Position numbers and translations under genes: made by a program
Source of the DNA: Eledone cirrhosa
Lineage: Eukaryota
Direction: 5' to 3'
Assembly (NCBI GenBank): GCA_964016885.1
Contig: OZ024743.1
Location: 222,022,001-222,086,000 of the forward strand
DNA length: 64,000 nt
Shown here: positions 1 through 64,000 of the stretch, piece by piece
Layout: the number at the start of each line of letters is the position of its first letter
Numbering within the stretch: position 1 is the first letter of the stretch
Notes under the pieces: model-generated
Told to the model about the DNA's origin: nothing
What the model saw: the letters and a program-made list of their open reading frames with translations, nothing else
Databases searched by the model: none

Positions 1-120
1 CTCTGGAAGAAATCTACTGTACTCAGACCTGGAGGGTGATGGGCTCTACCGCGCTTAAAATGCCCAAGGGACGCCGTATGTCCAACGGCGTCCCTTCGAA
101 TCCGTCAGGAGTTACGGGAT
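1..120 (-). repeat. Fragment of an unclassified dispersed repeat with a 12-bp hairpin
   Basis: Its reverse complement aligns by eye to ~29865-29995 (ccaggtctga.tacag.agatttcttcc). Perfect stem aagggacgccgt (66-77) / acggcgtccctt (85-96). Confidence 0.55.
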
Positions 121-129
121 CATACTATA

Positions 130-1025
130 ATTGTTTCTAACATAAGTACAAGGCCAGTAATTCTTTTTTTTTGGGGGGGGGGGCTGTCATCGATTACATT
201 GACTCAGGTTCGTAACTGGTATGCTATGTTATCGATCCCAGAAGAATGAAAGGGTAAAGTTTATATTGGCGGAACTTGAACTCAATTCATAGAAATTCGT
301 AACTAAATACCGCAAACTATTGCGTCCAATGTTCTGAGTTCAAATCCCGCTGAGGTCAACTTTGCATTTCATCCTTCCGGATTCGATAAAGTAAAGTACC
401 AGTTAAATACTGGGGTGGATTTAATCAGCATTGCCATTCTCCAAATTTGCTGGCTTTGTGCCTAGATTAGAAATAAATATAACTGTTTCTACTTTTGGCA
501 CAAGGCCAGCAATTATCTGAGGCTTTATTTTATCGACCCTATAAGGATAAAAAGCAAAGTTAACCTCGGCGGGATTTGAAATCAGGCCATAAAGGGCCAT
601 AACTCTATGCTGCAAAGCATGGTGTCCGACGCGCTACCGATACTGTCAACCCACCGCCCTTTATTAGAAATAAATATAACATAAGAAAGGAATCGTACAA
701 AGCTAAATATTGGTTTCTGATTTAGTCACAAGGCCAACAATTTTGTGGGAGGAGAAAGTCGATTAAATCGACCCCAGTGCGTTACTGGTATATTATTTTA
801 TCGACCTCGTAAGGATGAAAGGCAAAGTTAACCTCGACGGGATTTGAACTCAGAACATAAAGGGACGTAAAGAGAATAATGGTTTCTGATTTAGACGTAC
901 TCTATGCCAAAAAAGAATGTTGTCCGACGCTCTACCGATACTGCCAATCCATCGTCCTCATAATAACGGTTTCTGATTTAGGCACAAGGCCAACAGTTTT
1001 GGGGGAGGAAAGTTTATTAAATCGA
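130..1025. mobile_element. Cluster of about 5 copies or fragments of a tRNA-type SINE in mixed orientation
   Basis: Recurrent core gagttcaaatcccgccgagg..aactttgcctttcatcc...gggtcgataaa..aagtaccag and 3' end gccttgtgcc....agaaa at ~130-300(-), 330-480(+), 483-660(-), 710-960(-), 965-1025(-). Confidence 0.8.
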
Positions 1026-1089
1026 TTAATGTGCAAAAGGGGTTAGGTTTGAGGTAGCTTGTCCTTCAGACAATTTATTCATCTCCGCC

Positions 1090-1124
<35 letters not shown>

Positions 1125-1614
1125 TCCACACACGTGTCGTAAACCCTTTTTGGATTCACTCCTTTTCCCTTCCCCTCCCTCTCTCTCTATCCCTCTTACT
1201 CACCCCCTCTCACTTCCGGGTTCTCCGTCTTTCTCTCTCTCTCTACACTTACTTTACTGAGATCGCCACAGAAAAAACCTTGCTCCGCAGTTATCCGGCC
1301 ACCGGGTTTATACCCATCAGTACAGTATAACTTATTCTATTTTCTCCTCGGTTACTTACATACATGTGCCATTGTCCTGTGTTCCCCCTTCTATTTAGTA
1401 TGTTTACTTCGTTTTTTTCCTCTTTCCCTTTATTTTCTTTCTTCCTCTCTTTTCACTATCACTTCTTTCCCTCGTGTCCTTTTGATGGATAAAAGGCCAC
1501 GGGCATGCTACGTATCGATGTCCTGTTTTAAGCGCCGAAATATCTATGATCCGCTGTAAACAGCTGACGATGGGCAACTTTTCTTCTCTTGTTTACGTCC
1601 CTATTACCTTTTTA

Positions 1615-1651
<37 letters not shown>

Positions 1652-1679
1652 AAAGAATAGAGGTGTAACACACAAATTA

Positions 1680-2200
<521 letters not shown>

Positions 2201-2549
2201 GGTAAGAAACTGGTATTATACCCAATTTATTCATCTATATATATATATATATATAGCAGATGAATAGATTGAGTATAATACCAGTTTCTTACCGAATGCG
2301 AAGAATCTCGATATATTAACCCCAGAGCATGTGGTGATGGTATGTGGTGGGGCATGCCCCCATCCCCTCCTCCAATACTTATATTTTCTCCCCAAACTAC
2401 CAAAGCACACATCTGTTTTGATATGCGCTTCAATTTATGTACATGTTATGTTTATCGCATATCGAAGTTTTTTTTACCATTCTAGAGTGCAAATTTGGAC
2501 CCTAAAATTAAGTAATGCTTCCACCGCCCCTGTATATATAATATATATG

Positions 2550-2607
<58 letters not shown>

Positions 2608-3207
2608 TTGGATAATACATGTGTCCCTATTCATTTTTTTGCCTGTAGGGATATATACTTTATTATTATTATTAATCTCCCCCTGGTCGAGATGAAATTT
2701 GGTCGTTTGACTACTGCTATTTATAGTGGTAGTAGATTGACCTCCCTTCCTCTGCCTTCTATCTTTGCACACGGCACTGGACAGAATTGCTTCCACATCA
2801 TTCATTCTCATCTCGGGAACAATTTTGAATAGCGCCAGTTCGTAATTTGAATTCGGGAATTTTATATTCTCCGAGTGAAAAGAACCTTCTGACGAGAGTT
2901 TATCTTTTAAATGGAAGCCCGCAAGGACTTTCCATTTATTTTTGAGACTCGAAACCGATTCGGTAAAGGTAACCATAGTAAGTACAGTGAATTTTTTGAA
3001 ATTTAATTTGAAACTTTTTCTTAGTTGCTAAACCTTGAGTATATATATATATATATTTACCACTTCTCCTTAGAGCTATCAATTTCGCTAAAACGCTCAC
3101 GGTGGTTAAGGATTTCGAAGTTGATGTCATCCTCAATGCCCGAAAGTCGGTGATTAATTTCGATGACTCTATTTGGATAAAAAAAATCCAATAGTACTCC
3201 ATTCGAC

Positions 3208-4386
3208 GTGAGTATGGGCGCCAGTGACTCTGCGGAGGTTACTGATCGTATTGGCCTTTTCCTTCTTTTCTCTATCAAGGACGAATTCCCCAACGCGGGC
3301 GGTGGTTTGTACCGTTACGATGGTCTTTTGACCATGACTAAGTGCGGACCTCGTGCTTGCGACAGGTTCAGAAAAGATCTCACAGCCTTCTTTAAAGGCT
3401 TCAACCTCTCTATACAGGTTGAGGCCAATCTCTCGGTCGTTAATTACCTCGACGTTACCATCAATTTATTGAATGGGTTGTATTACCCGTATAGAAAGCC
3501 GAATGATACGCTTAATTACATAAGTAAGCATTCCAACCATCCTGCCAGCATAACCAGGAACCTGGTAAGAAACGTTTCGTTCAGGCTTTCCCGTCTTTCC
3601 ACCAACGAGCATATTTTCAACGACCATTCGACTTATTACAATGAAGCTCTTGCTCGTAGTGGATTTGTCGATAAGGTAGCATATACAGAGTACGAAAATG
3701 GACCTAGAAGAAATAGATCCCGTCGCATTTGTTGGTATAACCCACCATATAATATGGAGGTGGCCACACCATTAGCTAAGATCTTTCTTTCCCTTATTAC
3801 GAAGCATTTTCCCCCTACACATAAATATAGTAAAATTTTTAATAGAAATACTATTAAAATTTCTTACTCTACGACTCCTAACCTTGCACATAACATCACA
3901 GCTTCAAATTTAGCTAAACTACCTAGCCGTAGGAACACGTGCAACCCTGTAGTTAGTACTAACTGTAATTGTAGGAATCGGGCTGATTGCCCCCTATCCG
4001 GGAAATGCCTCTCTAGTAACATTGTCTACAAATGTAAGGTTGTAACACCCACGTCCCGTAGGGCATACATAGGGTTAACCGCCAATAGTTTCAAGCAGCG
4101 TCTTTACATGCATACCGTCACTTTCAGCATACCGTCACTTTCAGCTTATATCTGGAGTCTAAAAGACAACCACACCCAATATAAGTTACACTGGGAGATG
4201 CTAGCTAGGGCTAGATCGTATAACGGAAATAAAAGACCATGTGACCTCTGCGCCGCTGAGGCCCTGGAAATACTCTACGCCACACAGCACATCTTAAATA
4301 AAATATCTGAGGCAATTTCGGCTTGTAAACATAAATTGCACAAAACTTTCCTGTATTACAGCCCCACGTTATACCCTAACGGATAG
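3208..4386 (+). pseudogene. PLE reverse transcriptase C-terminal half plus GIY-YIG endonuclease (degenerate)
   Basis: SMGA, GLYRYDGL (copy B has YRDD), NYLDVT, YRKPN, SNHP, WYNPPY, CNC..CPL.GKC, IVYKC..AYIGLT..FKQR, CDLC. The catalytic YRDD is mutated. Confidence 0.88.
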
Positions 4387-5314
4387 TACGATCTATACGT
4401 GGATATTTTACGTCTTGATGTGGGAGCTAAGTATATGTTTTGTTTATTCCTTTACTTATTTGCATAGGTAAGTATATACTACCCGTATGTTTTGTGAAGG
4501 TACGTATACCTTCTCGTACGTATATTTGATTTTTATGGCGTATAATTTTATATATTCTGGTACATAGGGTTTGGCTAGGTGTATACGGGAGTTTTTGCGT
4601 CTGTGTGATTATGTAGGTTCGTACGTATGGTGTGTGTGTGTATATGTGTACTTCTTATTTTAGTTGACTTACGTCTCCGAACATTCGTGTATTTATATGT
4701 AGGTATGTGTGTGCGCTTGTTATATACGTATTTATTTATTTATATACGTTTATATAATTATTTATTTATTTGTATACACGCATACACACACACACATATT
4801 TATATGTGCGTGGTTTTGTATACCTATGGTAAGGTTTTGCGTATGCTTGTGTATGTACGTATTTGTTTGCGTGTATGTATTTATTTATTTCTATTACTTC
4901 TGTATTGTATTTATTTACTTTGTTCTTAACTCTGTAGCGGAGATTCACTTGGTCTCCTAGTAAGAATTTTAGTCTACGACTTCTGCTATACCATTTACGT
5001 GGTTTTGTCTTTGCGTGCTATTGTTCTCCACGCTCCACATATGACTTATTATCTTCGTTTTTTTGTTCATTGCCAGAAAACGTCTCTATGCACCACCTAA
5101 GAGAACATTAGTCTACGACCTCTTTTATACCATAAACGTGGTTCTGTCTTTGCGCGTAATTGTTTTTCACCGCTCCTATTAATGACGTATTATTCGTTTT
5201 GTCCCGTTCTTCGCCAGCGAACGTTTCCACGAACCAAAGTATCGTCTTCCTGTCTTCCTCCGGTTGCAACGTTTTTTGAAATATCCAGTTCTGCGTTTAC
5301 AGATTGACTTTGTT

Positions 5315-5365
5315 AGTTTCAGAAGATCCCGTTAAGGGTGAAAGCAGCGATTCTTTGCTGAAACT
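5315..5365 (+). ncRNA. Type I hammerhead-like motif with a variant core (CAGAAGA), at the PLE 3' end
   Basis: agttt-CAGAAGA-tccc gttaa gggt-GAAA-gca..tgc-t-n-aaact. Minus-strand copies at 7247-7297, 9337-9387 and 12138-12188. Confidence 0.55.
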
Positions 5366-6048
5366 TTAATCTGTTATTTTAATAAATATTTGCTCTACGG
5401 TTCTTATATATTTGATATATATTTATCCTTATCGAGCCCTCTTTGGATTTTAGTCTTCAAATTTATTATTATTACTATATATATATATATATATATATAT
5501 AGAAAGGATGAATATAAAATGAAAGTGCTTTTGTTAAAAAAGGAATTTATTAGGTATTGACATATGTTTCTGTAACAGACCGAATACCTATGTATCGCTG
5601 CTTGCGTAATCATATAATGTTAGCAAGTATTCGATAGCAAATGTATATATATATATATACTCAAGGTTTAGCAAATAAGAAAAAGTTTCAAAATATACTA
5701 TATATATATATATAGTATATTTGGCAATATATTGTATGTTTAATTATATATATATATATGTAAAAGGTAAACAGAAATAACAACACAATCGGTACAGTAT
5801 ATGGAAGGAATATATTAGGTAACGCTATTCCTTCCTCAGAAGAAAGAATGAGAAATTAGAACGATTGAAGGCAGGGCGGAATCAGAAAAAATGTTTTAGA
5901 GAAAAATAACAGGTCCATTCATGTTATGTTACCATCTCTTGGAAAACTGTTCATGCTGGCGTTTTGTGTATGATATACTTTTTTAGAAAAGTGGATGATC
6001 GAGCGCGTCTATCTGAAATGGAAAAAACAGTTTTGTATATAGAGCTAT

Positions 6049-6140
<92 letters not shown>

Positions 6141-6291
6141 AAGTACGAAGCTGTGAGCAAAATTATGTTAATATAAGGGAGTGTGTGTATGCGTGTACAG
6201 AGCTATGAAGGGAAAAGTAGAGAGATGTATGTGCGTATTTAGTTGGTCTGTATCAGCTGTAAGAGTATATGTTTCTGACCATAAGAGAACC

Positions 6292-6760
6292 TTAGGAATT
6301 TAGGGGTGAATGTACTAGCGCTTGGGTGATAACTGACGGGGTAAATGTGACGGGGGCAAAGGATAGAGATGTAATCACGAACGTATATGTGTAAAATTGG
6401 GAACGGAAGTTAAGTCCATAAAGGAAACAGGACCCAAGGTGGAAAATCAAACTCTTTTCAGTCCTGGTGTGCGAGGCCTGTGATCCGTGATGTAAAAGGA
6501 CGCCAAGGACTGAGACGTGTAGGGAAGAGTGACCTGAGGAACGGAAATGAGGGGTGACGGGAGTATCCATACCGAGTCGTACGTCCCTCAAATGTTCAGC
6601 AAAACGGTCCGACAAACGGCGTCACGTTTGTCCGATGTATAAGGACCCGCAAATGGAACAACAGAGGGCATAGACAACTTGGGTGGAGGTGCAGGTGAAG
6701 GAGTTGCGTATACGGAATGAACCGTTACCGTTGGTGCCTGTGAGAGTGGTGATGTTGTAA
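6292..6760 (-). pseudogene. GIY-YIG endonuclease fragment of a different PLE family
   Basis: Reads [39 protein letters not shown]...HF....H...EKSLIFHLG....GLN, with an in-frame stop. Confidence 0.8.
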
Positions 6761-6782
6761 ATATATATACATAGATAGATAG

Positions 6783-6884
<102 letters not shown>

Positions 6885-6914
6885 AAATTTCGCTCTACAT
6901 GGCTTAATACAATA

Positions 6915-7143
6915 AATGTAATCTGAGTTTTTCGAATATTAATAATAACATTCGATTCGTTTGCAATTTTTCAAACAAGCTTCAATTTTATAGCCTTGTC
7001 AGTAGAATGAACCCTTCATTCTTGTTCTTGTGTTGGCATGCGAACAGAATTGCAGACACTACTGACATGACTATAAAATTGAGGCTTGTTTGCAAAATTG
7101 CAAACGAATCGAATGTCATTATTAATATTCGAAAAACACAGAT

Positions 7144-7148
<5 letters not shown>
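6915..7148. repeat. Fold-back inverted repeat with ~88-bp arms, in (TA)n context
   Basis: tgtaatctgagtttttcgaatattaat...tgtcagt versus actgaca...attaatattcgaaaaacacagattaca. Confidence 0.75.
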
Positions 7149-7234
<86 letters not shown>

Positions 7235-7235
<1 letters not shown>

Positions 7236-9500
7236 TAGCAGGTTAAAGTTTAAGCAAAGAATCGCTGCTTTCACCCTTAACGGGATTTTCTGAAACTAAA
7301 AAATCAATCTGTAAACGCAGAAGTAAATATTTCGAAAAACGTTGCAGCCGAAGGAAAACAGGAAGACGATGCTTTAGTTCGTCAAGACGTTCCCTGGCAA
7401 TGGACGAAAAAAAAGCGAGGATAATACGTTGTTATGTGGATCGTGGAGAACAAATACACGCAAAGACAAAACCAAAGCGGACAATAAACAGGATAAATTT
7501 GGGTTTAAAACTTATAATAACCCTCCGAGTAACCCAGCTTTGTTACCCTTTCAAAACGATGTCTTGGGACTCATACGGAATATCAAATTTCGAAACAGGA
7601 GCAATTCCTTCCATCAGGACCTGAAGAACAGAATTCGTTCTATTAAGGATTCTAATGCCGTGCACGTCCACTCCGATAAAACTGGTAATCTATATCAAGT
7701 GGAGCGAAGCACTTACCATCAACTGTTACATAATGCTGTTACCAAGGATTACCGGAAAATCGATCGGAGTGGCATTAATGACATCAACAATGCTGGGTTT
7801 GAAATCACTTCAGAACTCACATCCAGGATCGGACTGAACCTCTGGACCCTATTTCTCCCCACTTTACCCTGAAAGATCAGAAACCCCATTTCGCTAGTAA
7901 CACTTCTATTCGGCTAATTAACCCTACGAAGTCTGATTTAGGCAGACTTAGTAAAAGGGTTTTAGATAGAATCATACCTGAAATTAGAAGCTTGGCCCCT
8001 CTTGCACTGTGGAATAATTCTTTCGTGGTGATTGATTGGTTCAATAGCATATGCAACAAGGAACATTGCCGTTTTATCTAATTCGACATCAATAACTACT
8101 ACTCCTCCATCACTTTACCACTTCTTCTTACAGCTATCAATTTCGCTAAAACGCTCACGGTGGTTAAGGATTTCGAAGTTGATGTCATCCTCAATGCCCG
8201 TAAGTCGGTGATTAATTTCGACCACTCTATTTGGAGAAAAAAAAAATCAAATAGTAACCCATTCGACGTGATTTGGTGGAAGTTACAGATCTTATCGGCC
8301 TTTTCTTTCTTTTCTCTATCAAGGCAGAATTCCCTAACGTGGGAGGTGGTTTGTACCGCGATGACGGCCTTTTGACCATGACTAAGTGCGGTCCCTGCGC
8401 TTGCGACAGGTTTAGAAAAAACTCACAGCCTTCATTAAAGGCTTCAACCTCTCCATACAAGTTGAGGCCAACCTTTCGGTCGTAAACTACCTCGATGTTA
8501 CCCTCAACTTGTCGAATGGTTTGTACTACCCGTATAGAAAGCCGAATGATACGCTTAATTACATCAGTAAGCATTCTAACCATCCTGCCAGCATAACCAA
8601 GAACCTGGTAAGAAACGTTTCTCTGAGGCTTTCGCGTCTATCTACAAACGAGCATATTACAATGAAGCTCTTGCTCGGAGTGGATTTGTCAATAAAGTAG
8701 CATATACTAAGTATGAGCATAAACCTAAGAAAAATATATCCCGACGCATTATATGATATAACCCACCATATAATATGGAGGTGGCCACACCATTAGCTAA
8801 GATCTTTCTCTCCCCTATTAAGAAGCATTTCCCCTCAGCACATAAATACAATAACATTTTTAATAAAAATATCATTAAAATATCTTACTCCACGACTCCT
8901 AACTTTGCACATAACATCGCTGCTTCAAATTTAGCTAAATTACCTAGCCGTATGAACACGTGCAACCCTGTAGCTAGTACTAACTGTAATTGTAGGAATC
9001 GGGTTGACTGCCCTCTATCCGGGAAATGCCTCTCCAGTAACATTATCTACAAATGAAAGGTCGAAACACCCACATCTAGTAGGGCCAACATAGGGTTAAC
9101 CACCAATAGATTCAAGCAGCGTCTTTACATGCACACCCATTCTTTTCTTAACCCTTTAAGAAGGAATTTGACGTCACTTTCAACTTATATCTGGAGTCTA
9201 AAAGACAACCACACCTAATATAGGTTACACTGGGAGATCCTAGCTACAGCTAGATCGTATAACGGAAATAAAAGACCATGCGATCTTTGCGCCGCTGAAG
9301 CCCTGGAAATACTCTACGTCAATGATAACAGATTAAAGTTTAAGCAAAGAATCGCTGCTTTCACCCTTAACGGGATCTTCTGAAACTAAAAAAATCAATC
9401 TGTGAACGCAGAAGTAAATATTTCGAAAAACGTTGCAACCGAAGGAAAACAGGAGGACGATACTTTGGTTCGTGAAGACGTTCCCTGGCAATGAACAGAA
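7235..9500 (+). mobile_element. Penelope-like element copy B (frameshifted RT plus GIY-YIG), bracketed by inverted pieces of its own 3' end
   Basis: SDKTGNLY, RLINPTKSDLG, FDI..YYSSI, GLYRDDGL, YRKPN, CNC..CPL. 7240-7430 and 9325-9500 are reverse complements of the 5180-5375 terminus of copy A. Confidence 0.85.
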
Positions 9501-9812
9501 AATAGCGAACAGCAATGAGAACAATATTTTCATAATGTCATAATGCAGACAGCCAGACATGCAGGCAGATAATATAAGGGCGCGACGTTATAGCTATGTA
9601 TCTATCTAAAAAGACAGACTAAGAAAGAGAGAGAGATCGCTAACCGGCGCCTAACACGCCTTTAACAACAGAAAATTGAAAAATAAAAGCTGCAGTTAAT
9701 ATCTTTAGACCACAAGGAATATATAAATGCAAGTTTGAAGTCAATCGGAGTAGAAATGTGGATTTGTATAGACTTTGCAAAAATTAGGGGACACACAGGC
9801 AATTTCAGTTTT

Positions 9813-9841
<29 letters not shown>

Positions 9842-9849
<8 letters not shown>

Positions 9850-10696
9850 AAAAATGGAGTGCTGCGTGGTTGCACATGGGTTACATATGAATAAAATTAG
9901 TCCTGCATCAGTGATCTTCCAACCTTCATTGGTATTTCATCGCTTTAAAAATCATATACCTCTGGTTGGTGCGAGCAATAACTAAATAAAGTTATTGGGA
10001 CAAGTAAAATAGCGTGAAGCGAGCGAGACATGTAAACAAACAAATATTGTATTGCAACGGAAACATAGGAAGAGACAAGTATATGATATCTATAAGCTTA
10101 AGCTTGGTGAATTCATGGACGAGATATACAAACCATCCGACATGGGTGAGATGTGAGCGAGAAAAGGATTTCACACAGGTCAAACGGGAGGAAGTGAGAG
10201 AGGAGGAGAAGCAGAGAGTGAGTGAATGGAAGTGTGAGGAAGAGGCCAGCCGAGAGACAGTGTGCCTGGCAGGAGGGGTAAACAGAAGGTGAGAGGTACA
10301 GAGAGAGGGGAAGCAGTAAGAAAGAAACAGACAATCGCAGCTGAGGAAAAAATATAAATATAAGAAAAATGGAGTGCTGCGTGGTTGCACATGGGTTACA
10401 TATGAATAAAATTAGTCCTGCATGAGTGATCTTCCAACCTTCATTGGTATTTCATCGCTTTAAAAATTATATACCTTTGGTTGGTGCGAGCAATAACTAA
10501 ATAAAGTTTTTGAGACAAGTAAAATAGCGTGAAGCGAGCGAGACATGTAAACAAACAAAGATGGTATTGCAACTGAAAGATAGGAAGAGACAAGTACATG
10601 ATATCTATAAGCTTAAGCTTGGTGAATTCATGGACGAGAGATACAGACCATCCGACATGGGTGAGATGTGAGCGAGAAAAGGATTTCACACAGGTC
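9842..10696. repeat. Tandem duplication with ~515-bp period
   Basis: aagaaaaatggagtgctgcgtggttgcac...gatttcacacaggtca occurs at ~9847-10181 and ~10362-10697. Confidence 0.85.
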
Positions 10697-10845
<149 letters not shown>

Positions 10846-10924
10846 AGGTGAGTAATATTGTAGAACAATAAGACTATGCATATATCAGATAAGTAGCACT
10901 CAACAGTTGGTAGAACTGGAGTAT

Positions 10925-11238
10925 ATATAATAAAGAAGAAATTAAAAGATGGTTAAAGGAGTTCCATATATTTTATTATGTGCATTTCGAATACAAAATC
11001 ATCCTGGGACGAAAATTGTGTTCTCATCAGATAAAATAAGGTAACATGATATGAGGCATAATAGCACTTATTTACAGGAAAGTGCTAAGTCTACATAAGA
11101 CAGAAATATAAGTGTTAAAACTATAGTAAGAACTAGATATGAATATAGAAGAAAGGAAAGAAGAGGAGTAAAAGGAAAAAGAAAGAGAAGAAAAGGAAGC
11201 GAGAAAAAGAAGAAAAAATGAAGAGAGGGAGAGGGAGA

Positions 11239-11303
<65 letters not shown>

Positions 11304-11813
11304 TTGATCAGGAACGCCGTTTTCATTTTGACAGCGTTCCTGATCAAAAGTCTCTCTTTCTCTTTCTCTTTCTCTCTATCTTTCTCTCTCTCTTCCTTTT
11401 TTCTTCTTTTTTCCCTTTCTTTTCTTCTCTTTCTTTTTCCTTTTTCTCCTCTTCTTTCCTTTCTTCTATTTTCCTATCTATTTCTGACTATAGTTTTAAC
11501 ACTTATATTTCTGTCATATGTAGACTTACCACTTTCCTGTAAACAAGTGCTATTATGCCTCATATCATGTTACCTTATTTTATCTGATGAGTACACAATT
11601 TTTGTTCCAGGATGATTTTGTATTCGAAATGCACATAATAAAATATATGGAACTCATTTAACCATCTTTTAATTTCTTCTTTATTATATATATATAATAA
11701 AGAAGAAATTAGAAGATGGTTAAAAGAGTTCCATATATTTTATTATGCGCATTTCGAATACAAAATCATCCTGGGACAAAAATTGTGTTCTCATCAGATA
11801 AAATAAGGTAACA

Positions 11814-11815
<2 letters not shown>
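10925..11815. mobile_element. Palindromic PLE-end (pLTR) structure with three hammerhead-like copies
   Basis: 10925-11316 is the inverse of 11334-11700, with the centre at ~11325. A third copy lies at 11695-11815. Motif: ttttat-CTGATGA-stem II-GAAA-tgc(g/a)ca-TA-ataaaa. Confidence 0.75.
11578..11643 (+). ncRNA. Minimal type I hammerhead ribozyme-like motif
   Basis: CTGATGA at 11584-11590 and GAAA at 11626-11629; stem I ttttat/ataaaa. Minus-strand copies at 10971-11036 and 11738-11803. Confidence 0.65.
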
Positions 11816-11855
<40 letters not shown>

Positions 11856-11859
<4 letters not shown>

Positions 11860-12036
11860 GTTTCTACTTTAGGCACAAGGCCAGCAATTACCCAGTGCAT
11901 TACTGGTACTTTATTTTATCGACCCCGTAAGGATGAAAGGCAAAGTCAACCTCGGCGGGATTTGAACTCAGATCGTAAAGGGACGTAACTATGCTGGAAA
12001 GCATGGCGTCCGACCCTCTACCGATACTGCCAATCC
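11856..12036 (-). mobile_element. SINE, near-identical to 15843-16023
   Basis: Same core and 3' end as the 130-1025 family. Confidence 0.85.
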
Positions 12037-12352
12037 ATAAATTTGAAGACTAAAATTCAAAGAGGGCTCGATAAGGATAAATATATATCAAATATATAAG
12101 AACCGTAGAGCAAATATTTATTAAAATATCAGATTTAAGTTTAAGCAAAGAATCGCTGCTTTCAAAATTAACGGGATCTTCTGAAACTAACAAAGTCAAT
12201 CTGTGAACGCAGAAGTGAATATTTCAAAAAACGTTGCAACCGGAGGAAGACAGGAAGACGATACTTTGGTTCGTGGAAACGTTCCCAGGCAAATAACGGG
12301 AAAAAACGAATATAATACGTCATTATTTGGAGCGGTGAAAAACAATTACACG

Positions 12353-12355
<3 letters not shown>
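12037..12355 (-). mobile_element. Inverted 3'-end fragment of the copy A/B PLE family
   Basis: Reverse complement of ~5150-5465. Confidence 0.8.
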
Positions 12356-12400
<45 letters not shown>

Positions 12401-12438
12401 TCTCATATTGTGTTATCATCAGATAAAATAAGGTAACA

Positions 12439-12491
<53 letters not shown>

Positions 12492-12498
<7 letters not shown>

Positions 12499-12882
12499 AA
12501 ATAAAATAAATAAGTCAAATGTTAAAAATTTGGCTTCGTTTATTACTGCTATATATATTTCGGTGACAGCCATCTTTGGCTTGACCTCTTCAGGCAATCC
12601 GAATTAGTGTGGTAGAGACGAGTACACATGTTGTTGAGGTGTATAACTTTGTCAATACTCTGATATGCCCAGTTCCTGGTTGGGTTGTTATTTCACTGAG
12701 GAACTGGTTATCAGAGTATTGACAAAGTTATACACCTCAACAACATGTGTACTCGTCTCTACCACACTAATTCGGATTGCCTGAAGAGGTCACAGCCAAA
12801 GATGGCTGTCACCGAAATATATATAGCAGTAATAAACGAAGCCAAATTTTAAACATTTGACTTATTTATTTTATTTTATTTT
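12492..12882. mobile_element. Near-perfect palindrome (~185-bp arms) of a PLE end with a hammerhead-like motif in each arm
   Basis: 12492-12677 is the reverse complement of 12698-12882. Confidence 0.8.
12776..12830 (+). ncRNA. Minimal type I hammerhead ribozyme-like motif
   Basis: attgc-CTGAAGA-ggtcacagcc aaagat ggctgtcacc-GAAA-tatatata-gcagt. Mirror copy at 12545-12598(-). Confidence 0.72.
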
Positions 12883-12975
12883 ACATTACTCCGGAGTAAC
12901 CAAACCAACCTGCGCACTTCATCGAGTGCTCCAATCTGCATACTGAGGTGTTGGTATACAACCAACATATACTCA

Positions 12976-13007
<32 letters not shown>

Positions 13008-13651
13008 GTATATATATATATATATATATGAATTATTATCTCGTATTAGTTCACTTTGCTGCACTGGGTGGTTGCTGGAATTGTGCCCGGGATGGAAACC
13101 TTTATTGTTTATTTCGTGGTAGTCTCTTTAGTATTTTGGCCCCTTTTGTTGACCCGTCACCGTATCATTTACGTACTTATACCTCTTAAAAGGGTCCTCG
13201 CCTATCCCGTCCCACCTAGTTCTTTTACTTATTTCGTTATCTCTTTATTTATTTCTTTACTTCTTTCTTTCTTTATTTATTTATTTATTCTAGCCTAACA
13301 ATAGCTAGAGACCTAGGTCGTAGAATTTAATTTACTTTACTTTTTTCTTTACACTCATTTATTTTTCTTTACACTTATTTGCTTTTCTTCACTCTCAGTA
13401 TTTTTTCTTTCCTATATATTTCTACCCCCCATTGTTCTACCTACCGTTCCGACTTCCTCCCCCTCCCCCTCCCCTGTATCTTCTTTGACATCATGCCCAG
13501 CTGTAGCTGGCACTACAAACGCTTGATTGGGGCTACTCCACCCCCTCCCCTCTTTCTCCTACTGGCAGGTTTAGCCACCATCTCCCCTACTAATTTGCAA
13601 CCACAGAATTACTACTGATTTTTGACAATCACTTTGACCATATATGGAATT

Positions 13652-13745
13652 ACCCCTTGAGAAGATCGGCTATTTAAATACCAGGATAAATTTTCATTTA
13701 GTCCAGAATTAGCCGTCGAAACGGCTTGAGCTCAGCTGTCGGGGT
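13652..13745 (+). ncRNA. Degenerate hammerhead-like motif
   Basis: acccc...gaaga-tcggcta...tagccgtc-GAAAC-ggct..agct-GTC-ggggt. The 5' core is not canonical. Confidence 0.4.
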
Positions 13746-13835
13746 CTTACTGGTTCCTATTACCCACGCTACTACCTCAAGTATTGAGTACTTTGGTGCG
13801 TTATGGTCCACCTGGTTCCTTACCACATTTCCTTC

Positions 13836-13907
<72 letters not shown>

Positions 13908-13911
<4 letters not shown>

Positions 13912-14127
13912 CATTGCTTTATTTCTGGAGATCTCTCTGCACTTGTCGTCACATGGTACCATGGGCCCAGCACTATGTGTCAATAATTGTCACAGGTGTA
14001 GTGTTTGTACCAGAGTTTTCAAGTCGCTGGCTGGACTAAAAAGTTACACTCGTTCAGCGCATCGGTAGGGGTTCTCCTACATGGATATAAAGTAGTGGCC
14101 GTACTCGAAAACGAGTTGGCAGCCACC

Positions 14128-14132
<5 letters not shown>
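13908..14132 (+). mobile_element. 3' end of an RTE-like LINE (C-terminal C2H2 finger, 3' UTR hairpin, ATGT tail)
   Basis: [18 protein letters not shown](Y/H)TRSAHR*, then gtggccgtactcgaaaacgagttggcagccacc. Inverted near-identical copy at 36105-36328. Confidence 0.65.
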
Positions 14133-14177
<45 letters not shown>

Positions 14178-14228
14178 ATGTATGTATGTATATATATATA
14201 TATATATGTAAATATATATATATATATG

Positions 14229-14277
<49 letters not shown>

Positions 14278-14289
14278 GTATATATAAAT

Positions 14290-14338
<49 letters not shown>

Positions 14339-14376
14339 AATATATATATATATAAATATATATATATATATGTATG

Positions 14377-14424
<48 letters not shown>

Positions 14425-14430
<6 letters not shown>

Positions 14431-14993
14431 TATAGACATAGAATATTCGAAAATATTCTGTATGTTTATAATAAACATTTTGAAGACCTAATCGCTATAG
14501 AATAGAATACGTCACGTATTACAATTAGATTCTCGATAAAAGCAAGGGAAGTAATCTACGCGTTTCATTCTTGTTAGAAATCTTCAGGACTACATATCCA
14601 GTGCTTTTATCGAGAATGACACAGCTAGAGACTTATAGAATACTTAGCTGTGTACAGGAACTGGTTTGAAAGAGCGGTTGCCGGTCCGGCAGAAATTAGA
14701 AATTGGAATAAATGCTCTGAAATAGCGATATATATGTGAATATAGACATAGAATATTCGAAAATATTCTGTATGTTTATAATAAACATTTTGAAGAAGTC
14801 CTGAAGATTTCTAACAAGAATGAAACGCGTAGATTACTTCCCTTGCTTTTATCGAGAATCTAATTGTAATACGTGACGTATTCTATTCTATAGCGATTAG
14901 GTCTTCAAAATGTTTATTATAAACATACAGAATATTTTCGAATATTCTATGTCTATATTCACATATATATCGCTATTTCAGAGCATTTATTCC

Positions 14994-14997
<4 letters not shown>
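14425..14997. mobile_element. Fold-back PLE end with terminal duplication and two hammerhead copies
   Basis: 14797-14960 is the inverse of 14425-14591. The segment 14425-14487 repeats at 14738-14796. Confidence 0.75.
14551..14593 (-). ncRNA. Minimal type I hammerhead ribozyme (PLE-type, palindromic stem III)
   Basis: gtagtc-CTGAAGA-tttct aaca agaat-GAAAC-gc-GTA-gattac. Plus-strand copy at 14797-14835. Confidence 0.78.
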
Positions 14998-15026
<29 letters not shown>

Positions 15027-15051
15027 ATATATATGTATGTATATATATATG

Positions 15052-15114
<63 letters not shown>

Positions 15115-15129
15115 TTTTAATATAGATGA

Positions 15130-15178
15130 GATTCTACAGGACTAGAACTGTTTCATTCTTTAGAAATCATCAGGAATC
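15130..15178 (-). ncRNA. Canonical type I hammerhead ribozyme
   Basis: gattc-CTGATGA-tttct aa agaat-GAAAC-ag ttctagtc ct-GTA-gaatc. All three stems pair. Confidence 0.8.
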
Positions 15179-15760
15179 TGGGTATCAAAAAATAAATATC
15201 GTATTTATAGGTCTCTTCAGGTGGTAGGAGAGGGTGGGGAGTGGGATGGGTGTAGGTCATTGGTTGATAGAAAAGGGAATTCATTAAAAGCTAATTCTTT
15301 AAAGCTATAATTTATATTTAGAGTAACAAAAGCAGAAAGAATTTTATAAACAAGTTCAGATTGGGGTGCCACTCCTTATTTTTAAGTTTCTCTTAAGCTA
15401 GATTTCGGATGTCTATAAGATCGTTGGGGGTTAGTCATGGTTGATGGATTTAATGAAAAGGGAAATTCTTTAAAAGCTAATTCTTTAAGGTTCTACTTAG
15501 TGACAAAGGCCTAGAGAATTCTTTAGACCAGTTAAAAATATTGAGTGCATATCATACCATATCAATGGTATGTGTATATATATATATATAGAATATATAT
15601 ATATATATGGAATAAGGAAAATATATTCTATATATATATATATATATTCTATATATATATAGAGAATAAGGAAAATATATATATATTCTATATATATATA
15701 TATATAGAATAAGGAAAAGCGAAGTAGTTTCAGATGTTCAAGTCCTTTATATATTATACC

Positions 15761-15798
<38 letters not shown>

Positions 15799-15842
15799 AA
15801 GGAAAAGCGAAGTAGTTTCAGATGTTCAAGTCCTTTAATAAT

Positions 15843-16023
15843 AATTGTTTCTACTTTAGGCACAAGGCCAGCAAATACCCAGTGCATTACTGGTACTTTA
15901 TTTTATCGACCCCGTAAGGATGAAAGGCAAAGTCAACCTCGGCGGGATTTGAACTCAGATCGTAAAGGGACGTAACTATGCTGGAAAGCATGGCGTCCGA
16001 CCCTCTACCGATACTGCCAATCC
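15843..16023 (-). mobile_element. SINE with 18-bp target-site duplication
   Basis: Direct repeat aagtcctttaataataat at 15828-15845 and 16025-16042. Confidence 0.85.
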
Positions 16024-16830
16024 AAAGTCCTTTAATAATAATGCTGTGTTTTTGCATTTTTTCTTCTATGTCTGTTGTTTTTTTTGGTATTGTTCCATAG
16101 GATGGAAATTATAACTGTGTACCAGATTGACTAATGCCTTGAATGCTGTAGCTTACCCTCCGTTCTAGTGTACGGCACTGTCGTTCAATATGTGGATAGA
16201 GTAACTGTGACACTAGAACCCCTCTAAGAACTTCTTACTTAAACATCTCTCTTCATATTATTTACTCACTTCAATCTATATTTTTTTACTCACCTCAATC
16301 CGAATTCTCACTTGGGAAAAAAATTTCTAACTTTTAATTTCTAATTGTTAATTTTTTAATTGTTTAATTTATAATTTCTGATACTTGATTTAGGACTTTA
16401 ATGTTTATTTCCAACTCTCACTCTTAACTTACAATGTAAAACCATGATATCTAGAATTAAGTTTATTTTCCCTTTGAGTTGATGGTCAGTCGTACTGTCC
16501 ACGCTAGCTGAGAGGTAGTATTATGACCTGTAAAAACTAACACTCTCCCATCCCCTCTGGCTTTCGACTGACTACCACAGTCGTGATGGGTAGCAGTAAA
16601 CTATGGTACGGGCCATTGTGTGACTGAGAGGGTGATCTGACTAAGCGAATTTCGTTGAAATCTGCGGTATATAATGGTCAACTTCCTTCGGACATGCGCA
16701 CGCGCAGACCGGTGGGGGTGAATTTGTACTCACAGAGGAACGGGCGAGAAACCCAAAAGCACGCATTTCATCCGTTCCCATGTCGATTCAATTTGGATTG
16801 AATCGGAAACATAACCTTATTATGTAACAA

Positions 16831-16904
16831 GCTGTCTGATGATGTCACGACACTCGCACACGGAACAGTGTGGCCAGTGTCGCCATTGAAATATATATCA
16901 CAGC
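16831..16904 (+). ncRNA. Type I hammerhead-like motif with extended stem II
   Basis: gctgt-CTGATGA-...cgacact..cacac ggaaca gtgtg..agtgtcg...-GAAA-tatata-TC-acagc. Confidence 0.7.
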
Positions 16905-16918
16905 ATTTTATTATTAAA

Positions 16919-17113
16919 GGCGGTGGATTGGCAGTATCGGTAGAGGCTCGGACGCCATGCTTTGACGTATAGAGTTACGGCCCTTGCCATTCTGAATTCA
17001 AATCCCGCCGAGGTTAACTTTGCCTTTCATCCTTACGGGGTCGATAAAATAAAGTACCAGTAATGCACTGGGTAATTGCTGGCCTTGTGCCTAACGTAGA
17101 AACAATTATTATT
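16919..17113 (+). mobile_element. Full-length SINE with 13-bp target-site duplication
   Basis: A-box-like tggcagtatcgg and B-box-like gaattcaaatcc. TSD ttattattaaagg at 16908-16920 and 17106-17118. Confidence 0.85.
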
Positions 17114-17244
17114 AAAGGACTTGAACATCTGAAACTACTTCGCTTTTCCTTATTCGATATTTACTCCGTCACTCCTATGTGGAAAAAGTACGTTGAGTGC
17201 TTGAATTGAATTGCATCAATATTTACCCTAATAATAATAATAAT

Positions 17245-17289
<45 letters not shown>

Positions 17290-17295
<6 letters not shown>

Positions 17296-20200
17296 AATAT
17301 CTTTAAGTCGTTTGGAAGCCTCGACAATGCAAATGAGTAAATCTCCGGGTAACAAGGTCCGGTGGTGGAGAGAGATATGTAAGTGGGTGTACGTTGAGAT
17401 GCGTGGTGTGTATAAGATGTGTGAGATGTGTAGAATGAAGGGAAGAGTATAAAGGATAAAAATAAAAATAACAACACAAGAGAGAGTTACCTTGGGAGAG
17501 ATTTAATAGTCCCTATATATTTCGGATTCACATCCATCAACTGGGATTTTTTCCGGGGTGGGGGAAAAGGTTGTCTGTCGGACAAGTCCGGAACGCGTCT
17601 TTCGCTGTTTGTTGTTTTGAATATCTGAGGTATTCGGCAGAGCGCGCGTGCGCATGAAATGGGGTCGGTCGTACAGAGGTCAGCGGCCGAATGAGGGAGT
17701 GGGATGGCGCTAGCTGTCAGTCCATTCTCTGCCTGTTTGTTAAATGTTACTGTGTGTGTGTGTGCGTGTGTTGTTGTCTCGCTTGAGTGTGTGTGTGTGT
17801 GTGTTGTTGCCTTGTTCATCTGTATTGGCAGTGTAGTATGTTCGTATGGTGGAATGCTACTGTGTGTGTGTGCGTGTGTGTGTGTAGTTGTCTCGTTTGC
17901 GTGTGTGTGTGTGTGTGCGTGTGTTGTGTGTTGTTGCATCGCTTGTTAACTTAAACCAGCCATTTCATTTCGCTTCTCTCTGATCGGTTGTTTATTTGCG
18001 GTTGCAGTCGTTTGATAAAAAGCGCTTCCTTGATACGTAACGTGCCAACGTTTCTTTCAGTCGCTAGAATTGTGACAATGGGCCTTCCGTCTTTGTTTCC
18101 GCATTTGTCAATGTGTTTCCGGAAAGACGAGGCCCTGGTTTTAGTGTGTTCCTTGATCCGGATGTGCAAAGGTCGAATTGTGCTACCTATGTAGTATTGG
18201 TTGCACCTGTCACATTCTATCTTGTACACGACGTATGTGCGTAGGCAACAGTTAGCATGGCGTATCGGGCAGTTTCTGAGGGAGCATGCGTCAGTAGATT
18301 TTTCGGGTTTCCTGGAGAGGCATCTTCGCAGGGAGGGGCCCGAGTGGGCCAGGTGGATATCGAGGGCCTCCCTCCGTATAGCCTTGCGGATAGCGTTGGT
18401 GGTTTTCTCGCCCAGGTGTGGCATTTTAAGGAAGCACTTGCCTTGGGTGCTTCTCTGTCTCTTGCGTCTGGTGTCTCCTATTCTGTCTGTGATCGAGGTA
18501 GGGTACCCGTTCGTCTCCAGCACCTCGAGGAATCGCTTGGTATGAGTGACACCACTCGCGGGATCGCTGCATCTGTTTTTTGATTCGTGCGATCTCGTTC
18601 GTGATGTATCCTCTTTTGGCACTGTTAGGGAGGGCGGACTTGTAGTGAACGAATAGGTCCCTGCAGGCTGCCTTTCTGTAGAAGTTGCAGTGGATCCCTC
18701 CTTGTTCCGTGATGTTGATTCGGAAGTCGAGGAGGGCAAGTGACCCTGTCTTCGTTGGGGTGTTCAACACTGAAGTCAATGTTCTCATCCGTGTTGTTGA
18801 ACGTCTCATAGATTCTGTTCGCCGTGTCTTGGGAAGATGTGAGGATGAGGATATCGTCCACGTATCTTGAGAAAAAGGCTACGGCGTTGGGGTGGCAGGC
18901 GTTGAGTGCCTTGCGTTCGAGGTTGTCCATGTAGGAGATCGCTAGCACACCTGATAGGCTTGATCCCATGGGCAATCCCGAGGTTTGTTGGTATATTTGG
19001 TCAAGGAATCCGAAGTAGGTGTTGTCAACGACGATGGATAGGAGTTGGTGGATGTCAGTGGTGGTGAGCCCGAAGCAGTGTAGGTCGGTGGATTGAACGC
19101 GTTCCATTAGTATATTGACAGCCGGGAGTGCCGGAACCGAGGTGTAGAGAGCGACTACATCAAGGCTGAAGGCATATCTGTTATTCCTTCTGGTGTCGGG
19201 ATCCATTTGATGCAGGCGCTTCAACACCTCCTCGGAGCTGTTAACGTGTCCCAGCAAGGTGTCTAAGATGGGTTTGAGTATTCTGGCTAGGAGCCATGAA
19301 ATTTTGTAGAGTGGTCCCTCCACGCTCGATACAATGGGCCTGATTTTCAGGTCGGGTCCCTGTTTGTGTGTTTTCACGAGGTGGTAGAAGGCGGGTAGTC
19401 TGCTGTTCCTCGTGAGGAGGTTGTATCTCAGCTTCTTCGGGAGCTTCCGCCGGTCGCAGATGTTGGTCCAGGCGGAGTTGATGTGTTCTTCTATCTGCGC
19501 GGGAGTGATTCCCGTGACCTTGGAGTAGAGGTTGTCATCGTCAAGGTGTTGGAGGGCCAGGGTGTTGTAGGCCTCTCTGCTGATGACGCAGAATTCTTTT
19601 CCCTTGTCGGAGGGGAGATATATGAGGTTCTTCGATTTTAGGTTGGAGAGATTTTAGGTTGAAGAGAGTGTTGTGCGTGTGTGTGTTTGTGAAGTATATC
19701 CGAGATGGAGTGTTTTAGCCTGATGAGTTTAGTGTCGAGTTCGTGGTTGGTGGGTGGGGGGTGGAGTGGGTTGTCGGGGTGGTAAGTGGGGAACTTGGGG
19801 TGGGTTGTGTCGGCGCTGTTATTATCTGTGGCGCTGTTGATAGCGGTCACCCATTTAAGTTGGTAAGCGGCTCGACAAAAGTTGGCCTCGATGTTGAGTT
19901 TGAGTCTGTCGTCGAGACGTTGTGTGACGATGAACTTGGGTCCGAGGTGTAGGAGTTTCAGTTCGTCGCTCGTGAGAGTGCCGGTTAGGTCGGTGACCAG
20001 GTGCGTTGCATCGTTGAAGTATGGCTCGGTGTTGGTGGTTGCGGCGGTGGCGGTTGTTAAGTTGTTGTTTCCCACGTGGTTCTGGTCCGTCTGTTCGTTA
20101 GTGTCGATGTTCTCGTTGTGGCGTTTCGACAAGATCCACTCATATTTTCGCTTGAGCCGTTTTTTCTCGTATTGGACTCTGGAGTGGTAGCACTGGTCGA

Positions 20201-20530
20201 TTGCTTTAGTTATTTTTAGGAGCAAGTCTCCGGGTGCTATTGGCAGTCGATGTGTCCGCTCTGAGAGTGTCCGCTTATGGACGTGTAATTGGCGGTTGAG
20301 ATGTCTCAGGATCTGTTTAATACACGTGCGATGTATGCGGTTAGTGGTGTTTTGGAAGGCTGGTGTACGTAGGCTTACTGGTAAGCGGATGTTCTTGATG
20401 GTGTTGGGGATGACATCGTTTTTTAGGCAGCGTTTCAGGAAAATAATTTGGCAGCCAGCGTTGGCCCATTTCTCCGACAGTCTAAACAGTTCCCTTACGG
20501 ATGCAAACAATTCCTGGCTCAGGTGTAAGG
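17290..20530 (-). mobile_element. Near full-length Penelope-like element (Penelope/Poseidon-like) between (TA)n tracts
   Basis: Single RT plus C-terminal GIY-YIG reading frame with two frameshifts, followed by a ~650-bp 3' UTR. Confidence 0.9.
17951..20510 (-). pseudogene. PLE polyprotein (N-terminal region, RT, GIY-YIG) broken at ~19640 and ~18745
   Basis: LGPKF, PSDKG, VKTHK..IRPIVS, SLDVVALYTSVP, GLPMGSSLS, SRYVDDI, FYRK, VVYKIEC..C...YIGST.R....RIKEH, KEALFI....PQIN. Confidence 0.9.
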
Positions 20531-20842
20531 ATAATATATATATATATATATATATATCATATTACCTTATTTTATCTGATGAGAACACAATATGAGAACA
20601 TATATATATATATATATATATATATCATATATATATATATATAAGTGGTGGGCTGGGATTATATATATATATATTTCTGACCGCTTAAACGTCCGATAAT
20701 TCAGATAACATACATTGTTAATTATCTGATTTATTTAACCTAGGGGTGGGGGGGGGGGGCTCAAATGTTATGTCACTTGGGTTTGAACTGGGAACCAGAG
20801 CTAAAAATGTTTTATTTCAGCACTCTCTTGTTTTCGCCATTG

Positions 20843-21200
20843 TGAACGCAGCATGGCTGAAGGGTAAAGAAGTTCACCTCGCAATCATTATGTTCCAGGT
20901 TCGATCCAACTGCGTGGCATCTTAGACAAATGCCATTTATGATACCCTCAGGTCAATCGAAGCCTTGTGAGTGAAATTTAGTAGACAGAGACTGTATGGA
21001 AGCCCGACGGATGGAGTATACTTGTAATTCAAAGGATCCGCCTTGTCACATTCTATACAACGCTGAATTTCCTTGAGAATTACGTTCAAGGTATACGTGT
21101 CTGTGACTGTGAAGTACTCAGCCAATTTGCATGTTAATTTCTCGAGTGGATTGTTCCGTTGATTGAACAACTGGAACACTGATCATCGTGGAAACCGACA
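20843..21200 (+). mobile_element. Second tRNA-derived SINE family (diverged)
   Basis: A-box tggctgaaggg and B-box ggttcgatcc. The 3' part has an inverted homolog at ~32935-33065. Confidence 0.6.
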
Positions 21201-21588
21201 AAGGTCCATTCCCATCGCTTCGGTCATTTCCAGTGCCCTCCCTCAACTGCAACAGTCCAAACAATTAATCATATTGAGAAGACTGTTGCCATTTGTTGCC
21301 GTTTGTTGAAATAACTCAAACTCACATTATGTCAATATATCGATTCCAGTTCCAATGAAATATGTTTCGATCAGCGAAAATGTTTTTTTCATTATCGAAG
21401 TAAATATTTAGTTTCCATTTGTGAAAACTATAATAATAGAGAGAAAAAATCTCAATGGTTTTTATAATCCATATTTAGAAAGAAAATGGTTTTCGACACG
21501 TAATTTAGTGAATAAGAGAGCGTGGATAACCGAGTCTACACAGACTGTGTGTATGCGCACGCACGTTTGTGTGTATTGCGTGTATATA

Positions 21589-21665
21589 CAGGGTGTCCCC
21601 AAAAATATATACACACTTTGATTACCAGTACATTTCTTTGTGTATACATTTTTTGGAACACCCTG
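21589..21665. mobile_element. 77-bp Tc1/mariner-type MITE
   Basis: TA-cagggtgtccccaaaaatatatacaca ... tgtgtatacattttttggaacaccctg-TA. Confidence 0.7.
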
Positions 21666-21669
21666 TATA

Positions 21670-21715
<46 letters not shown>

Positions 21716-21746
21716 TTGTTTTTACATTTTTGGGGATAGCCTTATA

Positions 21747-21811
<65 letters not shown>

Positions 21812-21816
21812 GTATG

Positions 21817-21902
<86 letters not shown>

Positions 21903-21954
21903 TAACAGATTAAAGTTTAAGCAAAGAATCACTGCTTTCACATTACTAATATAT

Positions 21955-24900
21955 ATATATATTAATTGCAATAATGTCATTATTCCGTGTGTCATAATTC
22001 TCGATTATCATTGGTTCATAGGTTTCAAACGGCTCCGCCCACTTCAACGACGCCAAACTGAAATTAATATGCATAATGCCAATGAGGGAGCGAGAGGGGA
22101 GAGTGTGAACGGTGTGTTTGATACACTATGTATATGTGTCAGTGTGGAAATAAGAAGGGAAGTAAAGCAATAACTATTAACATGTGTGCGTGTGTATGTA
22201 CGTGCGCGTATGTTTATGTGTGTGCGTGCGTGCAGCATTCTACAGAAACTAAAAACTATCAACATGTGTGAGTGTGTGCGTGTGTAAGTTTGCATGCGTG
22301 TGCGCGTTTCCATGCGTGTATGTGTGTGGCGTTCCACAATCGCCACGCAGTTTATCTGTCTGTGTGCCTGTCTGTCAGTCTAACAGACACAGAGTTGTGA
22401 AGGGAGTAAATAGGGACCTTTTTTTACATTGAGGACATCTTTTATATTTATCATTGTCATTTTTTGACAATTGCTCGAAAATGAATACTGATAATAAAAG
22501 CAATTCGACTTTATCAAACAGTGAACTACAGCGGCGACGACGTGCAGCCAGCAATGAAGAAAAACGGGCCGAACAGCGCCATCGGAACGCCGAACTTCAG
22601 AGGCGAAGACGTGCCGCCATTGAAACACTGGAGTCAAGCAGCGACGGCGTGCTGGGATGGTTGAAGACGAACTGGCTGAGCATCATCAGCAGATGGCCGG
22701 AATTCAGCAGCAACGGCGTGCTGCGATGGATAAAGAGGAGCTGGCTGAACAGCGCCAGCGCTATACAGAAGTTCAGAGAATGTGTCACCAAAGTGCTCCT
22801 CATTCCAGTAAAGAGGCTAGAAGGCGAACGGATGATATTAAAAATGGATCATGGCAACCATGTCATTTTCAGATTGGTGGACGAGCAGAGTGTCCACATT
22901 GTGGAGCTTTGCTTTGGAGGCACGAAAAGACGTGGACCACAATGTGCTGTCATAAAGGAGGAGTTTAACAAGAATCCTTGCGAATGCCGGGTGATGAGGA
23001 GTCCCCGGAGTTTAAAATACTAAGTATGTGGGGTGATCAAGGAGACCGAGGTAGATTACTGCGCAAATATTCGCGGCAAATTAACAATTCATTAGCTTTA
23101 GCATCGCAGAGAGTTAGTGAGATGTTTGAGAGTGGAGCATGGCAACCGAATGCAGTCATTCAAGGCCGTTTGTATCATTGTATCGGTAATTTAGAAGTTA
23201 CCCCAGGAGAGAGGCCTTGATTCGCTCAAATTTACGTTAACGATCCAGATTATAGTGAATCGGAGGAGGATATCAGGATCGGTTGGATGAAGTTGCCGAG
23301 AAATATAACTGAACTTGAACGGCAAAGGTTAAGTGATTTGATCCTTGATTTGCAATCATGGCTTAGACAGTGTAATCCTTATGTTATGTATTTCATGTTG
23401 GTGGCTGAACTGCAAAATATTCAGCAGCAAACATTGGTGATTAAGGCTGACGCAGTGCCAAGGAATCAACACGAACGGCGATATAATGCCCCTGAAGGAT
23501 TTGGTGAAGTTTCTGTGTTGATGGACGATAAGCCTGGATCGAGAGATATCGTCCTCAATCGCAGAGATGGTGGTCTCAAGACTATCAATGAGTCAAATAG
23601 GGCATACGCTCCATTGCATTATGTTCTTTTATTCCCCAAAAGTGAAAATGGATGGAACATGTCTGTTCATTTAGATGATCATGAGAATCAGCATCAACAG
23701 GGAGGCGGCAATAGACACAATAATTCGATTCGCGACTTTTACGCATTCCATTTGAACGAGAGGAATCAACAGAGAAATGCGCTATTTCAAGCCAGCAGAT
23801 TGTTCCAGGAATACTGTTGTATGGCATTCGCAAAGATCGAAAATCAAAGGCTAAATTATATAGCTACACATCAGCAACATATCAGAGCTAAATTGTATAA
23901 TAATATACAGGATCCGATAACAGCCGATGATGCCAATTACAAGCAAATTGGTTGACGCATCATTTTGCCATCGTCGTTTATCGGCGGCCGGAGATATATG
24001 AAAATTTGCTATCAGGATGCAATGGCTATTGTCAGAAAATTTGGAAAGCCAGATTTGTTTATAACGGTTACATGCAATCCTGAATGGACTGGTACTAAGG
24101 ATGCACTTTTGCCAGGACAACAGCCAAAGGACCGTCCTGATATTGTGGCAAGAGTTTTTTCAAAGGATATCTGAAAAAGATAATGGATGATGTGGAGAAT
24201 CTTTGGAGGTATAGTTGCTTTTACATACGTAATTGAATTCCAAAAAGAGGATTGCCACATGCACATTTGCTGATCATTTTACATAGAGATTGCAAATTGA
24301 GATGTGCTGAGGATGTCGACAGCGTTGTGTATGCCGGAGAATGAGGCACTACGCAACTTGGTGGCAAAGTCAATGGCGCACAACCAATGCGGAGTGGAAA
24401 ATCGGAAAACGCCTTGCATGAAAAATGGCCAATGCAGTAAGCACTTTCCGGAATCTTTTGTCACGAACACTTCCTGGAACGATGGGGATGCTCATCCCCC
24501 ATACAGAAGACGCTCGCCTGCAGATGGCGGTTTGGTCGAAAATGTAAACGGTCGATAGGTTACAAATCAATGGGTTGTGCCATACAATCCATATTTGATT
24601 ATGAAATATCGTTGTCATATTAATGTGGAAATGTGTAGCTCAGTGAAAGCTTGCAAATATCTATTCAAATATGTTTACAAAGGTCATGATCGGGCAATGA
24701 TCAATGTCAGGAATGAGGAAGCGAACCAAGGAGATGAAGTTGGCAGGTTCCAGGATGTTCGCTCGATTGCATCTAGCGAAGCTTGATTGAGATTGTTCGA
24801 TTTTGATCTCAATGAACGCAAACCCAGCGTTCAGAAACTGACGGTTCACTTAGAGAATAGGCAAATGGTCTGTTTTCAGGACACTGGAAGAGGTGTCGAA

Positions 24901-27784
24901 AGAATTGCTAACGCACCACCTCCTAAGACGGAATTAACTGAGTGGTTCAAGCATAATAGGAAACATGCTTTGAACCCGGATCAAAGGCAACTCTACGGCG
25001 ATTTCCCTTCGCACTATACGTGGGATAAGAAGGGAAAGAAATGGAATGATAGAAAACAAAAGTTGAGATTCATGACTATTGGACGGGTTTGTAATGTCCA
25101 TCCAGCATCTGGTGATGTGTTTTATCTCCGAATTCTGTTGCATAAGGATTTTTTGAAAAGTAAACAAAGCTTCGCTGATTTGAAAACAATCAATGGCGTG
25201 GAATATGAAACATACCAGGCTGTGTGTCAGCATCTGGGACTGCTTCAGGATGACGCTGAATGGAATAACGCCATGGAAGCTGCAGGAACAACACAGATGC
25301 CAGCTCAAATAAGGCAATTGTTTGTCACGATTTTAGGATTCTGCAATCCTGCCGATCCAAGAGAGTTATTTGAACGCTATTGGGGAATTATGGCTGATGA
25401 TTTTAGGCATCATCTTCAGGTCGATGATGAAAATTTGATGAAAGCTATTGTTTTGCTCAATATTGAGCAACTGCTTGAAGTTCATTTCAAATGTTTAAGA
25501 GATTTCAATTTGCCAATTCCTGATGAAGAAATGCAGCAACGTGTCTTAGCATTGAACATGAGATTGCAGCTTAGACGGTTGCCACTCGATCGGAGGGAAC
25601 TATTCCAGTTTGATCCACTGGAACAGCAACGTATTGTGGATGAACGTATACCAATGTTGACCCAATCTCAGAGAGAATTGGTTGATGGCGTTTTCCACTC
25701 GATTTCCACTAATGAGCAACTTTGTGCTTTCATAGATGCTCCAGGAGGCACCGGAAAGACATTCTGTTTCAACACTATATTATCGGCAGTCAGAGCTCAG
25801 AGGAAGATTGCTCTCCCTGTGGCCACCAGTGGGATCGCTGCCACTTTGCTGAGTGGTGGAAGGACCTTCCACTCATGCTTCAAGGCTCCATTGGCTCCGG
25901 ATGAGTTGAGTGTCTGTAACATTACAAGACAAAGTGAACTCGCGGGCCTTATACGCAATACGTCTCTGATTATTTGGGACAAGGTTCCAATGGCACACAA
26001 ATATTTGCTGGAGGCATTGGACAGAACTTTGAGAGATATCTGCGGTAGTGACCTGCCATTCGGTGGTAAGACTATCGTTCTTGGTGGCGATTTCAGACAG
26101 GTGCTACCAATTGTTAGGAATGCTCAAAGAGCGCAAATTGTCGATGCATGTCTGAAAAAATCGCCGTTGTGGCGCCATTTAAGAGTTTTGCGATTACACA
26201 ATAATATGCGACTTCGTATGTTCGGGCAAAACGAAGAGGCTGAGACATACGGCCGGTGGTTGATGCAATTGGGAAACGATGAATTGCCACGCGTTAGTGA
26301 TAATCAGACAGTAAGAATCCCAGACCATTTGGTCATGCCACTGGACTGCCAAGCATTGATTGACTGGGTGTTCCTTAATTTGAATGCTTTATGGCAGAAT
26401 ATCTCCTGGATATCGGAACGCGTTATTCTAACTCATACGAATGCAACGGTCGATGAAATAAATTCACAAGTAGCCGGAATGTTTCCTGGGGAGGAATGGT
26501 TTACCGTCAGTGCGGATGCAATGGAGCTTAATCAGCAGAACAATATGGATGTTCGGACTGAGTATCTGAATTCACTTCAAATACCCGGATTTCCCCCACA
26601 TATTTTGAGGTTGAAAAAGGGTATGCCGATTATATTGCTTAGAAATATCAATCATAAAATGGTCTTTGCAATGGTACCAGATTGATTGTTGAGAGATTGA
26701 TTAACGGAAGAGTTTTAGAAGCTAAACTCCCAGGCAGAGAGGAATCGGTTCTCATTCCGAGGATCATGCTGAGACCAAGTGAAGATCTGCTGCCATTCAT
26801 TTGGCAAAGGAGACAGTTTCCCGTCAATTTGGCCTTCTCCATGACTGTCAACAAGGCACAGGGACAGACTTTCAAGCGAGTCGGTGTCTACTTGAATGAT
26901 CCAGCATTCAGCCATGGGCAACTGTATGTTGCTACATCTCAAGTGTGCTATCCTGATGGTATAAAATTTGCAATTAATACCACTAACAGAGGAACAACCC
27001 TGAATATTGTCTATAATGAAGCTTTGAGCTGATGTATGCATATCATTAATGCTATCAATAAGCGACGTAAATGATTTGGACATTGGTGTCCTTTGATCAG
27101 TATTGTGAGCTTTGACAGAGTTATCATTTATGTTCAATGTCATTTAATGTCGTTATGAGCAATAAAAACAAACAAGTATTGGTAAAAATTGCTTTCACTG
27201 CTATGTTGCGCAATAAATACCAACAAGTATTGGTAGAAATTGCCTTCACTGCTATGAATATTCGACATAAATGATTCAGACATTGGTGTCCTTTGATCAG
27301 TATTGTGAGCTTTGACAGAGTTATCATTTCTGTTCAATGTCATTTATTGTCGATAATGAGCAATAAAAACCAACAAATATTTGTAGAAATTGCCTTCAAA
27401 TTTATCGCTTCTGATTGCGGTGGTAATAAAACCTCATCATATGCTGAGTCTGGCAAAAAGGTTGGATCCTATGGCTGGCCAGGGCTAGAGTAATATTGAA
27501 AAACGATTCTATTTTCGAAGTAGAATGATCCGCCATTTGGAGTTCAAACCAGGCCACTTCCCCGAGTTGAACTCTGGGCAACATTGACTGTCTATTACTC
27601 AGTGGCTAAGAGCCTGAAAATTACTGAATAAATTTCTGTCATATAATTTGTTGTTTTATTATTATAGCTGACCACTTATAGATAAGCATGTTATCCATAT
27701 CCATATTAATTTGGCATTTGTATAAACCATTTCAAGTAAATAGGAACCTTTTTTTACATTGACGGACATCTTTTATATTAATTA
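21955..27784 (+). mobile_element. Decayed autonomous-type Helitron
   Basis: RepHel coding remnant. Its 5' region is repeated after a TC start at 28145. The 3' region holds ~200-bp tandem repeats (27065-27400). Confidence 0.88.
22481..27032 (+). pseudogene. Helitron Rep/PIF1 helicase with several stops and frameshifts
   Basis: CPHCGALLW..E....CC, RRYNAP, GKPDLFITVTCNPEW, YVIEFQK(R)GLPHAH (HUH), PYNPYL..KY.CHINVE, DAPGGTGKT, GGDFRQVLP, RRQFPV.LAFSMTVNKAQGQT, FSHGQLYVA. Confidence 0.93.
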
Positions 27785-28144
27785 TCTATATCTATATCTA
27801 CATATAATATAAAAGATTGGAACTTCCATCATCCTTTTGAGAAACGTGGAACAACCACGTCTATGGAATGATACACGTTTTACAGTCACGCAGAAGATGA
27901 ACCATCTCCTACAGGTCACTATTCTAGATGGGAACACCTATAATTGTTCATATACTATGCACAAACGGTACAACGAAGAATCTGGTATATCTGGAAGATT
28001 TCTTTTTACTGTTTTTTGTATCACACAGACACCACGGACTCGCCTCATACTGTAACCAGACAAACATCCAATACAGTTATTTTCTCTTTTACCTGTCTTC
28101 TCTTATCATCTGTTTACCCGGGAGAAGCTGGGTACGTCAGCTAG
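27785..28144 (+). mobile_element. Non-autonomous Helitron carrying a PIF1 fragment
   Basis: 5' TCTATATCTATATC; LRNVEQPRLWNDTRF (PIF1 LRN...RLCNGTR-like); hairpin tacccgg..ctgggta; 3' CTAG. Confidence 0.7.
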
Positions 28145-28829
28145 TCTATATATTAATTTCAAGAACGTCAGTATTCCGTGTGTCATAATTCTCGATTATC
28201 ATTGGTTCATAGGTTTCAAACGACTCCGCCCACTTCAACGACGCCAAACTTAAATTAATACGCATAATCCCAATGAGGGAGTGAGAGGGGAGAGTAAGAA
28301 ACAGAGAGGCAAAGTGATCGCTGTAACTATTACCTTGTGTGCGTGTGTATGTACGTGCGCGTATGTTTATGTGTGTGTGCGTGCGTCTAGAGTTCCACAG
28401 AAAGTCAAAACTGTGTGAGTGTGTAAGTGTGTGTGTAAGTGCACGGGTGCGTGTGTAAGTTTGCGTGCGTGTGCACGTTTCCATGCGTGTATGTGTGTGT
28501 ACGTGGGGCGTTCCACAATCGCCACGCAGTTTATCTGTCTGTGTGCCTGTCTGTCAGAGTTGTGAAGGGAGCAAATAGGGACTTTTTTTTACATTGACGG
28601 ACATCTTTTATATTTATTATTGTCATTTTTTGACAATTGCTCGAAATGAATACTGATAATAAAATCAATTCGACTTTATCAAACAGTGAACTACAGCGGC
28701 GAGGGCGTGCAGCCAGGAATGAAGAAAAACGGGCCGAACAGCGCCATCGGAACGCCGAACTTCATTTTCTCTTTTACCTGTCTTCTCTTATCATCTGTTT
28801 ACCCGGGCGAAGCTGGGTACGTCAGCTAG
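28145..28829 (+). mobile_element. Internally deleted or chimeric non-autonomous Helitron
   Basis: TC start. 28150-28763 is homologous to 21955-22598 and is fused to the last ~65 bp of 28080-28144, including the hairpin and CTAG. Confidence 0.82.
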
Positions 28830-30039
28830 TATATATATAAAGTCTTTATTTGGGATATATCAACTGAGACATCCCCGGTTCGTGTTTTTCCACCAACTCT
28901 TCCGTTATGTCAACAACCAAGATATTTAACTCACAGTGGCCGAAACACCTTTGCTATCAGTAGTTAATGTGGGGTGGTGTAATCTGCTTCTGTGAGCAGA
29001 AGATACACTTTAAAATTGATGTGTGTCTGAACTAACTATCCGCCGAGAAAAATGTGGGCTTATTCAAAAGGAAAGTGGTAAAGCTCACAACGCTGGGAAT
29101 AACCAATATAACAATAAGTTGTACCAGGGTCATGGGTTGTATGAAGAGTCTGGTGGGGGAAGGAGAGGTTTTAAACCGCATTTGAATCTATTTCATTTCA
29201 CATACATCACCATTGCTCTCTCGAAAGACATACATGTCACAACATTTCATGGAACATCCTTCTAAAGATACAATCTTAAAGTAGCGAGCAAAAAAATGTT
29301 AGTGAATTAAATAACCCTTAATGAGTAGAAGAATTAATTATCTCAATGATCAACTCTGGTCAAAAGAGGCAAGGGAGACAATTCAGGGCTTTAAATTAAT
29401 CATTTAATCTTCATTCACTAAAATCATATACACTTCACTGGTCATCTAAGATATGAAAATAACAGTTAGACTACGTTTCATTGAAGAAGTCAAATAAGAC
29501 TGGATTGTGTTTAGAATTGTCACTGTACTGAAACGATCACTTCTCTCCACTGCATGCTATTCTCAGCTAATCTAAATTATGGAATTATCTCCTCTTTTTT
29601 AACCCAAGTTCATAATTAAGATAAGTTGACAAAATACTCTCCGATAGGTTTACAGACGAATCCATAACGGTGGAAACATCTGGCATCCTCCCTACCTACT
29701 GAGATCGAGGTGGGATGGCCAATTGTAAGAACGATCCTCACGGGGTGGACTTATTCGTTTAGCACATCTTCCTTGTCATCCTTTGAGTTAATACATTCAC
29801 TATTCTGTCCCTCGGGACCATAAATCAAAACAAATGTAATGTTGATTCAAGCAATTATATAAGTATGGAACAGTAATTCCTGAAGGAGTCGTAGGGGTGT
29901 CATATTGACATAGGGCGTTTCTTGGCCATTTTATAAACCTAGCGGATCCCATCTCCTCTCCAGGTCTGAATACAGCAGATTTCTTCCTGAGAAGGATGGA
30001 GAGTAAGAGAATGGAAGTGAAAAGGAGATATAGAGGAAG

Positions 30040-30190
30040 AATCGACCCCACTACTTGACTGGTACTTTTTTTATCGACCTCGAAAGGATGAAAGGCAAAG
30101 TTGACGCCGGCGGAATTTGAATTCAGAGAGTAGAGAGTCGAAACGAATGTCGCAAATCATTCTATCTGACATTCTAACGTCGCTGCCTTA
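30040..30190 (-). mobile_element. SINE (diverged, same family as 130-1025)
   Basis: atcgacctcgaaaggatgaaaggcaaagttgacgccggcggaatttgaa. Confidence 0.75.
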
Positions 30191-30629
30191 AGCAACAAAT
30201 TAAAGCAATTAAAATAATGATTTTAATGAGTGCAATGATAATTAATTAAGATGCATTGGCTCACAAAATTTTCAGTTTTAGTATAGTTTTAGTTTGGATT
30301 ATTTTTATTGCAGATTGCGTCTCAAATAAATTTCTCGCCAGTTATTCTAGATACATGGGATAGATGTTTAAAAGAAAATTGTCTTTTACATCTACATTGA
30401 TCAGTCTGAACAACCATATAGAAACATTTACCTACTAACTATTTATACATTTTCAGCTAAATATATTCAAATCTTCTTCTTCTTCTTCTTCTTCTTCTCT
30501 CCCCCCCCCCTCCTCCTCCTCCTCCTCCTTCTTCTTCTTCTTCTTCTCCCCCCCTCTCCTCCTCCTCCTCCTCCTCCTCCTCCTCCTTCTTCTTCTTCTT
30601 CTTCTTCTTCTTCTTCTTCTTCTTCTTCT

Positions 30630-32480
30630 TCTTTCAGTCATTACCCAAAATTGATGACCATAGGTAAGGGTTGGCACAAATACCGAATTGAAGATAGCGA
30701 GTTTTGCGTTTACATCTACTTCCCTTCCTCTGATTACCAAATGCTGAAGCTGGACATTACTGTACCAACTCCTTCAATTTTTCCTCTCAATTCAGCCTCC
30801 TACCTTCCACCACTCGTGAACACGGCCCCGGGATACTTGAACTTCTCCGCCTGATTCTATGGAATTCCACTCACATGTAGAGTGCACTAGGCAGACTTCC
30901 TTAAGAGGATGTTTGCCGCAGGCTTCGCTTCATTCCTGATTTTCATTCCTACCGTACAGCACTCGCTGTATCAAGTGCAAGTCAAATATCATCTTCTGAC
31001 GAATTAAGTAGTACCATATCGTCTGCAAATTCCAGCTAACTGATTTACACCTGCCAGTCGAGATATTACTTCCAACTCGGTGTGCATGTCAATCCTGTCT
31101 ATGAAGATTATGAACAGAAGAGGTGACAGTACACACCCTTGGCGGTATCCGACACCCCCATTGAATGGTTTCGATTTAGCACCATTTATCCGAACACAAA
31201 TACTATGAGATTCATATAGCATTCAGAGTAACAAGCTGTCCATCGATCACATATTCCTGCAGAAACTTCCACAACAGGTCCCATAGAACGAGGTCATATG
31301 CCTTTTCGAAATCTATGAAACAAGCATACACTTCTTGGCATAAAGAGGACTTATTTCTAAACCAAGCTTTGTAAGTTTTCTTCTTTGCTCGGATGGTACC
31401 TTTGACTACTTGATTGAACCGAGGGATCATCCAGCCACCCAGTACCACACCAAGCCGCTTTCGCCCGTAGTATTTAACAGCTGAAGCAGAAACTGCTGAG
31501 CTGAATAATGTCCAATCCGTTTCAACATCTTCTGTTTGTTCAGGCAGTTCTCTGAATTTGGATGCAATACTATCAGTATACCTGTTCCTGATTTCCTTAT
31601 CAACTAACACTTTGATCCTGTAGGTCGAACTGAACCTGTAAGTTTTGTGGCTCTCAGCTTTAGCTAGTCTCAGGCTGCAGATAACTAGATAGTGATCAGT
31701 TGACAGCTCATCCCCACTCTTAACACAAATATCCAGCACAGTATCAAAGAAATCAGAGACAAAACTAAAATCAATTACTGATCTGTCCAAGATTCCCCTT
31801 ATGCCATGTATATTTATGGATGCTCTTGTACTGGAAGAAGTTGTTCGTAATAGAGAGTCCATTGCTAGAACAGAAGTCTAATAAGGCTTCTCCATACGTA
31901 TTTAGATCAGGCTCGCCGTTCTTTCTAATCACTCCGTTCCATGCCAGGTAGTCAGTGCGAACATGGGCATTGAAGTCTCCTATTAGGATATATAATTCAG
32001 TTATAACTACATCTAATGCAAGGAGAAGTCTATATTCGGGCTCTCCGTTTGGCGTATTTACCTGCACCACATGCAGAGACTTTTCTTTCAGCCTAAACTT
32101 CAAGAGGCAAATCCTCCTCCTCCTGCTCCCTCCCTAATGGGATCCAGTCCATAACACATTCTGGCAGCAGGAGCTTGTGAGTATTCCCACTCCCGCCTGT
32201 GCTGTCATTTCTGCCACCACACCTGAATTTCCATCCTCCATCCAAATATACAGTACCAGAGCCGCGGAACTTTGTTGAGGAAACCCTGACTATATCTAGC
32301 CGGTTTCATCTAGCCTCCTCCACTAGTACCTGCTCCTTGCCTGTAAGGAATGTAACGTTCCAGTTAATACTTGTCAAGCTTTGCTCCCTTCCAGACACTC
32401 TCTGGAGTTTCGGGATATGTAACCTTTGTGCTTCCATCCCATGCTTCACAAGACAGGTCACAGACCCATCGCTAGTTCGT
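30630..32480 (-). pseudogene. Old, internally deleted RTE-like LINE ORF (AP endonuclease plus RT)
   Basis: WNV..LTGKE.LVEE, IGDFNAHV, NTYGE.LLDFC, IDF.FVS, STDH.LV, CFIDFEKAYD, GVG.RQGCVLSPLLF, FNSVFVPTLTYG. It ends in a (GAA/GAG)n tract at 30473-30632. Confidence 0.85.
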
Positions 32481-33089
32481 ACAGTGTTTGCTGGAGACTG
32501 CAATATATTTTTCGAACAGGCCCCTCTGCCTAAGGCCTGAACGCGTCCTTTATTATCCCGCGTGAAAGACGATGCGATATGGATACCTTCACTATTTCCG
32601 CGAAGACTAGGTCTTTACTTGCCTCGTCGTCGCTACATCACTGGATTGTGAGAGTTTTCTTTGGAGCTAACAGTGTCACCCAATGCTCCATTTCCCCTTG
32701 TAATTTACTGCCGCTGGTCCGGGTTTGTTTGCTCGTCCGGTGGGAGCCCAAATATATCGCAACTAACCATCATATCTGGTAGCCGTATCATTATCCGCTA
32801 CCTGCGACCAGTTATTTATTTATTTATTTTAATAATAATCACCAACAACAAAAAACGCTGGAAACTACATAGCAGCTCTGACTGCACTCTAGGAGACAGT
32901 CAAAGAGCAAATGTTGTTGTTGCTGTTGCTGGACCGCCATCGTTTCTGATGATAGGTGCTACAGTTGATTCAATCAACGGAACTGTCTGCTCGTGAAATT
33001 AACATGTAGGTGTTTGAGCATTACACAAAAACTTGCACGTTAACGTAGTTCTAGTGGAGATTTACCTAGACAAAGATGGTCCCTTAATT

Positions 33090-33146
<57 letters not shown>

Positions 33147-33152
<6 letters not shown>

Positions 33153-33453
33153 TTCAAATATTAATAAAATAGATGTTCTTGTGATCAATTCAATTTTATA
33201 ATTTTATTATACATATTTCAGAGGTACTTGAATCAAATTCAATAGTACGTCCTCATCAGATAAAATAAAATGATACATGACATACCCTGACATGATTAAA
33301 TCTTAACCATTTAACATGTCAGGGTATGTCATGTATCCTTTTATTTTATCTGATGAGGACGTACTATTGAACTTGATTCAAGTACCTCTTAAATATGTAT
33401 AATAAAATTTAATTGATCACAAGAACATCTATTTTATTAATATTTGAATTTAA
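33147..33453. mobile_element. Palindromic PLE end with hammerhead-like motifs at 33202-33265(-) and 33344-33407(+, GAAA mutated)
   Basis: Arms of ~145 bp. Motif: ttttat-CTGATGA-ggacgtac..gtacctct-GAAA-tatg-TA-taataaaa. Confidence 0.7.
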
Positions 33454-33623
33454 TATTAATAACTCTGGAAAATATCTTACTGTAGAGTGCTTTCAATCTA
33501 CTGTAAAACTCATTCTTTGATGTACTCATTGAATCTTGTTTAACTTTTTAAAATATATATATATATATATATATACAATATATATATATACAGATTCACC
33601 TAGACAAAGATGGTCCCTTAATT

Positions 33624-33707
<84 letters not shown>

Positions 33708-33759
33708 ATATATATATACAGATTCACCTAGACAAAGATTGTCCCTTAATTTGTGTGTG

Positions 33760-33810
<51 letters not shown>

Positions 33811-33817
33811 ATGTATA

Positions 33818-34213
33818 TACGAGGGCAATCCCAAAAGTAAGGTCTCCTTCCGATATTGCAACTTTTCCGTTAAAATCCTGTGGATGGTGCTTCGGGAAAC
33901 CCCAGGAACCAAAATGCAGAGACCACCCAGAGTGATCCGCCGATCTTTACGCATGTTTTCCTCGGAAGAAGACCTTACTTTTGGGATTGCCCTCTATATA
34001 ATAACTGCGCGAAATTCGCACTTGGCGGTAGCGTTCAACAGAAGCTCCATTCTCAACAGCTGCCAAGCCCCAAGATTGAGCACTCCAGCGAAGCGCGCGT
34101 ATGCTTGTTTGGGAGTGAAGGAAGCTCCAATCACAACAGTGTTGGCAACAGCCGTACGAACAGTTTCTCTGCATCCCCATCGCTTTGGAGACCTTACTTT
34201 TTGGATTACCCTC

Positions 34214-34216
<3 letters not shown>
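33818..34216 (-). mobile_element. Rearranged mariner remnant with three TIR copies
   Basis: TIR acgagggcaatcccaaaagtaaggtc at 33819(+), ~33971-33994(-) and ~34187-34215(-). Transposase fragments [17 protein letters not shown] and DRRITL..L...[21 protein letters not shown]. Confidence 0.8.
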
Positions 34217-34281
<65 letters not shown>

Positions 34282-34286
<5 letters not shown>

Positions 34287-34881
34287 AAGATCGGAATTAA
34301 GAGTATTCCGCAGTTCACTGTAATAATAATAATAGTATTAGCTCAAAGAAGAATAGAGAATTTCCTTCTGAGCTCAAATGCAAGTATATATTACACAAAG
34401 AGAAGTGTGTTACACAGTGAGATGTGTGTAAAGAATTATTACAAGTGATTTTACCGTTACTGTATAGAGAACAATCTCTACAGGTTAGCAATTAAATAGA
34501 AAAAAACTAATTCAGAATCAAATCTCTGAATTAGAGTTTTAAATCACAAACCTTATAACTATATTTTGCTGATACGAATCTCGCTTCGATTCACCACTTA
34601 TATGTGCAGTATCGGGTCACAGGATCCTCAGTCAGCAAATGCGAACACTGAACACTACACATCTAACCTCGTGGATAGAGAGATTGCTAATAGACACGGT
34701 GCCCAGAGTAGGGCGAAATCACGTGTTATTTGCATCAAATAACGGCTCTCGTGGATTGGGGAAGACGCTAGAAAGTGCAGCCCAACCATTCGAATTTATT
34801 AGCTCAACAATTTGGAGCTCATTAAGTATACAAAGATCGGAATTAAGAGTATTCCGCAGTTCACTGTAATAATAATAATAG

Positions 34882-34884
<3 letters not shown>
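34282..34884 (-). mobile_element. PLE-like terminal repeat with a ~55-bp terminal direct repeat and a hammerhead-like motif (34566-34638)
   Basis: tacaaagatcggaattaagagtattccgcagttcactgtaataat at both ends. Motif: ttgctga-CTGAGGA-...-GAAG-cga gat tcg-TA-tcagcaa. Confidence 0.6.
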
Positions 34885-34963
<79 letters not shown>

Positions 34964-35669
34964 TATATATATATATACTAACACTTGACAGTTTCCACCA
35001 ATTCATTTTTGCTAGATGATGGACTGAAGAAACGTGAAATAAGGTGGCAAACTCAAAGAGTTAATTCGCGCCACCCGGTCCAGGAATCAGACTCACGGCT
35101 TTTCCATCATAAACCGAACACCTTCACCACTAAGTTACCCAAGAAGGAGTGAATGAGCAGGTACTGAGTACGTTACATTTAGTAATTGTTCTTATCAAAT
35201 AAATGAAACATCGAAGTTCGAAACAGGTTGTTCGGAAATATTTACCAGCCGCAGTTTGTATTCATTAATAAATTGTTTTATATGGAGAATTGATTGCTGA
35301 CGTTTTTAGAACTGATTAACAGATACATTATAGACAATAGCCGATATAAAATCTATCAATAGATAATAGTTCTATACACAGTCTAACGATTTACAGTGCA
35401 GTATTTATACTGAAGTTGTTCATGCTACATGATTACAATAGTTACGTTAACCATTGGTTTATTGACTTAAACTTACACAAGTGTGAAATTTTAACAATGG
35501 TCTTAGTAAATGTTAAATAAGGACATACACACACATACACACTACACACATACATACATATATACATATACATACATGCGTACATACATGCATACATACA
35601 TGCATACATACATGCATACATACATACATGCATACATGCATACATGCATCCATATATACATGCATACAT

Positions 35670-37330
35670 GATGGCTGCCCCCTCGTTATCGAGCATGGCC
35701 ATTGCACGATATACCATTATTGAGAATTATTAATTAATTCTATCGTGCAATGCCTGTGCGTGAAGATATTTTTTAAAGTGAGAAAAGACTGTGCACTGAG
35801 CCAATCCCACTCTCTGAGCGACAGTAGCTATAACCCGAAAAGAAGAAAAGATCAACATCATCGGTAACTACTGAGCCGCAGATTTTATATCGGAGTTATC
35901 CCAACATGCATTCACACATACATATATTCATGCATTCAGGCATACATACATACATACATACATACATACATACATACATACATACATACATACATACATA
36001 CATACATACATACATACATACATACATACATGCATGATGCATTCAGAAATAGATGCATACATACATAAATGCATGCATGCATTCATACATGTATACATAC
36101 ATAAATGGTGGCTGCCAACTCGTTTTCGAGTACGGCCACTACTTTATATCCATGTAGGAGAACCCCTACCGATGCGCTGAACGAGTGTGGCTTTTTAGTC
36201 CAGCCAGCGACTTGAAAACTCTGGTACAAACACTACACCTGTGACAATTATTGACACATAGTGCTAGGCCCATTGGTACCCTGTGACGAAACGTGAAGAG
36301 AGATCTCCAGATATAAAGCAATGCCTGTGCCGTGAAGCTTTTATAGTGAGCAAAGGCACTGCACAAAGCCAGTCCCACTCTCCTAACAAAGATGATATTT
36401 ACCAAAAAGAAGAACAAGTCAACATCATTGGATACCATCAGAGTTGCAGGTGTTATATCAGAGTTTTCCTTCTCCTAGAATTCTGCCTTGACAAAAGCTA
36501 AGGGGTCATCTCTCCCGGTGATTTTGGATGGCCATTGACTCTTAAGAGCTCCTTTGCCCTTTGACAGGTTTTGTTTTTAGTCCTGCAGGATGTCCAAAGT
36601 CACCCTCCTCACCAAGAAACCTTGGTGGGGTTGCCAGTTTAGTCGCCAACGACCCGACCATGAGACAGGTTGTACTGGGATACATGTTACCAGTAGCACC
36701 AACTGGTGACCTGACATACATAAATACATGCATGTATACATACATAAATTCATGCATACATACAAATATACATACATAAATGCATACATACATACACAAG
36801 TGTATGTATGCATGTATTTATGTATAATTGTATGTGTGAATATATATATGTTCACTTACATATATACATGTATGCATATAAGCGCGCATTCATGTATATT
36901 TGTATGTTGTGTATGTATTTATGCCAGGTCGCTCTCGAGTGCTACTGGTAACATGTAACCCAGTACAACCTGTCTCATGGTTAGGTCGTCGGTGACTAAA
37001 CCGGCAACCCCACCAAGCTAGCTTGGTGAAGAGGGTGATATTTGGAGACCCTACGGGATCAAATACAAGACCCGGCAAAGGGCGGAGGAACTCAGCAGAG
37101 TCAATGGCCATCCAAATAGTAGATTTCTTTTTTTTCACCTGGAAATGAAAGGACCCCAGTTGTTGTCACAGGACCTTTCTAGGAGAGGGAAACTCTGAAA
37201 AAAAAAACCTGCGGCTTCGGAAACATCCGATGATGTTGATAAGTTCTCCTCTTTGGGTAGTGTTTACGATGCTCAGAGAGTGGGATTGGTCGAGTGCAAG
37301 GCCTTTCCCCACTTAAAAAAACCTTCAAAG
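35670..37330. mobile_element. Cluster of RTE-like LINE end fragments within (ATGT)n microsatellites
   Basis: 36105-36328 is the inverse of 13908-14132. A related tail lies at 35670-35715. 36330-36715 and 36925-37330 are diverged inverted homologs. Confidence 0.55.
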
Positions 37331-37766
37331 CACAAGTATTGCTTGTTCAGGATATGTTACTGGTTCGTGTGGCCTAAAAGTGCACCAATCTCTATAATCT
37401 GACAAGCGATTGCAATACTCTTAGCAGAGTTTGCAGACATCATGTATGTATGTATGTATGTATGTATGTATGTATGTATGTATGTATGTATGTATGTATG
37501 TATGTATGTATGTTAGTATGTATGTATTAGTTTGTATCAAAACATATGTACTGTTATTAATATATACTGAATCAATATATATATTTCGACTGAAGTTATA
37601 TTTGCGTGAAATATTCCATTGATATGTAGTCTCGACTGAATAAAAATAATAATCTATTGATTGGTTGTTATTGATGGGAAGATAACCAATGATTAACTAA
37701 TATTTGAACTAAAATAACGTTGGCGTTCGATTCCTGCGAATGTGTGTGTATGTTGTTCGATCCATA

Positions 37767-37803
<37 letters not shown>

Positions 37804-38055
37804 GTAAGTTTGAAGAATTGTTAGATAAAATATATACAGTCTTTCTTCTCCCTAGTCCGTAGAAATCAACCACATAAATAATCATTTAAACGAGGCTATA
37901 ATTTTAAAATGTAACTATGAAGAAATAATAGACAAATGATACAGACTATTTTCCGCGAGGGTCAGCCAGATAAAATTTATCTAGTCATTCCTTTTAGCCC
38001 GTAGAAATTGACTAGACAAATAATCAATTTTATATATAGCTCTGATTAACAATTT

Positions 38056-38735
38056 CTGACTTGTGGAGCTATGTCGAACAGTTGCTGTCGCGTGTAGGAC
38101 TGATCCGGTTATCGACTGAGTCCATTGTGTAGATGGTCTCGCCGTCTTCCTTCGAGGAGGAAGGGCAGGCGGTTTTCATCTGCCTGGTGGCCATGGCGAA
38201 AGAGATTGTGTGGTGGACAAGGTTGAAAGGGTTAAAGACAGACACTTTCCTCTTCGGCGAATCCCTAATTAACTTTTTCAAGTTTCACTTGAAGAGGAAA
38301 ATCAGGGTGGAGAGGCAAGTGCTGCCTTCTAGCAAGTTTGTTGAAAGGTGGGTGAATGTAGCGAGAATAGTCCGAGTGAACGGGACCACTCTGAATATAC
38401 GTCTGTAGTTTGAGAAATGGAAAAATTGAGAGAGGGCGCTTGCCCTGGTGGTCAGGGTGGCCGTGGTCTTTTGTGTGGTTTTCGCCACGAGTAACCCTCG
38501 GAGGTTTCCCCCCTATTGGAGAATTTTTCATTGTTTCAATTTTCATTTTTATTGTTTATATATATATATGTTTCTATGTCTTTTTTTTCTTTTCTTATAT
38601 AAATAATAAAAATATTTACACGCACAAAACCCACATCGTACCGTCCTGTACCGTCCTGTGCCGGCTGTAATGTTTTTCTTGATGTCAGCCCTTGTGGCCA
38701 ATAAAGAAATCATCATTATTATTATTATTATTATT
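38056..38735 (+). mobile_element. 5'-truncated, diverged subfamily copy of the Tx1-like LINE (ORF2 C-terminus, 3' UTR, (ATT)n)
   Basis: EGQAVFICLVAMAKEIVWWTRLKGLKT...FFKFHLKRKIRVE matches the ORF2 end. Tail aataaagaaatcatc(att)n. Confidence 0.92.
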
Positions 38736-38960
38736 TGAGTCTCAGTCATTGATGTTATTTAACTGGAAAGTTTGTTGAAATGAATATCAAGCCACTACCT
38801 GCAGCCTCAGATATTCAGGACGTATCGGAGGGTTCTTACTGTTCCCAGCAAGCATGCCTTTTGAAGTGTTCCAAAAAGCGGGGCGAGACCAATTTTCTTT
38901 AACTATCCTTGGAAACTATTTGAGATAGTACCTAGTGCGCCTATGACAATCGGGACCAGT
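38736..38960 (-). mobile_element. 3'-end fragment of an R4/Dong-like RLE non-LTR retrotransposon ending in (AAT)n
   Basis: 38959-38807(-) translates as LVPIVIGALGTISNSFQG*LKKIGLAPLFGTLQKACLLGTVRTLRYVLNI*. This resembles the VPIVIGALG...QKA.LLGT...LR.VL C-terminus of R4-clade proteins. It is followed by a ~70-nt UTR and (AAT)n. Confidence 0.8.
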
Positions 38961-39221
38961 ATGTGTCTGTAAATTAAAGGTGGAAAACTGGAAGAGGGCA
39001 TTTTCCCTGGTGGTCAGGGTTACTGTGGCTTTTTAATGGGCTTTCTCCACGAATGTCCCTCGGAAGTCTCCCCCGTATTGGGGATTTTTCAGTGTTATTT
39101 TTTTGTTACATCCTCTGTTTTTGTTTTTTACACGCAGAAATGCCCATTTATACCGCCCTGTATTGTCCTGTACTGTCCTTAATGTCTACTTTATGTAAAC
39201 CCTTATGGTTAATAAAGAAAG

Positions 39222-39273
<52 letters not shown>
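38958..39273 (+). mobile_element. Solo 3' end of the Tx1-like LINE (last ORF2 codons, 3' UTR, (ATT)17)
   Basis: Aligns to 45028-45355 with substitutions and small deletions. Confidence 0.9.
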
Positions 39274-39490
39274 GAATGCTATGGTTGACGGAGGCTCGGC
39301 TCTGTAAGGTACTGTAAATTTTGAACGCTTTAACAATTGTAAATTGTTTAAAACTTAGACCAACTTGTAGACAAAAACACCCTCCTCCTCGTGAGAGGGG
39401 TCTTTCTGCCCGTTATTTGGCCCTTCGGGGTTAAATAACTGCTTATTGGGGGTTTGTACCCAATATTTATTTTAAACAAAAAAAAACAAC

Positions 39491-41587
39491 ATGGCTACGA
39501 AAAAGAATTTGCATAGGTCACTCCCACTCATTCCGTCTTCTTCTTCCTCAATCGTCACTACAGCAGAGAGAAGATTGTCTCTCTCCCTCCCTTCTTTAAA
39601 TGTGTCTCTCTCCCTCCCTTCTCTTTCGCAAGTGACGAAAGAAAAGAAAAGTCTCGTGCAAAGCGTGCAAGGTTTCTCCACGACGACGACGACAGCGACG
39701 AAACAGGTGTGCGGGAAATACGAAAACCCAGTTCATTCGTCTGACGTCAGGAATAATAGCAGTAGCAGCCGTAATAACAACAGCAACAGTGACAATGAAA
39801 ACAACAGTAGCAGCCGCAACAGCATCACCAGCAGCATAAACAACAACAGCATTAGCAGCAGCAACACCAACAACAACCACAGCAACAGCGGCGGAGGCAG
39901 TAGTCGTAGTACCTGCAGCAACAACAAAAGTACCAGCAGCTCTGACGACAACAACAACAGCAGAGAAAAACCAATCTCATTTGCAGGTATTGCGAAAAAC
40001 CTGGAAACAATCCTCATAACAAATGAGGAATTAGAGGAAGCGAAGAAGATGGTGACAAAGAACGGACACCGAGCAATCTGCAAGGCAGCGAAAAATTTTT
40101 TCGAAACCCAAGAGCACTGTACGGTCACGTACCGTACAGTAAGTACAAAATCCCGTAGGGTGGAAAGAGCCACAGAGGCCCAAATACAAAAAGCCTTGGG
40201 GTCTGTGTGGCAGAGGAAAACGCACATCACCCGAGGCAAAAAATACGCCACCGTAGACGTACTTTTTGCCACACCCCAGGAGGCAAAGGCCCAATCAGTA
40301 GTGACCCTAAGGAGCGAGGAAATGGTGTTGGTGCCCTCCTACTGCGGGCAAAAAATTGTGAGGGTCAAACTGACCCACGTCCCCCCCGGAATGACCCCTT
40401 CTTGGCTGGCCGCGTCTGTCCTCGTCGGAATCGAGGACAAAACAACTGTACTGCAAGTACAGAAAAAAGTAAGAGAAGATTGGGTCGGCTCCTCCATTGA
40501 GATGCTAATCCAAACCAACCAGGAGTGCATCGAAGCTATCCCGGATGTGATAGACTTCGATAACGGCACTCAACTGCCCATAAGTGTTGAGGGCAAACGC
40601 CCGAAATGCTTTCGCTGTGGATCGAAGACTCACCTCAGGGCCTTCTGCAACGAGAAGACCCTGAGAAAGGAGAAAACCCCCCTCCTCCCGAATCCGGTTC
40701 CACGGCTACCAGCAACAGGACAAGCGGCAACCAGGAACGATAGGTCCGTGGCACCCATACCCACTCCACGGAAATCAAAGACAGCAGCAGCAGTGGAAAT
40801 ATTAACAACAACAACAGCAATACCAAATGCAGCTGCAACAGAGACTCCAGTGCAAACATCACCAACAACAACAAGTGAAAGAGTGGAGCTGGTACCCCTC
40901 CCCGACCTTACAGAATCAGACATGGAGTGTGAGGTGGGAGAGGGATGGCAAAAGGTCTCAAGAAGGCACAAACGCAGAAGCAGCGCATCGTCGCCTTTGA
41001 AAAGGGAGGAAAGAAATGAGAAAAGGGTAAAGTCTACTGCAAAGAGACCCACAGCAGCAACAACACCAACACCATCACCACCCACACCAGCACCACCATC
41101 ACCACCGGCGACAACCCCACCGCCAACAACACCTTCAACACCACCACCACAAGCACCAACATCGCAAACACAACAACAAAACACACACACCCAGCAACAA
41201 CGACAAGAAAATAGCAGAACCACACCCCACCCCCAGAAAAACAAATGCACGGCAATAAACACACACAACAAGAAACTAATGACTTACATAATTGAACACA
41301 CAGACATTTCACAACAGGACTACATAATACCAGCACCAATCAAAACGCCAACTAACATAAGACTGCTAAAAATAGCACAGAAACAATACACAAACATTAA
41401 AACGAAATTCCCCAACGCAGTTGGTGATTTCAGGGACCTAGGAGGAACCATTAATCGAAGAGTATATTCAGACATTCTCTTAGAAGAGCCGACGACCAGC
41501 CGAAGGGACGATTCAACGGTCCCTTCACCAGACGATCAAGTGAAAAGGGATGTAAAAACCATCCCTCCTCTACCAAAAATACGGTAA
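39491..41587 (+). CDS. LINE ORF1 (698 aa): S/N-rich N-terminus, CCHC zinc knuckle, P/T-rich linker
   Basis: CFRCGSKTHLRAFC (CX2CX4HX4C); GWQKVSRRHKRR; lies upstream of ORF2. Confidence 0.9.
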   Translation: MATKKNLHRSLPLIPSSSSSIVTTAERRLSLSLPSLNVSLSLPSLSQVTKEKKSLVQSVQGFSTTTTTATKQVCGKYENPVHSSDVRNNSSSSRNNNSNSDNENNSSSRNSITSSINNNSISSSNTNNNHSNSGGGSSRSTCSNNKSTSSSDDNNNSREKPISFAGIAKNLETILITNEELEEAKKMVTKNGHRAICKAAKNFFETQEHCTVTYRTVSTKSRRVERATEAQIQKALGSVWQRKTHITRGKKYATVDVLFATPQEAKAQSVVTLRSEEMVLVPSYCGQKIVRVKLTHVPPGMTPSWLAASVLVGIEDKTTVLQVQKKVREDWVGSSIEMLIQTNQECIEAIPDVIDFDNGTQLPISVEGKRPKCFRCGSKTHLRAFCNEKTLRKEKTPLLPNPVPRLPATGQAATRNDRSVAPIPTPRKSKTAAAVEILTTTTAIPNAAATETPVQTSPTTTSERVELVPLPDLTESDMECEVGEGWQKVSRRHKRRSSASSPLKREERNEKRVKSTAKRPTAATTPTPSPPTPAPPSPPATTPPPTTPSTPPPQAPTSQTQQQNTHTQQQRQENSRTTPHPQKNKCTAINTHNKKLMTYIIEHTDISQQDYIIPAPIKTPTNIRLLKIAQKQYTNIKTKFPNAVGDFRDLGGTINRRVYSDILLEEPTTSRRDDSTVPSPDDQVKRDVKTIPPLPKIR

Positions 41588-41622
41588 GTGGTCTTTCCCA
41601 TCTTTTCCACTCTATTTTAAAC

Positions 41623-44600
41623 ATGACCTCACTCAGAATAGGCAGCATAAATGCGCGTGGCTTGGGGTCGTCATGGAAGCAGGGTCACCTGCTCAACGAC
41701 CTCAGGTCACTAAACATAGATGTAGTGGCCATCAGCGAGACCAGAATCTCCGAAGCACGGGCCTTCGCACCGATCTTCGGCGGCTACGATGTGTACGCAT
41801 CTCCCAGCCGTCCTGGATCCGGTGGAGGAGTTGCTGTGCTTTTTCGGAGAGGTTTGGATCTCGCCATACGGGCCATCTTCCTGGACCCAGAGGGTAAGCT
41901 GGTGGTGCTGGACGTGACCAGCGGAGACGGGCAAGCTTTCAGGCTAGTGGCCGTCTATGCCCCGACAGGAGCAGGGCGGCCTGATTTCTTCCGGCGTCTG
42001 GAGACCTTTCTTGGAACGTCGCGCTCTTTAGTGTTAGTGGGCGACTGGAACGGGATCTTAGATGCACGCTGGGACTGTGTGGGATTAGCGGATAGGGGTG
42101 GAGGGTGCAAGAGCCTCACCAACCTGCTCAGGCGTTTTGAACTGTCTGACAGGTACCGATTGGATTTCCCGAATGTGCCAATGTGGACTTGGACAAACCG
42201 CATAGGGTCATCCAGATCATATCTAGATAGAGTATTTTGTAGGGAAATAGATAGGTCTAGCATAGGCTGTCCACAATTCAAGATAGTCAGCTACACGGAC
42301 CACAAATTCGTGATCTGTGTGCTTGACTTAGATAGGCTTCATAGACGAGGACCCGGCTACTGGAAGCTAAACGCGTCCTTACCAGCGCGCAAGGCCTACA
42401 GAGACCGGATTAGCGAACTAGTTAAGCGGGCGTTGACGGGGGCCATCGTCAACAACAAGTGGTGGTTTGCTCTGAAAAGAGCGATTAGAATAGAATCGAT
42501 TAGGTTTAGTAAGGCTTTAGCAATAGAGAAAAATAGAGCAGAGGGAGAACTAGTTAGAAAATTAGACGAGGCGCTTAGCAAAGGCATTGCGACCGACGTG
42601 CTTGCGGCGAAATTGGCCCTTGACCAATTCTTCAATGCAAAGCACGAAGGCTGCGTTGTCAGAGCTAGGGTGCGTGCTCTCAGACACGAGGGGACGAAAG
42701 CCGTTCAATGGGCCCGAGTGGCGGAGGCGCGTCGTGGCAACAAAGCCACGATCCGGTCTTTGGTGGACCACGACGGGCGCATGCTACTCGATCCCGGGCA
42801 AATGTGTGAAGCTTTTCAGCGACACTTCGCTCAGCTGTTCGGGGGCAGCGGGGGGCCGGGTAGAGGGATGGACTTTAGTGTCTACCTCGACGGACTGCCG
42901 CGGCTCTCGGCCACTGAGGCGAAGTGTTGCGAAAAGCCGATAACAGCCGCTGAAGTAAGGGAGGCAATGACTGGCTGCACAAGGGGTAAATCGCCTGGTT
43001 TGGATGGTCTGCCCTATGAACTTTACGTACAGATGCCAGACTTGTTCGGAGGCCTCTTGGCGGACGTCTACTGCAACTGGCAACAGAACGGGAGAATTCC
43101 CAGTTCTGTGAGCCGAGGAGCGGTGGCACTGCTGAGAAAGGATCCGAACAAGGGGGATAACATAGACAATTTCCGGCCCATAACTCTGCTAAACACAGAG
43201 TTTAAGATTTTGGCCAAGGTGCTAGCAAAGAGGTTGGCGCTTGTCGTTGGTGGTCTGGTGGGAGAGGCGCAGACATGCGCCATTCCCGACAGATCCATCC
43301 ACGACAACCTCCACCTCATGCGATACATCGTAGAGAAGGTAGCTAGGGAACCTGGCACGGGTGGGTCCTTGATCAATTTAGATCAGTCGAAAGCTTTCGA
43401 TAGGGTCGACCATCGTTACCTAGCGGCAGTCCTGAGGGCGGCTGGCTTTGGGCCCGTCTTCAGAGGCTGGATCGCTGCCATGCACAGCGACATCTGCTCT
43501 GTGGTGAGAGTGAACGGTCACCTGTCGGAACCGTTCAACATCATGCGCTCGGTCCGCCAAGGATGTCCCCTCTCGTCCCTCTTGTACGTATTGACTCTCG
43601 AGCCATTACTGCACAAACTGGAGACGTTGAGGGGAGTCCCGCGCGAACTAGGATGCGGAAGATCCGTGTCAGCATATGCGGACGATGTCACCGTAGTGGT
43701 GTCGAACGCCAAACACATCGAGGCGATCGGCACTACACTAAGAGAATACGAAGCGGTGACAGGAGCAATGATCAACCAGGAAAAGTCAGTGGGCCTGCAG
43801 CTCGGCACCTGGAGAGGCAGGTCCATGCCGTCCAACAGCGTCGTCGGGCGCTGGACGGACGGACCGGTTAAATTGCTAGGGGTCTGGTTCGGTCCGGACC
43901 TCCAGACGGACAAAAACTGGGACGAGGTGACGAGCAGGGTGGCTTCTCTCACCCAGAAATGGGCGGAGAGGAAGCTATCCCTGAAAGGTCGAGCGGAGGT
44001 GGCTAACGCGTACATCGCGTCTGTCATCTGCTACCGCCTAACCGTCGTACCTTGTCCTAAGCCTCGCCTGACTGCGCTGGAGCGTTTGCTCTTTCGCTTT
44101 TTGTGGAAGGGACGTGCTCCGATGGTCAGGCGGTCCATCTGTTGTCAACACCCGCTACGTGGAGGGCTGGGCATGCCGTGGCTGATGATGCGCAGGCACG
44201 CGCTCAGGCTACGACATCTCCACCTCTTCCTCGACGGTGATCAGGTGTGGTCGCCGTTTGCTAGACGCGTTTTTCCCCAGCTCGTTTCCTTGACGGAGCT
44301 GCAGTCCTGGGTCAAGCGAAGACCGAGAGGGAGCGCCTGGAGACTGGAATGTCTTCAGGCGCTCACAGCCCTCGACCAATCGGGCAATGTGATCGGTGGA
44401 AACTCCACCTCGGCGTTCTATAGAGGATTAGTGGAGGGGAAGAGCGACGACGTACTTGGGGAAACTCTAGGCGTCGACGAAAATCAACTAGCCAATCTCT
44501 TCGGAAGAACCTTCGGGCCAGGGCCTATGGACAACTTCCAGAAATCTCTGGCCTGGCAGTGCTACCGAGGAGCCTTGCCAGTTCGGGATAAACTCTACAG

Positions 44601-45042
44601 GCATGGAGGTGCCGTCAGCCGGGCATGTCCGAGATGCGCGCAGGGCGACGAAACCGTCCTGCACGCACTCGTCCAGTGTCCGAAAATTGCTGACTTGTGG
44701 GTTTATGTCGAACACCTGCTGTCGCGTTTAGGACGGATCCAGCTATCATCTGAGTCTATCGTGAGGATTGCCCCGCCCTCCTCCTTTAGCCGGGAAGGGC
44801 AGGCAGTTTTTATCTGTCTGGTGGCCATGGCGAAAGAGATAGTATGGTGGACACGTTTGAAAGGGCTGAAGACGAGCACTTACCTCTTCGGTGATGCTCT
44901 GATTGACTTTTTCAAATTTCATTTGAAAAGGAAAATCAGAGTAGAGAAGGAAGTGCTCTCTTCCCAGCATTTTGTTGAAAGATGGGTGAGAGAAGCAAGA
45001 ATGGCCCGAGTGAATGGGCCGACTCTGAGTATATATCTGTAA
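41623..45042 (+). CDS. LINE ORF2 (1139 aa): AP endonuclease, RT, C-terminal zinc finger; L1/Tx1-like
   Basis: SINARGL, SET, VYAP, GDWN, YLDRVF, TDH, GPGYWKLN, KSPGLDGLP.E.Y, FRPITLLN, DQSKAFDRV, RQGCPLS, YADD, GGLG, CPRC....ETVLHALVQC. Confidence 0.96.
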   Translation: MTSLRIGSINARGLGSSWKQGHLLNDLRSLNIDVVAISETRISEARAFAPIFGGYDVYASPSRPGSGGGVAVLFRRGLDLAIRAIFLDPEGKLVVLDVTSGDGQAFRLVAVYAPTGAGRPDFFRRLETFLGTSRSLVLVGDWNGILDARWDCVGLADRGGGCKSLTNLLRRFELSDRYRLDFPNVPMWTWTNRIGSSRSYLDRVFCREIDRSSIGCPQFKIVSYTDHKFVICVLDLDRLHRRGPGYWKLNASLPARKAYRDRISELVKRALTGAIVNNKWWFALKRAIRIESIRFSKALAIEKNRAEGELVRKLDEALSKGIATDVLAAKLALDQFFNAKHEGCVVRARVRALRHEGTKAVQWARVAEARRGNKATIRSLVDHDGRMLLDPGQMCEAFQRHFAQLFGGSGGPGRGMDFSVYLDGLPRLSATEAKCCEKPITAAEVREAMTGCTRGKSPGLDGLPYELYVQMPDLFGGLLADVYCNWQQNGRIPSSVSRGAVALLRKDPNKGDNIDNFRPITLLNTEFKILAKVLAKRLALVVGGLVGEAQTCAIPDRSIHDNLHLMRYIVEKVAREPGTGGSLINLDQSKAFDRVDHRYLAAVLRAAGFGPVFRGWIAAMHSDICSVVRVNGHLSEPFNIMRSVRQGCPLSSLLYVLTLEPLLHKLETLRGVPRELGCGRSVSAYADDVTVVVSNAKHIEAIGTTLREYEAVTGAMINQEKSVGLQLGTWRGRSMPSNSVVGRWTDGPVKLLGVWFGPDLQTDKNWDEVTSRVASLTQKWAERKLSLKGRAEVANAYIASVICYRLTVVPCPKPRLTALERLLFRFLWKGRAPMVRRSICCQHPLRGGLGMPWLMMRRHALRLRHLHLFLDGDQVWSPFARRVFPQLVSLTELQSWVKRRPRGSAWRLECLQALTALDQSGNVIGGNSTSAFYRGLVEGKSDDVLGETLGVDENQLANLFGRTFGPGPMDNFQKSLAWQCYRGALPVRDKLYRHGGAVSRACPRCAQGDETVLHALVQCPKIADLWVYVEHLLSRLGRIQLSSESIVRIAPPSSFSREGQAVFICLVAMAKEIVWWTRLKGLKTSTYLFGDALIDFFKFHLKRKIRVEKEVLSSQHFVERWVREARMARVNGPTLSIYL

Positions 45043-45302
45043 ACTAAAGGTGGAAAACTGGGAGAGGGCACTTGCCTTGGTGGTCAGGGTCATTGTGGCT
45101 TTTTACTGGGCTTTCTCCACAAATGTTCCTCCGAAGTCTCCCCCCTATTGGGGAATTTTTCATTGTTATTTTCATTGTTATTTTTGTTACATCCTCTGTT
45201 TTTGTTTTTTTACACGCAGAAATGCCCATTTGTACCGTCCTGCATTGTCCTGCACTGTCCTTAATGTCTACTTTATGTAAACCCTTGTGGTTAATAAAGA
45301 AA

Positions 45303-45355
<53 letters not shown>

Positions 45356-45572
45356 GAATGCTATGGTTGACGGAGGCTCGGCTCTGTAAGGTACTGTAAA
45401 TTTTGAACGCTTTAACAATTGTAAATTGTTTAAAACTTAGACCAACTTGTAGACAAAAACACCCTCCTCCTCGTGAGAGGGGTCTTTCTGCCCGTTATTT
45501 GGCCCTTCGGGGTTAAATAACTGCTTATTGGGGGTTTGTACCCAATATTTATTTTAAACAAAAAAAAACAAC

Positions 45573-47663
45573 ATGGCTACGAAAAAGAATTTGCATAGGT
45601 CACTCCCACTCATTCCGTCTTCTTCTTCCTCAATCGTCACTACAGCAGAGAGAAGATTGTCTCTCTCCCTCCCTTCTTTAAATGTGTCTCTCTCCCTCCC
45701 TTCTCTTTCGCAAGTGACGAAAGAAAAGAAAAGTCTCGTGCAAAGCGTGCAAGGTTTCTCCACGACGACGACGACAGCGACGAAACAGGTGTGCGGGAAA
45801 TACGAAAACCCAGTTCATTCGTCTGACGTCAGGAATAATAGCAGTAGCAGCCGTAATAACAACAGCAACAGTGACAATGAAAACAACAGTAGCAGCCGCA
45901 ACAGCATCACCAGCAGCATAAACAACAACAGCATTAGCAGCAGCAACACCAACAACAACCACAGCAACAGCGGCGGAGGCAGTAGTCGTAGTACCTGCAG
46001 CAACAACAAAAGTACCAGCAGCTCTGACGACAACAACAACAGCAGAGAAAAACCAATCTCATTTGCAGGTATTGCGAAAAACCTGGAAACAATCCTCATA
46101 ACAAATGAGGAATTAGAGGAAGCGAAGAAGATGGTGACAAAGAACGGACACCGAGCAATCTGCAAGGCAGCGAAAAATTTTTTCGAAACCCAAGAGCACT
46201 GTACGGTCACGTACCGTACAGTAAGTACAAAATCCCGTAGGGTGGAAAGAGCCACAGAGGCCCAAATACAAAAAGCCTTGGGGTCTGTGTGGCAGAGGAA
46301 AACGCACATCACCCGAGGCAAAAAATACGCCACCGTAGACGTACTTTTTGCCACACCCCAGGAGGCAAAGGCCCAATCAGTAGTGACCCTAAGGAGCGAG
46401 GAAATGGTGTTGGTGCCCTCCTACTGCGGGCAAAAAATTGTGAGGGTCAAACTGACCCACGTCCCCCCCGGAATGACCCCTTCTTGGCTGGCCGCGTCTG
46501 TCCTCGTCGGAATCGAGGACAAAACAACTGTACTGCAAGTACAGAAAAAAGTAAGAGAAGATTGGGTCGGCTCCTCCATTGAGATGCTAATCCAAACCAA
46601 CCAGGAGTGCATCGAAGCTATCCCGGATGTGATAGACTTCGATAACGGCACTCAACTGCCCATAAGTGTTGAGGGCAAACGCCCGAAATGCTTTCGCTGT
46701 GGATCGAAGACTCACCTCAGGGCCTTCTGCAACGAGAAGACCCTGAGAAAGGAGAAAACCCCCCTCCTCCCGAATCCGGTTCCACGGCTACCAGCAACAG
46801 GACAAGCGGCAACCAGGAACGATAGGTCCGTGGCACCCATACCCACTCCACGGAAATCAAAGACAGCAGCAGCAGTGGAAATATTAACAACAACAACAGC
46901 AATACCAAATGCAGCTGCAACAGAGACTCCAGTGCAAACATCACCAACAACAACAAGTGAAAGAGTGGAGCTGGTACCCCTCCCCGACCTTACAGAATCA
47001 GACATGGAGTGTGAGGTGGGAGAGGGATGGCAAAAGGTCTCAAGAAGGCACAAACGCAGAAGCAGCGCATCGTCGCCTTTGAAAAGGGAGGAAAGAAATG
47101 AGAAAAGGGTAAAGTCTACTGCAAAGAGACCCACAGCAGCAACACCACCAACACCATCACCACCCACACCAGCACCACCATCACCACCGGCGACAACCCC
47201 ACCGCCAACAACACCTTCAACACCACAAGCACCAACATCGCAAACACAACAACAAAACACACACACCCAGCAACAACGACAAGAAAATAGCAGAACCACA
47301 CCCCACCCCCAGAAAAACAAATGCACGGCAATAAACACACACAACAAGAAACTAATGACTTACATAATTGAACACACAGACATTTCACAACAGGACTACA
47401 TAATACCAGCACCAATCAAAACGCCAACTAACATAAGACTGCTAAAAATAGCACAGAAACAATACACAAACATTAAAACGAAATTCCCCAACGCAGTTGG
47501 TGATTTCAGGGACCTAGGAGGAACCATTAATCGAAGAGTATATTCAGACATTCTCTTAGAAGAGCCGACGACCAGCCGAAGGGACGATTCAACGGTCCCT
47601 TCACCAGACGATCAAGTGAAAAGGGATGTAAAAACCATCCCTCCTCTACCAAAAATACGGTAA
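45573..47663 (+). CDS. LINE ORF1 (696 aa)
   Basis: As copy 1, with a 2-codon deletion in the proline-rich tract. Confidence 0.9.
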   Translation: MATKKNLHRSLPLIPSSSSSIVTTAERRLSLSLPSLNVSLSLPSLSQVTKEKKSLVQSVQGFSTTTTTATKQVCGKYENPVHSSDVRNNSSSSRNNNSNSDNENNSSSRNSITSSINNNSISSSNTNNNHSNSGGGSSRSTCSNNKSTSSSDDNNNSREKPISFAGIAKNLETILITNEELEEAKKMVTKNGHRAICKAAKNFFETQEHCTVTYRTVSTKSRRVERATEAQIQKALGSVWQRKTHITRGKKYATVDVLFATPQEAKAQSVVTLRSEEMVLVPSYCGQKIVRVKLTHVPPGMTPSWLAASVLVGIEDKTTVLQVQKKVREDWVGSSIEMLIQTNQECIEAIPDVIDFDNGTQLPISVEGKRPKCFRCGSKTHLRAFCNEKTLRKEKTPLLPNPVPRLPATGQAATRNDRSVAPIPTPRKSKTAAAVEILTTTTAIPNAAATETPVQTSPTTTSERVELVPLPDLTESDMECEVGEGWQKVSRRHKRRSSASSPLKREERNEKRVKSTAKRPTAATPPTPSPPTPAPPSPPATTPPPTTPSTPQAPTSQTQQQNTHTQQQRQENSRTTPHPQKNKCTAINTHNKKLMTYIIEHTDISQQDYIIPAPIKTPTNIRLLKIAQKQYTNIKTKFPNAVGDFRDLGGTINRRVYSDILLEEPTTSRRDDSTVPSPDDQVKRDVKTIPPLPKIR

Positions 47664-47698
47664 GTGGTCTTTCCCATCTTTTCCACTCTATTTTAAAC

Positions 47699-50600
47699 AT
47701 GACCTCACTCAGAATAGGCAGCATAAATGCGCGTGGCTTGGGGTCGTCATGGAAGCAGGGTCACCTGCTCAACGACCTCAGGTCACTAAACATAGATGTA
47801 GTGGCCATCAGCGAGACCAGAATCTCCGAAGCACGGGCCTTCGCACCGATCTTCGGCGGCTACGATGTGTACGCATCTCCCAGCCGTCCTGGATCCGGTG
47901 GAGGAGTTGCTGTGCTTTTTCGGAGAGGTTTGGATCTCGCCATACGGGCCATCTTCCTGGACCCAGAGGGTAAGCTGGTGGTGCTGGACGTGACCAGCGG
48001 AGACGGGCAAGCTTTCAGGCTAGTGGCCGTCTATGCCCCGACAGGAGCAGGGCGGCCTGATTTCTTCCGGCGTCTGGAGACCTTTCTTGGAACGTCGCGC
48101 TCTTTAGTGTTAGTGGGCGACTGGAACGGGATCTTAGATGCACGCTGGGACTGTGTGGGATTAGCGGATAGGGGTGGAGGGTGCAAGAGCCTCACCAACC
48201 TGCTCAGGCGTTTTGAACTGTCTGACAGGTACCGATTGGATTTCCCGAATGTGCCAATGTGGACTTGGACAAACCGCATAGGGTCATCCAGATCATATCT
48301 AGATAGAGTATTTTGTAGGGAAATAGATAGGTCTAGCATAGGCTGTCCACAATTCAAGATAGTCAGCTACACGGACCACAAATTCGTGATCTGTGTGCTT
48401 GACTTAGATAGGCTTCATAGACGAGGACCCGGCTACTGGAAGCTAAACGCGTCCTTACCAGCGCGCAAGGCCTACAGAGACCGGATTAGCGAACTAGTTA
48501 AGCGGGCGTTGACGGGGGCCATCGTCAACAACAAGTGGTGGTTTGCTCTGAAAAGAGCGATTAGAATAGAATCGATTAGGTTTAGTAAGGCTTTAGCAAT
48601 AGAGAAAAATAGAGCAGAGGGAGAACTAGTTAGAAAATTAGACGAGGCGCTTAGCAAAGGCATTGCGACCGACGTGCTTGCGGCGAAATTGGCCCTTGAC
48701 CAATTCTTCAATGCAAAGCACGAAGGCTGCGTTGTCAGAGCTAGGGTGCGTGCTCTCAGACACGAGGGGACGAAAGCCGTTCAATGGGCCCGAGTGGCGG
48801 AGGCGCGTCGTGGCAACAAAGCCACGATCCGGTCTTTGGTGGACCACGACGGGCGCATGCTACTCGATCCCGGGCAAATGTGTGAAGCTTTTCAGCGACA
48901 CTTCGCTCAGCTGTTCGGGGGCAGCGGGGGGCCGGGTAGAGGGATGGACTTTAGTGTCTACCTCGACGGACTGCCGCGGCTCTCGGCCACTGAGGCGAAG
49001 TGTTGCGAAAAGCCGATAACAGCCGCTGAAGTAAGGGAGGCAATGACTGGCTGCACAAGGGGTAAATCGCCTGGTTTGGATGGTCTGCCCTATGAACTTT
49101 ACGTACAGATGCCAGACTTGTTCGGAGGCCTCTTGGCGGACGTCTACTGCAACTGGCAACAGAACGGGAGAATTCCCAGTTCTGTGAGCCGAGGAGCGGT
49201 GGCACTGCTGAGAAAGGATCCGAACAAGGGGGATAACATAGACAATTTCCGGCCCATAACTCTGCTAAACACAGAGTTTAAGATTTTGGCCAAGGTGCTA
49301 GCAAAGAGGTTGGCGCTTGTCGTTGGTGGTCTGGTGGGAGAGGCGCAGACATGCGCCATTCCCGACAGATCCATCCACGACAACCTCCACCTCATGCGAT
49401 ACATCGTAGAGAAGGTAGCTAGGGAACCTGGCACGGGTGGGTCCTTGATCAATTTAGATCAGTCGAAAGCTTTCGATAGGGTCGACCATCGTTACCTAGC
49501 GGCAGTCCTGAGGGCGGCTGGCTTTGGGCCCGTCTTCAGAGGCTGGATCGCTGCCATGCACAGCGACATCTGCTCTGTGGTGAGAGTGAACGGTCACCTG
49601 TCGGAACCGTTCAACATCATGCGCTCGGTCCGCCAAGGATGTCCCCTCTCGTCCCTCTTGTACGTATTGACTCTCGAGCCATTACTGCACAAACTGGAGA
49701 CGTTGAGGGGAGTCCCGCGCGAACTAGGATGCGGAAGATCCGTGTCAGCATATGCGGACGATGTCACCGTAGTGGTGTCGAACGCCAAACACATCGAGGC
49801 GATCGGCACTACACTAAGAGAATACGAAGCGGTGACAGGAGCAATGATCAACCAGGAAAAGTCAGTGGGCCTGCAGCTCGGCACCTGGAGAGGCAGGTCC
49901 ATGCCGTCCAACAGCGTCGTCGGGCGCTGGACGGACGGACCGGTTAAATTGCTAGGGGTCTGGTTCGGTCCGGACCTCCAGACGGACAAAAACTGGGACG
50001 AGGTGACGAGCAGGGTGGCTTCTCTCACCCAGAAATGGGCGGAGAGGAAGCTATCCCTGAAAGGTCGAGCGGAGGTGGCTAACGCGTACATCGCGTCTGT
50101 CATCTGCTACCGCCTAACCGTCGTACCTTGTCCTAAGCCTCGCCTGACTGCGCTGGAGCGTTTGCTCTTTCGCTTTTTGTGGAAGGGACGTGCTCCGATG
50201 GTCAGGCGGTCCATCTGTTGTCAACACCCGCTACGTGGAGGGCTGGGCATGCCGTGGCTGATGATGCGCAGGCACGCGCTCAGGCTACGACATCTCCACC
50301 TCTTCCTCGACGGTGATCAGGTGTGGTCGCCGTTTGCTAGACGCGTTTTTCCCCAGCTCGTTTCCTTGACGGAGCTGCAGTCCTGGGTCAAGCGAAGACC
50401 GAGAGGGAGCGCCTGGAGACTGGAATGTCTTCAGGCGCTCACAGCCCTCGACCAATCGGGCAATGTGATCGGTGGAAACTCCACCTCGGCGTTCTATAGA
50501 GGATTAGTGGAGGGGAAGAGCGACGACGTACTTGGGGAAACTCTAGGCGTCGACGAAAATCAACTAGCCAATCTCTTCGGAAGAACTTTCGGGCCAGGGC

Positions 50601-51118
50601 CTATGGACAACTTCCAGAAATCTCTGGCCTGGCAGTGCTACCGAGGAGCCTTGCCAGTTCGGGATAAACTCTACAGGCATGGAGGTGCCGTCAGCCGGGC
50701 ATGTCCGAGATGCGCGCAGGGCGACGAAACCGTCCTGCACGCACTCGTCCAGTGTCCGAAAATTGCTGACTTGTGGGTTTATGTCGAACACCTGCTGTCG
50801 CGTTTAGGACGGATCCAGCTATCATCTGAGTCTATCGTGAGGATTGCCCCGCCCTCCTCCTTTAGCCGGGAAGGGCAGGCAGTTTTTATCTGTCTGGTGG
50901 CCATGGCGAAAGAGATAGTATGGTGGACACGTTTGAAAGGGCTGAAGACGAGCACTTACCTCTTCGGTGATGCTCTGATTGACTTTTTCAAATTTCATTT
51001 GAAAAGGAAAATCAGAGTAGAAAAGGAAGTGCTCTCTTCCCAGCATTTTGTTGAAAGATGGGTGAGAGAAGCAAGAATGGCCCGAGTGAATGGGCCGACT
51101 CTGAGTATATATCTGTAA
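47699..51118 (+). CDS. LINE ORF2 (1139 aa)
   Basis: Protein appears identical to copy 1. Confidence 0.96.
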   Translation: MTSLRIGSINARGLGSSWKQGHLLNDLRSLNIDVVAISETRISEARAFAPIFGGYDVYASPSRPGSGGGVAVLFRRGLDLAIRAIFLDPEGKLVVLDVTSGDGQAFRLVAVYAPTGAGRPDFFRRLETFLGTSRSLVLVGDWNGILDARWDCVGLADRGGGCKSLTNLLRRFELSDRYRLDFPNVPMWTWTNRIGSSRSYLDRVFCREIDRSSIGCPQFKIVSYTDHKFVICVLDLDRLHRRGPGYWKLNASLPARKAYRDRISELVKRALTGAIVNNKWWFALKRAIRIESIRFSKALAIEKNRAEGELVRKLDEALSKGIATDVLAAKLALDQFFNAKHEGCVVRARVRALRHEGTKAVQWARVAEARRGNKATIRSLVDHDGRMLLDPGQMCEAFQRHFAQLFGGSGGPGRGMDFSVYLDGLPRLSATEAKCCEKPITAAEVREAMTGCTRGKSPGLDGLPYELYVQMPDLFGGLLADVYCNWQQNGRIPSSVSRGAVALLRKDPNKGDNIDNFRPITLLNTEFKILAKVLAKRLALVVGGLVGEAQTCAIPDRSIHDNLHLMRYIVEKVAREPGTGGSLINLDQSKAFDRVDHRYLAAVLRAAGFGPVFRGWIAAMHSDICSVVRVNGHLSEPFNIMRSVRQGCPLSSLLYVLTLEPLLHKLETLRGVPRELGCGRSVSAYADDVTVVVSNAKHIEAIGTTLREYEAVTGAMINQEKSVGLQLGTWRGRSMPSNSVVGRWTDGPVKLLGVWFGPDLQTDKNWDEVTSRVASLTQKWAERKLSLKGRAEVANAYIASVICYRLTVVPCPKPRLTALERLLFRFLWKGRAPMVRRSICCQHPLRGGLGMPWLMMRRHALRLRHLHLFLDGDQVWSPFARRVFPQLVSLTELQSWVKRRPRGSAWRLECLQALTALDQSGNVIGGNSTSAFYRGLVEGKSDDVLGETLGVDENQLANLFGRTFGPGPMDNFQKSLAWQCYRGALPVRDKLYRHGGAVSRACPRCAQGDETVLHALVQCPKIADLWVYVEHLLSRLGRIQLSSESIVRIAPPSSFSREGQAVFICLVAMAKEIVWWTRLKGLKTSTYLFGDALIDFFKFHLKRKIRVEKEVLSSQHFVERWVREARMARVNGPTLSIYL

Positions 51119-51378
51119 ACTAAAGGTGGAAAACTGGGAGAGGGCACTTGCCTTGGTGGTCAGGGTCATTGTGGCTTTTTACTGGGCTTTCTCCACAAAT
51201 GTCCCTCCGAAGTCTCCCCCCTATTGGGGAATTTTTCATTGTTATTTTCATTGTTATTTTTGTTACATCCTCTGTTTTTGTTTTTTTACACGCAGAAATG
51301 CCCATTTGTACCGTCCTGCATTGTCCTGCACTGTCCTTAATGTCTACTTTATGTAAACCCTTGTGGTTAATAAAGAAA

Positions 51379-51422
<44 letters not shown>

Positions 51423-51639
51423 GAATGCTATGGTTGACGGAGGCTCGGCTCTGTAAGGTACTGTAAATTTTGAACGCTTTAACAATTGTAAATTGTTTAA
51501 AACTTAGACCAACTTGTAGACAAAAACACCCTCCTCCTCGTGAGAGGGGTCTTTCTGCCCGTTATTTGGCCCTTCGGGGTTAAATAACTGCTTATTGGGG
51601 GTTTGTACCCAATATTTATTTTAAACAAAAAAAAACAAC

Positions 51640-53730
51640 ATGGCTACGAAAAAGAATTTGCATAGGTCACTCCCACTCATTCCGTCTTCTTCTTCCTCAA
51701 TCGTCACTACAGCAGAGAGAAGATTGTCTCTCTCCCTCCCTTCTTTAAATGTGTCTCTCTCCCTCCCTTCTCTTTCGCAAGTGACGAAAGAAAAGAAAAG
51801 TCTCGTGCAAAGCGTGCAAGGTTTCTCCACGACGACGACGACAGCGACGAAACAGGTGTGCGGGAAATACGAAAACCCAGTTCATTCGTCTGACGTCAGG
51901 AATAATAGCAGTAGCAGCCGTAATAACAACAGCAACAGTGACAATGAAAACAACAGTAGCAGCCGCAACAGCATCACCAGCAGCATAAACAACAACAGCA
52001 TTAGCAGCAGCAACACCAACAACAACCACAGCAACAGCGGCGGAGGCAGTAGTCGTAGTACCTGCAGCAACAACAAAAGTACCAGCAGCTCTGACGACAA
52101 CAACAACAGCAGAGAAAAACCAATCTCATTTGCAGGTATTGCGAAAAATTTGGAAACAATCCTCATAACAAATGAGGAATTAGAGGAAGCGAAGAAGATG
52201 GTGACAAAGAACGGACACCGAGCAATCTGCAAGGCAGCGAAAAATTTTTTCGAAACCCAAGAGCACTGTACGGTCACGTACCGTACAGTAAGTACAAAAT
52301 CCCGTAGGGTGGAAAGAGCCACAGAGGCCCAAATACAAAAAGCCTTGGGGTCTGTGTGGCAGCGGAAAACGCACATCACCCGAGGCAAAAAATATGCCAC
52401 CGTAGACGTACTTTTTGCCACACCCCAGGAGGCAAAGGCCCAATCAGTAGTGACCCTAAGGAGCGAGGAAATGGTGTTGGTGCCCTCCTACTGTGGGCAA
52501 AAAATTGTGAGGGTCAAACTGACCCACGTCCCCCCCGGAATGACCCCTTCTTGGCTGGCCGCGTCTGTCCTCGTCGGAATCGAGGACAAAACAACTGTAC
52601 TGCAAGTACAGAAAAAAGTAAGAGAAGATTGGGTCGGCTCCTCCATTGAGATGCTAATCCAAACCAACCAGGAGTGCATCGAAGCTATCCCGGATGTGAT
52701 AGACTTCGATAACGGCACTCAACTTCCCATAAGTGTTGAGGGCAAACGCCCGAAATGCTTTCGCTGTGGATCGAAGACTCACCTCAGGGCCTTCTGCAAC
52801 GAGAAGACCCTGAGAAAGGAGAAAACCCCCCTCCTTCCGAATCCGGCTCCACGGCTACCAGCAACAGGACAAGCGGCAACCAGGAACGATAGGTCCGTGG
52901 CACCCATACCCACTCCACGGAAATCAAAGACAGCAGCAGCAGTGGAAATATTAACAACAACAACAGCAATACCAAATGCAGCTGCAACAGAGACTCCAGT
53001 GCAAACATCACCAACAACAACAAGTGAAAGAGTGGAGCTGGTACCCCTCCCCGACCTTACAGAATCAGACATGGAGTGTGAGGTGGGAGAGGGATGGCAA
53101 AAGGTCGCAAGAAGGCACAAACGCAGAAGCAGCGCATCGTCGCCTTTGAAAAGGGAGGAAAGAAATGAGAAAAGGGTAAAGTCTACTGCAAAGAGACCCA
53201 CAGCAGCAACACCACCAACACCATCACCACCCACACCAGCACCACCATCACCACCGGCGACAACCCCACCGCCAACAACACCTTCAACACCACAAGCACC
53301 AACATCGCAAACACAACAACAAAACACACACACCCAGCAACAACGACAAGAAAATAGCAGAACCACACCCCACCCCCAGAAAAACAAATGCACGGCAATA
53401 AACACACACAACAAGAAACTAATGACTTACATAATTGAACACACAGACATTTCACAACAGGACTACATAATACCAGCACCAATCAAAACGCCAACTAACA
53501 TAAGACTGCTAAAAATAGCACAGAAACAATACACAAACATTAAAACGAAATTCCCCAACGCAGTTGGTGATTTCAGGGACCTAGGAGGAACCATTAATCG
53601 AAGAGTATATTCAGACATTCTCTTAGAAGAGCCGACGACCAGCCGAAGGGACGATTCAACGGTCCCTTCACCAGACGATCAAGTGAAAAGGGATGTAAAA
53701 ACCATCCCTCCTCTACCAAAAATACGGTAA
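51640..53730 (+). CDS. LINE ORF1 (696 aa)
   Basis: As above, with NPAP and VARR variants. Confidence 0.9.
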   Translation: MATKKNLHRSLPLIPSSSSSIVTTAERRLSLSLPSLNVSLSLPSLSQVTKEKKSLVQSVQGFSTTTTTATKQVCGKYENPVHSSDVRNNSSSSRNNNSNSDNENNSSSRNSITSSINNNSISSSNTNNNHSNSGGGSSRSTCSNNKSTSSSDDNNNSREKPISFAGIAKNLETILITNEELEEAKKMVTKNGHRAICKAAKNFFETQEHCTVTYRTVSTKSRRVERATEAQIQKALGSVWQRKTHITRGKKYATVDVLFATPQEAKAQSVVTLRSEEMVLVPSYCGQKIVRVKLTHVPPGMTPSWLAASVLVGIEDKTTVLQVQKKVREDWVGSSIEMLIQTNQECIEAIPDVIDFDNGTQLPISVEGKRPKCFRCGSKTHLRAFCNEKTLRKEKTPLLPNPAPRLPATGQAATRNDRSVAPIPTPRKSKTAAAVEILTTTTAIPNAAATETPVQTSPTTTSERVELVPLPDLTESDMECEVGEGWQKVARRHKRRSSASSPLKREERNEKRVKSTAKRPTAATPPTPSPPTPAPPSPPATTPPPTTPSTPQAPTSQTQQQNTHTQQQRQENSRTTPHPQKNKCTAINTHNKKLMTYIIEHTDISQQDYIIPAPIKTPTNIRLLKIAQKQYTNIKTKFPNAVGDFRDLGGTINRRVYSDILLEEPTTSRRDDSTVPSPDDQVKRDVKTIPPLPKIR

Positions 53731-53765
53731 GTGGTCTTTCCCATCTTTTCCACTCTATTTTAAAC

Positions 53766-56700
53766 ATGACCTCACTCAGAATAGGCAGCATAAATGCGCG
53801 TGGCTTGGGGTCGTCATGGAAGCAGGGTCACCTGCTCAACGACCTCAGGTCACTAAACATAGATGTAGTGGCCATCAGCGAGACCAGAATCTCCGAAGCA
53901 CGGGCCTTCGCACCGATCTTCGGCGGCTACGATGTGTACGCATCTCCCAGCCGTCCTGGATCCGGTGGAGGAGTTGCTGTACTTTTTCGGAGAGGTTTGG
54001 ATCTCGCCATACGGGCCATCTTCCTGGACCCAGAGGGTAAGCTGGTGGTGCTGGACGTGACCAGCGGAGACGGGCAATCTTTCAGGCTAGTGGCCGTCTA
54101 TGCCCCGACAGGAGCAGGGCGGCCTGATTTCTTCCGGCGTCTGGAGACCTTTCTTGGAACGTCCCGCTCTTTAGTGTTAGTGGGCGACTGGAACGGGATC
54201 TTAGATGCACGCTGGGACTGTGTGGGATTAGCGGATAGGGGTGGAGGGTGCAAGAGCCTCACCAACCTGCTCAGGCGTTTTGAACTGTCTGACAGGTACC
54301 GATTGGATTTCCCGAATGTGCCAATGTGGACTTGGACAAACCGCTTAGGGTCATCCAGATCATATCTAGATAGAGTATTTTGTAGGGAAATAGATAGGTC
54401 TAGCATAGGCTGTCCACAATTCAAGATAGTCAGCTACACGGACCACAAATTCGTGACCTGTGTGCTTGACTTAGATAGGCTTCATAGACGAGGACCCGGC
54501 TACTGGAAGCTAAACGCGTCCTTACCAGCGCGCAAGGCCTACAGAGACCGGATTAGCGAACTAGTTAAGCGGGCGTTGACGGGGGCCATCGTCAACAACA
54601 AGTGGTGGTTTGCTCTGAAAAGAGCGATTAGAATAGAATCGATTAGGTTTAGTAAGGCTTTAGCAATAGAGAAAAATAGAGCAGAGGGAGAACTAGTTAG
54701 AAAATTAGACGAGGCGCTTAGCAAAGGCATTGCGACCGACGTGCTTGCGGCGGAATTGGCCCTTGACCAATTCTTCAATGCAAAGCACGAAGGCTGCGTT
54801 GTCAGAGCTAGGGTGCGTGCTCTCAGACACGAGGGGACGAAAGCCGTTCAATGGGCCCGAGTGGCGGAGGCGCGTCGTGGCAACAAAGCCACGATCCGGT
54901 CTTTGGTGGACCACGACGGGCGCATGCTACTCGATCCCGGGCAAATGTGTGAAGCTTTTCAGCGACACTTCGCTCAGCTGTTCGGGGGCAGCGGGGGGCC
55001 GGGTAGAGGGATGGACTTTAGTGTCTACCTCGACGGACTGCCGCGGCTCTCGGCCACTGAGGCGAGGTGTTGCGAAAAGCCGATAACAGCCGCTGAAGTA
55101 CGGGAGGCAATGACTGGCTGCACAAGGGGTAAATCGCCTGGTTTGGATGGTCTGCCCTATGAACTTTACGTACAGATGCCAGACTTGTTCGGAGGCCTCT
55201 TGGCGGACGTCTACTGCAACTGGCAACAGAACGGGAGAATTCCCAGTTCTGTGAGCCGAGGAGCGGTGGCACTGCTGAGAAAGGATCCGAACAAGGGGGA
55301 TAACATAGACAATTTCCGGCCCATAACTCTGCTAAACACAGAGTTTAAGATTTTGGCCAAGGTGCTAGCAAAGAGGTTGGCGCTTGTCGTTGGTGGTCTG
55401 GTGGGAGAGGCGCAGACATGCGCCATTCCCGACAGATCCATCCACGACAACCTCCACCTCATGCGATACATCGTAGAGAGGGTAGCTAGGGAACCTGGCA
55501 CGGGTGGGTCCTTGATCAATTTAGATCAGTCGAAAGCTTTCGATAGGGTCGACCATCGTTACCTAGCGGCAGTCCTGAGGGCGGCTGGCTTTGGGCCCGT
55601 CTTCAGAGGCTGGATCGCTGCCATGCACAGCGACATCTGCTCTGTGGTGAGAGTGAACGGTCACCTGTCGGAACCGTTCAACATCATGCGCTCGGTCCGC
55701 CAAGGATGTCCCCTCTCGTCCCTCTTGTACGTATTGACTCTCGAGCCATTACTGCACAAACTGGAGACGTTGAGGGGAGTCCCGCGCGAACTAGGATGCG
55801 GAAGATCCGTGTCAGCATATGCGGACGATGTCACCGTAGTGGTGTCGAACGCCAAACACATCGAGGCGATCGGCACTACACTAAGAGAATACGAAGCGGT
55901 GACAGGAGCAATGATCAACCAGGAAAAGTCAGTGGGCCTGCAGCTCGGCACCTGGAGAGGCAGATCCATGCCGTCCAACAGCGTCGTCGGGCGCTGGACG
56001 GACGGACCGGTTAAATTGCTAGGGGTCTGGTTCGGTCCGGACCTCCAGACGGACAAAAACTGGGACGAGGTGACGAGCAGGGTGGCTTCTCTCACCCAGA
56101 AATGGGCGGAGAGGAAGCTATCCCTGAAAGGTCGAGCGGAGGTGGCTAACGCGTACATCGCGTCTGTCATCTGCTACCGCCTAACCGTCGTACCTTGTCC
56201 TAAGCCTCGCCTGACTGCGCTGGAGCGTTTGCTCTTTCGCTTTTTGTGGAAGGGACGTGCTCCGATGGTCAGGCGGTCCATCTGTTGTCAACACCCGCTA
56301 CGTGGAGGGCTGGGCATGCCGTGGCTGATGATGCGCAGGCACGCGCTCAGGCTACGACATCTCCACCTCTTCCTCGACGGTGATCAGGTGTGGTCGCCGT
56401 TTGCTAGACGCGTTTTTCCCCAGCTCGTTTCCTTGACGGAGCTGCAGTCCTGGGTCAAGCGAAGACCGAGAGGGAGCGCCTGGAGACTGGAATGTCTTCA
56501 GGCGCTCACAGCCCTCGACCAATCGGGCAATGTGATCGGTGGAAACTCCACCTCGGCGTTCTATAGAGGATTAGTGGAGGGGAAGAGCGACGACGTACTT
56601 GGGGAAACTCTAGGCGTCGACGAAAATCAACTAGCCAATCTCTTCGGAAGAACTTTCGGGCCAGGGCCTATGGACAACTTCCAGAAATCTCTGGCCTGGC

Positions 56701-57185
56701 AGTGCTACCGAGGAGCCTTGCCAGTTCGGGATAAACTCTACAGGCATGGAGGTGCCGTCAGCCGGGCATGTCCGAGATGCGCGCAGGGCGACGAAACCGT
56801 CCTGCACGCACTCGTCCAGTGTCCGAAAATTGCTGACTTGTGGGTTTATGTCGAACACCTGCTGTCGCGTTTAGGACGGATCCAGCTATCATCTGAGTCT
56901 ATCGTGAGGATTGCCCCGCCCTCCTCCTTTAGCCGGGAAGGGCAGGCAGTTTTTATCTGTCTGGTGGCCATGGCGAAAGAGATAGTATGGTGGACACGTT
57001 TGAAAGGGCTGAAGACGAGCACTTACCTCTTCGGTGATGCTCTGATTGACTTTTTCAAATTTCATTTGAAAAGGAAAATCAGAGTAGAGAAGGAAGTGCT
57101 CTCTTCCCAGCATTTTGTTGAAAGATGGGTGAGAGAAGCAAGAATGGCCCGAGTGAATGGGCCGACTCTGAGTATATATCTGTAA
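53766..57185 (+). CDS. LINE ORF2 (1139 aa)
   Basis: Intact; variants GQSF, NRLG, FVTC, AAEL, EARCC, VERV. Confidence 0.96.
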   Translation: MTSLRIGSINARGLGSSWKQGHLLNDLRSLNIDVVAISETRISEARAFAPIFGGYDVYASPSRPGSGGGVAVLFRRGLDLAIRAIFLDPEGKLVVLDVTSGDGQSFRLVAVYAPTGAGRPDFFRRLETFLGTSRSLVLVGDWNGILDARWDCVGLADRGGGCKSLTNLLRRFELSDRYRLDFPNVPMWTWTNRLGSSRSYLDRVFCREIDRSSIGCPQFKIVSYTDHKFVTCVLDLDRLHRRGPGYWKLNASLPARKAYRDRISELVKRALTGAIVNNKWWFALKRAIRIESIRFSKALAIEKNRAEGELVRKLDEALSKGIATDVLAAELALDQFFNAKHEGCVVRARVRALRHEGTKAVQWARVAEARRGNKATIRSLVDHDGRMLLDPGQMCEAFQRHFAQLFGGSGGPGRGMDFSVYLDGLPRLSATEARCCEKPITAAEVREAMTGCTRGKSPGLDGLPYELYVQMPDLFGGLLADVYCNWQQNGRIPSSVSRGAVALLRKDPNKGDNIDNFRPITLLNTEFKILAKVLAKRLALVVGGLVGEAQTCAIPDRSIHDNLHLMRYIVERVAREPGTGGSLINLDQSKAFDRVDHRYLAAVLRAAGFGPVFRGWIAAMHSDICSVVRVNGHLSEPFNIMRSVRQGCPLSSLLYVLTLEPLLHKLETLRGVPRELGCGRSVSAYADDVTVVVSNAKHIEAIGTTLREYEAVTGAMINQEKSVGLQLGTWRGRSMPSNSVVGRWTDGPVKLLGVWFGPDLQTDKNWDEVTSRVASLTQKWAERKLSLKGRAEVANAYIASVICYRLTVVPCPKPRLTALERLLFRFLWKGRAPMVRRSICCQHPLRGGLGMPWLMMRRHALRLRHLHLFLDGDQVWSPFARRVFPQLVSLTELQSWVKRRPRGSAWRLECLQALTALDQSGNVIGGNSTSAFYRGLVEGKSDDVLGETLGVDENQLANLFGRTFGPGPMDNFQKSLAWQCYRGALPVRDKLYRHGGAVSRACPRCAQGDETVLHALVQCPKIADLWVYVEHLLSRLGRIQLSSESIVRIAPPSSFSREGQAVFICLVAMAKEIVWWTRLKGLKTSTYLFGDALIDFFKFHLKRKIRVEKEVLSSQHFVERWVREARMARVNGPTLSIYL

Positions 57186-57445
57186 ACTAAAGGTGGAAAA
57201 CTGGGAGAGGGCACTTGCCTTGGTGGTCAGGGTCATTGTGGCTTTTTACTGGGCTTTCTCCACAAATGTCCCTCCGAAGTCTCCCCCCTATTGGGGAATT
57301 TTTCATTGTTATTTTCATTGTTATTTTTGTTACATCCTCTGTTTTTGTTTTTTTACACGCAGAAATGCCCATTTGTACCGTCCTGCATTGTCCTGCACTG
57401 TCCTTAATGTCTACTTTATGTAAACCCTTGTGGTTAATAAAGAAA

Positions 57446-57498
<53 letters not shown>

Positions 57499-57715
57499 GA
57501 ATGCTATGGTTGACGGAGGCTCGGCTCTGTAAGGTACTGTAAATTTTGAACGCTTTAACAATTGTAAATTGTTTAAAACTTAGACCAACTTGTAGACAAA
57601 AACACCCTCCTCCTCGTGAGAGGGGTCTTTCTGCCCGTTATTTGGCCCTTCGGGGTTAAATAACTGCTTATTGGGGGTTTGTACCCAATATTTATTTTAA
57701 ACAAAAAAAAACAAC

Positions 57716-59812
57716 ATGGCTACGAAAAAGAATTTGCATAGGTCACTCCCACTCATTCCGTCTTCTTCTTCCTCAATCGTCACTACAGCAGAGAGAAGAT
57801 TGTCTCTCTCCCTCCCTTCTTTAAATGTGTCTCTCTCCCTCCCTTCTCTTTCGCAAGTGACGAAAGAAAAGAAAAGTCTCGTGCAAAGCGTGCAAGGTTT
57901 CTCCACGACGACGACGACAGCGACGAAACAGGTGTGCGGGAAATACGAAAACCCAGTTCATTCGTCTGACGTCAGGAATAATAGCAGTAGCAGCCGTAAT
58001 AACAACAGCAACAGTGACAATGAAAACAACAGTAGCAGCCGCAACAGCATCACCAGCAGCATAAACAACAACAGCATTAGCAGCAGCAACACCAACAACA
58101 ACCACAGCAACAGCGGCGGAGGCAGTAGTCGTAGTACCTGCAGCAACAACAAAAGTACCAGCAGCTCTGACGACAACAACAACAGCAGAGAAAAACCAAT
58201 CTCATTTGCAGGTATTGCGAAAAATTTGGAAACAATCCTCATAACAAATGAGGAATTAGAGGAAGCGAAGAAGATGGTGACAAAGAACGGACACCGAGCA
58301 ATCTGCAAGGCAGCGAAAAATTTTTTCGAAACCCAAGAGCACTGTACGGTCACGTACCGTACAGTAAGTACAAAATCCCGTAGGGTGGAAAGAGCCACAG
58401 AGGCCCAAATACAAAAAGCCTTGGGGTCTGTGTGGCAGCGGAAAACGCACATCACCCGAGGCAAAAAATATGCCACCGTAGACGTACTTTTTGCCACACC
58501 CCAGGAGGCAAAGGCCCAATCAGTAGTGACCCTAAGGAGCGAGGAAATGGTGTTGGTGCCCTCCTACTGTGGGCAAAAAATTGTGAGGGTCAAACTGACC
58601 CACGTCCCCCCCGGAATGACCCCTTCTTGGCTGGCCGCGTCTGTCCTCGTCGGAATCGAGGACAAAACAACTGTACTGCAAGTACAGAAAAAAGTAAGAG
58701 AAGATTGGGTCGGCTCCTCCATTGAGATGCTAATCCAAACCAACCAGGAGTGCATCGAAGCTATCCCGGATGTGATAGACTTCGATAACGGCACTCAACT
58801 TCCCATAAGTGTTGAGGGCAAACGCCCGAAATGCTTTCGCTGTGGATCGAAGACTCACCTCAGGGCCTTCTGCAACGAGAAGACCCTGAGAAAGGAGAAA
58901 ACCCCCCTCCTTCCGAATCCGGCTCCACGGCTACCAGCAACAGGACAAGCGGCAACCAGGAACGATAGGTCCGTGGCACCCATACCCACTCCACGGAAAT
59001 CAAAGACAGCAGCAGCAGTGGAAATATTAACAACAACAACAGCAATACCAAATGCAGCTGCAACAGAGACTCCAGTGCAAACATCACCAACAACAACAAG
59101 TGAAAGAGTGGAGCTGGTACCCCTCCCCGACCTTACAGAATCAGACATGGAGTGTGAGGTGGGAGAGGGATGGCAAAAGGTCGCAAGAAGGCACAAACGC
59201 AGAAGCAGCGCATCGTCGCCTTTGAAAAGGGAGGAAAGAAATGAGAAAAGGGTAAAGTCTACTGCAAAGAGACCCACAGCAGCAACACCACCAACACCAT
59301 CACCACCCACACCAGCACCACCATCACCACCGGCGACAACCCCACCGCCAACAACACCTTCAACACCACCACCACAAGCACCAACATCGCAAACACAACA
59401 ACAAAACACACACACCCAGCAACAACGACAAGAAAATAGCAGAACCACACCCCACCCCCAGAAAAACAAATGCACGGCAATAAACACACACAACAAGAAA
59501 CTAATGACTTACATAATTGAACACACAGACATTTCACAACAGGACTACATAATACCAGCACCAATCAAAACGCCAACTAACATAAGACTGCTAAAAATAG
59601 CACAGAAACAATACACAAACATTAAAACGAAATTCCCCAACGCAGTTGGTGATTTCAGGGACCTAGGAGGAACCATCAATCGAAGAGTATATTCAGACAT
59701 TCTCTTAGAAGAGCCGACGACCAGCCGAAGGGACGATTCAACGGTCCCTTCACCAGACGATCAAGTGAAAAGGGATGTAAAAACCATCCCTCCTCTACCA
59801 AAAGTACGGTAA
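57716..59812 (+). CDS. LINE ORF1 (698 aa)
   Basis: As above, with NPAP, VARR and PKVR variants. Confidence 0.9.
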   Translation: MATKKNLHRSLPLIPSSSSSIVTTAERRLSLSLPSLNVSLSLPSLSQVTKEKKSLVQSVQGFSTTTTTATKQVCGKYENPVHSSDVRNNSSSSRNNNSNSDNENNSSSRNSITSSINNNSISSSNTNNNHSNSGGGSSRSTCSNNKSTSSSDDNNNSREKPISFAGIAKNLETILITNEELEEAKKMVTKNGHRAICKAAKNFFETQEHCTVTYRTVSTKSRRVERATEAQIQKALGSVWQRKTHITRGKKYATVDVLFATPQEAKAQSVVTLRSEEMVLVPSYCGQKIVRVKLTHVPPGMTPSWLAASVLVGIEDKTTVLQVQKKVREDWVGSSIEMLIQTNQECIEAIPDVIDFDNGTQLPISVEGKRPKCFRCGSKTHLRAFCNEKTLRKEKTPLLPNPAPRLPATGQAATRNDRSVAPIPTPRKSKTAAAVEILTTTTAIPNAAATETPVQTSPTTTSERVELVPLPDLTESDMECEVGEGWQKVARRHKRRSSASSPLKREERNEKRVKSTAKRPTAATPPTPSPPTPAPPSPPATTPPPTTPSTPPPQAPTSQTQQQNTHTQQQRQENSRTTPHPQKNKCTAINTHNKKLMTYIIEHTDISQQDYIIPAPIKTPTNIRLLKIAQKQYTNIKTKFPNAVGDFRDLGGTINRRVYSDILLEEPTTSRRDDSTVPSPDDQVKRDVKTIPPLPKVR

Positions 59813-59847
59813 GTGGTCTTTCCCATCTTTTCCACTCTATTTTAAAC

Positions 59848-62800
59848 ATGACCTCACTCAGAATAGGCAGCATAAATGCGCGTGGCTTGGGGTCGTCATG
59901 GAAGCAGGGTCACCTGCTCAACGACCTCAGGTCACTAAACATAGATGTAGTGGCCATCAGCGAGACCAGAATCTCCGAAGCACGGGCCTTCGCACCGATC
60001 TTCGGCGGCTACGATGTGTACGCATCTCCCAGCCGTCCTGGATCGGGTGGAGGAGTTGCTGTGCTTTTTCGGAGAGGTTTGGATCTCGCCATACGGGCCA
60101 TCTTCCTGGACCCAGAGGGTAAGCTGGTGGTGCTGGACGTGACCAGCGGAGACGGGCAAGCTTTCAGGCTAGTGGCCGTCTATGCCCCGACAGGAGCAGG
60201 GCGGCCTGATTTCTTCCGGCGTCTGGAGACCTTTCTTGGAACGTCCCGCTCTTTAGTGTTAGTGGGCGACTGGAACGGGATCTTAGATGCACGCTGGGAC
60301 TGTGTGGGATTAGCGGATAGGGGTGGAGGGTGCAAGAGCCTCACCAACCTGCTCAGGCGTTTTGAACTGTCTGACAGGTACCGATTGGATTTCCCGAATG
60401 TGCCAATGTGGACTTGGACAAACCGCATAGGGTCATCCAGATCATATCTAGATAGAGTATTTTGTAGGGAAATAGATAGGTCTAGCATAGGCTGTCCACA
60501 ATTCAAGATAGTCAGCTACACGGACCACAAATTCGTGATCTGTGTGCTTGACTTAGATAGGCTTCATAGACGAGGACCCGGCTACTGGAAGCTAAACGCG
60601 TCCTTACCAGCGCGCAAGGCCTACAGAGACCGGATTAGCGAACTAGTTAAGCGGGCGTTGACGGGGGCCATCGTCAACAACAAGTGGTGGTTTGCTCTGA
60701 AAAGAGCGATTAGAATAGAATCGATTAGGTTTAGTAAGGCTTTAGCAATAGAGAAAAATAGAGCAGAGGGAGAACTAGTTAGAAAATTAGACGAGGCGCT
60801 TAGCAAAGGCATTGCGACCGACGTGCTTGCGGCGAAATTGGCCCTTGACCAATTCTTCAATGCAAAGCACGAAGGCTGCGTTGTCAGAGCTAGGGTGCGT
60901 GCTCTCAGACACGAGGGGACGAAAGCCGTTCAATGGGCCCGAGTGGCGGAGGCGCGTCGTGGCAACAAAGCCACGATCCGGTCTTTGGTGGACCACGACG
61001 GGCGCATGCTACTCGATCCCGGGCAAATGTGTGAAGCTTTTCAGCGACACTTCGCTCAGCTGTTCGGGGGCAGCGGTGGGCCGGGTAGAGGGATGGACTT
61101 TAGTGTCTACCTCGACGGACTGCCGCGGCTCTCGGCCACTGAGGCGAAGTGTTGCGAAAAGCCGATAACAGCCGCTGAAGTAAGGGAGGCAATGACTGGC
61201 TGCACAAGGGGTAAATCGCCTGGTTTGGATGGTCTGCCCTATGAACTTTACGTACAGATGCCAGACTTGTTCGGAGGCCTCTTGGCGGACGTCTACTGCA
61301 ACTGGCAACAGAACGGGAGAATTCCCAGTTCTGTGAGCCGAGGAGCGGTGGCACTGCTGAGAAAGGATCCGAACAAGGGGGATAACATAGACAATTTCCG
61401 GCCCATAACTCTGCTAAACACAGAGTTTAAGATTTTGGCCAAGGTGCTAGCAAAGAGGTTGGCGCTTGTCGTTGGTGGTCTGGTGGGAGAGGCGCAGACA
61501 TGCGCCATTCCCGACAGATCCATCCACGACAACCTCCACCTCATGCGATACATCGTAGAGAGGGTAGCTAGGGAACCTGGCACGGGTGGGTCCTTGATCA
61601 ATTTAGATCAGTCGAAAGCTTTCGATAGGGTCGACCATCGTTACCTAGCGGCAGTCCTGAGGGCGGCTGGCTTTGGGCCCGTCTTCAGAGGCTGGATCGC
61701 TGCCATGCACAGCGACATCTGCTCTGTGGTGAGAGTGAACGGTCACCTGTCGGAACCGTTCAACATCATGCGCTCGGTCCGCCAAGGATGTCCCCTCTCG
61801 TCCCTCTTGTACGTATTGACTCTCGAGCCATTACTGCACAAACTGGAGACGTTGAGGGGAGTCCCGCGCGAACTAGGATGCGGAAGATCCGTGTCAGCAT
61901 ATGCGGACGATGTCACCGTAGTGGTGTCGAACGCCAAACACATCGAGGCGATCGGCACTACACTAAGAGAATACGAAGCGGTGACAGGAGCAATGATCAA
62001 CCAGGAAAAGTCAGTGGGCCTGCAGCTCGGCACCTGGAGAGGCAGGTCCATGCCGTCCAACAGCGTCGTCGGGCGCTGGACGGACGGACCGGTTAAATTG
62101 CTAGGGGTCTGGTTCGGTCCGGACCTCCAGACGGACAAAAACTGGGACGAGGTGACGAGCAGGGTGGCTTCTCTCACCCAGAAATGGGCGGAGAGGAAGC
62201 TATCCCTGAAAGGTCGAGCGGAGGTGGCTAACGCGTACATCGCGTCTGTCATCTGCTACCGCCTAACCGTCGTACCTTGTCCTAAGCCTCGCCTGACTGC
62301 GCTGGAGCGTTTGCTCTTTCGCTTTTTGTGGAAGGGACGTGCTCCGATGGTCAGGCGGTCCATCTGTTGTCAACACCCGCTACGTGGAGGGCTGGGCATG
62401 CCGTGGCTGATGATGCGCAGGCACGCGCTCAGGCTACGACATCTCCACCTCTTCCTCGACGGTGATCAGGTGTGGTCGCCGTTTGCTAGACGCGTTTTTC
62501 CCCAGCTCGTTTCCTTGACGGAGCTGCAGTCCTGGGTCAAGCGAAGACCGAGAGGGAGCGCCTGGAGACTGGAATGTCTTCAGGCGCTCACAGCCCTCGA
62601 CCAATCGGGCAATGTGATCGGTGGAAACTCCACCTCGGCGTTCTATAGAGGATTAGTGGAGGGGAAGAGCGACGACGTACTTGGGGAAACTCTAGGCGTC
62701 GACGAAAATCAACTAGCCAATCTCTTCGGAAGAACTTTCGGGCCGGGGCCTATGGACAACTTCCAGAAATCTCTGGCCTGGCAGTGCTACCGAGGAGCCT

Positions 62801-63267
62801 TGCCAGTTCGGGATAAACTCTACAGGCATGGAGGTGCCGTCAGCCGGGCATGTCCGAGATGCGCGAAGGGCGACGAAACCGTCCTGCACGCACTCGTCCA
62901 GTGTCCGAAAATTGCTGACTTGTGGGTTTATGTCGAACACCTGCTGTCGCGTTTAGGACGGATCCAGCTATCATCTGAGTCTATCGTGAGGATTGCCCCG
63001 CCCTCCTCCTTTAGCCGGGAAGGGCAGGCAGTTTTTATCTGTCTGGTGGCCATGGCGAAAGAGATAGTATGGTGGACACGTTTGAAAGGGCTGAAGACGA
63101 GCACTTACCTCTTCGGTGATGCTCTCATTGACTTTTTCAAATTTCATTTGAAAAGGAAAATCAGAGTAGAGAGGGAAGTGCTCTCTTCCCAGCATTTTGT
63201 TGAAAGATGGGTGAGAGAAGCAAGAATGGCCCGAGTGAATGGGCCTACTCTGAGCATATATCTGTAA
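59848..63267 (+). CDS. LINE ORF2 (1139 aa)
   Basis: Intact; variants VERV, CAKG, VEREV. Confidence 0.96.
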   Translation: MTSLRIGSINARGLGSSWKQGHLLNDLRSLNIDVVAISETRISEARAFAPIFGGYDVYASPSRPGSGGGVAVLFRRGLDLAIRAIFLDPEGKLVVLDVTSGDGQAFRLVAVYAPTGAGRPDFFRRLETFLGTSRSLVLVGDWNGILDARWDCVGLADRGGGCKSLTNLLRRFELSDRYRLDFPNVPMWTWTNRIGSSRSYLDRVFCREIDRSSIGCPQFKIVSYTDHKFVICVLDLDRLHRRGPGYWKLNASLPARKAYRDRISELVKRALTGAIVNNKWWFALKRAIRIESIRFSKALAIEKNRAEGELVRKLDEALSKGIATDVLAAKLALDQFFNAKHEGCVVRARVRALRHEGTKAVQWARVAEARRGNKATIRSLVDHDGRMLLDPGQMCEAFQRHFAQLFGGSGGPGRGMDFSVYLDGLPRLSATEAKCCEKPITAAEVREAMTGCTRGKSPGLDGLPYELYVQMPDLFGGLLADVYCNWQQNGRIPSSVSRGAVALLRKDPNKGDNIDNFRPITLLNTEFKILAKVLAKRLALVVGGLVGEAQTCAIPDRSIHDNLHLMRYIVERVAREPGTGGSLINLDQSKAFDRVDHRYLAAVLRAAGFGPVFRGWIAAMHSDICSVVRVNGHLSEPFNIMRSVRQGCPLSSLLYVLTLEPLLHKLETLRGVPRELGCGRSVSAYADDVTVVVSNAKHIEAIGTTLREYEAVTGAMINQEKSVGLQLGTWRGRSMPSNSVVGRWTDGPVKLLGVWFGPDLQTDKNWDEVTSRVASLTQKWAERKLSLKGRAEVANAYIASVICYRLTVVPCPKPRLTALERLLFRFLWKGRAPMVRRSICCQHPLRGGLGMPWLMMRRHALRLRHLHLFLDGDQVWSPFARRVFPQLVSLTELQSWVKRRPRGSAWRLECLQALTALDQSGNVIGGNSTSAFYRGLVEGKSDDVLGETLGVDENQLANLFGRTFGPGPMDNFQKSLAWQCYRGALPVRDKLYRHGGAVSRACPRCAKGDETVLHALVQCPKIADLWVYVEHLLSRLGRIQLSSESIVRIAPPSSFSREGQAVFICLVAMAKEIVWWTRLKGLKTSTYLFGDALIDFFKFHLKRKIRVEREVLSSQHFVERWVREARMARVNGPTLSIYL

Positions 63268-63539
63268 ATTAAAGGTGGAAAACTGGGAGAGGGCACTTGC
63301 CTTGGTGGTCAGGGTCATTGTGGCTTTTTACTGGGCTTTCACCACAAATGTCCCTCCGAAGTCTCCCCCCTATTGGGGAATTTTTCATTGTTATTTTCAT
63401 TGTTATTTTTGTTACATCCTCTGTTTTTGTTTTTTTTACACGCAGAAATGCCCATTTGTACCGTCCTGCATTGTCCTGCACTGTCCTTAATGTCTACTTT
63501 ATGTAAACCCTTGTGGTTAATAAAGAAATCATTATTATT

Positions 63540-64000
63540 TGAGTCTCAGTCATTGATGTTATTTAACTGGAAAGTTTGTTGAAATGAATATCAAGCCACT
63601 ACCTGCAGCCTCAGATATTCAGGACGTATCGGAGGGTTCTTACTGTTCCCAGCAAGCATGCCTTTTGAAGTGTTCCAAAAAGCGGGGCGAGACCAATTTT
63701 CTTTAACTATCCTTGGAAACTATTTGAGATAGTACCTAGTGCGCCTATGACAATCGGGACCAGTATGTGTCTGTAAATTAAAGGTGGAAAACTGGAAGAG
63801 GGCATTTTCCCTGGTGGTCAGGGTTACTGTGGCTTTTTAATGGGCTTTCTCCACGAATGTCCCTCGGAAGTCTCCCCCGTATTGGGGATTTTTCAGTGTT
63901 ATTTTTTTGTTACATCCTCTGTTTTTGTTTTTTACACGCAGAAATGCCCATTTATACCGCCCTGTATTGTCCTGTACTGTCCTTAATGTCTACTTTATGT
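63540..64000. repeat. Direct repeat of 38736-39196 (R4/Dong-like 3' fragment on minus plus solo Tx1 3' end), running off the window
   Basis: No differences seen by eye over 461 bp; offset 24,804 bp. Confidence 0.95.

Follow-up and report, generated by a model that had tools for sequence, protein, structure and literature searches.

We have analyzed a stretch of 64,000 nucleotides of the Eledone cirrhosa genome (contig OZ024743.1, positions 222,022,001 to 222,086,000; the window). At 38736..39273 it contains the 3' ends of two retrotransposons that belong to unrelated families and point in opposite directions, with AAT and ATT tracts at the ends. The left arm lies on the minus strand and consists of the 71-nt 3' UTR (38736..38806) of a Dong/R4-like element, of the type with a restriction-like endonuclease (RLE), together with the last 49 codons and the stop of its ORF, which is interrupted by one premature stop (38807..38956). 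The right arm lies on the plus strand and comprises the final 15 nt of ORF2 plus the 3' UTR of a dispersed subfamily of Tx1-like elements (38958..39222), with an AATAAA at 39211, followed by an (ATT)17 that is tail and target tract at once (39223..39273). The two arms meet head to head at 38958, and no ATT tract was found between them (38736-39222). The structure read in the initial annotation, a minus-strand R4/Dong-like end and an opposite Tx1 3' end with (ATT)17, was therefore confirmed on the sequence.

On the left, the (ATT)7 at 38715..38735 doubles as the plus-strand tail of an older Tx1-like piece and as the minus-strand (AAT)7 tail of the Dong-like arm. The older piece (38051..38711, plus strand), a 5'-truncated 3' end of an older subfamily with 73% identity to positions 5412-6031 of the array unit, is the left neighbour and is outside the duplicated unit. 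To the right follow four full-length Tx1-like units on the plus strand (39274..63530), the first of 11 in tandem. Behind them an (ATT)3 (63531..63539) forms the left boundary of another copy of the fused unit, identical to the first, which begins at 63540 and extends beyond the end of the window (63540..64000). After it come (ATT)17 and a unit whose 5' UTR is of a different variant. The whole array is made of 10 near-identical full-length 6.03-kb units plus an older eleventh and ends ~42 kb past the window. The units are mosaic in structure and carry 5' UTRs of two types; the 10 near-identical ones lie 4-78 substitutions apart, and both ORFs are long in 8 of them. Genome-wide, Tx1-like elements form 400 tail-to-head junctions with short spacers.

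The two families

Read from 38956 to 38807, the left arm gives a 49-residue RLE-LINE C-terminus, which matches the end of a longer copy (L080) at 88% identity. The ORF of L080 codes for a reverse transcriptase (RT) followed by a CCHC motif and a PD-(D/E)xK-like nuclease motif, these motifs being read by eye (CxxC...H...C, RPD, DVACPFD, EKxxxxxxRY), and the closest solved structures in the PDB are R2 proteins (E 1e-23). The family has what marks an RLE non-LTR retrotransposon (RT, CCHC and a PD-(D/E)xK-type nuclease) and also what marks the target of Dong, i.e., TAA/AAT repeats entered in a fixed orientation. Elements of the R4/Dong clade are not known to have an N-terminal zinc finger, and none was seen by eye in the N-termini of L073, P0001 and P0002. 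From its sequence features we take the family to be probably Dong/R4; there are no named references among its 120 listed homologs (10 clusters). A single ORF, the RT, the CCHC, the restriction-like nuclease motif and TAA/AAT tracts at both ends are shared with Dong of Bombyx mori and the R4 clade; unlike those elements, the locus keeps only a 222-bp dead stump. TAA repeats upstream of the B. mori Dong are described in PMC3774820. As context, Dong-R4 and L1-Tx1 are both among the elements given as having been active recently in the genome of an octopus (PMC13282606) and, among molluscs, R4-Dong is nearly restricted to cephalopods (PMC10294476).

A 20-mer from the Dong-like 3' UTR has 5,812 exact matches in the 3.0-Gb genome. 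The left arm is without the terminal hexamer found in 40 of the 80 Dong-like copies sampled. There is also a second RLE family (L088:1098-3872, minus strand), with 39% protein identity to the first, ends in AAT tracts and a like orientation. At L054:400-1727 and at L145/L146, Dong-like pieces are joined inverted to each other, possibly by a 5' inversion within the single family.

The right arm represents the 3' end of a Tx1-like element of the APE type; a 22-mer taken from the UTR matches the same 3.0 Gb exactly at 6,905 places. An origin from the subfamily of the array itself is ruled out by its identity of 88% to the array unit vs. 94-96% to dispersed copies. The Tx1-like ORF2 carries PF03372, PF00078 and PF13966 (APE-RT-zinc finger) and has L1 ORF2p as best PDB match (E 3.5e-52), while ORF1 has a CCHC knuckle (by eye). 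The family combines the characters of Tx1: two ORFs, an ORF2 with APE, RT and a C-terminal zinc finger, affinity to the L1 group and, in addition, a repeat as target. It is presumably Tx1, a name given from sequence features, none of its 33 homologs being named. Similar elements of the Tx1 clade are Kibi, in (TC)n, and Koshi, in (TTC)n, which have two ORFs with APE-RT, are bounded by microsatellites and are frequently inserted in tandem (PMC4494074); unlike them, the right-arm family has (ATT)n as target. In the literature searched, to which Repbase, Dfam and most subscription journals did not belong, we found neither a report of a Tx1 family targeting (ATT)n nor a paper on head-to-head fusions of Dong and Tx1.

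A microsatellite shared on opposite strands

We have examined the first 80 of the 5,812 Dong-like matches (contig C1, 6 kb each, unselected for flanks, some neighbouring loci overlapping) and 28 loci selected with the Tx1 arm, small samples from one contig arm. Dong-like tails ended in AAT on the strand of the element in 75 of 80 copies and in none on the other strand. An ATT tract was found at the 5' junction of 38 of 60 truncated Dong-like copies, a count that omits 20 near-full-length copies with 5' ends poorly covered by the reference, vs. a background of 0.56% (random 40-mers from the first 36 kb of the window). As for the Tx1-like loci, ATT came next in 27 of 28 3' ends; among the 21 truncated copies whose 5' end could be seen, an ATT-like tract preceded 13 and, with a permissive pattern, was absent in 8. 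Tx1-like neighbours on the tail side of Dong-like copies were oriented plus in 23 cases vs. minus in one, and on the head side 13 vs. 0 (p=2e-4), with the orientation seen at the locus. Because these orientations are fixed, the proposal that RLE and APE LINE families occupy opposite strands of one microsatellite holds, on the orientation and target counts and on the domain and motif evidence. We infer that both enzymes cut ATT tracts. The genome holds thousands of RLE and Tx1-like copies that occupy opposite strands of a single microsatellite and form stacked arrays. A short and very common element with an ATT end and the orientation of Tx1 (L004, L010, L022, L140, L143, L190), likely a SINE from its tRNA-like box (by eye), also joins Dong-like 5' ends directly.

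The 13 Tx1 neighbours on the head side kept an ATT spacer in 7 cases (4 full-length, 3 truncated), were fused directly in 5 and were separated by a 46-nt gap in one. In the unselected sample, 5 of the 80 Dong-like copies were direct fusions, no two with a common breakpoint, and extrapolation from this figure gives ~360 (120-810) across the genome. More were present among the loci chosen as best matches (L014, L049, L072, L077 and L176, plus L084 with a few bases between the arms). The breakpoint differs in every fusion, and wherever relatives could be compared the overlap was ~0-4 nt. Head-to-head fusions without a spacer thus form a class that recurs in this genome. Loss of the spacer is not enriched beside Tx1, with 6 of 13 there vs. 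16 of 47 elsewhere (p=0.52).

Formation of the fused pair

Compared with the commonest continuation of both families, the arms overlap by 1 nt, the A at 38958. The microhomology agt at 38958-38960 suggested in the initial annotation had to be cut to this A; AGT fits only one of the 28 closest Dong-like loci (L053). Near the junction, 10 of 13 nt agree between the two families at an offset of 6 nt, a match reached by 54 of 4,000 random breakpoint pairs; as it was spotted post hoc, it is only a hint of homology-guided joining. Relative to the majority sequence of their 28 closest copies, the arms carry 4/222 and 8/265 substitutions, respectively (p=0.56), ~12 changes from the family majorities when taken together. 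The ages of the arms are inseparable, a point against sequential insertion.

Our analysis indicates that the locus is a real, recurrent and non-mobile composite of two known kinds of elements. The explanation that we consider quite probable is sequential insertion at one ATT tract, with loss of the spacer at the 5' junction and a later local duplication. Dong-like and Tx1-like elements would have inserted in turn into the tract, the enzymes presumably nicking opposite strands and each priming reverse transcription from its own tail. The 5'-truncated cDNA of the later arrival would have joined the body of the earlier element with almost no microhomology and with deletion of the spacer, which may alternatively have been removed by a subsequent deletion. 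The fused pair would then have gathered about a dozen changes, full-length Tx1-like units would afterwards have accumulated behind its right-hand tail, and the pair would have been copied once, 24.8 kb along the array, by unequal exchange, conversion or break repair acting at the DNA level from one ATT tract to another.

There are precedents for some of these steps. At R2 5' junctions, target sequence is deleted via chance microhomology (PMC3774820). A tandem of transposable elements in Drosophila has been explained by double insertion followed by unequal exchange (PMC5932611), and a tandem SINEU-3 pair that was first named as a subfamily has been reread as sequential insertion (PMC4494074). 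As in the Drosophila R1 array and SINEU-3B, elements here stack at a regenerated target and, as in the R1 array, the stacked elements later expand by unequal exchange (PMC5932611, PMC4494074); the difference is that here two enzyme classes stack oppositely, giving head-to-head joints.

Alternatively, a single event could have made both arms: at one ATT tract, the RLE enzyme would have primed on one strand and the APE enzyme on the opposite one, and their cDNAs would have been joined end to end. The geometry fits, with the families on opposite strands, and the ages of the arms are compatible. Direct fusions were found only with truncated Tx1 partners (5 of 9 vs. 0 of 4 full-length, p=0.10), which counts against sequential insertion and is also predicted by priming from two RNAs. 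Human L1 insertions from two RNAs in opposite orientation have been described (PMC11702581; 10.1101/2024.08.27.596794) and are similar in having two 5'-truncated pieces joined by their 5' ends with a short overlap; they are unlike the present case in that a single enzyme (L1 ORF2p) acts in single de novo events, whereas here a single event is hypothetical. Inside a microsatellite target duplications are unreadable. Against a single event, spacer-less joints are not in excess of what sequential insertion would give (p=0.52 and 0.74), neighbours other than Tx1 have such joints as well, and two different RNPs would have to meet simultaneously on one tail out of more than 12,000. We consider this origin improbable, and priming from two RNAs at one break, as proposed in the initial annotation, is not favoured. 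Equally doubtful is the wider idea that RLE and APE elements assist one another at ATT tracts, either one nicking the strand required by its counterpart, and that a share of the ~360 fusions are single two-RNA, two-enzyme events.

The second copy and the question of mobility

The initial annotation had suggested that the pair could be a mobilisable two-headed cassette, which copies at unlinked loci would support and confinement of the junction to this array would contradict. A 28-mer across the junction (up to 2 mismatches) had 2 matches in 3.0 Gb, both in this Tx1 array and 24.8 kb apart, with no unlinked loci, and this claim had to be abandoned. Junctions of three other fusions (L182, L171, L049) had one match each, i.e., all three are single-copy. 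A non-autonomous retroposon is expected to have many dispersed copies; the fused unit has two, both in one array. In four sequencing runs no listed read spans the junction, the reads being dominated by other members of the families.

The second copy is identical over 538 of 538 nt, the shared flanks being only 9 nt (left) and 6 nt (right) long. A single simple duplication of 24.8 kb was rejected, since units 1-4 and units 5-8 differ by 44, 34, 54 and 48 substitutions; as they do not pair, one clean duplication fails and an extra exchange is needed. Unit 5, which comes after the second copy, has alleles at unit positions 1425 and 1685 that it has in common only with units 1 and 2. We looked for other examples of local copying in three control regions chosen by the spacing among Tx1-like UTR matches. 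At C1:55.44-55.45 Mb, a one-headed 816-bp fragment of the second RLE family is found twice with 0 differences, antisense within a Tx1 array (L204-L206, C1:55.42-55.45 Mb), so that local copying needs no second head. At C1:45.777 Mb (L201:1749-2512), a truncated 395-bp Tx1 piece is duplicated in tandem with an identical 5' break and (ATT)8.

The pair might be debris and its second copy still have been retrotransposed, once, from a read-through RNA by the Tx1 or the Dong protein into the same array. The second copy is ATT-bounded on both sides, as a retrotransposed copy would be, which counts against sequential insertion with local duplication; its neighbours differ on both sides and both 3' UTRs are present. 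Nevertheless, a retrotransposed copy choosing tails at random would reach this array with a chance of ~0.1-0.2%, which a local preference could raise. The one-headed passenger was duplicated locally and identically, the (ATT)17 retained its exact length, and the next unit shares alleles with unit 1. This route is very unlikely in our opinion. We give hardly any credit to mobilisation of the fused unit, as a non-autonomous element, by one or the other machinery. Both of its strands carry a LINE 3' end, and its two copies differ in their immediate flanks, but unlinked copies are absent from the 3.0 Gb despite the ~12 changes in the arms, the three other fusion junctions are single-copy and the Dong-like arm is without the commonest terminal hexamer. 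An assembly error in a long tandem array, suggested by the 100% identity of the copies and by the repetitive array, is just as hard to believe, given that each copy has its own flanks and that units 4-78 substitutions apart indicate that the assembler resolved them.

The fused pair is likely insertion debris of an ordinary kind, left by target-specific retrotransposition, rather than a new mobile element. Among the steps of LINE integration, second-strand cleavage and 5' joining are the least understood, and the fusions of this genome offer hundreds of natural junctions for their study. If some of them were single two-enzyme events, cooperation across LINE clades would be shown.

Other repeats were apparent in the window. 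Related pieces at 36130-36720 and 36920-37440 are inverted with respect to each other between ACAT/ATGT repeats and are, by eye, a different repeat family. An RT plus GIY-YIG in split frames at 17951-20561 (minus strand) is Penelope-like, and frames at 23221-26685 (plus strand) carry a Helitron-like N domain and a Pif1 helicase. At 3181-4386 (plus strand) there is an open frame of 401 codons without a Pfam match.

Follow-up and report, generated by a model that had tools for sequence, protein, structure and literature searches.

In a 64,000-nucleotide stretch of the Eledone cirrhosa genome (the window, C4:222022001-222086000), two identical copies of a composite cassette flank four LINE copies (c1 to c4) inside an 11-copy head-to-tail array and, judging from the assembled sequence, these two cassettes are a single local duplication. 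The explanation we favour, to which we give a probability of about 0.55, is that c4 primed at an ATT tract upstream of the first cassette and that its cDNA was finished on a resident downstream LINE, duplicating about 0.9-1.3 kb. It is likely that the 5′ end of the new LINE was copied from an older neighbour, and that such copying is recurrent enough to help build arrays of hybrid elements.

The duplicated cassette and its array

The window was analysed together with 58 kb more sequence to its right (122 kb in all, with no N); extended coordinates plus 222,022,000 give the position on C4. The features of the array are the following.

38051..38713, plus strand: old diverged LINE 3′ tail (~73-74% identity with the young copies, blastn) that anchors the array on its left
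38715..38735, plus strand: (ATT)7 tract, last three units repeated at 63531-63539; putative priming site of c4
38736..38958, minus strand: cassette 1 part A, the 223-bp 3′ end of an R2/R4/Dong-like RLE LINE
38959..39225, plus strand: cassette 1 part B, a 267-bp solo 3′ UTR of a sister L1/Tx1-type subfamily
39223..39273, plus strand: (ATT)17 tract, of equal length behind both cassettes
39274..45306, plus strand: LINE c1, ORF1 and ORF2 (EN, RT, zf-RVT) open; local 5′ end, body matching dispersed copy L088
45356..51382, plus strand: LINE c2, first 726 bp as in c3, body matching dispersed L088/D10, switch at 361-726
51423..57449, plus strand: LINE c3, as c4 until ~1685-1870, then another haplotype
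57499..63532, plus strand: LINE c4, first 726 bp as in c6; its 3′ end makes the new junction
63531..63539, plus strand: (ATT)3 junction between c4 and cassette 2; the c4-(ATT)3-cassette string occurs once in the genome
63540..64000 in the window (to 64029 extended), plus strand: cassette 2, then (ATT)17 to 64077
64078-70110 extended, beyond the window: LINE c5
70160-76193 extended, beyond the window: LINE c6
Further beyond the window: LINEs c7-c10, then the older c11 (100452-106435 extended), the LINEs separated by (ATT)6-17

Direct comparison within the window gave no mismatch between 63540-64000 and 38736-39196 (461/461 bp), exactly as the first-pass annotation had reported, and with the genome sequence beyond the window included the cassette and its (ATT)17 tract are identical between the copies at 538/538 positions. 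Both cassettes carry an in-frame TAG in the minus-strand RLE-LINE fragment (38903-38905 and 63707-63709), where the dispersed copy L003 has TGG, and the same annotation was right in describing this stop codon as common to both instances and the solo 3′ UTR as unlike that of the four full copies, to which it is ~88% identical. It had also distinguished the left contexts correctly, since the left cassette is preceded by the old ~73%-identical LINE tail and ATC(ATT)7, and the right one by c4 and (ATT)3. Its remark that the repeat is far longer than an ordinary target-site duplication (TSD) stands too: 547 bp are visible and the exact run, beginning at 38727/63531, is 553 bp, against the 4-20 bp direct repeat of an ordinary L1-type TSD (PMC4859970).

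Because the nearest dispersed RLE-LINE parts are only 97-98% identical (best copies, 40 scored of 1,050 candidates) and the internal chimeric junction of the cassette was found at two sites in the 3.0 Gb genome, both in this array, a chance match is excluded, and the cassette was duplicated locally. The two halves of the cassette meet at 38958/38959 without ATT and with ~1 base of microhomology, a 5′-truncated sister-subfamily UTR having taken the place of the remaining RLE-LINE, which suggests that an older insertion deleted its target or that a template switch took place.

The array LINEs belong to a family with ~2,807 5′ ends genome-wide (at most one mismatch). Their ORF2 has the domains PF03372 (APE endonuclease), PF00078 (RT) and PF13966 (zf-RVT), as expected of an L1/Tx1-type ORF2, and its best solved-structure match is human L1 ORF2p (E 4e-52, versus 1e-21 for R2). 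The 698-aa ORF1 gave no Pfam hits and contains a C-x2-C-x4-H-x4-C motif, a candidate CCHC zinc knuckle. Among the first 100 5′ ends listed, all on C1, 97 are preceded by at least five ATT units and 18 lie directly behind a family-type 3′ end; Kojima calls a LINE target-specific when one target type makes up more than 20% of its flanks (PMC4494074), and by this measure the family is target-specific. For part A of the cassette, the 208-aa frame of its dispersed relative L003 matches R2 proteins weakly (E 0.003), and the fragment may be of R4/Dong type. In Octopus vulgaris, recently active L1-Tx1 and Dong-R4 families have been tabulated (PMC13282606).

To the right of cassette 2 the array goes on with seven LINEs (c5-c11), each behind (ATT)6-17. 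All 11 copies can be told apart by 4-300 substitutions, and c11 is older, with ~280 substitutions from the other array copies. Tracts of exactly 17 units occur five times, after both cassettes and after c1, c3 and c5 (39223-57498; extended 64027-70159), and the tracts downstream of 73 dispersed copies range from 1 to 25 ATT units with a median of 14; tract length appears to be inherited from the local site and not determined by the RNA tail. Two copies, c5 (extended 64078-70110) and c10 (94377-100405), have an ORF1 disrupted close to its start, and c5 is nearly identical to a dispersed copy despite this, so that an ORF1-defective lineage may be moving in trans. Beyond the array (extended 108632-116675) lie two 5′-truncated relatives (95.6% and 81.3%), beginning at positions 2266 and 2347 of the element. 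Several upstream partners at tandem-junction loci begin at these two positions as well, a hint of a sister subfamily whose 5′ half differs, and not of random truncation. To the left of the array, at 36316-37344, there is a ~1-kb degenerate inverted repeat (70%) that is MITE-like.

Shared 5′ ends and completion on a neighbour

Seven of the 11 LINEs (c1-c4, c6, c8 and c9) have the same first 520 bp, with 0-1 differences, and c5, c7 and c10 have retained their own 5′ ends. The diagnostic 35-mer of the shared 5′ end is found at 63 places in the genome, seven of them in this array (binomial P ~9e-10 for 7/11 given 63 of ~2,807, the two search patterns differing in stringency), and the rate among full copies on C1 is similar (2/64). 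Over positions 1-726 c4 and c6 show no difference, while the nearest of 132 dispersed copies shows seven, and 727 bp are common to c1 and c6. In their bodies the array copies are closer to dispersed copies than to their downstream neighbours: past position 727, c2 is four differences away from dispersed copies and 20 from c3, its neighbour. The change from shared 5′ end to foreign body falls within 361-726 in c4, as in c2, and at ~1685-1870 in c3.

The copy lying between c4 and c6 is likely a late arrival as far as its alleles can tell, because c5 differs from L134, on another contig, by only 3-6 substitutions and lacks private alleles, of which c6 has five. The mean number of private alleles is 1.0 for c1-c4 and 4.2 for c6-c10, and c11 has 54, a gradient that is consistent with growth of the array at its upstream end. 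A local kinship of c1/c2 with c5 had been considered on account of shared alleles at 728, 1414, 1425 and 1685, and was dropped, these alleles being present in 7-28 of 64 dispersed copies. At element position 5628, far from the shared 5′ end, c4 and c6 have an allele in common that is absent from 64 dispersed copies; this could be a small local conversion or reflect an unsampled source lineage.

Under the explanation we favour, the starting site would have been the old tail, (ATT)7, the cassette, (ATT)17 and c6. The endonuclease would have nicked inside (ATT)7, leaving three units, and reverse transcription would have copied most of the LINE RNA; the cDNA end would then have annealed to c6, on the same chromatid or its sister, somewhere within positions 361-726, and DNA synthesis would have continued through the 5′ end of c6, (ATT)17 and the cassette back to the nick. 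The resulting duplication of ~0.9-1.3 kb would be partly hidden in LINE sequence, with only its 547-bp non-LINE part obvious. Later arrivals in front would have been c3, c2 and c1, of which c3 and c2 would have acquired the 5′ end of the neighbour; c5 would have gone in, full-length, between c6 and cassette 2, and the model requires this insertion to be a later one. Where priming takes place in the tract directly before a resident, the same step would only add a full-length-looking hybrid, as in c2, c3 and possibly c1. The 3′ junction is of the kind that target-primed reverse transcription (TPRT) leaves, with c4 ending in its own 3′ terminus and (ATT)3 and not in old-tail sequence. An earlier suggestion of recombination between ATT tracts holds in part, in that the new junction does lie in an ATT tract; the other end, given the 726 bp common to c4 and c6, is apparently within LINE 5′ sequence.

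Near-identical flanking segments were found at two of the 73 C1 copies with both ends in view (L118, 868 bp, and L092, 888 bp, both 99.9%) and at one of the 17 tandem-junction loci with both outer ends in view (C7:80054238, 461 bp, 100%), giving the layout segment-LINE-segment-LINE at three further loci among the 90 examined. In 4/4 duplications, this array included, the duplicated DNA lies directly downstream of the presumed priming site and the second segment runs into ATT and the 5′ end of a homologous resident of the family, whereas only 1/13 control tracts downstream of other copies do so. These counts cover loci with a recognisable 3′ end within 10 kb (27/100 C1 loci lack one) and, for tandem junctions, those with two near-full copies (20/38 fall outside, or 21/38 for the flank test), and they extend to duplications of up to ~1.9 kb (~1.4 kb at junction loci). 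Matching flanks at 12 other loci (76-99% identity) did not enter the count of duplications, most of them judged by identity and offset only; L081 and L140 were among those inspected in sequence and likewise left out, and L075 was rejected because its matches are separate RLE-LINE copies with several differences.

The chimera expected of such an insertion, with a 5′ part from the local resident and a 3′ part from a dispersed source, is seen in the array (c4/c6, if c5 is late) and at L118, and not cleanly at L092 or C7:80054238. L118 is the clearest of the three further loci, with no young LINE before the first segment. Its new LINE carries 1.5 kb of the private mutations of L119, an older degenerate downstream copy, up to 1478-1492 and has the young haplotype by 1506, with three differences to L119 before the switch and 151 after it. 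The narrowness of this switch window (13-27 bp) is not taken as proof of mechanism, because copies that are 95% identical would yield a narrow window in any exchange. At L092 the middle LINE departs from all downstream copies within the first 300 bp, and its last 789 bp, one indel aside, agree with the upstream copy; at C7:80054238 the middle LINE has four substitutions and one indel in 997 bp relative to the downstream copy. At both of these loci a young LINE tail precedes the first segment, which made simple unequal exchange available.

Sharing between neighbours was also counted at both element ends. In the 18 junction loci with two near-full copies, at least 500 identical 5′ bases were present in five, against a cross-pair background of 5/306, and at least 500 identical 3′ bases in four, against 21/306; two loci had at least 1,000 identical 3′ bases (background 0/306). 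When runs of at least 500 were required to be longer with the neighbour than with any other copy compared (neighbour-specific), they were found elsewhere at the 5′ end in 5/26 pairs and at the 3′ end in 2/25, leaving 21/26 pairs without a neighbour-specific 5′ run; L118/L119 is absent from the 3′ count, since L119 has no 3′ end. In this array 11 comparisons gave five such runs at the 5′ end, two of them between non-adjacent copies (c4/c6 and c6/c8), and none at the 3′ end. Copying of 5′ ends from the downstream neighbour thus dominates, with 3′ sharing also occurring and most pairs showing neither. The pair U11/D11 has a neighbour-specific 3′ run of 3,390 bp, implying that unequal exchange or conversion does act in these arrays.

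More tentatively, and as something we hold possible rather than probable, finishing on a neighbour could be a routine integration route in this ATT-targeting family, by which truncated cDNAs are rescued into full-length, coding-intact hybrids, the ATT tail of each copy being the target of the next. If this were true, the arrays would be recombination factories that hand an old local promoter and ORF1 start to each incoming body, spacer duplications of 0.5-0.9 kb would be the footprint of neighbour finishing, and the model for mosaic LINE lineages in which a young 3′ end recruits an old 5′ end would have in this family a natural case that can be observed directly and counted.

Competing explanations

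The most serious competitor, which we nevertheless consider unlikely, involves two steps: a normal full-length insertion upstream of the cassette, followed by an out-of-register crossover or conversion with c6 of an empty sister or homologous chromosome. It predicts the identical structure (cassette, a LINE with the c6 5′ end and a new 3′ end, cassette, c6), so that one haploid assembly cannot separate it from a one-step insertion. Unequal exchange of transposable-element (TE) dimers is documented (PMC5932611), and an intermediate layout without duplication exists at L134-(ATT)-~330 bp-(ATT)-L135. L092 fits exchange with the upstream copy and is probably explained in this way, and the long shared 3′ runs in U11/D11 and U32/D32 point in the same direction. 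In the array, however, separate exchanges would be needed for c2, c3 and c4, each in the 5′ third, and neighbour-specific 3′ sharing is absent. Identity over 538 bp including a 17-unit microsatellite, together with 726 bp of LINE, is more readily expected from the same chromatid or its sister than from a random homologue. At L118, moreover, the partners are ~4-5% divergent, and mismatch repair should suppress crossovers at such divergence.

Less probable is a plain giant TSD, in which nicks in (ATT)7 and, 547 bp away, in (ATT)17 would have been followed by insertion of a full-length cDNA, with the shared 5′ ends arising through later gene conversion. Both visible ends do lie in ATT tracts, the target that precedes 97/100 5′ ends of the family, and long TSDs exist, with 1,228 bp reported in 1/25 ZfL2-2 insertions (PMC2666801). 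L092 and C7:80054238, with middle LINEs that lack a clean downstream 5′ copy, would fit this account as well, but it leaves unexplained why 4/4 duplications end at a family 5′ end (control 1/13), as well as the 726-bp identity of c4/c6 and the 1.5-kb identity of L118/L119.

An assembly artefact, that is, a haplotype switch or misjoin that placed the cassettes of an empty and a filled allele in series, appears slightly less probable again. The cassettes are 100% identical, the 727 bp common to c1 and c6 could act as a false overlap, and no piece bridging the c4-cassette junction was among the 32 (contigs, 3 kb) and 24 (contigs and RAD reads, 101 bp) listed of thousands. This last result neither confirms nor refutes the junction, as these are a small subset of pieces made up of k-mer contigs or RAD reads; of the 17 public read runs none was flagged as long raw reads, and depth was unusable. 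Against an artefact, all 11 copies are distinguishable and the 122 kb are gapless, the rare 5′ end is common to c2, c3 and c4 whatever happens at the left cassette, and the L118 chimera switches within 13-27 bp between sequences 4-5% apart, which an overlap assembler would presumably not join.

The two remaining accounts carry very little weight. Transduction at the 3′ end, with a LINE reading through into the cassette, ending at its 3′ UTR and inserting behind the first cassette, would suit a cassette whose end is a LINE-type 3′ UTR carrying AATAAA and an ATT tail, but was rejected because it needs a source LINE upstream of a cassette elsewhere while the cassette junction is confined to this array, the left cassette follows a dead tail, and re-insertion next to its own source, out of thousands of sites, would be a coincidence. 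The reading of the cassette plus n LINEs as a higher-order unit, raised by the first-pass annotation and taken here as a 24.8-kb block of cassette and four LINEs amplified in tandem or duplicated by ATT-tract slippage, is refuted for this assembly. Cassette 2 is indeed followed by (ATT)17 and a LINE 5′ end, but c5-c8 are not copies of c1-c4 (44, 34, 54 and 48 substitutions for c1/c5, c2/c6, c3/c7 and c4/c8), and therefore there is no higher-order repeat: four and then seven LINEs follow the cassettes, with no fixed period or pattern in which copy n is nearest to copy n, and no third cassette was found in the next 58 kb to the right or elsewhere in the genome. The proposed check of the sequence past 64000 was to decide between a continuing array and a flanking duplication; the array does continue, yet the cassette is a one-off flanking duplication, and the either/or test was too simple.

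Relation to known systems

The kind of mechanism favoured here is already known as an accident of human L1. In the literature searched, mostly papers outside subscription, we found no description of neighbour-completed 5′ ends with spacer duplication in arrays of microsatellite-targeting LINEs. Gilbert and colleagues reportedly described, in 2005, human L1 chimeric insertions completed on nearby genomic DNA. Templated, SDSA-like insertions of human L1 have been described as 22 somatic tumour events, with templates typically <250 bp, within 15 bp of the site and non-L1 (bioRxiv 10.1101/2024.08.27.596794). As in those events, the cDNA would leave its RNA and anneal to homologous DNA close by, and a genomic segment would be duplicated beside the insertion; unlike them, the present case is in an assembled genome, involves 0.46-0.89 kb of flank and up to 1.5 kb of resident LINE, and recurs inside a single array, since the element targets its own ATT tail.

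For mosaic rodent L1 families, recombination at insertion is one of three proposed models and was drawn from family-level phylogeny (PMC3600994), whereas here the likely 5′ donor still adjoins the chimera and the duplicated spacer is left as a footprint. ZfL2-2 resembles our case in the kilobase-scale direct duplication flanking a LINE insertion, which is attributed to the position of the second nick in an account that, in the portion available, involves no resident copy (PMC2666801); here a resident 5′ end terminates the duplication in 4/4 cases. Tandem TE dimers formed by double insertion are common in Drosophila, where most non-LTR tandems are tail-to-internal and 5′-truncated and R1 spacers measure 33 nt (PMC5932611). 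The array shares with these dimers and with the R1 array its head-to-tail copies, spacers of target sequence, repeated insertion at a preferred site and openness to unequal exchange, but differs in that 11 copies start at the 5′ terminus, seven with a locally shared 5′ end, and that one spacer measures 547 bp. The microsatellite-targeting Tx1-clade LINEs Kibi, in (TC)n, and Koshi, in (TTC)n, and the crocodilian families in (TTCC)n/(TTTC)n (PMC4494074) are likewise two-ORF APE-type LINEs in simple repeats; the target here is instead (ATT)n, and the family is a candidate member of Tx1.

The joining of LINE cDNA at the 5′ side and the swapping of 5′ ends in mosaic families have been studied mostly in cell culture or from family trees, whereas here the likely donor, the chimera and the duplicated spacer stand side by side. 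A genome with ~2,800 5′ ends, 18 of 100 sampled lying behind a family-type 3′ end, offers a direct test of the recombination-at-insertion model, and the proposed route would also produce kilobase local duplications that annotation would miss or call misassembly.

In the flanks of L001-L030 and L069-L168, ATT tracts are common landing sites, and minus-strand RLE-LINE 3′ ends, a second minus-strand LINE tail and two short putative SINE-like repeats recur directly beside L1/Tx1-type copies. At C4:357962766-358041597, five (ATT)8 junctions lie at multiples of ~6.06 kb over 79 kb, which points to an array of at least 14 copies; one pair, U22/D22, is identical over the first 3,620 bp. The two adjacent full copies L210-L211 (C4:63568356) differ at only three sites, which looks like a recent whole-unit tandem duplication.
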